This document shows positions 1 to 39,767 of a stretch of 39,767 nucleotides of DNA, piece after piece. How positions within the stretch are numbered: position 1 is the first letter of the stretch; every line of letters starts with the position of its first letter. The translations under genes were made by a program, and so were the position numbers. The notes beneath the pieces are model-generated. The model had not been told where the DNA came from. It saw nothing but the letters and a program-made list of their open reading frames with translations, and made no database searches. Source of the DNA: a phage; sequence record PV935351.1, one strand, 5' to 3'.

Positions 1-204
1 TCTCACAGTTCAAGAACCTCAAGTCTCCCCCCCTAGGCCCTCTTTCAGTCCAGACCAAAGGCCCTACCCATTACTGCTCCTTGCAGTCACAGCCAGTCTA
101 TCATAAGGTTGGACCGATGGTCAAGACGTTAGGTCGACGATAGGTCTAGGCTATGGCTTAGGGAAGGACGATAGGTAGAGGCTATAGGTCTTCTTTGAGT
201 CTCT
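1..204. repeat. left direct terminal repeat (DTR)
   Basis: Bases 1-204 are identical to 39564-39767 by direct comparison; typical of T7-like genome ends. Confidence 0.95.
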
Positions 205-234
205 ATCTGTATAGTGTTATAGTATAACATTACG

Positions 235-325
235 TCCTACACCTACAGTCTCACTAACCTACAGTCTCACTAACCTACAGTCTCAACCATAAGACACCAA
301 CACCTACAGTCAGAGACCTACGGTT
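235..325. repeat. short direct-repeat array just inside left DTR
   Basis: CCTACAGTCTCACTAA in three tandem copies (242-289, 16-bp period, third copy degenerate), plus CCTACAGTC at 303-311 and CCTACGGTT at 317-325. Confidence 0.8.
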
Positions 326-435
326 AATAGACACAAAGGCTATAGACTTAAGGTCTAAGACATGTTAGTCAAAGACTATATCCTCTTACACCATGGGGCC
401 GACGATAGCTTAATCAATATTATTTAAATAACCTA

Positions 436-466
436 TTGACTATAGGTCCAGACTATGGCCTAATAG
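436..466 (+). promoter_or_regulatory. candidate host sigma70 early promoter (weak match)
   Basis: TTGACT at 436-441 followed about 19 nt later by TAATAG; poor -10 match; lies in the early leader. Confidence 0.3.
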
Positions 467-575
467 CTTCCGTCAACACGACACGGCAACAACCGGATAG
501 TGAAGACGCCGGTCCGGTCCGGTTAAGTAGTCAGCCTGTAAGACATACGAACAACAGGCAACCGACAGAAAGTAG

Positions 576-605
576 TTGACAAGATGTAACGATAAGATGT
601 AAGAT
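576..605 (+). promoter_or_regulatory. candidate host sigma70 early promoter (T7 A3-like)
   Basis: TTGACA (576-581), 18-nt spacer, TAAGAT (600-605); the same -35/-10 hexamers as recalled for T7 A3. Confidence 0.5.
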
Positions 606-728
606 GTACCACATCGAAACAACGGTGATGACCAACACTGAAATGGTCTACCTGAAGTCCTCTGACTGAAGGGAATGCTCTTTAACAATCTGGATAAACT
701 CTTAATGTGCGCCGATAGCGACTAACTA

Positions 729-760
729 CAGGGCCTTTGAGTCTACATCTGAAGGCCCTG
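729..760 (+). other. stem-loop in gene 0.3 leader (possible RNase III site)
   Basis: CAGGGCCTT (729-737) and AAGGCCCTG (752-760) form a perfect 9-bp inverted repeat with a 14-nt loop, about 35 nt upstream of the gene 0.3 start. Confidence 0.5.
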
Positions 761-794
761 ACTGATAGTCACTAACAACTGAGAGGATATAACT

Positions 795-1304
795 ATGGAA
801 CGTAACGCTAACGCATACTATGAGCTGCTGGCTGCAACCGTTGAGCTGTTCAATGAGCGTATTCAGTGCGACGAAATAGCTGAAGGCGATGACTACAGCG
901 ATGCGCTACATGAGGTCGTAGACGGTAATGTTCCGCACTATTACCACGAGATTTTCACGGTGATGGCTGCTGATGGTATTGACCATGAGTTCGAAGACTC
1001 TGGGCTGATGCCTGAGACCAAGGACGTAACGCGTATACTACAAGCTCGCATCTATGAGGCACTGTATAACGATGTGTCTAATAGCTCTGACGTGGTCTGG
1101 TTTGAGGCTGAAGAGGAGGACGAAAAGGCTGAATATTGGGTAGTTGACACTAGAACAGGCGAGATAATTGATACAGCTGTATCAATTTACGAGGCTATTG
1201 CATGTGCAAAAGAACTATATGAGGAAGGTTTTCACATGCAGGTCGAAGACATCAACGATAACGTAGTGTTCGATCCTGAGGCTGCTGAGGAGGACTGCGA
1301 GTGA
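795..1304 (+). CDS. 0.3: Ocr-like DNA-mimic anti-restriction protein with C-terminal extension
   Basis: 169 aa; core [43 protein letters not shown] closely matches recalled T7 Ocr; about 55 extra acidic residues at the C-terminus; GAGG RBS. Confidence 0.85.
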
Positions 1305-1465
1305 TGGTAACTTATGGTCTCTGCCAGCACCACGTCTCCATCGCCAGGCTTATGGTCTTGACCGGGCGATTAACCCACGAGGAGTCTATGCGTCTCCTGA
1401 AGGTGCTCTATGAGCGCCGCAAACGTATGCACGATAGTCTACACGCTGAGGATAAACCACAATGA
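1304..1465 (+). CDS. small early protein, gp0.4-like
   Basis: 53 aa, ATG overlaps the gene 0.3 stop (TGATGG); GAGGAGG RBS; YGL...LLKVLYE pattern resembles recalled T7 gp0.4. Shorter than 60 aa, so absent from the ORF track. Confidence 0.5.
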   Translation: MVTYGLCQHHVSIARLMVLTGRLTHEESMRLLKVLYERRKRMHDSLHAEDKPQ

Positions 1466-1611
1466 AACGATACGCTATACACATTCCGGGATGGTGTTAC
1501 ACAATGACTTGCTACGGATACAACGAGAGAGACGCAAGAGCCCGCTTCCGTGACCAGCAAGGATTCGGTAAACGTCTGCCAAATGGTACGGCTATCTGGG
1601 AGATTGACTAA
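1462..1611 (+). CDS. hypothetical small early protein
   Basis: 49 aa (MKRYAIHIPGWCYTMTCYGYNERDARARF...), ATGA overlap with the upstream ORF, GAGG RBS. Confidence 0.45.
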   Translation: MKRYAIHIPGWCYTMTCYGYNERDARARFRDQQGFGKRLPNGTAIWEID

Positions 1612-1612
1612 C

Positions 1613-1738
1613 ATGTACCAGATAACTTATAGCAGTGAACAGGCGTTCTATGATGGGTGTTACGAGATGATGAAGCGTGGTGCTTGCTTCGTGGCTAATC
1701 ACCATGCGCTAACCATAACACTGACAGGTGGATACTGA
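1613..1738 (+). CDS. hypothetical small early protein
   Basis: 41 aa from ATG 1613 (MYQITYSSEQAFYDGCYEMMKRGACF...), GGGAG RBS; the track ORF 1550-1738 probably starts here. Confidence 0.4.
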   Translation: MYQITYSSEQAFYDGCYEMMKRGACFVANHHALTITLTGGY

Positions 1739-1808
1739 GTGATAGACGAGAGGTCATCTACTGATAGGTGGCCTCAAAGATTACCACTTACATTGATAGG
1801 ATTTAACT

Positions 1809-1913
1809 ATGAGTACTGCAATCATCTGGACCATCTCTGGCTTCGTAGCGTGGGGAATGTTTACTCTAGTCTGCAAACTACCGGTCCTTACTCAACTGTT
1901 ATGGGGCTTATGA
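1809..1913 (+). CDS. hypothetical small hydrophobic peptide
   Basis: 34 aa MSTAIIWTISGFVAWGMFTLVCKLPVLTQLLWGL, one predicted TM helix, AGGA upstream. Confidence 0.3.
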   Translation: MSTAIIWTISGFVAWGMFTLVCKLPVLTQLLWGL

Positions 1914-2113
1914 CTATGATATCTGCACTATTGATAGCCATAGGCTATGGACTTATCGCCTACGTGCTGGTGAGTGACATTAAAAAGGCGCGTAAAGTCT
2001 ACAAATTCAACTATGTACGTCTGGGCCGCTGGACCGTACGTCAACCTAACGGACGATTCATGCGCAACTTAGCGAACGTCTGGGATATAGCAACTATTGG
2101 GAGCAAACTGTAA
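1901..2113 (+). CDS. hypothetical small membrane protein (alternative GTG start at 1739)
   Basis: In-frame ATG at 1901 gives about 70 aa with hydrophobic segment MISALLIAIGYGLIAYVLV; the track's 1739 start is a GTG. Confidence 0.4.
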   Translation: MGLMTMISALLIAIGYGLIAYVLVSDIKKARKVYKFNYVRLGRWTVRQPNGRFMRNLANVWDIATIGSKL

Positions 2114-2505
2114 TGAACAAGTCAAATCGGGTACACGCACTGGACCAAATCATAACGCAACGCACATTCACTGATAAGAACGGCGTAGAGTGGAAGTATG
2201 TTGGAATGGACTCGCGTGGTCGCAACTACTGGGAGAAGACCGGGAGAAAGAGCGCTTATGTGCATCGTCGCTCGTCACACACCGTACGTCAACAGCAGGA
2301 GCGAGAGCGTGTACTTGAGGCACGACTCCGTGCCGAGGGCCATAAGTCTGAGCTGATGTGGCTGGTGTATGGTGGACGCCCAATCACTGACGATGGTAAA
2401 CTTCTGGTCTCAGGCTGGACGGCGAGAGACCAACGGTCAACCATCAAGCACACGACCAAAGGTGACTTCAGTCATCTCCACGCTAACCCACTGATATGCA
2501 AGTGA
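2113..2505 (+). CDS. hypothetical early protein
   Basis: 130 aa, basic; ATG overlaps the upstream stop (TAATG); GGGAG RBS; no motif recognised. Confidence 0.6.
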   Translation: MNKSNRVHALDQIITQRTFTDKNGVEWKYVGMDSRGRNYWEKTGRKSAYVHRRSSHTVRQQQERERVLEARLRAEGHKSELMWLVYGGRPITDDGKLLVSGWTARDQRSTIKHTTKGDFSHLHANPLICK

Positions 2506-2510
2506 TTCTG

Positions 2511-2533
2511 ACTTAACTATCACTATAGGACTC
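2511..2533 (+). promoter_or_regulatory. phage RNAP promoter upstream of the RNAP gene
   Basis: CTTAACTATCACTATAGGA, +1 G at 2528; -8 to -1 (TCACTATA) identical to the T7 promoter. Confidence 0.7.
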
Positions 2534-2602
2534 AAGGTCTAAGACTACAAGTGAAAGACCAAAGAGACTCTAAGTGAAAGACTAATAACAAGGACTTTAA
2601 GT

Positions 2603-5284
2603 ATGAGCGTCATCTCTATTGATAAACACGACTTCTCTGATGTGTCGAACGCCATTGAGCCGTTTAACCTGCTGGCAGACCACTACGGGCAAGACCTTGC
2701 AGTCAAACAGCTTCAGCTTGAGCATGAGGCATACACAGAAGGCGAGCGACGTTTCATCAAAAACCTTGAGCGACAGACTGAGCGCGGGGAACTGGCAGAC
2801 AATCAGGTCGCCAAGCCTTTGATGCAGACTCTGGTGCCTAAGATTGCGCAAGCAGTCAAGGAGTGGCACGAAGGCCAAGACGGGAAGCTGTCAACCTCTC
2901 GTCCTAGCGTAGCGTTCACCATGTTAAGCACCGAAGAGAAGGCCGTCAAGGACCGCTCTCTGCGTATCTCTTGCGAGTCTGCTGCGGTCATCATACTGAA
3001 GGTCATACTCTCCAAGCTGGTAAAGCCTGAAGGGATACCGATTACACCGATGGCCTCAGCGTTAGGTCGCACACTTGAGGACGAAATCCGCTTCGGTCGC
3101 ATCCGTGACAAGGAGAAGGAGCACTTCAAGAAGGCGATAGCTGAGAACCTGAACAAGCGAGCTGGGGCATCCTACAAGAAAGCCTACATGCAAGCGGTAG
3201 AGGCATCCATGCTGGAGCAAGGCCAACTGGAAGATGCGTGGGGGACTTGGAGTCCGACCGAAGCGGTACACGTTGGCATCAAGATGCTAGAGATTGTCAT
3301 CCAGTCCACACAACTGGTCGAGCTTAAGCGTTATGGTGCTGGCAATGCGGCGGCTGACGTTGAGATGGTCCACCTGTCAGACTTCTGGGTCAAGAAGATG
3401 GCACAACGAGGATTCAGCCTTGCGGGTATAGCTCCAGTCTACCAGCCTTGCGTCGTTCCACCTAAGCCGTGGACTGGTGTCGTAGGTGGTGGGTACTGGG
3501 CCAAAGGTCGCAGACCGCTACCCCTGATTCGCTTAGGGTCTAAATCAGCGGTGGCACGTTATGAAGACGTATACATGCCTGAAGTCTATGACGCTGTGAA
3601 TATCATCCAGAATACACCTTGGAAAGTGAACAAGAAGGTACTGGACGTGGTGAACATGGTCGAGAAGTTGAACAACACGCCTATTGATGACATCCCTCAG
3701 ATGGAGCCACTGAAGCCTGAAGACTATGCGGGTGAGACTGAGGAGGAACTCAAGGCATGGAAGAAGGCTGCTGCTGGTATCTATCGCCGCGAGAAGGCCC
3801 GACAGTCACGCAGATTATCACTGAGCTTTATCGTTAACCAAGCAAACAAGTTCTCTCAGTTCAAGGCCATCTGGTTCCCGTACAACATGGATTGGCGAGG
3901 TCGTGTCTACGCTGTCCCGATGTTCAACCCTCAGGGTAACGACATGCAGAAGGGTCTACTGACTCTGGCAGTCGGCAAGCCTATTGGTGCTGACGGTTTC
4001 AAATGGCTGAAGGTCCACGGTGCGAACTGTGCGGGTGTCGATAAAGTCACCTTCGAGGAGCGCATCAAGTGGGTGGAAGACAACCACGAAAACATCATTG
4101 CTGCTGCTAAGGCACCGATGGATAGTATTGAGTGGTGGGGCAAGTTAGACTCTCCGTTCTGTTTCCTCGCGTTCTGCTTCGAGTATGCTGGCGTAATGCA
4201 CCACGGCCTGTCTTACTCCTGCTCGCTGCCGATAGCGTTCGATGGGTCCTGCTCTGGTATTCAGCACTTCAGTGCGATGCTTCGTGACCACATCGGTGGA
4301 CATGCAGTAAACCTGACGCCATCCGGTAAGGTACAAGACATCTACCGCATTGTGTCTGACCGCATTGAGGAGGAGCTTAAAGTCCTGCTGATTACAGGTA
4401 CTGACAACGAGATGGACACTCACGAGGACAAGAAAACTGGTGAGAGTACCGAACGTATCAAGCTGGGGACACGAGAGCTGGCCCGTCAGTGGCTGACATA
4501 CGGTATGTCACGCAAGGTCACTAAGCGTTCAGTCATGACTCTGGCCTATGGGTCGAAAGAGTACGGCTTCGCAGACCAAGTTTATGAGGACATCGTGATG
4601 CCAGCGATTGACTCAGGGTCTGGCGCTATGTTCACCGAGCCTAGCCAAGCGTCTCGCTTCATGGCTAAGATGATTTGGGAAGCTGTGAGTGTGACCGTAG
4701 TTGCTGCGGTTGACGCGATGAAGTGGCTTCAAGGTGCTGCCAAGCTGCTGGCTGCTGAGGTGAAGGACAAGAAGACTGGAGAAATCCTGAAGCCTTGCCT
4801 TCCGGTACACTGGGTAACACCTGATGGTTTCCCGGTCTGGCAGGAATACCGCAAGAAGGATACCACTCGTCTGAACCTGATGTTCTTAGGGTCATTCAAC
4901 CTTCAACCTACGGTCAACAAAGGTATGAAGAAGGAGTTGGATAAGCACAAGCAGGAGTCAGGAATTAGCCCGAACTTCGTCCACTCACAAGATGGTAGCC
5001 ATCTCCGCAAGACTGTAGTCCACACTCACCGCAAGTATGGCGTGATGTCATTCGCAGTGATTCACGATAGCTTCGGGACCATCCCGGCTGACGCTGAGTA
5101 TCTGTTCCGTGGCGTCCGTGAGACAATGGTCGAGACCTACCGCGACAACGATGTGCTGCTTGACTTCTACGAGCAGTTTGAATACCAGCTTCACGAGAGC
5201 CAGCGCGACAAGTTGCCTGAGCTTCCGAAGAAAGGTAAACTAAATATCGAGGACATCTTGTCTTCAGACTTTGCATTCGCTTAA
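2603..5284 (+). CDS. 1: T7-type single-subunit DNA-directed RNA polymerase
   Basis: 893 aa; collinear with recalled T7 RNAP, ending in the shared FAFA terminus and including WFPYNMDWRGRVYA, LPIAFDGSCSGIQHFSAMLRD and HDSFGT. Confidence 0.98.
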   Translation: MSVISIDKHDFSDVSNAIEPFNLLADHYGQDLAVKQLQLEHEAYTEGERRFIKNLERQTERGELADNQVAKPLMQTLVPKIAQAVKEWHEGQDGKLSTSRPSVAFTMLSTEEKAVKDRSLRISCESAAVIILKVILSKLVKPEGIPITPMASALGRTLEDEIRFGRIRDKEKEHFKKAIAENLNKRAGASYKKAYMQAVEASMLEQGQLEDAWGTWSPTEAVHVGIKMLEIVIQSTQLVELKRYGAGNAAADVEMVHLSDFWVKKMAQRGFSLAGIAPVYQPCVVPPKPWTGVVGGGYWAKGRRPLPLIRLGSKSAVARYEDVYMPEVYDAVNIIQNTPWKVNKKVLDVVNMVEKLNNTPIDDIPQMEPLKPEDYAGETEEELKAWKKAAAGIYRREKARQSRRLSLSFIVNQANKFSQFKAIWFPYNMDWRGRVYAVPMFNPQGNDMQKGLLTLAVGKPIGADGFKWLKVHGANCAGVDKVTFEERIKWVEDNHENIIAAAKAPMDSIEWWGKLDSPFCFLAFCFEYAGVMHHGLSYSCSLPIAFDGSCSGIQHFSAMLRDHIGGHAVNLTPSGKVQDIYRIVSDRIEEELKVLLITGTDNEMDTHEDKKTGESTERIKLGTRELARQWLTYGMSRKVTKRSVMTLAYGSKEYGFADQVYEDIVMPAIDSGSGAMFTEPSQASRFMAKMIWEAVSVTVVAAVDAMKWLQGAAKLLAAEVKDKKTGEILKPCLPVHWVTPDGFPVWQEYRKKDTTRLNLMFLGSFNLQPTVNKGMKKELDKHKQESGISPNFVHSQDGSHLRKTVVHTHRKYGVMSFAVIHDSFGTIPADAEYLFRGVRETMVETYRDNDVLLDFYEQFEYQLHESQRDKLPELPKKGKLNIEDILSSDFAFA

Positions 5285-5298
5285 CAGGAGAGAGAGTT

Positions 5299-5514
5299 AT
5301 GAAATTTGCACACAAGCAGGCTGGAGTTAATGGTGGGACTCAAATCGTGACCGTAACAGAACACAACGGAAAGGGTCTGGTGAAGACCACGGTCATTCCT
5401 ACCGAAATGTCAAAGCAGCTTAACGTCCCATTCAAGACCCTCGTCTATCTTGTGGAATCCAGCCACGAGAAATACCTGAAAGACGCAGTGACCAAGCTGG
5501 AGCAGACCAAATGA
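5299..5514 (+). CDS. hypothetical protein
   Basis: 71 aa with a strong RBS (AGGAGAGAG); no motif recognised. Confidence 0.55.
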   Translation: MKFAHKQAGVNGGTQIVTVTEHNGKGLVKTTVIPTEMSKQLNVPFKTLVYLVESSHEKYLKDAVTKLEQTK

Positions 5515-5589
5515 CAGACCTACAGTTACTGGCCTTGTGGCTTGGAGCACTAGCAGTATTCACTTTAATCCAACGCAGAAGAGGTTAAC

Positions 5590-5612
5590 CCTAAACTATC
5601 ACTATAGGATTA
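5590..5612 (+). promoter_or_regulatory. phage RNAP promoter
   Basis: CTAAACTATCACTATAGGA, +1 G at 5607. Confidence 0.8.
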
Positions 5613-5662
5613 GACTCAAGGTCATGACTCAAAGTCGTGGCCTTCATGATTAACCCTAACTC
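5611..5662 (+). ncRNA. conserved structured RNA element, copy A (candidate RNase III site)
   Basis: TAGACTCAAGGTCAT, 11 variable nt, GTGGCCTTCATGATTAACCCTAACT; the same element recurs at 12952 and 36562. Confidence 0.55.
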
Positions 5663-5682
5663 ATTCAATCAGGAGCTACACC

Positions 5683-5862
5683 ATGTATCAGAACACTATC
5701 AACTTCGAGCGAATCCGTGAACGTCAGCAGACTGAAGACTACATTCCGAAGGGACGCAAGCTGAACAAGACCAAGCGTGGCGGCGGTGTCAAGGGTGCTT
5801 TCCGTAACGCTGAAGGCAAAGACTCTATGGTAAACCAAGAGAAGTATTTCGTAGGAGCGTAA
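5683..5862 (+). CDS. 1.1: gp1.1-like small basic protein
   Basis: 59 aa; KGRKLNKTKR matches recalled T7 gp1.1; GGAG RBS. Not in the ORF track (under 60 aa). Confidence 0.7.
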   Translation: MYQNTINFERIRERQQTEDYIPKGRKLNKTKRGGGVKGAFRNAEGKDSMVNQEKYFVGA

Positions 5863-5865
5863 GAC

Positions 5866-6117
5866 ATGAGTAAACGTTGGCTATTCGACGCATCCACGAG
5901 CCAGTGGTCAGCGGTAGGCCGGACTCACCGCGCGATGAGTGAGGCAGGACTTGATGTCCTAATGGATTACTCGCCGTTCCCCGGAAAAATTCTGGTCAGA
6001 GTAATTGAAGCAGATGGTGGGAGGCTTCTGGTCTCCAGAGAATTTACCGAAGATGAAATCTTTAACTGTGAGCAATGGTGCTTACAACAATTGAACGCTT
6101 ATAGGAGCTGGAAATAA
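5866..6117 (+). CDS. 1.2: gp1.2-like protein (T7 gp1.2 inhibits host dGTPase)
   Basis: 83 aa, same size and position as T7 gp1.2, ends ...NAYRSWK (T7 ends ...DWK). Confidence 0.7.
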   Translation: MSKRWLFDASTSQWSAVGRTHRAMSEAGLDVLMDYSPFPGKILVRVIEADGGRLLVSREFTEDEIFNCEQWCLQQLNAYRSWK

Positions 6118-7169
6118 TGACAACGACTATCAAAACTAACCCGCACCGCGCTGTAGATTACTCTGAGTCTGGCGTTAAGAAGGCACTGGAAGCAGCCGGG
6201 TCGCTTGAAGCTGAAGTGAAGTACGATGGCGTCCGGTTGAATCTTCCGGTCTTCCCTACTGGTGAGACCCAATGGTTGAGCCGTGAGTCTAAACCTCTCC
6301 CAGCCCTTAGCTGGTTGAACACTTCCGGTCAGGACATAGGAGCTACCAAAGCGAGCGACTGGCGGTGGTTCCTGAAGCAAGCTGGCTATGAAGGGACTGG
6401 TCTGATGATTGATGGCGAGGTCATGGTGAAAGGGGTTGACTTCAACACGTCTTCGGGCCTCATCCGCACGAAGTATGTCAAGTCTAAAAACTACGACTTC
6501 CACGATGGCGATTGGGACCTCAAGTCCAAGACTACTCAGTTCCGGCTGGACCGAGACCATATCAAGGTGGTCGTCTACGGTGTAGTGGACCTTAACGTCA
6601 TCCTTGACCCGAAAGCCGAAGGTCCTATCCATAGCGTCACACGCCTGAAGGCCGAAGCTATCGTCCCTCTCCTCCAGAAATACTTCCCGGAAATCGACTG
6701 GGTTCTGTCTGAGTCACACACGGTCTATGACCTTGAGTCGCTCAGCTCCCTGTACGAAGAGAAGCGGCTGGAAGGACATGAGGGTCTGGTAGTCAAGGAC
6801 CCGCTTGGTAAATACAAGCGTGGCAAGAAGTCAGGCATGTGGAAAATGAAGCCTGAGGAGACCATCGACGGGACCGTGTGTGGCCTAGTGTGGGGGACTC
6901 CGGGCAAGGCTAACGAAGGTAAGGTGATTGGCTTTGAGGTGCTGCTTGAGGATGGCATGGTGGTTAACGCTTGTGGCCTGACTGAAGAACAGAAGGATGA
7001 GTTTACGGAAGCCTGTAACACTGATACATATATCCTCGGTGAAATCAATCCATACGAAGGCTGGCAGTGTGAAGTCCTTTTCATGGAGAGGTTCCCTGAT
7101 GGCTCACTCCGTCACCCTAGCTTCAAGTGCTGGCGCGGGACGGAAGACAACCCGACCGTTAAGAGTTAA
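6117..7169 (+). CDS. 1.3: ATP-dependent DNA ligase
   Basis: 350 aa; adenylation motif I KYDGVR at residues 35-40; T7 gene 1.3 position. Confidence 0.95.
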   Translation: MTTTIKTNPHRAVDYSESGVKKALEAAGSLEAEVKYDGVRLNLPVFPTGETQWLSRESKPLPALSWLNTSGQDIGATKASDWRWFLKQAGYEGTGLMIDGEVMVKGVDFNTSSGLIRTKYVKSKNYDFHDGDWDLKSKTTQFRLDRDHIKVVVYGVVDLNVILDPKAEGPIHSVTRLKAEAIVPLLQKYFPEIDWVLSESHTVYDLESLSSLYEEKRLEGHEGLVVKDPLGKYKRGKKSGMWKMKPEETIDGTVCGLVWGTPGKANEGKVIGFEVLLEDGMVVNACGLTEEQKDEFTEACNTDTYILGEINPYEGWQCEVLFMERFPDGSLRHPSFKCWRGTEDNPTVKS

Positions 7170-7178
7170 CTAAACGTC

Positions 7179-7212
7179 AACCCAGTGGTCTCCGGACTGC
7201 TGGGTTTCTTTG
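7179..7212 (+). terminator. intrinsic terminator after ligase (TE-like early terminator)
   Basis: CCCAGTGG / CTGCTGGG stem (two G-U pairs) with an 8-nt loop, followed by TTTCTTTG. Confidence 0.65.
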
Positions 7213-7231
7213 CGTCTAGACCGTAGATAGA

Positions 7232-7254
7232 CCTAAACTATCACTATAGGACAA
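7232..7254 (+). promoter_or_regulatory. phage RNAP promoter
   Basis: CCTAAACTATCACTATAGGAC, +1 G at 7249. Confidence 0.8.
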
Positions 7255-7281
7255 CCATAACTTCGACCTAAGGAGGCCGAC

Positions 7282-7542
7282 ATGTTTAAGAACTTAATGT
7301 TCAACCGTTATACCAGTACCTTCCACCTGTCCAACAACCCGTTCGCTTGCATTAAGCGCAACGAGAAGCTGGACTACTTCGGGAAGGTCGTTAAGCTGTC
7401 ACCTACAGTCTACGCTCTGATTACTCAGGGTAAAGCTGAAGAGGCTCGCCAAAAACGTGAGACCAACGTACCTGTAGTCTACACCAAGTGGCCTCGCGTT
7501 CGTCTGTTTATTGAGTTCGTGAAGGAGGTGATCAATGGTTAA
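7282..7542 (+). CDS. hypothetical protein (gene 1.6 position)
   Basis: 86 aa; AAGGAGG RBS. Confidence 0.65.
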   Translation: MFKNLMFNRYTSTFHLSNNPFACIKRNEKLDYFGKVVKLSPTVYALITQGKAEEARQKRETNVPVVYTKWPRVRLFIEFVKEVING

Positions 7543-7975
7543 GGTGGGGGATACAGTTAAATATGTTGGACCAATTGGAGCCCACATGGGACGCTCCTGT
7601 GGCAAGGTGATAATGGTTAAGAATGAGCATGTGGCTGTTGTTAAGTGGCCCCATTCATCTGAACCACTCACTCACTCCATTAGTTCCTTAAGTATTACCA
7701 AGCAGGCGCAGTCCGAGCCGATAACCATAGGTCAGGAAGATAGCGTCCGTAAGCCATCTCACTATCAGGTCTTTGACGGTGTGGAATCCATTGAGATTAT
7801 CGCTCGGTCAATGACTGTCAGCGAGTTCCGTGGCTTCTGCATGGGTAACGTCCTTAAGTATCGACTCCGGGCTGGTAAGAAGTCCGAGCTGGCTACTATG
7901 GAGAAGGACCTAAACAAAGCAGCCTTCTACCAGGAGCTGTTCGACCTGCATAAAGGTAAGTGTTATGACGTCTAG
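7535..7975 (+). CDS. 1.7: gp1.7-like protein (nucleotide kinase family, C-terminal homology only)
   Basis: 146 aa; the C-terminal 80 aa (KPSHYQVFDGVESIEIIARSMTV...LKYRLRAGKKSELA...KCY) match recalled T7 gp1.7; the N-terminal 65 aa differ and lack the Cys-rich motifs. Confidence 0.75.
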   Translation: MVKVGDTVKYVGPIGAHMGRSCGKVIMVKNEHVAVVKWPHSSEPLTHSISSLSITKQAQSEPITIGQEDSVRKPSHYQVFDGVESIEIIARSMTVSEFRGFCMGNVLKYRLRAGKKSELATMEKDLNKAAFYQELFDLHKGKCYDV

Positions 7976-8387
7976 TGATTGCATTGACCATGACTACAAC
8001 TGCAAGAGCTACGCAAATGTGTATTCCAAAGCTCATGGTAGAAACTTTGGTCTTCACCGAATAGTTCTAGCGGAGAAGTTAGGAGTCGATGTGGCTGAAA
8101 TGAAGGGAGTAGCGATGCACTCTTGTGACAATAAGAGATGTGTCAATCCTGAACACTTACAGTTAGGGACCCAGAGTCAGAACGTACTGGATGCACACTC
8201 AAGAGGACTGGTAAACGTGGTGTCTGGAGAAAAGCACCCAATGATCAAGCTCACAGACGAGCAGATTGCATATGTTCTGGGTAGTACGCTAGGCGCGAGA
8301 GCGATTGGCAGAGAGCTGGGAGTTTCACATTCGTTAATAAGCAGGTTGAGAAATGGAAAAGCAAGAGCTTCCCAGCGAGTGGGCTGA
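7965..8387 (+). CDS. HNH homing endonuclease
   Basis: 140 aa; HNH core HSCDNKRCVNPEHLQLGTQSQN; C-terminal HTH-like segment; AT-richer with AGA/AGG codons. Confidence 0.8.
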   Translation: MTSSDCIDHDYNCKSYANVYSKAHGRNFGLHRIVLAEKLGVDVAEMKGVAMHSCDNKRCVNPEHLQLGTQSQNVLDAHSRGLVNVVSGEKHPMIKLTDEQIAYVLGSTLGARAIGRELGVSHSLISRLRNGKARASQRVG

Positions 8388-8460
8388 GAGAAAATTTGAG
8401 GAGACAGGTAACGTCGATTACCTTCATCTCTACAACCAATGGAAGGAGCGTGGTCTATGA
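8353..8460 (+). CDS. hypothetical small ORF (gene 1.8 position)
   Basis: 35 aa, overlaps the HNH gene end and the gene 2 start; no clear RBS. Confidence 0.25.
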
Positions 8461-8615
8461 CTGACGTAGAAAAGAAATACATCGTGGAGCTTGAGGGTCG
8501 CGTTCAGTCATTCGATGTTCCGGTGTACGCAAAGTCTCTTGAAGAGGCTACCCTGAAGTCCCAAGAGTATGAGGACGCGGGGTTTGTGGTCGGACGGATT
8601 CGTCCTGAGACCTAA
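8457..8615 (+). CDS. 2: gp2-like inhibitor of host RNA polymerase
   Basis: 52 aa [31 protein letters not shown]...[11 protein letters not shown]; resembles recalled T7 gp2; GGAAGGAG RBS. Confidence 0.75.
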
Positions 8616-8633
8616 ACTATCACTGTAGGACAG
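8611..8633 (+). promoter_or_regulatory. phage RNAP promoter (variant, G at -3)
   Basis: CCTAAACTATCACTGTAGGAC; overlaps the gene 2 stop; precedes the SSB gene. Confidence 0.6.
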
Positions 8634-8673
8634 ACGTCCAGTTAGTAACTTTAAAAATAGGAGATTTACACCG

Positions 8674-9372
8674 ATGGCTAAAGAGCAACTGAAGACTTTC
8701 ACCACTCCGGTAGCTGGTATCGTTGAGCCTTACGCATGGCTGAACAAAGCAGACACCAAGTTTAATGATCGCGGTGAGCATAAGGTTAACCTGACTTTCG
8801 ACCTGAGCAACCCGAAGGTCCGTAAGATGATTGATGTCTTACAGAAGATTCACGACGATGCGTATGCGAAAGCACTCGCAGACCACGAGAAGAACCCACC
8901 TCAGGTTCAGCGTGGCAAGAAGCCTATTGAACCACGAGAAGGCGACATGCCGTGGATTGAGAATGGTGACGGTACTGTTACCCTGAAGTTTAAATGCTTT
9001 GCGTCTTACCTGAAGGATGGTAAGTCAGAGCCTATCGTATTACGGTTCTACGACACCGATGCTAAGTTAATCCGTGACGTCCCGAATATTGGCGCTGGCT
9101 CAAAGCTGAAGGTCAAGTTTAAAGTCCTGCCGTTCAAGTGGAACGCTGCGACTGGTGCAAGCGTTAAGCTCCAGCTTGAGTCCTGCCTTCTGGTAGAACT
9201 GAAGGAATGGAAAGGTGATGGTTCTGGTGGAGATGGTGGCTGGGGTGATGATGAAGACCTAGGCACTGGCTACAAAGCGTCAACCGATGGTGACTTCGGT
9301 GACGATGACTTCGGTGACGATGGTTCCGAAGGCGGTGACGACTCCAACTCTGGTGGCGATTACGACTTCTAA
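8674..9372 (+). CDS. 2.5: single-stranded DNA-binding protein
   Basis: 232 aa; GKKP...EGDMPW and GASVKLQLES match recalled T7 gp2.5; acidic C-tail ending in Phe (GGDYDF). Confidence 0.95.
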   Translation: MAKEQLKTFTTPVAGIVEPYAWLNKADTKFNDRGEHKVNLTFDLSNPKVRKMIDVLQKIHDDAYAKALADHEKNPPQVQRGKKPIEPREGDMPWIENGDGTVTLKFKCFASYLKDGKSEPIVLRFYDTDAKLIRDVPNIGAGSKLKVKFKVLPFKWNAATGASVKLQLESCLLVELKEWKGDGSGGDGGWGDDEDLGTGYKASTDGDFGDDDFGDDGSEGGDDSNSGGDYDF

Positions 9373-9824
9373 TGGCCCAATGGTCTGCAAAACGGGGGCA
9401 CTCTGTGGGTGCCTACCGCTCTGGACTTGAAGCCAAGAACCAGCAGTGGCTGGAACAGAACGGCGTCAAAGCGGAGTACGAAAGCCATTATATCAACTAT
9501 GTGATTCCGGCTTCCGACCACAAGTACACACCAGATTTTATCCTTCCTAACGGTATTATCGTGGAGACCAAAGGTATCTTCGATAGTGATGACCGTAAGA
9601 AGCACCTTCTGGTACGAGAACAGCACCCAGAGTTAGACATTCGGTTCGTGTTCTCAAGTTCCCGCTCCAAGTTATACAAAGGGTCTCCGACCACGTATGG
9701 CGCATGGTGCGAAAAGAACGGCTATAAGTATGCCGACAAGTTTATCCCGGTTGAGTGGCTGAAAGAGGCGACTGTACGTCTTCCTTCCGGCATCCTCATC
9801 CCTAAGAAGAAAGGAGTTAAGTGA
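9372..9824 (+). CDS. 3: endonuclease I (Holliday junction resolvase)
   Basis: 150 aa; YVIPASDHKYTPDF...GIIVETKG...DDRKKHLLVREQHPELDIRFVFSSSRSKLYKGSPT matches recalled T7 gp3. Confidence 0.95.
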   Translation: MAQWSAKRGHSVGAYRSGLEAKNQQWLEQNGVKAEYESHYINYVIPASDHKYTPDFILPNGIIVETKGIFDSDDRKKHLLVREQHPELDIRFVFSSSRSKLYKGSPTTYGAWCEKNGYKYADKFIPVEWLKEATVRLPSGILIPKKKGVK

Positions 9825-10315
9825 TGACTCAGAAATATAGACTTAAAGTTAGCCGCTACGGGTGGCCTGAAGGTACTATCGTTACGAAATGTGCGAAAGA
9901 CCCGTACCCAACGCCATTATCGACTCTGGTAGAAACCTCCGAGCGTGGCACCTACAAGCACGGAGCAGAAGGGCATAACACGCAGCCTGATGGTATGTGG
10001 GGGGCATGGGTCTGTGATCATGAACTTGAGGAAATCAAGCCGGAAGAGAAACTCACTGGTGTACAGACCACTCAAGTCCTGCCAGCCTCAAGTGTCCCTC
10101 CTGTCACCGTTAAGCGTGAAGTCCTGACCATCGACAAGATTGGTGTAGGCCAGACGTTCATCGTCCACGGAAAGCCTGAAGAAGTTTATGTGAAGATTAG
10201 CAACTCACACGTCTTCAACCATAAGCGTCTCCAGATGCACACCACGGACGCACAACGCTTCACCCAGCACCTGAATCTAGTGGTCGTAGAAGTGGTGGTG
10301 TACAATGGTAAGTAA
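9824..10315 (+). CDS. hypothetical protein with no T7 counterpart at this position
   Basis: 163 aa from ATG 9824 (AAGGAG RBS; the track start at 9821 is a GTG); no motif recognised. Confidence 0.7.
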   Translation: MTQKYRLKVSRYGWPEGTIVTKCAKDPYPTPLSTLVETSERGTYKHGAEGHNTQPDGMWGAWVCDHELEEIKPEEKLTGVQTTQVLPASSVPPVTVKREVLTIDKIGVGQTFIVHGKPEEVYVKISNSHVFNHKRLQMHTTDAQRFTQHLNLVVVEVVVYNGK

Positions 10316-10763
10316 GGTACAGTTCAACCCACGGTCCCGTACTGACGCTATCTTCGTTCACTGTTCGGCTACCAAGCCAGATATGGACATCGGGGTAGAT
10401 ACCATCCGTATGTGGCACAAGCAGCAAGGCTGGCTGGACGTAGGCTACCACTTTATCATCAAGCGTGATGGCACTGTAGAAGAGGGTCGCCCGGTCAATG
10501 TCGTAGGGTCACACGTTAAGGATTGGAACTCCCGGTCCGTAGGAGTCTGCCTTGTAGGGGGAATTGACGCTAAGGGTCAGTTTGAAGCTAACTTCACTCC
10601 AGCCCAGATGAACTCCCTGCGCAACAAGCTGGCTGACCTGAAGTCCATGTATCCTCAGGCAGAAATCAAAGCACACCATGACGTAGCACCTAAGGCGTGT
10701 CCAAGTTTCGACTTGCAACGCTGGCTGTCTACTAATGAACTGGTCACTTCAGACCGTGGTTAG
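10305..10763 (+). CDS. 3.5: N-acetylmuramoyl-L-alanine amidase (T7 lysozyme)
   Basis: 152 aa; TDAIFVHCSATKP...WLDVGYHFIIKRDGTVEEGR...HHDVAPKACPSFDL...NELVTSDRG nearly identical to recalled T7 gp3.5. Confidence 0.97.
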   Translation: MVSKVQFNPRSRTDAIFVHCSATKPDMDIGVDTIRMWHKQQGWLDVGYHFIIKRDGTVEEGRPVNVVGSHVKDWNSRSVGVCLVGGIDAKGQFEANFTPAQMNSLRNKLADLKSMYPQAEIKAHHDVAPKACPSFDLQRWLSTNELVTSDRG

Positions 10764-10787
10764 TAAACTCTAAAGGAGAATAACTCG

Positions 10788-11003
10788 ATGATTAAACTTA
10801 TTGAATTTCTTGGTCGTCTGGTGGTGCGTGGTTATCGTCGTGCTGCGATACTGGAACGAAAGGTAGAAAAGAAGACTGCTGACAGTGCGGCTGATGCTGC
10901 TGCTCTGGCCGACAAGCTGACCATCGAGTCACTGGAAGCTGGCATGAAGGCTCGTCAGGCTGATACCAAAGCTGACCAATTGGCTCAGTTCTTCAAAGCC
11001 TAA
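10788..11003 (+). CDS. hypothetical protein
   Basis: 71 aa, hydrophobic N-terminus then Ala/Lys-rich helix; AAGGAGA RBS. Confidence 0.6.
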   Translation: MIKLIEFLGRLVVRGYRRAAILERKVEKKTADSAADAAALADKLTIESLEAGMKARQADTKADQLAQFFKA

Positions 11004-11021
11004 ACTATCACCTTAGGGATG
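10999..11021 (+). promoter_or_regulatory. degenerate phage-promoter-like sequence upstream of gene 4
   Basis: CTAAACTATCACCTTAGGGA; two changes at -4/-3 relative to the other promoters. Confidence 0.35.
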
Positions 11022-11041
11022 GGACCGCTAGTCCTGTCCCT
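11015..11041 (+). other. stable hairpin in the gene 4 leader
   Basis: AGGGATGGGA / TCCTGTCCCT 10-bp stem (two G-U pairs), 7-nt loop, followed by TTGTT. Confidence 0.5.
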
Positions 11042-11068
11042 TTGTTCGCATTTGTGATTAAGGAGTGA

Positions 11069-12948
<1,880 letters not shown>

Positions 12949-12951
12949 GTC

Positions 12952-12998
12952 TAGACTCAAGGTCATTCACATCGAGTGGCCTTTATGATTAGACTAAA
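12952..12998 (+). ncRNA. conserved structured RNA element, copy B (candidate RNase III site)
   Basis: TAGACTCAAGGTCAT, 9 variable nt, GTGGCCTTTATGATTAGACTAAAC. Confidence 0.55.
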
Positions 12999-13011
12999 CG
13001 GAGGATTAACC

Positions 13012-13413
13012 ATGTTTGATTGCATTGAGTGGACCGGGTGTCGAGATAGTTTCGGCTATGGTATGCGAAAGGTCAACGGGAAGGTCCGTAGACTACATCT
13101 GATAGCCTTCGAGGAGGCGAATGGTCCGATACCAGAGGGAATGGTCGTGAGGCACAAATGTGACAACCCTGCGTGCTACAATCCAGAACACTTGGAGCTG
13201 GGGACAAGGGCTGAGAACAATCACGATAGAGACGTTAGAGGTCGAACCGCTAAAGGCGTGCGACATGGAAGCTCTAAGCTTACACCTGAAATAGTACAAG
13301 AGGCCAAGGCTCTTTACGCAGTAGGTGGCTGGACTCACCGCTCATTAGGTAAGAAGTATGGAGTGGGTCACCGCACACTGGCTAGAGCAATTGGAGGAAA
13401 AACATGGACTTAA
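13012..13413 (+). CDS. HNH homing endonuclease
   Basis: 134 aa from ATG 13012 (GGAGG RBS); HKCDNPACYNPEHLELGTRAENNHD core; C-terminal HTH-like segment; AGA/AGG codons. Confidence 0.8.
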   Translation: MFDCIEWTGCRDSFGYGMRKVNGKVRRLHLIAFEEANGPIPEGMVVRHKCDNPACYNPEHLELGTRAENNHDRDVRGRTAKGVRHGSSKLTPEIVQEAKALYAVGGWTHRSLGKKYGVGHRTLARAIGGKTWT

Positions 13414-15572
13414 GTAACGTATATGGGTCTGACATCGAGACCAACGGTCTCCTTGATACAGTCTCCCAGTTTCACTGTGGGGTCCTGATTAACGCCGAGT
13501 CGAATGAGACCCTTAAGTATGGGGTAGCTCCGATGGTCGGTATCGTCGGTGGCTTCAAAGAGTATGTACAGAAGGTGGAAGAGATTGCCGCATCACCTGA
13601 TGGTATGCTGGTATTCCACAACGGTATCAACTATGACGTCCCGGCTATTGACAAGCTGAAGCGTCTGTACTTTGGGAAACGCTTTAACTTCCCGAAACAC
13701 AAGATGATTGATACCTTGGTGCTTGGGCGCTTGATGTATCCAAACATTAAGTTCTCAGACATGGGCGCAGTGAAAGCTGGTCGTCTGCCACCTAAGATGA
13801 TGGGACGCCAGTCTCTTGAGGCTTGGGGCTATCGTCTCGGTGAGATGAAAGGTGAGTACAAACACGATTACGTTGCCAAGTGCAAGGCTGAAGGTATCGA
13901 ATATAAGGCTGGGGACGAATGGTTGTTCCCATCTCAGGAGATGCTAGACTATAACGTTCAAGACGTTGTGGTCACACTGGCGTTGTTCAAGAAGTTCCTG
14001 ACTGACAAGTATTACTTCCAGTCTGAACAGTTCGCTTTCGACCAGATTTATGCGTTGCGTCTGGAACATGATGCTGCGTGGACCTGTGCGAAGATGGAAC
14101 GTAACGGCTATCCGATGAACACCGAGATGGTCGAAGGCTTATATCGTGAACTCACCGTCAAACGTGCAGAGTTGTTGGACAAGCTGCGTTCGACTTTCGG
14201 TAGCTGGTATGCACCAAAGGGAGGCAAGGAGTTCTTCAAGCACCCACGGACAGGCAAGGACCTTCCGAAGTATCCGCGAGTCGTGTATCCTAAGGTCGGG
14301 TCAGTATTCAAGAAGCCGAAGAACAAAGCTCAACGCTTAGGTCTGGAACCTTGCGAGTTCGACTCACGAGACACGATGGAGGGAGCGCCGTTCACACCTA
14401 TCACTTACGTTGAGTTTAATCCGGGAAGCGGGGACCACTTAGCGAAAGTCCTGATGGAGCGTGGCTGGGAGCCTGTGGACTTCACTGACACCGGGAAACC
14501 TGTAGTCGATGACGAGACGTTAGAACACGTTAAGTTACCAGACGAAGAGGCTCAGGCTTGCGTAGAGCTGGTCCGTGAGTACCTGGTAGTCCAGAAGCGC
14601 ATCGGTCAGGCTGCTGAAGGTAAGAACGCATGGTTGAAACTTGTAGGTCCAGACGGACGTATGCACGGTTCAATCAACCCATGCGGTGCAGTAACAGGAC
14701 GTGCGACTCATAGTTCACCAAACATGGCTCAGGTCCCTGCTAACGGTGCTCCGTATGGTGAGATTTGCCGGGGTGCTTTCGGTGCAGCTTGGAACAAGAC
14801 GGATGGTAAGCCAGACCCTTGGATTCAAGTGGGTGTGGATGCTTCAGGTCTTGAGCTTCGTTGTCTGGGGAACCGAGCGGCTCCGTTTGATGGTGGTGCC
14901 TATGCGAAGACTGTGGTAGAAGGCGACATCCACTGGGCCAACGCAGTAAACGCTGGGTTAGCACCTAACGTCCCACGCGATAAGGCGAACCACGACCATG
15001 ATGCTTTCCGTAACAACGCTAAGACGTTCATCTATGCGTTCCTGTATGGTGCAGGGGCCGCTAAGATTGGACTGATAGTAGGCGGTGGTAAGAAGGAAGG
15101 TTCAGCTCTCATGAAGAAATTCATTGAGGGTACACCAGCCATCAAAGACCTCAGGGAAGCTGTGAGTAGTACGTTAATCTCAGACTCTAAGTGGGTGGAC
15201 GGAGAGAACATCGTCAAGTGGAAACGCCGTTGGTTGCGTGGACTTGATGGTCGCCGTATCCACATCCGGTCGCCACACTCAGCACTGAACGCCTTACTTC
15301 AAGGCGATGGTGCGGTAGTCTGTAAGCACTGGATTGTCGAGACTGAACGTATGCTTGAAGAGGCAGGGTATGTTCACGGCTGGGAAGGAGACTTTGCGTA
15401 CATGGCATGGGTTCACGACGAATTGCAGATTGCGTGCCGTACTCAGGAGATTGCCGAAGAAGTAGTCAAGATTGCTCAACTTGCTATGCGTAAGGTGGGT
15501 GAGTTCTATAACTTTAAATGTGTCCTTGATACCGAAGGTAAGATTGGACCAACGTGGAAGGAGTGTCACTAA
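13404..15572 (+). CDS. 5: DNA polymerase (family A, T7 gp5 type)
   Basis: 722 aa; N-terminal exonuclease motif SDIETNGL; LEAWGYRLGEMKGEY, KTFIYAFLYGAG and YMAWVHDE match recalled T7 gp5. Confidence 0.98.
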   Translation: MDLSNVYGSDIETNGLLDTVSQFHCGVLINAESNETLKYGVAPMVGIVGGFKEYVQKVEEIAASPDGMLVFHNGINYDVPAIDKLKRLYFGKRFNFPKHKMIDTLVLGRLMYPNIKFSDMGAVKAGRLPPKMMGRQSLEAWGYRLGEMKGEYKHDYVAKCKAEGIEYKAGDEWLFPSQEMLDYNVQDVVVTLALFKKFLTDKYYFQSEQFAFDQIYALRLEHDAAWTCAKMERNGYPMNTEMVEGLYRELTVKRAELLDKLRSTFGSWYAPKGGKEFFKHPRTGKDLPKYPRVVYPKVGSVFKKPKNKAQRLGLEPCEFDSRDTMEGAPFTPITYVEFNPGSGDHLAKVLMERGWEPVDFTDTGKPVVDDETLEHVKLPDEEAQACVELVREYLVVQKRIGQAAEGKNAWLKLVGPDGRMHGSINPCGAVTGRATHSSPNMAQVPANGAPYGEICRGAFGAAWNKTDGKPDPWIQVGVDASGLELRCLGNRAAPFDGGAYAKTVVEGDIHWANAVNAGLAPNVPRDKANHDHDAFRNNAKTFIYAFLYGAGAAKIGLIVGGGKKEGSALMKKFIEGTPAIKDLREAVSSTLISDSKWVDGENIVKWKRRWLRGLDGRRIHIRSPHSALNALLQGDGAVVCKHWIVETERMLEEAGYVHGWEGDFAYMAWVHDELQIACRTQEIAEEVVKIAQLAMRKVGEFYNFKCVLDTEGKIGPTWKECH

Positions 15573-15730
15573 TGGCTAAAACTTATAGCGAGCAGGAGGT
15601 CAAAGACCTGATGCGGTCAGCTTGGTGGTGTGGACACGAGGAGTCTCGTTATAGTCCAAACCTCAGTGGACAGTGCAGTCGAGACATTCGTGAAATTCTG
15701 AAAGAACATAACGAAGAAGGAGAAGACTAA
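15572..15730 (+). CDS. hypothetical small protein
   Basis: 52 aa, ATG overlaps the gene 5 stop (TAATG), translationally coupled. Confidence 0.5.
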   Translation: MAKTYSEQEVKDLMRSAWWCGHEESRYSPNLSGQCSRDIREILKEHNEEGED

Positions 15731-16014
15731 TGGCTATTACTAAACGTATTCGTGTGAGTTTTGACCTGAAGATGGTTGTTAGCTCAAAGAGAGAAGATAC
15801 AGTGTGTCGCCAACTGGCTGAGATGACTAAAGCCTACGCTGATGGTGAGAAGCTGGATGGGCTTCAGATGGCTTTGGTCAAAGCAGCAATAGAGTCAGGC
15901 CCTGAGTCTGCCATTGAAATTGTCACCAAGAAGATCATCAAGGAGGAGCTGGTAGACGCCTTTGGTGAGGGTCAGTCCGGTGTGTCCAACCTGCGATTCG
16001 AGGTCAAGCAATGA
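15730..16014 (+). CDS. 5.5: gp5.5-like protein (T7 gp5.5 binds host H-NS)
   Basis: 94 aa; MAITKRIRVSFDL resembles the recalled T7 gp5.5 N-terminus (MAMTKRFKVSFDV). Confidence 0.75.
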   Translation: MAITKRIRVSFDLKMVVSSKREDTVCRQLAEMTKAYADGEKLDGLQMALVKAAIESGPESAIEIVTKKIIKEELVDAFGEGQSGVSNLRFEVKQ

Positions 16015-16220
16015 GTGAATACTTACGGGTCCTAGCGGCCCTTAAGTCCTGCCCGAAGACCTTCCAGTCCAACTATGTGCGCAACAATGCAGCACTGGTG
16101 GCTGAGGCTGCGAGTCGTGGACATCTGAGCTGTCTGTCTATGGACGGGCGTAACAACGGTGCGTGGGAGATTACCGCTGCCGGCACCAAGTTCCTGAACC
16201 AACACGGAGGCTGCCTGTGA
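16011..16220 (+). CDS. 5.7: gp5.7-like protein
   Basis: 69 aa; MSEYLRVLAALKSCPKTFQSNYVRNNAALVAEAASRGH near-identical to recalled T7 gp5.7. Confidence 0.9.
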   Translation: MSEYLRVLAALKSCPKTFQSNYVRNNAALVAEAASRGHLSCLSMDGRNNGAWEITAAGTKFLNQHGGCL

Positions 16221-17083
16221 GCGAAAAGAAAATAGCTCTTGTGTTAGATGGTGACTACTTAGTGTTTTCATCTATGGCTGCTGCTGAGGACGAGACTGAC
16301 TGGGGTGATGATATTTATACCCTTATCTGCGACCACGCCAAGGCTCGTCGTATCCTTGAGAACACCATCGCTGAAATCGTTAAGAAGCGCAAGGCGTGGA
16401 AAGACGCTAAGATTGTGATGTGCTTTACTGACGATAACAACTGGCGTAAGGACATTCTGCCTACCTATAAGGCCAACCGTAAAGGTTCTCGCAAGCCTGT
16501 AGGTTACAAGAAGTTCGTAGCCGAAGTGATGGCTGACCCACGGTTCAACAGCTTCCTGCGTCCTACGCTTGAAGGTGATGACTGTATGGGTATCATCGGG
16601 ACCCGACCTCAGATTGTCGGATGCGACCATGCGGTGCTGGTGTCCTGTGATAAGGACTTCAAGACAATCCCGAACTGTGAGTTCTTCTGGTTAACCACTG
16701 GTGAAATCCTGAGTCATACGACTGCTGAGGCAGACTACTGGCACATGGAGCAGACCATCAAGGGTGACACTACAGATGGCTACGGAGGTATTCCGGGGAT
16801 GGGTGAGGACACCACTCGCGCGTTCCTTTACGAGCCGTACTACTTCGTGCAGGAGAGCCGTGAGCTTAAGACTGGTAAGAACAAAGGCCAGATTAAGACT
16901 GAGTGGAAGAAGTATCCGAAGCGTGAAGACATGACGCTGTGGGACTGCATGGTTACACTGGCTGCTAAGGCCGGAATGACCGAGGAGGAACTTCTGGTCC
17001 AAGCTCAGGTCGCTCGTATTTGTCGAGCCTCTGACTATGACCCTAAGTACAAGGAGGTCATCCTATGGACACCATCCATGTAA
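16217..17083 (+). CDS. 6: 5'-3' exonuclease
   Basis: About 288 aa from GTG 16217 (GGAGG RBS 6 nt upstream); CDHAKARRILE, VSCDKDFKTIPNC, WDC...AKAGMTEEE match recalled T7 gp6. The track start at 16163 overlaps gene 5.7. Confidence 0.93.
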   Translation: MSEKKIALVLDGDYLVFSSMAAAEDETDWGDDIYTLICDHAKARRILENTIAEIVKKRKAWKDAKIVMCFTDDNNWRKDILPTYKANRKGSRKPVGYKKFVAEVMADPRFNSFLRPTLEGDDCMGIIGTRPQIVGCDHAVLVSCDKDFKTIPNCEFFWLTTGEILSHTTAEADYWHMEQTIKGDTTDGYGGIPGMGEDTTRAFLYEPYYFVQESRELKTGKNKGQIKTEWKKYPKREDMTLWDCMVTLAAKAGMTEEELLVQAQVARICRASDYDPKYKEVILWTPSM

Positions 17084-17157
17084 TTTACTGGGTCGGACTT
17101 CTGGCCCTTTACTGCATGTACAAGTGGTTCGGGTCGAACAACCGTCCTAAACACTGA
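17065..17157 (+). CDS. hypothetical small hydrophobic peptide (gene 6.3 position)
   Basis: 30 aa MDTIHVIYWVGLLALYCMYKWFGSNNRPKH; AAGGAGG RBS 8 nt upstream. Confidence 0.4.
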   Translation: MDTIHVIYWVGLLALYCMYKWFGSNNRPKH

Positions 17158-17209
17158 GTCTAACCGATAGTCATATCCTATCAATCCAACAGTCATCCAT
17201 AGGTGGAAC

Positions 17210-17232
17210 ACTAAACTATCACTATAGGGACT
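17210..17232 (+). promoter_or_regulatory. phage RNAP promoter
   Basis: CTAAACTATCACTATAGGGAC, +1 G at 17227; flanked by a 9-bp inverted repeat (17169-17177 / 17244-17252). Confidence 0.8.
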
Positions 17233-17293
17233 TTAGGACCTAAGATATGACTATAAGATAGACTTTAGTCTTAACTTAAAGAGGAGATTCAAG

Positions 17294-17566
17294 ATGGCTC
17301 TTAATGCTATTGAAAACGTTGTTAAGCAGTTACAGGAAGAAAGACTCGATGTCCCTAACATCTCCCAGTCTGCCATCCAGTTCCTGCACGTATTGTTCAA
17401 CGCAAGCTATGCTGAGAAGATGGGAGTTATCAGTCTCCTCAAGCAGCAAGGCTACAGCGATGCGTTCATTGCCGGGTTCATCAAGGGTCTCCAGTATTGT
17501 TCTGACACTCTCGACTCTGCGATTGCTATGCGTCGTGAGCTGAAAGATACCGTTCAGTTCGATTAA
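17294..17566 (+). CDS. 6.5: gp6.5-like hypothetical protein
   Basis: 90 aa; AGAGGAGA RBS; assigned by position after the promoter. Confidence 0.7.
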   Translation: MALNAIENVVKQLQEERLDVPNISQSAIQFLHVLFNASYAEKMGVISLLKQQGYSDAFIAGFIKGLQYCSDTLDSAIAMRRELKDTVQFD

Positions 17567-17580
17567 CTGTAGGAGGGACT

Positions 17581-17805
17581 ATGTGTTTCAGTCCAAAGAT
17601 TAGCACTCCGAAGCCTTCGGTCCAAGCGCCTGAACCAGCACCTCTGAGTGAGGAAGTTGCGTCAGTTGACATCGGGGCTGAATCGGATGTGGGCACCAAC
17701 GAGACCAAAGGTATCAAAGACCTGAAGGTCAAGAAGGAGTCTGCACCTAAAGATAAATCGTCAGTAAGTCGCGCTATGCGTAACTCTGGCGTCAACATGG
17801 GGTAA
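17581..17805 (+). CDS. 6.7: gp6.7-like virion protein
   Basis: 74 aa; MCFSPKI...EPAPL matches the recalled T7 gp6.7 N-terminus. Confidence 0.8.
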   Translation: MCFSPKISTPKPSVQAPEPAPLSEEVASVDIGAESDVGTNETKGIKDLKVKKESAPKDKSSVSRAMRNSGVNMG

Positions 17806-17809
17806 GACA

Positions 17810-18214
17810 ATGCTACCATATCTCAACTCACGCGAAGGTCGCCACATGTGCGCTTGTCGCCTCTGGGAAGACGGGCAGTCTAACTTCAAGTCATTCGAGG
17901 ACTTCAAGGCTCATACTTACCGTATGGCTGACGAGTTCGACGGTGAAGAATACACAATCTACGATGTATCAGGTCAACCAGTAGCGTATCTCTACATGCT
18001 GGCTACCGCATCTTGGCACAGACCGACTCCCGGTCTTGACCTTTCAATCGTCGCTATTCGTCGTGACTCGCAGTCCTCCCGCAAGGTTCTTGAGACTGTC
18101 AGACACATCATAGACGAAGAGTGCAAGCGTTGGGGTCTTGGCTGGTATTCTCGTGTCAAGCATGTTTCTGGGTCGGTAGACATCTTAACAACTAAGGAGA
18201 TTAACCGTGGGTAA
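17810..18214 (+). CDS. 7: gp7-like protein
   Basis: 134 aa; assigned by size and position (T7 gene 7 is 133 aa). Confidence 0.65.
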   Translation: MLPYLNSREGRHMCACRLWEDGQSNFKSFEDFKAHTYRMADEFDGEEYTIYDVSGQPVAYLYMLATASWHRPTPGLDLSIVAIRRDSQSSRKVLETVRHIIDEECKRWGLGWYSRVKHVSGSVDILTTKEINRG

Positions 18215-18455
18215 ATCAATCAGTAAGGCTTTCAAGAAAGTGGTTAAAAGTACGTTAGGGACAGTAGGTCTTGGCTCTGACGATGCACCTAAGGTTGTTG
18301 AGGCCCAGACCCCAGCAGCACCAGTGGAAGTACCGAACGATAAAGTGGAAGATGTGGATACCGAAGCAACCGCATCTGACGAGAAGAAAGTGAAGCGTTC
18401 AGGTAAGCGTAGCCTTCAGGTCTCTCGCACCTCTGGTGGCGGTATTTCTATTTAA
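18207..18455 (+). CDS. 7.3: gp7.3-like tail/adsorption protein
   Basis: 82 aa from GTG 18207 (AAGGAGA RBS); N-terminal MGK and C-terminal SGKRSLQVSRTSGGGISI match recalled T7 gp7.3 (...KKSLSVARSSGGGINI). Confidence 0.8.
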   Translation: MGKSISKAFKKVVKSTLGTVGLGSDDAPKVVEAQTPAAPVEVPNDKVEDVDTEATASDEKKVKRSGKRSLQVSRTSGGGISI

Positions 18456-18466
18456 GGAGGTGACTA

Positions 18467-20035
18467 ATGGCTGAACGTGAAGGGTTCGCTGCTGAAGGAG
18501 CCAAAGCGGTCTATGACCGCCTGAAGAACGGTAGACAGCCATATGAGACACGCGCTCAGAATTGTGCTGCTGTCACTATCCCGTCACTGTTTCCTAAGGA
18601 GTCCGACAACTCGTCTACTGAGTACACCACTCCGTGGCAAGCTGTAGGTGCTCGCTGTTTGAACAACTTGGCTGCAAAGCTGATGTTGGCGTTATTCCCT
18701 CAGTCACCGTGGATGCGACTTACAGTCTCCGAATATGAGGCTAAGACCTTGAGTCAGGACTCAGAGGCTGCTGCTCGTGTTGACGAGGGGCTTGCTATGG
18801 TCGAGCGTGTGTTGATGGCCTACATGGAGACAAACAGTTTCCGTGTGCCATTGTTCGAAGCTCTGAAACAGCTTATAGTCTCCGGTAACTGTCTGCTCTA
18901 CATTCCAGAGCCTGAACAGGGAACCTACAGTCCCATGCGAATGTACCGCTTAGTGTCTTACGTTGTTCAACGTGATGCGTTCGGTAACATCTTGCAGATT
19001 GTGACTCTCGACAAGGTAGCGTTTAGTGCTCTACCGGAAGACGTGAAGTCTCAACTCAACGCAGACGACTATGAGCCTGACACCGAGCTGGAAGTGTATA
19101 CGCACATTTACCGTCAGGACGACGAATATCTACGCTACGAGGAAGTGGAAGGCATTGAGGTAGCAGGGACCGATGGTTCTTACCCACTGACTGCCTGTCC
19201 ATACATCCCGGTACGAATGGTTCGACTGGACGGTGAAGACTATGGTCGCTCTTATTGCGAGGAGTATCTGGGAGACCTGAACTCGCTGGAGACGATTACA
19301 GAAGCTATCACCAAAATGGCTAAGGTAGCCTCCAAGGTGGTGGGCCTCGTTAACCCGAACGGTATCACGCAACCTCGTCGTCTGAACAAGGCGGCTACAG
19401 GTGAGTTCGTGGCTGGTCGCGTTGAGGACATCAACTTCCTGCAACTGACGAAAGGTCAGGACTTTACGATTGCCAAGTCGGTGGCTGATGCTATCGAGCA
19501 ACGTTTAGGCTGGGCCTTCCTTCTTAATAGTGCTGTTCAGCGTAATGCCGAGCGAGTCACTGCTGAAGAGATTCGTTACGTTGCTGGTGAACTGGAGGCG
19601 ACCTTAGGTGGCGTGTACTCTGTACAGTCACAAGAGCTTCAGTTACCTATCGTCCGTGTGCTGATGAACCAACTTCAGTCTGCTGGCATGATTCCTGACC
19701 TTCCGAAAGAAGCGGTTGAGCCTACGGTATCCACTGGTCTGGAAGCGTTAGGTCGTGGTCAGGACTTGGAGAAGCTAACTCAGGCAGTCAACATGATGAC
19801 CGGGCTACAGCCTCTGCAACAGGACCCAGACATTAACTTGCCCACCCTTAAGCTGCGACTGCTGAATGCCTTAGGCATTGATACTGCTGGTCTTCTGCTG
19901 ACTCAGGACGAAAAGATGCAACGTATTGCTGAACAATCCGCTCAAGGAGCTGTGGTCAACGGTGCGTCTGCTGCTGGTGCTAATATGGGCGCTGCTGTAG
20001 GTCAGGGAGCTGGTGAGGACATGGCTCAAGCCTAA
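18467..20035 (+). CDS. 8: head-to-tail connector (portal) protein
   Basis: 522 aa; PYETRAQNCA, TPWQAVGAR, YRLVSYVVQRDAFGN, ACPYIPVRMVRLDGEDYGRSY match recalled T7 gp8. Confidence 0.97.
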   Translation: MAEREGFAAEGAKAVYDRLKNGRQPYETRAQNCAAVTIPSLFPKESDNSSTEYTTPWQAVGARCLNNLAAKLMLALFPQSPWMRLTVSEYEAKTLSQDSEAAARVDEGLAMVERVLMAYMETNSFRVPLFEALKQLIVSGNCLLYIPEPEQGTYSPMRMYRLVSYVVQRDAFGNILQIVTLDKVAFSALPEDVKSQLNADDYEPDTELEVYTHIYRQDDEYLRYEEVEGIEVAGTDGSYPLTACPYIPVRMVRLDGEDYGRSYCEEYLGDLNSLETITEAITKMAKVASKVVGLVNPNGITQPRRLNKAATGEFVAGRVEDINFLQLTKGQDFTIAKSVADAIEQRLGWAFLLNSAVQRNAERVTAEEIRYVAGELEATLGGVYSVQSQELQLPIVRVLMNQLQSAGMIPDLPKEAVEPTVSTGLEALGRGQDLEKLTQAVNMMTGLQPLQQDPDINLPTLKLRLLNALGIDTAGLLLTQDEKMQRIAEQSAQGAVVNGASAAGANMGAAVGQGAGEDMAQA

Positions 20036-20053
20036 ACTATCACTATAGGAACT
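20031..20053 (+). promoter_or_regulatory. phage RNAP promoter
   Basis: CCTAAACTATCACTATAGGAAC, +1 G at 20048; the transcript 5' end (ATAGGAAC) can pair with GTTCCTAT at 20097-20104. Confidence 0.8.
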
Positions 20054-20131
20054 TAGACAAGATTCGCAAAGCATTAGGCCGGGTGAGACTCCCGGTCGGT
20101 TCCTATCATCAACTTAAAGGAGAATGACTCA

Positions 20132-21016
20132 ATGTCTCAATCAGTTTATGCCGAGTTCGGCGTTAGCTCTAATGCAATCACTGGTTCCGTTGAGGACCTG
20201 AACGAACACCAGAAGTCTATGCTTGAACAGGACGTAGCTGTTCGTGATGGCGATGACGCTATTACCTTCAAGCAACTGGAAGCCGAAAACGAAGAGGCGA
20301 CCGAAGAAGACGAGAACGTCGAAGAGACTGAGGGTGCTGAAGACAACGAGTCCGATGACGAAGAGTCTGAGACCGATGGTGAGCAGCCTGAGTTCATCGA
20401 ACTAGGTGATGCACCGAAAGAGCTTACCGAAAGTGTCACCGCTCTGGATGAAAACGAAGCTGCATTTGACGACATGGTGTCTTCTGCTGTAGAAGCTGGC
20501 AAGGTCACTGCTGATGAAATTACCGCTATCAAGGCTGAATACGCCAAGGACGGTAAGCTGTCTGACGCATCCTACGCTAAGTTGCAGGAAGCAGGTTACA
20601 CCAAGCGTTTCGTAGATTCGTTTGTCCGTGGTCAGGAAGCTCTTGCTGAACAGTATGCTGCTGGTGTGGTTCGCTACGCTGGTGGTGCTGAACAGTTTAA
20701 TCGCATCCTGTCACACCTTGAGTCCAACGACCCGTCAACTCGTGAAGCACTGGAAGCTGCTATCGTTCGTAAGGACATTGCGACTACCAAAGCTCTGCTG
20801 AATCTGGCTGGCAAGACTCTGGGTAAAGCTGTGGGTGTTAAACCTCAGCGTACCATCACCACTCAGGCTAAACCTGTGGTCGCACCTAAGGCTCCTCAGA
20901 CCGAAGCATTCAGCTCCAAGGCTGACATGATTAAGGCTATGAGTGACCCGCGATACCTGCGTGACGCTAAGTACACGATGGAAGTTCGCGCTAAGGTAGC
21001 TGCCTCAAGCCTGTAG
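20132..21016 (+). CDS. 9: capsid assembly (scaffolding) protein
   Basis: 294 aa, highly acidic; FGV, VAVRDGDDAI, GYTKRFVDSFVRGQEAL, KAMSDPRY match recalled T7 gp9. Confidence 0.95.
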   Translation: MSQSVYAEFGVSSNAITGSVEDLNEHQKSMLEQDVAVRDGDDAITFKQLEAENEEATEEDENVEETEGAEDNESDDEESETDGEQPEFIELGDAPKELTESVTALDENEAAFDDMVSSAVEAGKVTADEITAIKAEYAKDGKLSDASYAKLQEAGYTKRFVDSFVRGQEALAEQYAAGVVRYAGGAEQFNRILSHLESNDPSTREALEAAIVRKDIATTKALLNLAGKTLGKAVGVKPQRTITTQAKPVVAPKAPQTEAFSSKADMIKAMSDPRYLRDAKYTMEVRAKVAASSL

Positions 21017-21017
21017 G

Positions 21018-21040
21018 ACTAAACTATCACTATAGGGAGA
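21018..21040 (+). promoter_or_regulatory. phage RNAP promoter for the major capsid gene (phi10-like)
   Basis: CTAAACTATCACTATAGGGAGACC; +1 to +8 GGGAGACC as in T7 phi10; leader stem GGGAGACC / GGTTCCCC; RBS AGGAGA...CATATG. Confidence 0.9.
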
Positions 21041-21142
21041 CCAAGAGAAAGACTCAAGGTTCCCCTATTACTTCAGTCCATACGGATTGGGCGTACAGTA
21101 AGTAATATACTTTATCTTTCAATTGAATAGGAGAATTATCAT

Positions 21143-22186
21143 ATGGCAAACGTTCCGGGTCAGAAAGTAGGTACAGACCAAGGCAAAGGTAAATCTGGTT
21201 CCGACGCTCTGGCGTTGTTCCTGAAGGTCTTTGCTGGCGAAGTCCTGACCGCATTCACTCGCCGCTCTGTAACTGCTGACAAGCATATTGTCCGTACCAT
21301 TCAGAACGGTAAGTCTGCTCAGTTCCCGGTCATGGGTCGCACCTCTGGTGTGTATCTGGCTCCGGGTGAGCGACTGTCCGATAAGCGTAAAGGTATCAAA
21401 CATACCGAGAAAAATATTACCATTGATGGTCTGCTGACTGCCGATGTGATGATTTTCGACATTGAAGACGCGATGAACCACTACGACGTGGCTGGCGAGT
21501 ATTCCAACCAGTTGGGTGAAGCTCTGGCTATCGCTGCTGATGGTGCGGTGCTGGCTGAAATGGCGATCCTGTGTAACCTCCCGGCTGCATCCAACGAGAA
21601 CATCGCTGGTCTGGGCACTGCGTCCGTACTGGAAGTTGGTAAGAAAGCTAACCTCGGCACCCCGGCTAAACTGGGTGAAGCAATCATTGGTCAACTGACC
21701 ATTGCTCGTGCGAAGCTGACCTCCAACTACGTTCCTGCTGGCGACCGTTACTTCTACACCACGCCTGACAACTACTCTGCGATCCTCGCTGCTCTGATGC
21801 CGAACGCTGCTAACTATGCTGCGCTGATTGACCCAGAGACTGGTAACATCCGTAACGTGATGGGCTTCGTTGTTGTTGAAGTTCCGCATCTGGTACAGGG
21901 TGGTGCAGGTGAGACCCGTGGTGAAGATGGTATCACTATCGCTTCCGGTCAGAAACACGCATTCCCGGCGACTGCTGCTGGCGACGTTAAAGTTGCTATG
22001 GACAACGTTGTTGGCCTGTTCTCTCACCGTTCTGCTGTGGGTACTGTGAAGCTGCGTGACTTGGCGCTGGAACGTGACCGTGACGTCGATGCTCAGGGCG
22101 ACCTGATTGTTGGTAAATACGCTATGGGTCACGGCGGTCTGCGTCCTGAAGCGGCTGGCGCACTGGTTTTCAGTCCAGCGTCGTAA
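21143..22186 (+). CDS. 10: major capsid protein 10A
   Basis: 347 aa; DALALFLKVFAGEVLTAF, KSAQFPV, YLAPGE, KHTEKNITIDGLLTADV, DIEDAMNHYDV, LMPNAANYAALIDPE, HRSAVGTVKLRDLALER, KYAMGHGGLRPEAAGA match recalled T7 gp10A. Confidence 0.98.
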   Translation: MANVPGQKVGTDQGKGKSGSDALALFLKVFAGEVLTAFTRRSVTADKHIVRTIQNGKSAQFPVMGRTSGVYLAPGERLSDKRKGIKHTEKNITIDGLLTADVMIFDIEDAMNHYDVAGEYSNQLGEALAIAADGAVLAEMAILCNLPAASNENIAGLGTASVLEVGKKANLGTPAKLGEAIIGQLTIARAKLTSNYVPAGDRYFYTTPDNYSAILAALMPNAANYAALIDPETGNIRNVMGFVVVEVPHLVQGGAGETRGEDGITIASGQKHAFPATAAGDVKVAMDNVVGLFSHRSAVGTVKLRDLALERDRDVDAQGDLIVGKYAMGHGGLRPEAAGALVFSPAS

Positions 22187-22317
22187 GCACCTTTAGCCAA
22201 CCTAACGTCGCTACAGTAGCGGCTGTACCTGAAGAGGAGACTCTAACTCCTCAACAGAAAGCTGCGCGTACTCGTGCTGCGAACAGGGCCGCTAAACTGG
22301 CTGAGTCCAACAACTAA
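22165..22317 (+). CDS. 10: C-terminal extension of minor capsid protein 10B, reached by programmed -1 frameshift
   Basis: GGTTTTC (22165-22171), 5 codons before the 10A stop; the -1 frame stays open for 48 codons to TAA at 22315-22317. Confidence 0.6.
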   Translation, partial: GFQSSVVSTFSQPNVATVAAVPEEETLTPQQKAARTRAANRAAKLAESNN

Positions 22318-22321
22318 TTGA

Positions 22322-22361
22322 AACCCCTTGGGTGCCTTCGGGTGCTTGAGGGGTTTTTTTG
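22322..22361 (+). terminator. late terminator (Tphi-like)
   Basis: AACCCCTTGGG...CTTGAGGGGTTTTTTTG; GC-rich hairpin plus U7 tract, close to recalled T7 Tphi. Confidence 0.85.
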
Positions 22362-22373
22362 CTTAAAGTGAGG

Positions 22374-22469
22374 ATGATTATGTTTTACTTACTTACAGCC
22401 TTGGGACTATTTGTTAGTTTCTGGGCGATTATATTATTAACCGGACCATGCAGTCCTTACGACAGATAG
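22374..22469 (+). CDS. hypothetical small hydrophobic peptide between Tphi and gene 11
   Basis: 31 aa MIMFYLLTALGLFVSFWAIILLTGPCSPYDR; GTGAGGATG RBS; one predicted TM helix. Confidence 0.35.
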   Translation: MIMFYLLTALGLFVSFWAIILLTGPCSPYDR

Positions 22470-22477
22470 GAGGGAGT

Positions 22478-23044
22478 ATGGCTCAATACATTCCACTGAA
22501 TGCTAACGATGACTTAGACGCTATCAACGATATGTTAGCTGCTATCGGTGAACCGGCAGTCCTACAGCTTGACGAGGGGAACGCTGACGTCTCGAACGCC
22601 CAACGTATCCTGCATCGTGTCAATCGTCAGGTCCAAGCTAAAGGCTGGAACTTTAACATCAACGAAGCTGCTGTCCTGACACCTGATGTCCAAGACAATA
22701 GGATTCGATTCTTGCCGTCATACCTTCGTGTAATGACCGCTGGGGCCACCAGCTACTACAGCAACATGGGTGGATACCTGTACGACCTGTCCACTCAGTC
22801 GACCACTTTCACCGACCCTATCACGGTAGAGCTTGTGGAGATGAAGCCATTCTCAGAGATGCCTGTGGTCTTCAGGGACTACATCGTCACTAAAGCTAGC
22901 CGTGAGTTCAACGCTAAGTTCTTCGGTAGCCCAGAGTCTGAACTGTACCTTCGTGAGCAGGAAGCAGAACTCTATCAGCAGGTCATGGAATACGAGATGG
23001 ATACTGGTCGCTACAACATGATGTCCGACATTGGGAGAGACTAA
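22478..23044 (+). CDS. 11: tail tubular protein A
   Basis: 188 aa from ATG 22478 (AGGAGGGAG RBS); GEP, VMTAGATSYYSNMGGYLYD, IVTKASREFNAKFFG, EYEMD match recalled T7 gp11. Confidence 0.93.
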   Translation: MAQYIPLNANDDLDAINDMLAAIGEPAVLQLDEGNADVSNAQRILHRVNRQVQAKGWNFNINEAAVLTPDVQDNRIRFLPSYLRVMTAGATSYYSNMGGYLYDLSTQSTTFTDPITVELVEMKPFSEMPVVFRDYIVTKASREFNAKFFGSPESELYLREQEAELYQQVMEYEMDTGRYNMMSDIGRD

Positions 23045-25401
23045 TGCCACTAATTACTCAATCAATCAAGAACCTTAAGGGTGGCATTAGCCAACAGCCT
23101 GACATACTGAGGTTCTCAGACCAAGGCGAGTCACAGGTTAACTGCTGGTCATCAGAGAGTGATGGCCTCCAGAAGCGTCCACCTACAGTCTTCAAGCGAC
23201 GTCTTAACATCGACGTTGGGAGCAACCCTAAGTTCCACCTGATTAACCGTGATGAGCATGAGCAGTATTACATCGTGTTCAATGGGTCCAACATTCAGGT
23301 AGTTGACTTGAGTGGTAATCAATACTCAGTGTCAGGTGCGGTAGATTACGTTAAGTCCTCCAACCCACGAGATGACATCCGTGTCGTTACCGTGGCAGAC
23401 TATACGTTCGTCGTTAACCGTAAGGTTGTCGTCAAAGGTGGAAGCGAGAAGTCACACTCTGGTTATAACCGCAAAGCACGAGCTTTAATTAACCTGCGTG
23501 GTGGACAGTATGGTCGAACCCTTAAGGTGGGAATCAACGGTGGCGTTAAGGTATCGCATAAGCTACCAGCAGGTAATGATGCCGAGAATGACCCGCCTAA
23601 GGTGGACGCTCAAGCCATTGGTGCAGCTCTGAGAGACCTTCTTGTTACTGCCTACCCTACCTTCACGTTTGGCCTTGGGTCTGGATTCCTGCTAATCACA
23701 GCTCCTTCAGGGACCGATATTAACTCAGTGGAGACGGAGGATGGCTACGCTAACCAGCTAATAAGCCCAGTCCTAGACACTGTGCAGACAATCTCTAAGC
23801 TGCCTCTTGCGGCTCCAAATGGATACATCATTAAGATTCAAGGTGAGACCAACAGTAGCGCCGATGAATACTACGTGATGTATGACTCCAACACTAAGAC
23901 GTGGAAGGAGACAGTGGAGCCGGGAGTTGTCACTGGGTTCGATAACACCACAATGCCACACGCTCTGGTACGACAAGCTGATGGCTCCTTTGAGTTCAAG
24001 ACTCTGGATTGGTCCAAGCGTGGTTCTGGTAACGATGACACAAACCCTATGCCTAGCTTCGTGGATGCTGCGATTAATGATGTGTTCTTCTACAGGAACA
24101 GACTTGGGTTCTTGTCGGGTGAGAACGTAATCATGAGCCGTTCAGCCAGCTACTTTTCGTTCTTCCCTAAGAGTGTGGCGACACTGAGTGATGATGACCC
24201 TATTGATGTAGCTGTAAGTCACCCTCGAATCTCAATCCTTAAGTATGCCGTTCCGTTTAGCGAGCAGCTGCTACTTTGGTCGGATGAGGTTCAGTTCGTG
24301 ATGACAAGCTCTGGGGTCCTTACCTCGAAGTCTATCCAGCTTGATGTAGGCTCAGAGTTTGCCTTAGGCGACAATGCCAGACCGTTCGCTGTAGGACGCT
24401 CAGTCTTCTTCTCGGCTCCTCGTGGGTCATTCACCAGCATTAAGCGATACTTCGCTGTAGCTGATGTGTCTGATGTGAAGGATGCTGATGATACAACCGG
24501 TCACGTATTGTCCTACATCCCTAACGGGGTGTTTGATATTCAAGGTACAGGGACTGAGAACTACATCTGCGTCAACTCTACAGGTGCATACAACCGTATC
24601 TACATCTACAAGTTCTTGTTTAAGGATGGCGTACAACTTCAAGCCTCTTGGTCACACTGGGAGTTCCCTAAAGATGATAAGATTCTGGCGTCTGCCTCTA
24701 TTGGCTCTACCATGTTCATCGTTCGTCAGCATCAAGGAGGGGTAGACATTGAGCACCTTAAGTTCATCAAGGAGGCAACTGACTTCCCGTCAGAGCCATA
24801 TAGACTACACATTGACTCCAAGGTGTCTATGGTAATTCCAATTGGCTCATATAATGCTGACACCTATAAGACTACGGTTGACATTGGTGCTGCTTATGGT
24901 GGCAACGCTCCGTCTCCCGGTCGGTACTATCTGATTGACAGTCAGGGTGCTTATGTGGACCTTGGGGACTTGACCAGTATCTCTACTGTGATTACCCTCA
25001 ACGGCGATTGGTCAGGACGTACAGTGTTCATCGGACGGCCCTATCTGATGTCCTACAAGTTCTCACGGTTCCTGATTAAGATTGAAGATGATAGTGGCAC
25101 TCAGTCTGAAGACACTGGTCGTCTACAGCTTCGTCGGGCCTGGGTCAACTACAAGGACACTGGCGCTCTGAGACTCATTGTCAGAAACGGTGAGCGAGAG
25201 TTCGTTAACACCTTTAATGGGTACACCCTTGGTCAGCAAACCATAGGGACTACTAACATTGGTGACGGGCAGTATCGCTTCGCTATGAATGGTAACGCAT
25301 TAACCACGAGTCTAACCTTAGAGTCGGATTATCCTACCCCAGTGTCCATCGTTGGGTGTGGCTGGGAGGCGTCATACGCTAAGAAAGCTCGTTCCGTCTA
25401 A
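23044..25401 (+). CDS. 12: tail tubular protein B
   Basis: 785 aa; QSIKNLKGGISQQPDILR, HLINRDEHEQYY, VTVADYTFVVNR, RLQLRRAWVNY, GCGWE match recalled T7 gp12. Confidence 0.97.
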   Translation: MPLITQSIKNLKGGISQQPDILRFSDQGESQVNCWSSESDGLQKRPPTVFKRRLNIDVGSNPKFHLINRDEHEQYYIVFNGSNIQVVDLSGNQYSVSGAVDYVKSSNPRDDIRVVTVADYTFVVNRKVVVKGGSEKSHSGYNRKARALINLRGGQYGRTLKVGINGGVKVSHKLPAGNDAENDPPKVDAQAIGAALRDLLVTAYPTFTFGLGSGFLLITAPSGTDINSVETEDGYANQLISPVLDTVQTISKLPLAAPNGYIIKIQGETNSSADEYYVMYDSNTKTWKETVEPGVVTGFDNTTMPHALVRQADGSFEFKTLDWSKRGSGNDDTNPMPSFVDAAINDVFFYRNRLGFLSGENVIMSRSASYFSFFPKSVATLSDDDPIDVAVSHPRISILKYAVPFSEQLLLWSDEVQFVMTSSGVLTSKSIQLDVGSEFALGDNARPFAVGRSVFFSAPRGSFTSIKRYFAVADVSDVKDADDTTGHVLSYIPNGVFDIQGTGTENYICVNSTGAYNRIYIYKFLFKDGVQLQASWSHWEFPKDDKILASASIGSTMFIVRQHQGGVDIEHLKFIKEATDFPSEPYRLHIDSKVSMVIPIGSYNADTYKTTVDIGAAYGGNAPSPGRYYLIDSQGAYVDLGDLTSISTVITLNGDWSGRTVFIGRPYLMSYKFSRFLIKIEDDSGTQSEDTGRLQLRRAWVNYKDTGALRLIVRNGEREFVNTFNGYTLGQQTIGTTNIGDGQYRFAMNGNALTTSLTLESDYPTPVSIVGCGWEASYAKKARSV

Positions 25402-25408
25402 CTTATTG

Positions 25409-25458
25409 AAGGGCCTATAGATTTACCTTAACTATCACTATAGGGACTATAGGCCCTT
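25409..25458 (+). other. 12-bp perfect inverted repeat enclosing the gene 13 promoter (candidate RNase III site)
   Basis: AAGGGCCTATAG (25409-25420) / CTATAGGCCCTT (25447-25458), 26-nt loop containing promoter positions -17 to +3. Confidence 0.6.
25426..25448 (+). promoter_or_regulatory. phage RNAP promoter
   Basis: CCTTAACTATCACTATAGGGAC, +1 G at 25443. Confidence 0.8.
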
Positions 25459-25477
25459 AAGGTTATAAGGAGACTTT

Positions 25478-25954
25478 ATGTATATTCGCAAGGCTACGGA
25501 ACCAGATGTCCACTACTTTCTGCGGCATCTTTCAGCAGATGATGTTAATGAGTGCAAAGCAAACTACGGGTCAACCGTTGGTCTCTCTGAAAGACTGCTT
25601 AAGCACCTATCTCCGTCATCTGTGGTTTTAACGAACGGTGTAGGCGAAGTGTTTGCCTATGGTGGAAACCAAGGGGATAACGTATGGTTCTTGACTTCTG
25701 GTCTTGTCTATAAGCTGAGACCTAAAGAGAAGCGAGAGTTCATAAAGCGTATCTCTGAGTACAGGGACTTAATGTTAGACCAATACGGGACCATCTGGAA
25801 CTACGTGTGGTCAGGCACTAAGTCTCACATTAAATTCTTGAAGTTGCTTGGGGCTAAGTTCCATGATGATTGGACTGTAAGTCCGGTAACTGGTGAGCGT
25901 TTTCAACTATTCACTATCTCTAAGGAGGACGTATGTGCGAGCCAATTAGCATAG
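25478..25954 (+). CDS. 13: internal virion protein, gp13 position
   Basis: 158 aa; assigned by synteny between genes 12 and 14; GGAG RBS. No motif matched from memory. Confidence 0.7.
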   Translation: MYIRKATEPDVHYFLRHLSADDVNECKANYGSTVGLSERLLKHLSPSSVVLTNGVGEVFAYGGNQGDNVWFLTSGLVYKLRPKEKREFIKRISEYRDLMLDQYGTIWNYVWSGTKSHIKFLKLLGAKFHDDWTVSPVTGERFQLFTISKEDVCASQLA

Positions 25955-26520
25955 GCATGGGTGTACTGTCTGTAGCCGGGGCCACTATGTCCGCATCCCA
26001 GCAGGCCAAGGCCGAAGGTGCAGCAATTGACGCTCAGAACCGACAGGCTCAGGAAATGGTTAAGCAGATGAACTACTCTGACGCCAACCTGAAGATGCAG
26101 GAGCGAGACCTGAAGGAGCAGCAGATGGCTGAACTGACAGAGACAACGCTCAACGGTATCCGCAATCAGGGTATGGTCAGAGCTGCGGTGGCTGAGTCCG
26201 GTCTGGAAGGTAACTCTATGGACAGGATTGAACGTCAGGTAGAAGGAGATACCGTCAAAGAGCGGGCAGGGATTACCGAAAGTTACAACCGCGACTATGC
26301 GGCTATCTTCGGGAACCGTATCGCCAACATTGAGAACACCAAGTCTGCTATCCGTGGTCAAGGTAAAATCATCAAGACCAGCCCACTGGCCCATGCACTT
26401 AATGTTGCTAACGCCGGGATGCAAGGTTACGCCGCTGGTAAGTCAATCTCTGGAGCGTCCAGCTCTGGTGGTGCTGCACCAATTAGTGCTGCTAAAGGCA
26501 CACCTACAGGTCATAGCTAA
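25933..26520 (+). CDS. 14: internal virion protein B
   Basis: 195 aa; MC start, LEGNSMDRIERQVEG, NYNRDYAAIF, ISAAKGT resemble recalled T7 gp14. Confidence 0.9.
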   Translation: MCEPISIGMGVLSVAGATMSASQQAKAEGAAIDAQNRQAQEMVKQMNYSDANLKMQERDLKEQQMAELTETTLNGIRNQGMVRAAVAESGLEGNSMDRIERQVEGDTVKERAGITESYNRDYAAIFGNRIANIENTKSAIRGQGKIIKTSPLAHALNVANAGMQGYAAGKSISGASSSGGAAPISAAKGTPTGHS

Positions 26521-26531
26521 GAGGAGGACTA

Positions 26532-28814
26532 ATGGCTAGTAATATTGAATCAGCTCTGGCTAATCGTACTATGGGTCGTGGCAGAGCGCCGGGTAAAGCT
26601 ATCGCCGTAAACTATCAAGCAGCCAGCGTTCAGGCTCCGACTGGGGACTCCGGTCTGGCTCGTGCGTTAACCAACTTCGTTGAGTCCGGGACTGGATTGT
26701 ACAAGCAGTTCAAGGACGAGGAGAAGACCAGAGCTGACGAGCGGTCTAACGAGATTATCCGTAAACTGACACCTCAGCAAAGACGTGAGGCTATCCAGAA
26801 CGGAACACTGCTGTATCAGGACGACCCTTACGCTATGGAAGCACTTCGAGTCAAGACAGGTCGTAACGCTGCCTTTGCGGTGGATGACGAGATTAACGTT
26901 AAGATTCAGAACGGTGAGTTCCGTACACGTCAGGACATGGAAGAGTATCGCCACCAGCGACTTCAGGACGCCGCTAAGTCCTATGCTGAAGAGGCGGGTA
27001 TCAACCCTACAGACGAGTTCTTCCAGCGTGGGTTCAACGATAACATCACAGACCGCAACATCGCTATCTATGGGTCTTTCAATAAGTATTTCAGCAAGCA
27101 GTCTGAAGAGACAGCAATGTTGAACACTCGTATTGAGATGAACTCATTCCTGAACGATGGCGACCTGATGCGTTCACCTGAGTCTGGCAAGACATTCACG
27201 GCCTACCTTCGTGATGGACTGACTACTGCTGCTATACCCTCGGACCAGCGAGCGCGGGAGGTCATTACCCAGACGGTCCGTGACGCAATCCAGAAGTCAG
27301 GCGGCTCAAACTTCCTACAGCAAGTCCGTGGCGAGCGTATCACCCTTAACGGTGTTGACGCTACCATCGAAGAGATTGTAGGACCTGACGTCTTCAATGC
27401 TGCTATGGTTGAGGCCCAAGGTACTGAGTATAAACTGGTGGCTAAGTATCAGGAAGACTTGTCGTTAGGTGTTCAGTCTGCAATTCTTCAGGATGACCCA
27501 ACCATCGGTCTGGCCCAGATTCAGAAACTCAAGGAGCAGAACAACCTGCTTCAGCCGGGTGAAGAACTAACGCCTCAGCGTCAGATGCTTATTAATGCCG
27601 AAGCCAGCTTACTGGAAGCGGTCAAGCGTAAGTCCGCTGAACAGGCTAAGGAGAACACTAAGTTAATCCAGACCCAGAACAAGCAACTTGTCATCGACCA
27701 AGTGTATCAGCGACGTCTGGCTGGAGACAACGTGTCCACCAACTATGAGGACCTTCCGGTCTCTGAAGCCACAGGAGAGTTCAAGCGTTCAGACATGAAC
27801 AACTATGCGTCTTCTAAGCTACAGCAGATTGACCAGATGGACATCCCTGAGGCTGCTAAGGACGCCCAGAAGGTGGCATTGTTAAGAGCTGACACTAACA
27901 ACGGTCCGTTCCGTAATGCCTTCCAGACGCTTACTCAGGACGCCGCTGGTGAGTGGCAAGCTGCTGTCATCCGTGGACAGTACGACCCAGACAAGATGAA
28001 ACGCTTCGAGTCTCTTCGTCGTGCCTACACTCAGGACCCTTCAAGTTTCGCTGCTCTGTATCCTGACCAAGCTCAGTTGTTCTCTACGTTCGACCAGATG
28101 GACAAGATGGGTCTGGACCCTCAGACGATGATTGAAGCTGATAAGCAAGCTGCAAGTCAAAGCCGCGAGATGCGCATGGAGTCAGACAAGGCGTGGCAGG
28201 AGTTGAAGAACGACTCCAAGAACACCCAGTTGTCTCGCCTCCCAACGTCTCTGGACTCAAGTGCTCGTAAGGTCTGGGACTCATGGTACTATCGTACAGG
28301 TAACGCTGACGCTGCAACGCAGCAGACTCAACGCTGGCTGAATGAGAACACCGTAACGTTCCAGTCTGAAGGTTCTGATGGTAAGTCAATCGGCATGGTG
28401 TCCAAGCACCAGCTTATGGTCGGGGATAACCCAGAGTCGTGGCAGGTTGGTCGAGACATTATAGACACCGCCCGTAAGCAGCTCATTAAGACCAACCCTT
28501 GGGTAGTGAACTCTCAGTTGTCCGTTGTTGAACAGAACGGATCTATCTTCCTCCAAGACGCTACAGGGACTATTCGTATTCGCTACGATAAAGAACTTGT
28601 AGGTAAACTCTACCGCGAACAACAGCAGAAGGCACAAGATGCCGCATACGCTCAGGCAGAACGTGACGCTAACAAGCGAGCGCGTATCGTCGGGACTAAA
28701 GCTGCCGGTGACAAACGTCGAGCTGACCGAGAGGCCAACATCGAGAAGCGCGGAGGGATGTACAATGACGTCTCATTGGAGGGTATCGCAAACGTACTAA
28801 TCGGTAAGGAGTAA
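26532..28814 (+). CDS. 15: internal virion protein C
   Basis: 760 aa; size and position of T7 gp15 (747 aa); GAGGAGG RBS. Confidence 0.9.
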   Translation: MASNIESALANRTMGRGRAPGKAIAVNYQAASVQAPTGDSGLARALTNFVESGTGLYKQFKDEEKTRADERSNEIIRKLTPQQRREAIQNGTLLYQDDPYAMEALRVKTGRNAAFAVDDEINVKIQNGEFRTRQDMEEYRHQRLQDAAKSYAEEAGINPTDEFFQRGFNDNITDRNIAIYGSFNKYFSKQSEETAMLNTRIEMNSFLNDGDLMRSPESGKTFTAYLRDGLTTAAIPSDQRAREVITQTVRDAIQKSGGSNFLQQVRGERITLNGVDATIEEIVGPDVFNAAMVEAQGTEYKLVAKYQEDLSLGVQSAILQDDPTIGLAQIQKLKEQNNLLQPGEELTPQRQMLINAEASLLEAVKRKSAEQAKENTKLIQTQNKQLVIDQVYQRRLAGDNVSTNYEDLPVSEATGEFKRSDMNNYASSKLQQIDQMDIPEAAKDAQKVALLRADTNNGPFRNAFQTLTQDAAGEWQAAVIRGQYDPDKMKRFESLRRAYTQDPSSFAALYPDQAQLFSTFDQMDKMGLDPQTMIEADKQAASQSREMRMESDKAWQELKNDSKNTQLSRLPTSLDSSARKVWDSWYYRTGNADAATQQTQRWLNENTVTFQSEGSDGKSIGMVSKHQLMVGDNPESWQVGRDIIDTARKQLIKTNPWVVNSQLSVVEQNGSIFLQDATGTIRIRYDKELVGKLYREQQQKAQDAAYAQAERDANKRARIVGTKAAGDKRRADREANIEKRGGMYNDVSLEGIANVLIGKE

Positions 28815-28818
28815 CATA

Positions 28819-31800
28819 ATGGCGACTCGTGGTATTCGCAATAACAATCCTGGTAATATACGGGTAAGTAAGGACCAATGGGAAGGAATGACTGGAGATG
28901 ATGGCGCCTTCGTCACCTTCGATAGTCCAGAGTCTGGCGTCCGAGCTTTAGGTAAAAACCTGCTGTCCTACGGTCGCCAAGGTTATGACTCCATCGAGAA
29001 GATTATCAACCGATGGGCACCTCCTAACGAGAACGAAACTAAGGCTTATATTGACTCAGTGGTGGCTGCAACTGGTATTCCAGCTACCCAGAGTCTCGAC
29101 CTATCGAACCCGGACACCCTGTCTTCTCTGGCTCAAGCTATCAGCTTCCATGAGACAGGCTCCCGGTACGACCCTGAAGTCTATCAGAAGGGAGTCGCAC
29201 GAGCACTCAATGGCATTAGCCCAAAGACTCCACCAGTAAGCGCTAACGTATTTGACGCACTCACGGAAGGACTCAAGGCTAAACCTAAAGTAGCTCTTGG
29301 CGAGAACCTTCCGACCGCTGCTGGTCTAAACATTGAGGGTCAAGCACCTGAAGCTCCCAACGAATCGTTCGGTGAGATGTTCTATAAGTCTACTGGCGAG
29401 ACCATGCAGGAACGAGAGGATCGCTCTACGTGGTTCGGTTTCGGCTCGGCTACAGAAGCTGAAGTGAAGAACTCTATGGTCGGCGTGGCTATCCGCGCTG
29501 GTCAGACCGAGGACTCACTTGATGTCATTGGCGATGTGTTCAACCCTACCCGCTGGAACAACCATAAGTGGTCTCGTGAGGAGCTGGACCAGATTCGTAA
29601 CGCTGGAGTTCTCCCTCAGTATTACGGTGTCATTACTGGTGGCTCCCCTCAGAACCTGACCGAGCTTATTAACTTAGCGCTTGAGAACCAGAAGTTGGAC
29701 CAAGAGAAGGCCAAGGCTGGGACTGGTGCTCAGTTAGCTGCTGGTGTGATTGGCGCTGGTGTGGACCCTCTGACCTACGTTCCTATCGCTGGACAGATTG
29801 GTAAGGGTGGCAAGCTGGTCAACAAGATGTTCACCGTGGCTGCTCAATCTGGAGCACTTGCTGGTGTATCAGAGATGGCCCGTACCTCAGTGGCTGGTGG
29901 TGATGCTCATGTGGCTGAGGCTATCCTTGGCGGTGCTCTCTTCGGTGGCGGTATGACTGCTATCGCTGATGGCTTAGGCAGAGCCTTAGGCCGTAACACT
30001 AACGAGTTCGCTGGACCAGCCACACGTCTGGAAGCTCGTGAGACAGCCCGTAACGTTGATGGTCAGGACCTGTCTCGTCTACCTATTCAAGAAGGTGAGG
30101 AGACCTTTAGTTATCAAGGCGTTAAGTTCGCTGACGTTCCGAATGAGCCGGGTAGTGTACGACTGGAAGATGGTTCAATCCTGATTGGTGAAAACCCTCT
30201 GAACCCTAAGACACGTCAAGTCTTTGACGAAGTGATTGAGCCTGAACGGGCCGCTGCGGGTGTGAACCTTGGTGGTCTGACTGAGATTGGCCTGAAGCTG
30301 CTTCGGTCTGAGAACCCTGAGATTCGTGGAGTAGCTTCTGACTTAGTGCGTTCACCAACTGGTATGCAGTCTGGGGCCTCAGGTAAAATCGGGACCACTG
30401 CGTCTGACGTATTCGAGAGACTTCGTGCTGTTGACCATCGGTTCTACAACGACATCGACGATGCGGTTACTGAGGCACTGAAGGACCCGTACTTCCAGAC
30501 AGCATTCTGGCGAGACTCTGGAGCATTCCGTCAGGACATCTACCAGCGCGTGTCTATGGCTATCGAAGATGGCAGCGGAAACCTGAAGGCTGAACTGACT
30601 CCGGGAGAACTGAAAGTCTATGACCTGCTGAAGAACCAGTTTGACGCCAAGCGTGAGATGATGGAGAACCCGGCGATGTTTGGTCGTCCAGACGCTCAGT
30701 CTATCTTTCCGGGTAGCCGCTTCAAGGGAACCTACGTCCCTCATGTGTATAGCAAACAGATGAAGGAGCTGTACACCAAGGAGCTTGGGAGTCCAGAGGC
30801 GTTGCAGGAGGCCATCAAGAAGTCATGGTTGACCAGCTATGCGTCTCGACCTGAAGTCAAGAAACGCGTGGACGAGGCACTCTTAGAGTCTGACCCTACG
30901 TTGACTCCAGAGGGACTTGCTGCTGCGGTCGATAAGTACGCCAACGATAAGGCTTACGGTATCTCCCACACCGAGCAGTTCGAACGTTCATCCGTAATGG
31001 AAGAGAACATCAACGGTCTGGTTGGTCTGGAGAACAACAGCTTCCTTGAGGCTCGTAACCTGTTCGATAGCGATATGTCAATCGTCCTACCTAACGGTCA
31101 GACCTTCAGTGTCAACAACCTGCGTGAGTGGGACATGGACAAGATTGTCCCGGCCTACAACCGTCGAGTTAATGGCGATATTGCTATCATGGCTGGTACA
31201 GGCAAAACCACGAAGGACATGAAGGACTTGGTTGAGACCATGATGAACAAGGCTGGGGATGACGGTAAGTTGAAAGGTGAAGTATCTACCTTACGTGACA
31301 CCTTGAAGATTCTAACTGGTCGTGCTCGACGTGATGGTGCTGACGATGCAGCCTTCGCTACCGTGATGCGCACAATGACAGACCTATCGTTCTTCGCTAA
31401 GAATGCCTACATGGGTGTTCAGAACTTAACGGAGATTGGTGGTATGCTGGCTCGTGGCAACGTTCGTGCAATGCTGCATGGAGTCCCGATTTTCCGTGAC
31501 CTAGCCTTCCGTAACAAGAAGGTTGGGGCCTCAGAGATTAAGGACCTGCACAATGTTATCTTCGGTAAGGAACTGGATGACTCAATCCGTCCGTCTAAAC
31601 AGGATGTCATTGACCGTCTGCGATCTTACAGTGACCTCGGTCGTGGTACAGCTACAGCTCTGGGGACTGCCAAGTATTACACTGGCGAACTTGCAGTACG
31701 CTCTCCGTTCACTAAAGTCCTCAACGGTACGACCAACTACCTGTTAGATGCTGGACGTCAAGGCTTCCTGTCTGACATCGTTGAGCATAGCCTGACTGGT

Positions 31801-32706
31801 AGTAAGCGTAAGTTCGATGACCGCTGGCTGAAGACCGCTGGTATATCTGACGAGCAGTGGAATGGCATTAAGTCCCTAATCCGTGAGTCAGTGACTCGTG
31901 GTCCAGACGGGAAGTACACCATCAAGGATAAGAAGGCGTTCAGTCAGGACCCAAGGGCTATGGACCTATGGCGTATGGGTGATACCATCGCTGACGAAAC
32001 GTTACTACGTCCTCATAAGCTGTCCAACATGGACGCAAAGGCTTATGGTCCTATCGCTAAGACTGTCCTTCAGTTTAAGAACTTCGTCATCAAGTCCATC
32101 AATGGGCGAACCATGCGTACCTTCTATAACGCCACGAAGAACAACCGAGCGATTGACGCTGCACTATCGACCGTGATGTCTATGGGTCTGGCTGGTATCT
32201 ACTACATGGCTCAGGCGCACGTCAAGGCTTATGCTATGCAGGATGGTCGAGACCGTGACTACCTTAAGCAAGCTCTGGACCCGACGATGATTGGTTATGC
32301 GGCTCTGTCCCGTAGTTCACATCTGGGTGGACCACTTGGGGTAGCTAACATTCTGGGTGGCATCGCTGGGTATGAGGACACTAAGATGCTCCGTTCGTCT
32401 ATCCTACCTCGTTCGCCCACAGAGAAGCCTGAACGTGCCATCGCGTATGGTGCAGCTACAAGTGACCCTGTGATGAATGTTGTTGGTAACTTCTTGGAGC
32501 AGGTTCCAGCTTTCGGATATGCTGCTAACGTTGGTGCTTCGGCTTATAACTTGGCTGGCTACCTGAAGGCCGACACTCGGGTAAACGAGCGAGACTACAT
32601 GACCGGGATGTATAACACCTTCCGTGAACTGGTTCCGAACGACCCGATTACTCAGAAGTTGCTACTGGGAACGTTTGAGGAGCAAGGTATCCACATCAAG
32701 GACTAA
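28819..32706 (+). CDS. 16: internal virion protein D (ejection core) with a non-T7-type N-terminal domain
   Basis: 1295 aa; from about residue 200 collinear with recalled T7 gp16 (TWFGFG, VRSPTGMQSGASGK, RPEVKKRVDE, MPAYDRRVNGDIAIMG, LSRSS); the N-terminal 130 aa lack the T7 transglycosylase TESRF motif. Confidence 0.93.
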   Translation: MATRGIRNNNPGNIRVSKDQWEGMTGDDGAFVTFDSPESGVRALGKNLLSYGRQGYDSIEKIINRWAPPNENETKAYIDSVVAATGIPATQSLDLSNPDTLSSLAQAISFHETGSRYDPEVYQKGVARALNGISPKTPPVSANVFDALTEGLKAKPKVALGENLPTAAGLNIEGQAPEAPNESFGEMFYKSTGETMQEREDRSTWFGFGSATEAEVKNSMVGVAIRAGQTEDSLDVIGDVFNPTRWNNHKWSREELDQIRNAGVLPQYYGVITGGSPQNLTELINLALENQKLDQEKAKAGTGAQLAAGVIGAGVDPLTYVPIAGQIGKGGKLVNKMFTVAAQSGALAGVSEMARTSVAGGDAHVAEAILGGALFGGGMTAIADGLGRALGRNTNEFAGPATRLEARETARNVDGQDLSRLPIQEGEETFSYQGVKFADVPNEPGSVRLEDGSILIGENPLNPKTRQVFDEVIEPERAAAGVNLGGLTEIGLKLLRSENPEIRGVASDLVRSPTGMQSGASGKIGTTASDVFERLRAVDHRFYNDIDDAVTEALKDPYFQTAFWRDSGAFRQDIYQRVSMAIEDGSGNLKAELTPGELKVYDLLKNQFDAKREMMENPAMFGRPDAQSIFPGSRFKGTYVPHVYSKQMKELYTKELGSPEALQEAIKKSWLTSYASRPEVKKRVDEALLESDPTLTPEGLAAAVDKYANDKAYGISHTEQFERSSVMEENINGLVGLENNSFLEARNLFDSDMSIVLPNGQTFSVNNLREWDMDKIVPAYNRRVNGDIAIMAGTGKTTKDMKDLVETMMNKAGDDGKLKGEVSTLRDTLKILTGRARRDGADDAAFATVMRTMTDLSFFAKNAYMGVQNLTEIGGMLARGNVRAMLHGVPIFRDLAFRNKKVGASEIKDLHNVIFGKELDDSIRPSKQDVIDRLRSYSDLGRGTATALGTAKYYTGELAVRSPFTKVLNGTTNYLLDAGRQGFLSDIVEHSLTGSKRKFDDRWLKTAGISDEQWNGIKSLIRESVTRGPDGKYTIKDKKAFSQDPRAMDLWRMGDTIADETLLRPHKLSNMDAKAYGPIAKTVLQFKNFVIKSINGRTMRTFYNATKNNRAIDAALSTVMSMGLAGIYYMAQAHVKAYAMQDGRDRDYLKQALDPTMIGYAALSRSSHLGGPLGVANILGGIAGYEDTKMLRSSILPRSPTEKPERAIAYGAATSDPVMNVVGNFLEQVPAFGYAANVGASAYNLAGYLKADTRVNERDYMTGMYNTFRELVPNDPITQKLLLGTFEEQGIHIKD

Positions 32707-32724
32707 ACTATCACTATAGGAAAC
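32702..32724 (+). promoter_or_regulatory. phage RNAP promoter for the tail fibre gene
   Basis: CTAAACTATCACTATAGGAAAC, +1 G at 32719; overlaps the gene 16 stop. Confidence 0.8.
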
Positions 32725-32771
32725 TGGAGGCGCTACCATAGGTCTCCTTTTAATTCATAACAGGAGGCATA

Positions 32772-35700
32772 ATGTCCACGATTACACAATTCCCTTCAGG
32801 AAACACTCAGTACAGGATTGAGTTCGACTACCTAGCCAGAACGTTTGTGGTTGTTACGCTGGTGAATAGCTCTAACCCTACCATGAACCGTGTACTGGAA
32901 GTTGGTCGAGATTACCGATTCCTTAATCCAACGATGATTGAGATGTTGGTTGACCAATCAGGTTTCGACATCGTTCGTATTCACCGTCAGACTGGAACTG
33001 ACTTAGTGGTAGACTTCAGGAATGGCTCAGTGTTGACAGCTAGTGACCTGACCAATTCAGAGCTTCAGGCTATCCATATTGCAGAAGAAGGTCGAGACCA
33101 AACGGTTGACTTAGCGAAGGAATATGCCGATGCTGCTAGTAGCTCTGCTGGCAACGCTAAGGATAGCGAGGACGAAGCACGACGAATCGCTGAGAGTATC
33201 AGGGAAGCTGGTCTAATTGGCTATATTACCCGTCGCTCCTTCGAGAAAGGCTACAACGTTACAACATGGAGCGAGGTCCTGCTATGGGAAGAGGATGGTG
33301 ATTATTACCGCTGGGATGGTACGCTTCCAAAGAACGTTCCTGCTGGTTCAACTCCTGAAACTTCCGGTGGGATTGGATTAGGTGCGTGGGTTAGTGTTGG
33401 TGATGCTGCTTTAAGAAGTCAGATTTCAAACCCGGAGGGGGCAATACTCTACCCTGAATTACATAGAGCACGCTGGCTTGATGAAAAAGATGTGCGTGGT
33501 TGGGGTGCTAAAGGGGATGGTGTCACTGATGATACAGCAGCGTTAACGAGCGCATTAAGCGCCACACCTGTTGGACAAAAGGTTAATGGCAATGGGAAGA
33601 CATATAAGGTCACATCACTTCCTGACATTAGTCGCTTCATCAACACTCGTTTCGTTTATGAGCGCATTCCCGGACAACCTCTTTATTATGCCTCTGAAGA
33701 ATTTGTTCAGGGTGAGCTATTCAAAATAACTGACACCCCTTATTACAATGCGTGGCCTCAGGATAAAGCGTTCGTATATGAGAATGTGATATATGCACCT
33801 TACATGGGTAGCGATCGTCATGGTGTTAGTCGTCTGCATGTATCATGGGTTAAGTCTGGTGATGACGGTCAAACATGGTCTACTCCAGAGTGGTTAACTG
33901 ATCTGCATCCAGATTACCCTACAGTGAACTATCATTGTATGAGTATGGGTGTATGTCGCAACCGTCTGTTTGCCATGATTGAAACACGTACTTTAGCCAA
34001 GAACGCATTAACCAATTGTGCATTGTGGGATCGCCCCATGTCTCGTAGCCTGCATCTTACTGGTGGTATCACTAAAGCTGCAAATCAGCAATATGCAACA
34101 ATACATGTACCAGACCACGGACTATTCGTTGGTGATTTTGTTAACTTCTCTAATTCTGCGGTAACAGGTGTCTCCGGTGACATGACTGTTGCAACCGTAA
34201 TAGATAAGGACAACTTCACGGTTCTTACACCCAACCAGCAGACTTCAGATTTGAATAACGCTGGAAAGAATTGGCACATGGGTACTTCTTTCCATAAGTC
34301 GCCATGGCGTAAGACAGACCTTGGTCTAATCCCTCGTGTCACAGAGGTGCATAGCTTTGCTACTATTGATAACAATGGCTTTGTTATGGGTTATCATCAA
34401 GGCGATGTAGCTCCATGCGAAGTTGGACTTTTCTATTTCCCTGACGCTTTCAATAGCCCATCTAGTTATGTTCGTCGTCAGATACCATCTGAGTATGAAC
34501 CAGATGCGTCAGAGCCGTGCATCAAGTACTATGACGGTGTATTATACCTTATCACTCGTGGCACTCGTGGGGATAGACTGGGTAGCTCTTTGCATCGTAG
34601 TAGAGACATAGGTCAGACTTGGGAGTCGCTGAGATTTCCACATAATGTTCATCATACTACATTACCTTTTGCTAAAGTAGGGGATGACCTTATTATGTTT
34701 GGTTCAGAACGTGCAGAAAATGAATGGGAAGAAGGTGCGCAAGATGATCGTTACAAGGCATCTTATCCTCGCACCTTCTATGCACGCTTGAATGTAAACA
34801 ATTGGAATGCAGACGATATTGAATGGGTTAACATCACTGACCAGATTTATCAGGGCGGAATAGTTAACTCAGGTGTAGGCGTTGGTTCGGTAGTTGTGAA
34901 GGATAGTTACATCTACTACATGTTTGGTGGAGAGGACCATTTTAACCCATGGTCATATGGAGATAACTCAGCGAAGGATCCATTCAAAGCAGATGGTCAT
35001 CCCTCAGATTTGTATTGCTACAAAATGAAGATTGGCCCAGACAATCGTGTTTCAAGGGATTTCAGGTATGGTGCTGTACCTAACAGAGCTGTTCCCGTGT
35101 TTTTTGATACGAATGGGATTCGCACTGTTCCTGCGCCAATTGAATTTACAGGGGATTTAGGTTTAGGTCATGTGACCATTAGAGCCAGCACCAGTAGTAA
35201 CATTCGCTCTGAAGTTTTAATGGAAGGTGAATATGGGTTTATCGGAAAATCTATACCGACTGATAACCCGGCAGGGCAGCGCACTATATTTTGCGGAGGC
35301 GACAGTACCAGTTCTTCTTCTGGTGCACAGATTACGCTTTATGGTGCAAATAACACCGACTCAAAGCGAATAGTTTACAATGGTGCTGAGCATCTGTTCC
35401 AGACTGCTGACGTTAAGCCTTATAACGATAACGTCACTGCGCTTGGTGGGCCTAGCAACCGTTTCACCACTGCATACCTCGGAAGCAACCCTATTGTTAC
35501 TTCTAACGGGGAGAGGAAAACAGAGCCGGTAGTTTTTGATGATGCTTTCCTTGATGCCTGGGGTGATGTTCACTACATCATGTACCAGTGGTTGGATGCT
35601 GTTCAACTGAAAGGCAATGATGCTCGTATTCACTTCGGTGTTATTGCTCAGCAAATTCGTGATGTATTCATTGCGCATGGTCTGATGGACGAAAACAGTA

Positions 35701-35966
35701 CGAATTGTCGTTATGCTGTTCTGTGCTATGACAAGTATCCACGGATGACCGATACGGTATTTTCGCACAATGAAATCATTGAACACACTGACGAGGAGGG
35801 TAATGTCACTACTACGGAAGAACCTGTATACACCGAGGTGGTTATTCACGAAGAGGGTGAGGAGTGGGGTGTTCGGCCTGACGGAATTTTCTTTGCTGAA
35901 GCCGCTTATCAGAGAAGAAAACTGGAAAGAATCGAAGCCAGACTTTCTGCTCTTGAACAGAAGTAA
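32772..35966 (+). CDS. 17: tailspike endosialidase (endo-N-acetylneuraminidase) with gp17-like N-terminal adaptor and C-terminal chaperone domain
   Basis: 1064 aa; N-terminus MSTITQFPSGNTQYRIEFDYLARTF... is gp17-like; two Asp-boxes SGDDGQTW and SRDIGQTW; matches the endoNF precursor of phage K1F as I recall it; AT-richer from about 33420. Confidence 0.92.
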   Translation: MSTITQFPSGNTQYRIEFDYLARTFVVVTLVNSSNPTMNRVLEVGRDYRFLNPTMIEMLVDQSGFDIVRIHRQTGTDLVVDFRNGSVLTASDLTNSELQAIHIAEEGRDQTVDLAKEYADAASSSAGNAKDSEDEARRIAESIREAGLIGYITRRSFEKGYNVTTWSEVLLWEEDGDYYRWDGTLPKNVPAGSTPETSGGIGLGAWVSVGDAALRSQISNPEGAILYPELHRARWLDEKDVRGWGAKGDGVTDDTAALTSALSATPVGQKVNGNGKTYKVTSLPDISRFINTRFVYERIPGQPLYYASEEFVQGELFKITDTPYYNAWPQDKAFVYENVIYAPYMGSDRHGVSRLHVSWVKSGDDGQTWSTPEWLTDLHPDYPTVNYHCMSMGVCRNRLFAMIETRTLAKNALTNCALWDRPMSRSLHLTGGITKAANQQYATIHVPDHGLFVGDFVNFSNSAVTGVSGDMTVATVIDKDNFTVLTPNQQTSDLNNAGKNWHMGTSFHKSPWRKTDLGLIPRVTEVHSFATIDNNGFVMGYHQGDVAPCEVGLFYFPDAFNSPSSYVRRQIPSEYEPDASEPCIKYYDGVLYLITRGTRGDRLGSSLHRSRDIGQTWESLRFPHNVHHTTLPFAKVGDDLIMFGSERAENEWEEGAQDDRYKASYPRTFYARLNVNNWNADDIEWVNITDQIYQGGIVNSGVGVGSVVVKDSYIYYMFGGEDHFNPWSYGDNSAKDPFKADGHPSDLYCYKMKIGPDNRVSRDFRYGAVPNRAVPVFFDTNGIRTVPAPIEFTGDLGLGHVTIRASTSSNIRSEVLMEGEYGFIGKSIPTDNPAGQRTIFCGGDSTSSSSGAQITLYGANNTDSKRIVYNGAEHLFQTADVKPYNDNVTALGGPSNRFTTAYLGSNPIVTSNGERKTEPVVFDDAFLDAWGDVHYIMYQWLDAVQLKGNDARIHFGVIAQQIRDVFIAHGLMDENSTNCRYAVLCYDKYPRMTDTVFSHNEIIEHTDEEGNVTTTEEPVYTEVVIHEEGEEWGVRPDGIFFAEAAYQRRKLERIEARLSALEQK

Positions 35967-36099
35967 TAAACAAACCCTTTTGCCCTTAAGTTGGTTGGGT
36001 AGATGTTAGAAGGTTGGGGGAGGTAGAGGCTAACTACACACTAACCAACGTATGTAACAACTTTGGGTCATGGACGACCCGCTTTAAACTGGAGGTTTT

Positions 36100-36297
36100 A
36101 TGATTGAGTTAGACTTCAAGAATGAGGTCCTTAAAGCCTCTCCTATCGTCGGGACCGCTGCGGCTGATGGTGCCAGTCGGTTCTTCTTCGGACTTACGCT
36201 GAACGAATGGTTCTACGTTGCAGCTATCGCGTACACCGTTGTCCAGATTGGTGTGCTAGTCTACAAAACGATTAAAGGAGGCGGTGGTAAAACATGA
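36100..36297 (+). CDS. 17.5: holin
   Basis: 65 aa; FFFGLTLNEWFYVAAIAYTVVQIG nearly identical to recalled T7 gp17.5. Confidence 0.93.
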   Translation: MIELDFKNEVLKASPIVGTAAADGASRFFFGLTLNEWFYVAAIAYTVVQIGVLVYKTIKGGGGKT

Positions 36298-36557
36298 CGC
36301 AGATGGACTTAGAGAAGTTCCTCTTAATGCTAGATACTGAACGTGCTCGACTCATGCTGCAAGACCTGCGGGATGACACTAAGCGTTCACCTCAGCTCTA
36401 CAACGCCATTGAGAAGCTGCTTGCTCGTCACAACTTTGTGTTAAGCAAGGTGTCTGTTGACGAGAAGACGCTCGCTGATATGGAGGCCCTTAACGCAGAG
36501 TACGATAAGGTGCTCTCCGCTACGGAAGATAATGACACCGGGTATGGTGTTCAATAA
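36294..36557 (+). CDS. 18: terminase small subunit
   Basis: 87 aa; size and position of T7 gp18. Confidence 0.85.
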   Translation: MTQMDLEKFLLMLDTERARLMLQDLRDDTKRSPQLYNAIEKLLARHNFVLSKVSVDEKTLADMEALNAEYDKVLSATEDNDTGYGVQ

Positions 36558-36561
36558 GTGT

Positions 36562-36611
36562 TAGACTCAAGGTCATTACTATATGTAGTGGCCTTTATGG
36601 TTAACACTAAC
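36562..36611 (+). ncRNA. conserved structured RNA element, copy C (candidate RNase III site)
   Basis: TAGACTCAAGGTCAT, 11 variable nt, GTGGCCTTTATGGTTAACACTAACT; sits where T7 has the R18.5 site. Confidence 0.6.
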
Positions 36612-36658
36612 TAGTGGAGGCGACTCTACGTGAAATCTGATAAACCGGGAGGGCAACT

Positions 36659-37108
36659 ATGCTCGAATTTTTAAAGAGAGCGGCTCCGTGGTTACTTGCA
36701 GCAGTGATGTTTGCTGGTGGCTACCACACCGCTAACAATAAGTGGGAGGCTAAGGTCAATGCAGAATACACCTCGAATCTTAAGGCATCGGAAGATACAA
36801 GGCTTGCTGTCCAAGCTGAAGTCAACAAAGTGTCCAAACGGTTTCAGGACGAAATGTCCTCGCTGGAAGGCAGCACTGATAGGATTATTGCTGACCTTAA
36901 GTCTGACAATAAGCGGCTGCTCATCCGAGTCAAACCTACGAGTGGAACCACGCAAAGTGACGGTCGATGCTTCATTGATGGTTACGCCGAACTTGACGAA
37001 CGAGATGCTAAACGTCTTATCACCATCGGAGTGAAAGGAGACAAGTGGATTAAGGCCCTTCAAGACACTGTGATAGCCTTACAGCAAGAGAAGGAGGTGA
37101 CGCATTGA
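36659..37108 (+). CDS. 18.5: i-spanin (Rz-like)
   Basis: 149 aa; N-terminal TM helix ([14 protein letters not shown]), coiled-coil periplasmic region. Confidence 0.9.
36759..37034 (+). CDS. 18.7: o-spanin (Rz1-like lipoprotein) embedded in the +1 frame of gene 18.5
   Basis: About 91 aa; lipobox LTISGC; PRWKAALIG...SGC..SES...VDASLMV.PNLT.EMLNV matches recalled T7 gp18.7. Confidence 0.85.
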   Translation: MQNTPRILRHRKIQGLLSKLKSTKCPNGFRTKCPRWKAALIGLLLTLSLTISGCSSESNLRVEPRKVTVDASLMVTPNLTNEMLNVLSPSE

Positions 37109-38868
37109 GTAAAGACTTAGTGGCGCGTCAGGCGCTAATGACTACCCGTATGAAGGCAGACTTCGTGTTCTTCCTGTTCGTCCTGTGGAAAGCTCTTAGC
37201 CTACCAGTACCAACCAGATGCCAGATAGATATGGCCCGCAAGCTATCGGCTGGGGACAACAGGCGTTTCATCCTACAGGCGTTCCGTGGTATCGGGAAGT
37301 CCTTCATTACGTGTGCATTCGTAGTCTGGAAACTATGGAACAACCCAGACTTGAAGTTCATGATTGTGTCGGCCTCAAAGGAACGAGCCGATGCGAACTC
37401 CATCTTCATCAAGCGAATCATCGACCTCATGCCTCAGCTTCGGGAACTCAAACCTAAGCAGGGGCAGCGAGATGCGGTTATCAGCTTCGACGTTGGACCA
37501 GCCAAGCCAGACCACTCACCTTCGGTTAAGTCCGTTGGTATCACTGGTCAGTTGACTGGTAGTCGTGCTGACCTCCTGATTGCCGATGACGTGGAGGTTC
37601 CAAACAACTCGGCGACTCAGGCTGCACGAGACCGTCTGTCAGAGCTTGTAAAAGAGTTCGACGCTATCCTGAAGCCGGGAGGTACAATCATCTATCTGGG
37701 TACTCCTCAGAACGAGATGACCTTATATCGTGAGCTGGAAGGCCGTGGATACACCACTACCATCTGGCCCGCTCGCTACCCACGCGATAAGAAGGACTGG
37801 CAGTCTTACGGCGACCGTCTGGCACCGATGCTTCAGGCAGAGCTTGAAGAGGACCCTGAGTCCTTCTACTGGCGTCCGACAGATGAAGTACGATTCGATG
37901 ATACGGACCTGAAGGAACGTGAGCTGTCCTATGGTAAAGCTGGCTTCGCTCTACAGTTCATGCTTAACCCGAACCTGAGTGATGCTGAGAAGTACCCTCT
38001 GAAGCTCCGTGACCTTATCGTAGCCGACTTGGACCCAGCGTCTAGCCCAATGGTATACCAATGGCTTCCTAACCCTCAGAACAAGCGTGAGGACGTTCCT
38101 AACGTTGGACTCATGGGTGACTCATACCACACGTATCAGACTGTAGGTTCTGCCTTCAGTTCGTACACCCAGAAGATTCTGGTCATTGACCCTAGTGGTC
38201 GTGGTAAGGATGAAACTGGCTATGCGGTACTATATCAGCTCAACGGCTACATCTTCGCTATGGAAGTTGGAGGTATGCGTGGTGGTTATGAGGACTCTAC
38301 GCTGGAAGCCTTGGCTAAGATTGGTCGTAAGTGGAAGGTCAACGAATACGTCATTGAGGGTAACTTCGGTGATGGTATGTACCTTGAGCTATTCAAGCCT
38401 GTAGCTGCCCGTATCCATCCTGCGGCTGTAACTGAAGTGAAGAGTAAGGGTCAGAAAGAACTCCGCATCTGTGACGTTCTGGAGCCTATCATGGGGTCTC
38501 ACCGACTTATCGTCAACGCTGCTGCTATCGTCCAAGACTACCAGACAGCCTCTGACAAGGATGGTGTGCGTAACCCTATCTACTCTCTCTTCTACCAGAT
38601 GACCCGTATCTCTCGTGAACGTGGAGCCTTGGCACACGATGACCGACTTGATGCGCTGGCTATCGGTGTACAGTTCTTCGTTGAGTCTATGGCTAAGGAT
38701 GCCAACAAAGGCGAACGTGAAGTCACTGAGGAGTGGCTGGAGGAACAGATGGAGAATCCACGGAAAGGCTTCGAGTCCATCCACACTGAGTTCTGGGACA
38801 ATGGGGTCCGGGTAACTCACGATACGGACGACGAGCTGGGACTAGGGTCCTACGTTACGTTCCACTAG
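37105..38868 (+). CDS. 19: terminase large subunit
   Basis: 587 aa from TTG 37105 (AAGGAGG RBS); [82 protein letters not shown] match recalled T7 gp19. Confidence 0.97.
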
Positions 38869-38877
38869 CTGAATGAA

Positions 38878-38926
38878 TAACTATAGGCGAAAGCTGCATG
38901 AATAAGCAGTTAGTAACCTATAGTTA
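38878..38926 (+). other. 10-bp perfect inverted repeat downstream of gene 19
   Basis: TAACTATAGG (38878-38887) / CCTATAGTTA (38917-38926), 29-nt spacer; the arms resemble the promoter 3' half (ACTATAGG). Confidence 0.5.
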
Positions 38927-38962
38927 CTACCAGTCTAACCTACTGTTTTATAAGGAGTTTGG

Positions 38963-38985
38963 ACTTAACTATCACTATAGGGAAG
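38963..38985 (+). promoter_or_regulatory. phage RNAP promoter near the right end (phiOR-like)
   Basis: CTTAACTATCACTATAGGGAAG, +1 G at 38980. Confidence 0.8.
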
Positions 38986-39165
38986 ACCCCCGGTTACTTA
39001 TAGTATTACTGTAGTGAATATACATATGCAGACTTTATGCAAGACCTTAGGAGGCAGACTCCGAGTTCTTACCTAAGGCTTGCACCGATGGAAGGAGGGT
39101 GATATTAATCATAATCCCTCCAATACAGATAGTCACCGACCATAGATACAGGAGGTATGTAGCAT

Positions 39166-39324
39166 ATGGCAAAGACCAAAGCTGTACTTAAAGCTCTGGC
39201 GACCAATCGAGCTACATACAGGTTTCTTGCTGCTGTTCTACTTGCTGCTGGCGTTACTGCTGGAAGTCAGTGGGTCGGGTGGGTCGAGACTCTCGTATGT
39301 TCTCTGGTGTCTCAGTGTAATTAA
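39166..39324 (+). CDS. 19.5: gp19.5-like small membrane protein
   Basis: 52 aa; TYRFLAAVLLAAG...SLVSQCN resembles recalled T7 gp19.5; AGGAGG RBS. Confidence 0.7.
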   Translation: MAKTKAVLKALATNRATYRFLAAVLLAAGVTAGSQWVGWVETLVCSLVSQCN

Positions 39325-39357
39325 CGCAATCATGGTAACGATTCATGAGCGGAAGAC

Positions 39358-39399
39358 CTAAGGTCAGTACGTGGATACAGACCCACTCTACTGACCTTA
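39358..39399 (+). other. 12-bp perfect inverted repeat near the right end
   Basis: CTAAGGTCAGTA (39358-39369) / TACTGACCTTAG (39388-39399), 18-nt spacer; about 165 bp left of the right DTR. Confidence 0.6.
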
Positions 39400-39486
39400 G
39401 CTACTGTAGTCAAGGACTTTAGGTAACACCTTAAGAGAAGCTCACTTAGGGTCATCCTACTTATTGGTCTATCCTAGTGTCGCCTG

Positions 39487-39526
39487 ACCTACGGTCCTTG
39501 ACCTACAGTGGCTGAGGCCTACAGTA
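39487..39526. repeat. short repeat array just inside right DTR
   Basis: ACCTACGGTC (39487-39496), ACCTACAGTG (39501-39510), CCTACAGTA (39518-39526); same motif and orientation as the left-end array. Confidence 0.75.
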
Positions 39527-39563
39527 GTGACGATGAGTTTTGGACCAAAAGTTTGAGACCACA

Positions 39564-39767
39564 TCTCACAGTTCAAGAACCTCAAGTCTCCCCCCCTAGG
39601 CCCTCTTTCAGTCCAGACCAAAGGCCCTACCCATTACTGCTCCTTGCAGTCACAGCCAGTCTATCATAAGGTTGGACCGATGGTCAAGACGTTAGGTCGA
39701 CGATAGGTCTAGGCTATGGCTTAGGGAAGGACGATAGGTAGAGGCTATAGGTCTTCTTTGAGTCTCT
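39564..39767. repeat. right direct terminal repeat (DTR)
   Basis: Identical to bases 1-204. Confidence 0.95.

Follow-up and report, generated by a model that had tools for sequence, protein, structure and literature searches.

We found that the open reading frame at the tail-fibre position of the phage sequence PV935351.1 is very probably gene 17 of a K1F-like Kayfunavirus, coding for an endosialidase tailspike of the endoNF type, and that its codon 549 specifies cysteine where every other endosialidase examined has arginine. Depolymerase activity of this copy is not assured, because the substitution (R549C) hits an invariant active-site arginine. Judging from the sequence, we lean toward the view that the encoded protein still binds polysialic acid but is much poorer than endoNF at cleaving it. 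Identification of an endoNF-type tailspike is in itself already known ground, and solved structures exist for the K1F protein. Among T7-type phages that have exchanged the tail fibre for a capsule depolymerase, K1F with its endosialidase tailspike is the textbook case, and a genome analysis, crystal structures and a deep mutational scan have been published. As a member of that class, gene 17 of PV935351.1 adds nothing new; the notable point is the cysteine at an otherwise invariant active-site arginine.

Genome context and identity of gene 17

The window, by which we mean the whole stretch of 39,767 nucleotides that was analyzed, is by nucleotide comparison and gene order a complete K1F-like Kayfunavirus genome (T7 relatives, Studiervirinae). 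Positions 20001-39767 were 95-97% identical to K1F-type and other Kayfunavirus genomes over 99-100% of their length, and positions 1-20000 were 92-95% identical over about 90%; genome-wide nucleotide similarity and gene order both place the phage within Kayfunavirus. The assembly has exact 204-bp terminal repeats of the T7 type and no ambiguous bases, and all large ORFs are intact. The possibility that the window represents phage PK1A2 was ruled out, as PK1A2 is K1E-like (Vectrevirus) and has an arginine at the position equivalent to 549.

The initial annotation had described an ORF of 1064 aa at this locus and had likened it in length and sequence to endoNF. Our ORF call, on the plus strand, agrees, and so does the comparison with K1F endoNF, from which the gene differs by 31 amino acids without indels (97.1% identity at both the nucleotide and the amino acid level). 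EndoNF is gp17 of coliphage K1F, a GH58 endosialidase represented by PDB entries 1V0E, 3GVK, 3GVL and 3JU4, with the C-terminal domain in 3GW6. The gene lies in the same slot as in K1F, between gene 16 and the holin gene, in genomes that are 95-96% identical; its neighbors are those of the annotated K1F record, with gp16 upstream and the holin gp17.5 and gp18 downstream. Directly upstream of it is one of the 12 copies of a direct-repeat family, about 10 of which contain the core ACTATCACTATAGG. From its T7-type TATAGG core and its position, we infer that this copy is a phage promoter. When the surroundings of gene 17 were scanned for sigma-70 promoters and intrinsic terminators, the counts equaled those expected from shuffled sequence. 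Coordinates of all features are collected in the table.

Table. Observed and predicted features in and around gene 17 of PV935351.1 (positions in the window; aa, residues of the gene 17 protein).
Feature	Position	Strand	Evidence
Putative phage RNA-polymerase promoter (...ACTAAACTATCACTATAGGA...), immediately 5' of gene 17; overlaps the gene 16 end	32698..32727	+	12-copy direct-repeat family D1
Gene 17, predicted endosialidase tailspike precursor, 1064 aa + stop	32772..35966	+	ORF; 97.1% nt/aa identity to K1F gp17; K1F annotation
T7 gp17-like N-terminal tail-attachment domain, aa 10-120	32799..33131	+	Pfam PF03906, 58.4 bits (cutoff 25.2); PDB 7boz (T7 gp17), aa 6-115, E=1.8e-15
Tail_spike_N (TSP1/gp66-type), aa 156-211; end of genus-conserved adaptor block	33237..33404	+	Pfam PF18668, E=4.5e-19; PDB CBA120 TSP-type chains, aa 151-263
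Module-exchange junction zone, aa about 206-255	33389..33537	+	Comparative breakpoints
Endosialidase N-terminal extension, aa 246-312	33507..33707	+	Pfam PF12218, E=1.5e-37; crystallised endoNF construct starts here
Six-bladed beta-propeller catalytic domain, aa 313-754	33708..35033	+	Pfam PF12217, E=3e-219; Y325, H350, E581, R596, R647 conserved
Asp-box 1, SGDDGQTW, aa 362-369	33855..33878	+	Regex S.D.G.[TS]W on translation
Beta-barrel polysialic-acid-binding domain inserted in propeller, aa 424-506	34041..34289	+	Pfam PF12195, E=7e-48
Codon 549, TGC (Cys); Arg (CGA or CGC) in every other endosialidase examined	34416..34418	+	Alignments; SR04 comparison
Asp-box 2, SRDIGQTW, aa 610-617	34599..34622	+	Regex S.D.G.[TS]W on translation
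Triple-beta-helix stalk ("End_tail_spike"), aa 757-910	35040..35501	+	Pfam PF12219, E=4.7e-78
C-terminal intramolecular chaperone, aa 911-1064, predicted release before Ser911	35502..35963	+	PDB 3gw6, E=4e-181; Pfam PF13884, 36.2 bits (cutoff 22); K1F mat_peptide annotation

Domain organization and module exchange

Seven Pfam domains were found in the expected order, including all four endosialidase domains, and residues 245-910 matched PDB chains of endoNF (including 1v0e) at E=0. K1F endoNF has the same length, the same seven domains, both Asp-boxes and the same residues at E581, R596, R647, H350, Y325, S911 and K916; the first five of these were invariant in 32 homologues. The propeller with two Asp-boxes is that of a GH58 enzyme, as are the barrel insertion and the stalk, which in this family provide further sites for polysialic acid; R837 and Q853 are conserved. 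The cleavage motif T910-S911...K916 (IVT/SNGERK, with the slash at the cut) is the same as in K1F and its Ser911/Lys916 dyad is intact, while the C-terminal 154 residues, an auto-processing chaperone domain of the Peptidase_S74 (CIMCD) family, contain a single substitution relative to K1F (V1003I). The two Asp-boxes, the endoNF-like central region and the chaperone in the last 150 residues, all proposed in the initial annotation, were thereby recovered. Its description of the first 215 residues as T7 gp17-like was borne out in part: resemblance to gp17 extends over aa 6-120 (7boz, PF03906) and, together with the gene 17 slot, identifies an adaptor of the T7 gp17 type from aa 1 to about 120, whereas aa 156-211 form a different domain, Tail_spike_N.

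The mechanism that we propose, with every activity in it, is drawn by homology from the K1F protein, which has been studied structurally and biochemically. The C-terminal chaperone domain would assist trimerization of the spike and would then cut itself off at Ser911, and the N-terminal part resembling T7 gp17 (aa 1 to about 150) would attach the spike to the tail. Sites in the beta-barrel and the stalk would bind the alpha-2,8-polysialic acid of the K1 capsule, and the propeller active site, which in endoNF comprises Glu581, Arg596, Arg647, His350 and Arg549, would cleave the capsule and let the phage tunnel to the outer membrane. Going by the hosts of its relatives alone, the phage may be restricted to K1 hosts. 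Any phage that could be isolated and propagated was presumably infectious, and this speaks for some remaining activity of the spike or for an unusual host.

Comparison across phages indicates that gene 17 is a mosaic: residues 1 to about 211, or to about 249 in some relatives, are an adaptor common to the genus, and the catalytic-plus-chaperone cassette attached to it is found also in unrelated families. Within the gene, identity falls off sharply at nt 618-625 in the comparison with LM33_P1 and the Kayfunaviruses of Salmonella Typhi and at nt 746 in that with ZG49. The first 900 nt of the gene matched 172 phage records, with sharp ends at nt 587, 633-654 and 759-766, and many Kayfunaviruses with other spikes had only nt 1-633 or 1-759 in common. 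The proteins behave in the same way, as Kayfunavirus spikes are alike over aa 1 to about 211 (about 249 in some) and then diverge. LM33_P1, ZG49 and the Salmonella Typhi phages (CHRF_10022 among them) share with PV935351.1 the gene position, the genome chassis and an adaptor that is 90-100% identical up to residue 211 or so (249 or so in ZG49), but past the junction their shorter spikes, of 671-726 aa, have receptor-binding or depolymerase modules of unrelated kinds and no endosialidase domains. With endosialidases from unrelated phage families, the alignments start at points from aa 141 to aa 235 (aa 235 for UE-S5b), and the same catalytic cassette occurs behind other N-termini in Schitoviridae (UE-S5b), in Shuimuvirus (IME207), in SP6-like proteins of 811 aa and in P22-like spikes, presumably of prophages. 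It is because of these comparative breakpoints, and not of base composition, that we consider the enzymatic module to have been horizontally acquired on a T7-family chassis, a conclusion that the initial annotation had also reached. The junction maps cleanly across many phages, which may be useful for the engineering of chimeric spikes.

The compositional argument that had been offered for this acquisition did not hold. The N-terminal part had been described as using the GC-rich codons typical of the genome, but ten large genes had a GC3 of 0.561 and aa 1-211 one of 0.445 (p=0.001, Fisher test). The ORF had further been said to become visibly AT-richer from about nt 33420, with many GAT, ATT, TTA and AAA codons; the shift in GC3 at this point is weak (0.445 before and 0.376 after, p=0.07), and the four codons make up 9.0% before it and 10.1% after it (p=0.70). 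Change-point tests of total GC, GC3 and synonymous-codon log-odds within the ORF gave nothing significant, with an LLR of 2.2 against a mean of 2.2 and a maximum of 7.3 in codon shuffles, and p=0.12 for GC3. The strong compositional break lies where the gene begins (LLR 17, near 32647), and gene 17 as a whole, N-terminus included, is rich in AT at third positions, its GC3 of 0.39 being the lowest among the genes of the genome. Composition alone therefore fails to place the exchange junction, and we dropped it as evidence for an internal module boundary in favor of the comparative breakpoints.

A cysteine at the position of Arg549

All 32 diverse endosialidases compared, the most distant at 30% identity, and all 17 K1F-type proteins have Arg549, and the PV935351.1 spike departs from the 49 invariant columns of the catalytic domain at this position only. 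We regard the loss of an arginine that is invariant in GH58 active sites as a point mutation in a protein that clearly belongs to the family, and not as a ground for exclusion. Phage SR04 has the same sequence over 34302-34508 (207 nt) except for a C at 34416, and by this comparison R549C is a recent, derived, single C-to-T change on an allele shared with SR04. Degenerate 41-nt patterns for the Cys549 codon had no match in viral_contigs and metagenome_contigs, where the Arg-codon controls had 5 and 3; none of 62 phage records retrieved by blastn with a 61-nt query had Cys549 or was identical to it, and the exact gene 17 protein was absent from a collection of 15 billion proteins. Among the 31 substitutions relative to K1F, 23 fall in the catalytic part, including R549C itself as well as A654E and P657Q, which lie just past the active-site residue R647 and are unprecedented in all compared sequences. 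A cluster in the binding region of the stalk at aa 838-850 (I838T, E844D, G845S, T849S and T850S) belongs to a segment nearest to that of phiYIO1-1.

The spike may be a catalytically crippled, lectin-like binder of polysialic acid and the phage a PK1A2-like host-range variant, a reading we put forward tentatively and from the protein sequence. Such a spike would adsorb to the K1 polysaccharide and would be unable to tunnel through a full capsule, which would suit K1 strains that are sparsely encapsulated or in the capsule-off phase. The invariance of R549 points this way, as does a deep mutational scan preprint, where R549, H350, E581, R596 and R647 are described as catalytic or sialic-acid-binding and "highly intolerant to substitution" (PMC12632334). 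A recent single C-to-T change fits a mutation gained during isolation or propagation, and with A654E and P657Q there are two more changes without precedent beside R647. There is also a precedent for a viable phage whose endosialidase binds but is inactive, namely mutPK1A2, which grows on EH954, a host with reduced capsule (PMC5715158). That binding-only mutant is altered elsewhere, however, at positions equivalent to 627, 699 and 819 of endoNF, and position 549 has no direct precedent. Single substitutions studied by Jakobsson in 2007 reportedly caused only partial loss of activity, which also speaks against a crippled enzyme.

Alternatively, Cys549 may be real but tolerated, leaving enough activity for a normal K1-dependent infection, although we consider this rather unlikely. 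The same preprint states that R549 tolerates "very few" substitutions, which is not none, and that the phage can do without K410, although this residue is essential in vitro (PMC12632334). All other active-site residues are intact, and neighboring basic residues or A654E/P657Q might compensate. Yet the change from arginine to cysteine leaves no charge and little of the side chain at a residue retained in even the most distant homologues compared, and A654E adds a negative charge, which is no replacement for the lost arginine. It is also conceivable, but distinctly improbable in our estimation, that the cysteine reflects a base-call error or a minority variant and that the actual spike is a fully active endoNF orthologue. 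A single base (T instead of C at 34416) sets the tract apart from that of SR04, the variant was found nowhere else in the collections searched, and propagation of a phage on a K1 host is difficult to reconcile with an inactive catalytic site. Against an error stand the finished appearance of the assembly, the context CCA[C/T]GCG, which contains no homopolymer and no Dam or Dcm site, and the small chance that a rare error would fall on one of few catalytic codons.

Relation to other endosialidases and possible consequences

The propeller, barrel, stalk and self-cleaving chaperone also occur together in K1E, K1-5 and PK1A (SP6-like, 811 aa), in UE-S5b (Schitoviridae, 1215 aa), in IME207 (Shuimuvirus, 976 aa) and in endosialidases of 981 aa with a P22-type head-binding domain (PF09008) from E. 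coli genome records, presumably prophages. These proteins are 65-94% identical to the PV935351.1 spike, and Arg549, E581, R596 and R647 are invariant among them. Each of these lineages has its own N-terminal attachment module, whereas the T7 gp17-like adaptor is found only in the K1F type and Cys549 in the PV935351.1 spike alone. EndoNA2 of PK1A2 resembles it in being a naturally arisen point-mutant endosialidase with propeller substitutions, and its example shows that, where the host capsule is reduced, a spike that only binds is enough for a K1 phage (PMC5715158). The two differ in that PK1A2 has a Vectrevirus (K1E-like) backbone, in that the PK1A substitutions H417Y, N489D and R614G are those corresponding to endoNF 627, 699 and 819, not 549, and in that the loss of activity was measured for EndoNA2 and is a prediction from sequence for the PV935351.1 spike.

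There is some chance, though we would put it below even, that PV935351.1 represents a phage whose endosialidase has become binding-only or strongly attenuated, in nature or in the laboratory, through the single change R549C. If the variant is both real and inactivating, anyone employing this phage or its spike to degrade the K1 capsule, be it for therapy, capsule stripping or the removal of polysialic acid, would obtain a binder and not an enzyme. The same change would offer a one-residue polysialic-acid probe or lectin on the endoNF scaffold. For the biology of these phages, R549C would be a previously undescribed route to lectin-like K1 tailspikes, and host range would move toward capsule-poor K1 variants.

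Identity and genomic setting of gene 17

Our results support the earlier interpretation of gene 17 as an endosialidase tailspike of the type found in coliphage K1F (endoNF), which is an already known feature. The ORF was found exactly as initially annotated. A comparison of its central region with endoNF structures had been proposed, and when PDB sequences were searched with phmmer, endoNF catalytic-domain chains (1V0E, 3GVL, and others) matched aa 245-910 with E=0, while the stalk-plus-chaperone structure 3GW6 matched aa 790-1064 (E=4e-181) and the T7 gp17 N-terminus matched aa 6-115 (E=1.8e-15). The identity with endoNF proposed at the outset was borne out at the DNA level as well, as K1F gene 17 is 97.1% identical with no indels. 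The 31 aa differences fall mostly in aa 246-910 (23), with 7 in aa 1-245 and a single one in the C-terminal domain. Both of the Asp-boxes claimed were located (aa 362-369 and 610-617; n=2), and Tyr325, His350, Glu581, Arg596, Arg647, Arg837, and Gln853 are kept. The reading of the C-terminal ~150 aa as a cleavable chaperone agrees with the 3GW6 match and with retention of the processing site between Thr910 and Ser911, with Lys916; the K1F record annotates gene 17 as a gp17 precursor that yields mature endoNF* and releases a C-terminal chaperone domain.

Features of gene 17 and its surroundings (window coordinates, or aa of gp17)
Feature	Position	Remarks
gp16-type internal virion protein	28819-32706	1295 aa; 5′ neighbor of gene 17
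Gene 17 ORF	32772-35966	+ strand; ATG start, 1064 codons
Codon 549	34416-34418	TGC (Cys)
Holin-like ORF	36100-36297	65 aa; 3′ neighbor of gene 17
Repeat-family copies (examples)	5586-5615, 7228-7257, 21014-21043, 32698-32727, 38959-38988
~50-nt conserved element	5605-5661, 12946-12966, 36556-36612
Phage_T7_tail	aa 10-120	Pfam
Tail_spike_N (PF18668)	aa 156-211	Pfam
End_N_terminal	aa 246-312	Pfam
End_beta_propel	aa 313-754	Pfam
End_beta_barrel	aa 424-506	Pfam; inserted in propeller
End_tail_spike	aa 757-910	Pfam
Peptidase_S74	aa 916-971	Pfam

The genome is K1F-like and complete (39,767 bp, 0 ambiguous bases), and because its 204-bp terminal direct repeats (1-204 and 39564-39767) are exact, we consider it a correctly terminated T7-type linear genome. 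Over 99-100% of its length, the right half shares 95-97% identity with K1F, phiHAO1-1, Mt1B1_P3, and others; for the left half, identity with Kayfunavirus genomes is 92-95% over ~90% of the length. The holin-like ORF is followed by the small terminase subunit, an Rz-like spanin, and the large terminase. A direct-repeat family with 12 copies spread over 2507-38988, about 10 of which have the T7-type promoter core ACTATCACTATAGG / CTAAACTATCACTATAGGA, presumably represents promoters recognized by the phage RNA polymerase; one copy lies directly upstream of gene 17 and overlaps the gene 16 stop codon. We also observed a ~50-nt conserved element (TTAGACTCAAGGTCAT...GTGGCCTT...) that occurs twice in full, the two copies being 85% identical, and once in part. 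The copy at 5605 closely follows a promoter copy on its downstream side, and that at 36556 is between genes 18 and 18.5, positions that resemble those of the T7 RNase III processing sites R1.1 and R18.5.

By homology, on which the whole mechanism rests, the promoter at 32698-32727 would drive late transcription of gene 17, and the C-terminal chaperone would nucleate folding of the precursor into a trimer before being freed at Ser911. Six trimers would be anchored to the tail via the gp17-like N-terminus, and polysialic acid would be held by barrel and stalk sites during hydrolysis by the propeller site.

Mosaic boundary and base composition

In all, 172 phage records matched the first 900 nt of gene 17, and the points at which the matches ended formed sharp clusters. 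In most Kayfunaviruses with other spikes, whose hosts include Salmonella Typhi, Enterobacter, Klebsiella, Citrobacter, and other E. coli serotypes, the match ends at nt 633-654; in a second group (ZG49, Vec13, and others) it ends at nt 759-766, and in a few records at nt 587. Protein comparison gave 90-100% identity to gp17 for LM33_P1 and a Typhi phage as far as ...GAWVSVGD (aa ~206-211), with unrelated sequence beyond, and the likeness of ZG49 runs to aa ~249. The alignment with the 1215-aa endosialidase of UE-S5b (N4-like) begins at aa 235 and extends through the C-terminus, and that with the 976-aa spike of IME207 (Shuimuvirus) begins at aa ~141. SP6-like 811-aa and phAPEC8-type 921-aa endosialidases have N-termini unlike that of gp17, and 981-aa endosialidases in E. 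coli genome records have a P22-type head-binding domain as N-terminus. Together, these comparisons show that the mosaic boundary is real and place the exchange zone at 33389-33537, a range that includes the initially proposed position of about 33420.

In ZG49 (NC_047777, 2601-5841), the gene-17 slot holds two consecutive tail-spike genes (686 and 386 aa), the first having aa 1 to ~249 in common with gp17. The K1F type has a single spike, whereas in ZG49 two spikes may form a branched arrangement.

While all of the sequence features in the initial annotation were present, its compositional details, namely a break inside the ORF near 33420 and an N-terminus using genome-typical GC-rich codons, did not hold. 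It is gene 17 in its entirety that is the genome's compositional outlier (GC 0.454 vs 0.499 genome-wide), with the lowest GC3 among 27 ORFs (0.39 vs 0.554 in other genes pooled), and across the gp16-gp17 region no change-point is stronger than the one at the start of the gene (~32647, LLR 17). Within gene 17, the best GC change-point (33577) reached an LLR of 2.2, which is also the mean among codon-shuffled controls (maximum 7.3), and change-points in GC3 (p=0.12) and codon preference (p=0.45) were not significant. GC3 of aa 1-211 (0.445) was significantly lower than the genome's 0.561 (p=0.001) and not significantly higher than that of aa 212-1064 (0.376, p=0.07); the four codons named as marking the AT-richer part made up 9.0% and 10.1% of these segments, respectively (p=0.70). 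GC seems to rise at 33000-33450, but codon choice is not the source: the rise is due to codon positions 1 and 2 in a linker rich in Ala, Gly, and Glu.

Probable recombination among K1F-type phages, and recorded hosts

The closest relative shifts along gene 17, from BUCT788 at the 5′ end to K1F (nt 901-1200), ASO2B (nt 1201-1800), and phiYIO1-1 (nt 2401-2700), a pattern pointing to homologous recombination that continues among K1 phages. A cluster of differences from K1F in the stalk (I838T, E844D, G845S, T849S, and T850S; aa 838-850, 35283-35321) suggests recombination between K1F-type phages, since the best match to the segment is phiYIO1-1 (98.3%, vs 92.7% for K1F). A 2025 deep mutational scan (PMC12632334) calls this stalk region an adaptive "tuning knob."

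We infer that the window phage depends on K1 hosts because the recorded hosts of its relatives are O18ac:K1:H7, UTI89, DSM 30083, and "K1 LU_100." The records "Acinetobacter phage vB_Aba_01KA" (PV615262.1) and "Enterococcus phage EFA-1" (MT350292.1) contain K1F-type gene 17 sequence (95-97% identity), the EFA-1 match covering the first 587 nt only, and the K1F-type phage LNA3 (MZ311862.1) has as its recorded host E. coli K-12 MG1655, without K1 capsule. These host names probably reflect mis-assignment or contamination in public records.

The Cys549 allele

Codon 549 is CGA in K1F and five relatives and CGC in BUCT788, ASO2B, Pipis, and SR04. In a MAFFT alignment, Arg549 was invariant across 32 other endosialidases, Mannheimia included, with identity down to ~30%, as were Tyr325, His350, Glu581, Arg596, and Arg647. 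The window gp17 departs from exactly one of the 49 invariant columns among the 665 of the catalytic domain (7.4%), its remaining 22 substitutions there all falling at variable columns. Arg549 was present in 17/17 other available full-length K1F-type proteins, and T at 34416 was shared by none of 62 matching phage records. Degenerate pattern scans of viral and metagenome collections, in which the denominator was small, gave 8 Arg versions and no Cys versions, and the exact window protein was not found in a 15-billion-sequence collection. A654E and P657Q (34731-34742), located 7-10 residues past the active-site Arg647, were absent from all 17 K1F-type and all 32 diverse endosialidases used for comparison.

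Since SR04 is identical over 207 nt (34302-34508) except for a C at 34416, Cys549 stems either from one C-to-T transition that is derived and recent or from a base-call error, and we consider it very likely that the T is real. The scan, performed on the K1F spike with E. coli EV36, classes R549 with H350, E581, R596, and R647 among catalytic or sialic-acid-binding residues "highly intolerant to substitution" (PMC12632334), a statement that concerns the residue R549 and not Cys specifically. If the T is real, cleavage would probably be reduced at least 10-fold.

A precedent for such a spike is PK1A2, a mutant phage with an endosialidase that binds and does not cleave polysialic acid, grown on a capsule-reduced host (PMC5715158). 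Because PK1A2 was propagated in this state, a binding-only K1 spike is biologically viable. Compared to the deposited wild-type PK1A gene (EF507428), mutPK1A2 (MG004687, 1216-3651) has H417Y, N489D, and R614G, equivalent to endoNF H627, N699, and G819; N699 is given as a newly recognized loss-of-function position in the 2025 scan (PMC12632334). Overall, PK1A2-like, binding-only behavior of the window phage is possible, though we lean against it. The Cys549 allele is the sole point of gene 17 that merits follow-up and, as mutPK1A2 keeps Arg at the equivalent position, unlike the window's Cys, R549C would be a different route to a binding-only spike.

Follow-up and report, generated by a model that had tools for sequence, protein, structure and literature searches.

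The right end of the genome of phage PV935351.1 carries a perfect palindrome between gene 19.5 and the right terminal repeat (TR). Together with its TAGTCAAG flank, this palindrome is probably the Kayfunavirus version of the cis-acting DNA element of the T7 M-hairpin region, working as folded single-stranded DNA. As part of the same reading, an element of this kind probably lies between gene 19.5 and the right TR in all Studiervirinae genera sampled. The T7 element helps concatemer maturation and is not required for it. Concatemers of T7-like phages hold one TR copy between neighbouring genomes, and how such a junction is converted into genomes with two TRs has been debated since the 1980s. 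To our knowledge, no physical intermediate other than the M-hairpin has been proposed for TR duplication, and the M-hairpin itself has been studied only in T7, in work by Chung, Nardone and Hinkle (1990), Kim and Chung (1996) and Kim, Kim and Chung (1997).

The window, i.e. the whole stretch of DNA analysed here (39,767 bp), is the complete genome of a K1F-like phage of the genus Kayfunavirus (Studiervirinae, T7 group). In a sequence search, its right-end 908 bp matched 222 phage records with 80-99% identity, nearly all of them from Kayfunavirus. The right copy of the direct TR comprises 204 bp (39564-39767) and is an exact match to positions 1-204. The right-end region of the phage also contains gene 19, encoding the large subunit of the terminase (37105-38868), and gene 19.5, encoding a small hydrophobic protein of 52 aa (39166-39324, plus strand). 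The last match to the promoter of the phage RNA polymerase, TAACTATCACTATAGGGA, is located at 38966-38983 on the plus strand and is the equivalent of T7 phiOR. All ten matches to this promoter in the genome are on the plus strand, as are all large open reading frames (ORFs) that are not shadowed by a bigger ORF. Rightward transcription from the promoter at 38966-38983 crosses the palindrome, on the plus strand only. Directly before the TR, an invariant block, GACGATGAGTTTTGGACCAAAAGTTTGAGACCACA (39529-39563, plus strand), carries a pre-TR motif that is found across genera, AAA(A/G)T(T)(C)TGA(G/A)...TCTCA. This block is presumably the context of the cut that generates the left end of the genome. 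It is preceded by the short direct repeats GACCTACGGTC, GACCTACAGTG and GGCCTACAGTAG (39486-39528, plus strand), the first unit of which is invariant in the genus. These repeats resemble the short repeat arrays flanking the TR of T7.

The palindrome starts 34 nt past the stop codon of gene 19.5. Its left arm, CTAAGGTCAGTA (39358-39369), and its right arm, TACTGACCTTAG (39389-39400), are complementary at 12/12 positions. A first-pass annotation of this DNA had described a perfect 12-bp palindrome at 39358-39399 with an 18-nt spacer. The perfect arms were borne out; the right arm, however, ends at 39400, and the spacer measures 19 nt (39370-39388). The distance given there, 165 bp inside the right TR, agrees with the 163 nt counted from the right arm to the TR, where "inside" means internal to the repeat and not within it; the centre of the palindrome lies 185 nt ahead of the TR. 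Its placement in the non-coding right end after gene 19.5 was likewise correct, with the stop at 39324, the palindrome at 39358-39400 and the TR starting at 39564. A coding origin was considered and rejected: only a 41-aa minus strand ORF (39330-39455) overlaps the palindrome, and the real genes are all on the plus strand.

Within the loop, the centre is variable among relatives and the bases ACTC (39385-39388) are invariant. On the plus strand, GTGG (39371-39374) can pair with CCAC (39383-39386) to give an inner stem of 4 bp. The inner stem of the minus strand has 6 bp (GTGGGT/ATCCAC, one G·T pair included), and the TC at 39387-39388 corresponds to the GA of the minus strand internal loop. 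The right arm is followed by a conserved 3' flank, CTACTGTAGTCAAG (39401-39414, plus strand), which reads TTGACT on the minus strand and of which the TAGTCAAG part occupies 39407-39414. The left arm overlaps a GACCTAAGGTC unit (39355-39365), one of a family of end-clustered short repeats.

A chance palindrome without function was considered in the light of shuffling statistics. Dinucleotide-shuffled genomes contain, on average, 0.12 perfect 12-bp inverted repeats with a loop of 3-40 nt, and 9% of the shuffled genomes hold at least one, which is in favour of chance. The real genome has two, and the chance expectation for such a repeat in the 239-nt intergenic stretch is ~0.0007. With respect to DNA hairpin stability, the palindrome ranks 1st among 19,859 50-nt windows of the genome (-13.2 kcal/mol, compared to a genome mean of -3.9 and an SD of 1.8; DNA parameters), and its folding relative to shuffles has a z of about -5 on either strand. 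In every relative examined the arms are unchanged, although the sequence around them drifts, and other genera have equivalent elements with a common flank motif. A functionless palindrome is therefore effectively refuted by the conservation data, and we regard it as extremely improbable. A search for further copies of the arms in the genome yielded none besides the two arms themselves; with up to 2 mismatches, 6 matches were found compared to 3.6 expected.

Conservation within the genus was analyzed in an alignment of six divergent Kayfunavirus phages (this phage, K1F, IMM-002, MopsHU1, CHRF_20120 and ST35), the identity of which falls to 72% in this region. AAGACCTAAGGTCAGT and ACTCTACTGACCTTAGCTA were unchanged in all six, and the loop centre and the flanks varied. 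Loci of relatives were also fetched independently, using the invariant block just before the TR as an anchor. Both 11-nt arm cores, CTAAGGTCAGT on the left and ACTGACCTTAG on the right, were exact in 19/19 of the anchor-fetched Kayfunavirus loci that span the site. Conservation in relatives had been proposed in the first-pass annotation as a check, with an unconserved and dispensable palindrome as the outcome that would speak against a role; the palindrome is conserved. In a set of 20 unique Kayfunavirus sequences, conservation is ~100% at 39355-39369 and 39385-39414. These two stretches are better conserved than the gene 19.5 coding sequence and far better than the DNA that leads from the palindrome to the pre-TR repeats.

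The loop varies in form within the genus. Three types were found, CGTGGATA(C/A)AGAC(C/T)CAC in this phage, TCATAGCTGACGCTAC in K1F and a longer GTGGGATAAACCCTCCAC, and each comes with an inner stem of its own (GTGG/CCAC, TAGC/GCTA, and GTGG..CCAC plus an insert, respectively). The spacing of the arm cores is accordingly 19, 21 or 23 nt. The distance from the palindrome to the TR is roughly 155-192 nt within the genus. In K1F, gene 19.5 is present and unannotated (L001, 337-498), and the palindrome lies ~110 nt past its stop, with the distance to the TR kept. This indicates that the element moves with the right-end module and not with the gene 19.5 message.

Invariance of this degree might point to a recognition site in duplex DNA, bound by a phage protein (e.g. 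the small subunit of the terminase at a pac-type site) or by a host protein, with the hairpin being irrelevant. The actual sequence of the arms and of the 3' flank is invariant, beyond what pairing would demand, and the AGTCAA flank is conserved across genera with differing stems. A sigma-70-like match is also present on the minus strand (TTGACT-17-TAGAGT, 39413 to 39385, 9/12 matches). Its -35 hexamer, which is the AGTCAA flank, is conserved across genera, but the -10 hexamer is not conserved in K11 or gh-1, and with four such matches compared to 1.1 expected this is weak evidence. A dimeric operator would have a fixed spacing, whereas core spacings of 19, 21 and 23 nt rotate duplex half-sites relative to each other, which is irrelevant if the arms pair together. 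In addition, the replaced loops keep inner stems, and other genera keep the pairing by compensation with very different arms. Loop replacements with their own inner stems and the variable spacing thus fit folding and not a duplex operator, and we consider a pure duplex site unlikely. It is quite possible that a protein recognizes the folded form together with the AGTCAA flank, which is compatible with a hairpin element acting as DNA.

The proposed counterpart in T7 is an imperfect 19-nt inverted repeat, AGGGATTCAGCGGTATGAT / ATCACACCACTTCATCCCT, at 39568-39608 of that genome. It starts 30 nt past the stop of gene 19.5 and is centred 190 nt before the TR. Chung, Nardone and Hinkle are said to have located the T7 hairpin in 1990 about 190 bp left of the TR. 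Based on this distance and on the adjacency to gene 19.5 that is described for the "M-hairpin" in a passage of PMC2680503, we infer that the palindrome at 39568-39608 is the M-hairpin. According to the same passage, joint deletion of gene 19.5 and the hairpin leads to small plaques and late lysis (PMC2680503, citing Kim & Chung 1996), deletion of the M-hairpin region causes concatemer-processing defects, and the deletion mutant is viable. A passage of PMC4281155 describes a TR-containing hairpin structure found in T7 infection, along with competing models for TR duplication. In a transposon-style essentiality map, most loci at the ends of the T7 genome were non-essential, with insertions apparently being tolerated. 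A viable deletion and mostly tolerated end insertions suggest that the element helps but is not indispensable.

The two elements were compared in detail. Both occupy the non-coding DNA that separates gene 19.5 from the right TR, with centres 190 nt (T7) and 185 nt (this phage) before the TR. In both hairpins, which are ~40 nt long, the outer stem adjoins an internal loop (TC in the top strand, GA in the bottom strand), followed by an inner stem with a small loop. An AGTCAA(G) motif follows a few nt 3' of each hairpin, TAGAGTCAAG in T7 and TAGTCAAG in this phage. Judged as a test of homology, the motif at 2-8 nt 3' and the TC/GA internal loop are shared with T7, and the arms are dissimilar. The arm sequences are in fact unrelated. 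The outer stem is a perfect 12 bp here, whereas T7 has 6 bp and interrupted inner helices, and the loop between the arms is larger in this phage (19 nt) than in T7. The strands fold almost equally well here, whereas T7 shows a large advantage for its bottom strand. Function of the hairpin has been tested in T7 alone. The proposal of the first-pass annotation that the palindrome is the equivalent of the T7 maturation hairpin is supported by position, flank motif, internal loop and conservation, as well as by the adjacency of the T7 hairpin to gene 19.5 in the cited passage (PMC2680503). Likewise supported is that the K1F-like element is an unusually perfect palindrome, much cleaner than that of T7, of the poorly characterised M-hairpin kind.

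Hairpins were then searched for in other genera, from the gene 19.5 stop to the TR. T7, T3, K11, Berlin, BA14, Kvp1 and gh-1 each have one hairpin of ~40 nt shortly after gene 19.5. Right ends were also collected from IMG/VR. Scanning with the pre-TR anchor gave only 13 loci, and a scan based on the C-terminus of the terminase gave 80. The TR start was placed by the pre-TR motif in 63 of 88 loci, and these were reduced to 22 non-redundant right ends. In nearly all of the 22, a single hairpin is centred 145-245 nt before the TR. A clear equivalent hairpin was absent in a few environmental lineages (L042, L051 and L080).

Several distinct stem families were found at this site. T7, T3 and K11 have AGGGAT..ATCCCT, Berlin and BA14 have AGTGATTAT..ATAATCACT, and gh-1-like phages have GCTCAAT..ATTGAGC. 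Kayfunavirus, L054 and L089 are further distinct families. Pectobacterium phage DU_PP_II (L062) forms a family as well; its arms, TTAAGGTC..GACCTTAA, are related to those of Kayfunavirus, and its bottom strand has a GA/GA internal loop. In T3, K11, Berlin/BA14/Kvp1, gh-1 and DU_PP_II, the position relative to gene 19.5 and the TR as well as the architecture are as in Kayfunavirus, but the stem sequence is genus-specific and the energies are weaker. We know of no published description of these equivalent hairpins.

Pairing is maintained where the stems diverge. The hairpins of T7 and T3 differ at 10/41 positions, 8 of which make up four base pairs with a substitution in both partners; 98% of cells are paired. 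Pairs were counted on this equal-length T7/T3 pair; a MAFFT alignment of the T7, T3 and K11 hairpins broke the structure. Compensatory changes in the outer and inner stems were also found between gh-1 and L048. With -6 to -11 kcal/mol, the T7-type hairpins are not extreme compared to coding-region controls (-7 to -10 kcal/mol per kb). As energies are unexceptional outside Kayfunavirus, the case across genera is built on position, flank motif and covariation. The flank motif is found 2-8 nt past the 3' side of the hairpin in T7 (TAGAGTCAAG), T3 (TAGAGTCAAC), K11 (TACAGTCAAT), Berlin/BA14 (AAGTCAAC), L089 and this phage (both TAGTCAAG). Its consensus, (T)A(G/A)AGTCAA, holds in five sequence families, and weaker versions occur in gh-1-like and Pectobacterium phages. 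Chance would not be expected to put an AGTCAA hexamer at the same place in five unrelated stem families, which argues for homologous composite units and against coincidental hairpins.

In a perfect palindrome both strands fold alike, and it is the imperfect homologues that are informative as to which strand folds. Using DNA parameters, the minus strand hairpin is the more stable one in 13/14 sequences (minus/plus, in kcal/mol: T7 -10.6/-6.7, K11 -10.5/-7.9, gh-1 -11.4/-8.8, this phage -13.5/-12.6), and in 20/22 non-redundant right ends the minus strand holds the best hairpin of the zone. The predicted structures contain no G·T pairs on the plus strand and 11 on the minus strand. The minus strand folds better because C·A or A·C mismatches of the plus strand become G·T pairs there. 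The genome background is opposite, with the plus strand being better in ~70% of strongly folding windows and the minus strand in ~28%. Within Kayfunavirus the asymmetry amounts to only 0.1-1.1 kcal/mol and is mixed when RNA parameters are used, so that the strand argument rests on the whole family. The unpaired bases beside the outer stem on the minus strand are GA-type purines in every family. The internal loops are GA/GA in T7, T3 and DU_PP_II, GGA/GGA in K11, GA/GAA in gh-1-like phages and GA/G or AGA/GA in Kayfunavirus. Tandem G·A mismatches stack stably in DNA, and the real asymmetry therefore probably exceeds the computed one. The minus strand is both untranscribed and the better folding one, and this points to single-stranded bottom-strand DNA, rather than mRNA, as the simplest candidate for the conserved folded species.

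This bears on whether the palindrome acts as an RNA stem-loop on late transcripts that run through gene 19.5, either as a 3' stabiliser or as an RNase III site ending the 19.5 message. The region is transcribed rightward from the promoter at 38966-38983, the hairpin follows closely on the stop codon of gene 19.5, and the plus strand RNA folds with -24.8 kcal/mol (z = -4.6). In the gh-1 record, a putative RNase III stem-loop is annotated in the interval from the 19.5-like gene to the TR, though this is a different hairpin. The RNase III sites of T7 and its class I terminator Tphi are likewise stem-loops in transcribed intergenic DNA. Compared to these, the palindrome has no U-run, no Rfam match and a shorter helix, and its homologues favour the untranscribed strand. 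Specifically, an Rfam scan of 38800-39767 (E<=10) returned only a meaningless miRNA match. No terminator-like sites were found in 38800-39767, and the palindrome stem is followed by CTACTGTAGTCAAGG instead of a U-run, so that it resembles neither an intrinsic nor a T7 class I terminator. The helix of ~16 bp is short for RNase III, which acts on about two helical turns of dsRNA. None of the ten RNase III sites mapped in T7 by Dunn and Studier in 1983 reportedly lies after gene 19.5.

The comparison between phages speaks in the same direction. In the homologues the transcribed strand folds more weakly (T7, plus -14.7 and minus -24.6 kcal/mol with RNA parameters), counter to the genome-wide bias for the plus strand, and the K1F palindrome is far from the 19.5 stop at an unchanged distance to the TR. 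Moreover, the main stem shows no covariation in Kayfunavirus, since its arms never vary, unlike RNA stems, which usually covary. Taken together, a role as an RNA stem-loop appears quite improbable to us.

T7-group phages encode a Holliday-junction resolvase, and cutting of a cruciform gives hairpin ends. As another route to the same function, a hairpin-ended maturation intermediate, the palindrome might be extruded as a cruciform when replicating DNA is supercoiled or branched, and a junction-resolving endonuclease of the T7 gene 3 type might cut it to yield hairpin-capped ends. Perfect arms, the stablest hairpin of the genome and good folding of both strands (-12.6 and -13.5 kcal/mol) would suit such a process. 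However, extrusion with a 19-nt spacer is kinetically unfavourable. The plus strand hairpin is poor elsewhere (T7, -6.7 kcal/mol with three internal mismatches), which shows that a symmetrical cruciform is not the conserved feature, and the strand asymmetry would be unexpected. Moreover, the upstream genome would be left without a TR if both strands were cut 185 bp to the left of the repeat. We rate extrusion and resolution of a cruciform as even less probable than a transcript stem-loop.

For the preferred reading, an M-hairpin-like element folding as single-stranded DNA, a mechanism can be proposed. With a single TR shared between neighbours, the TR must be copied before both genomes can be packaged. 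A nick in the bottom strand, at or near the right TR boundary, would supply a 3' end for leftward extension. The polymerase would thereby copy the TR, displacing the old bottom strand, and some 185 bp past the TR it would reach the palindrome, where the strand of bottom polarity, either nascent or displaced, could snap back. Synthesis would then turn rightward on the nascent strand and produce a hairpin-capped duplex with a second TR for the downstream genome, while the old duplex TR would remain with the upstream genome. Cleavage by the terminase at both TR boundaries would finally give two complete genomes with mature ends. In a phage without the element, the classical staggered-nick route would still be available, and maturation would be slower but not lost. 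Which strand folds, and the geometry of the snap-back, are deduced here from the folding and conservation data. This geometry would explain why the hairpin end is left of the junction, why the bottom strand is optimised for folding, and why maturation is slowed but not abolished. The mechanism is consistent with the cited literature and the strand bias. T7 primase sites (GGGTC, TGGTC, GTGTC) were considered within the hairpin and rejected: GGGTC is present in the minus strand loop of this phage, and none of them occurs in the K1F-type loop or in the T7 hairpin.

More tentatively, Studiervirinae may share one composite cis-element ~150-250 bp left of the right TR. It would have been shaped by evolution for folding specifically in the bottom strand, which is untranscribed, and would serve as a snap-back point for duplicating the TR during concatemer maturation. 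In this possible common design, the order on the bottom strand would be a TTGACT-like motif, the outer stem, a GA-type purine loop, an inner stem with G·T and a small loop. A purely mechanistic analogy may be drawn to the rolling-hairpin telomeres of parvoviruses, where a palindrome of the terminal region likewise folds in one strand, the polymerase turns, and terminal sequence is copied. Parvoviral hairpins carry small purine mismatch bubbles. They differ in being the actual genome ends and in being served by a dedicated nickase, whereas the palindrome described here is internal, ~185 bp from the repeat, in a dsDNA genome with direct terminal repeats; we know of no dedicated nickase for a T7-type palindrome. 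If a shared bottom-strand snap-back element proves true, a rolling-hairpin-like step would exist inside a dsDNA phage, and regeneration of the second TR could be tested directly.

We are not aware of an earlier description of a hairpin present across these genera with a common AGTCAA flank and a bottom-strand bias with a GA-type loop. Presence across genera, flank motif and strand bias provide a comparative definition of the element and make its function testable. Such phages are in wide therapeutic use and are re-engineered by genome assembly, and the palindrome should stay intact in synthetic genomes. The palindrome may also cause assembly breaks. Two independent assemblies, those of Salmonella phages ST21 (OQ860979) and CHRF_10022 (PQ336901), break inside it, which might be a weak hint of a closed hairpin DNA end.

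Both ends of the genome carry short repeated motifs. Motifs resembling GACCTANNGTC, with at most one mismatch, occur 68 times in the whole genome, compared to an expectation of 9.7. These motifs are crowded in and near both copies of the 204-bp direct terminal repeat (1-204 and 39564-39767), with clusters at 112-448 and 39355-39753, and several of them stand after phage promoters. One exact copy (39355-39365) overlaps the left arm of the palindrome, the 12-bp inverted repeat 3' of gene 19.5 (arms 39358-39369 and 39389-39400) that is proposed as counterpart of the M-hairpin. A second motif, conserved across genera, immediately precedes the terminal repeat. It reads AAA(A/G)T(T)(C)TGA(G/A), followed after a gap of 3-11 nt by TCTCA(C/T)AG at base 1 of the repeat. 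In the window it occupies 39529-39571, and equivalents were found in the right-end loci L007, L021, L022, L024 and L025 (gh-1) of related phages. In Kayfunavirus a small palindrome, TTTTGGACCAAAA, is located ahead of this motif, which is probably the setting of the left-end cut. Directly after the left terminal repeat, ATCTGTA is present at 205-211. It is similar to ATCTGTT, the class II signal at which T7 RNA polymerase pauses or terminates in the concatemer junction of T7.

The palindrome (window 39370-39400) is also the point at which two independent Kayfunavirus assemblies, both circularly permuted, are opened; the two were found in a sample of only 60 rows. The last base of the ST21 record (OQ860979.1; L027 and L028) is the first of the right arm, and the record of CHRF_10022 (PQ336901.1; L006 and L029) stops 7 nt short of this arm. 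Such breaks could result from molecules that fold back at the hairpin or from reads that are chimeric there, or else be a coincidence.

A strong hairpin, GCAAGACCTTAGG...CCTAAGGCTTGC (39037-39086; -11.1 kcal/mol with DNA parameters), is positioned between the phiOR-like promoter (38966-38983) and gene 19.5 (39166-39324). Several Kayfunavirus loci keep this hairpin, at about +170 nt past the stop of gene 19. Its arm AAGACCTTAGG is similar to AAGACCTAAGG of the palindrome, and the hairpin may be an element for RNA processing or stability. For gh-1 (NC_004665), a putative RNase III stem-loop, R13, is annotated at 37000-37069 (L025 701-770), in the interval from the 19.5-like gene to the terminal repeat. 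R13 is distinct from the M-hairpin-like hairpin of gh-1: the latter begins 2 nt past the stop codon, whereas R13 lies nearer the terminal repeat.

The K1F reference (DQ111067.1) is without a gene 19.5 annotation. It contains a 53-aa ORF at 39053-39214 (L001 337-498), the product of which is nearly identical to gp19.5 of the window, and its gap between gene 19.5 and the palindrome is ∼75 nt longer.

Apart from the palindrome, the genome has a single perfect 12-bp inverted repeat, AAGGGCCTATAG / CTATAGGCCCTT (25409-25458), which lies between the end of a 785-aa ORF (25401) and the start of the next ORF (25478). Its 26-nt loop holds a perfect match to the phage promoter, TAACTATCACTATAGGGA (25429-25446). 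The placement of a promoter in a hairpin loop is an unusual arrangement.
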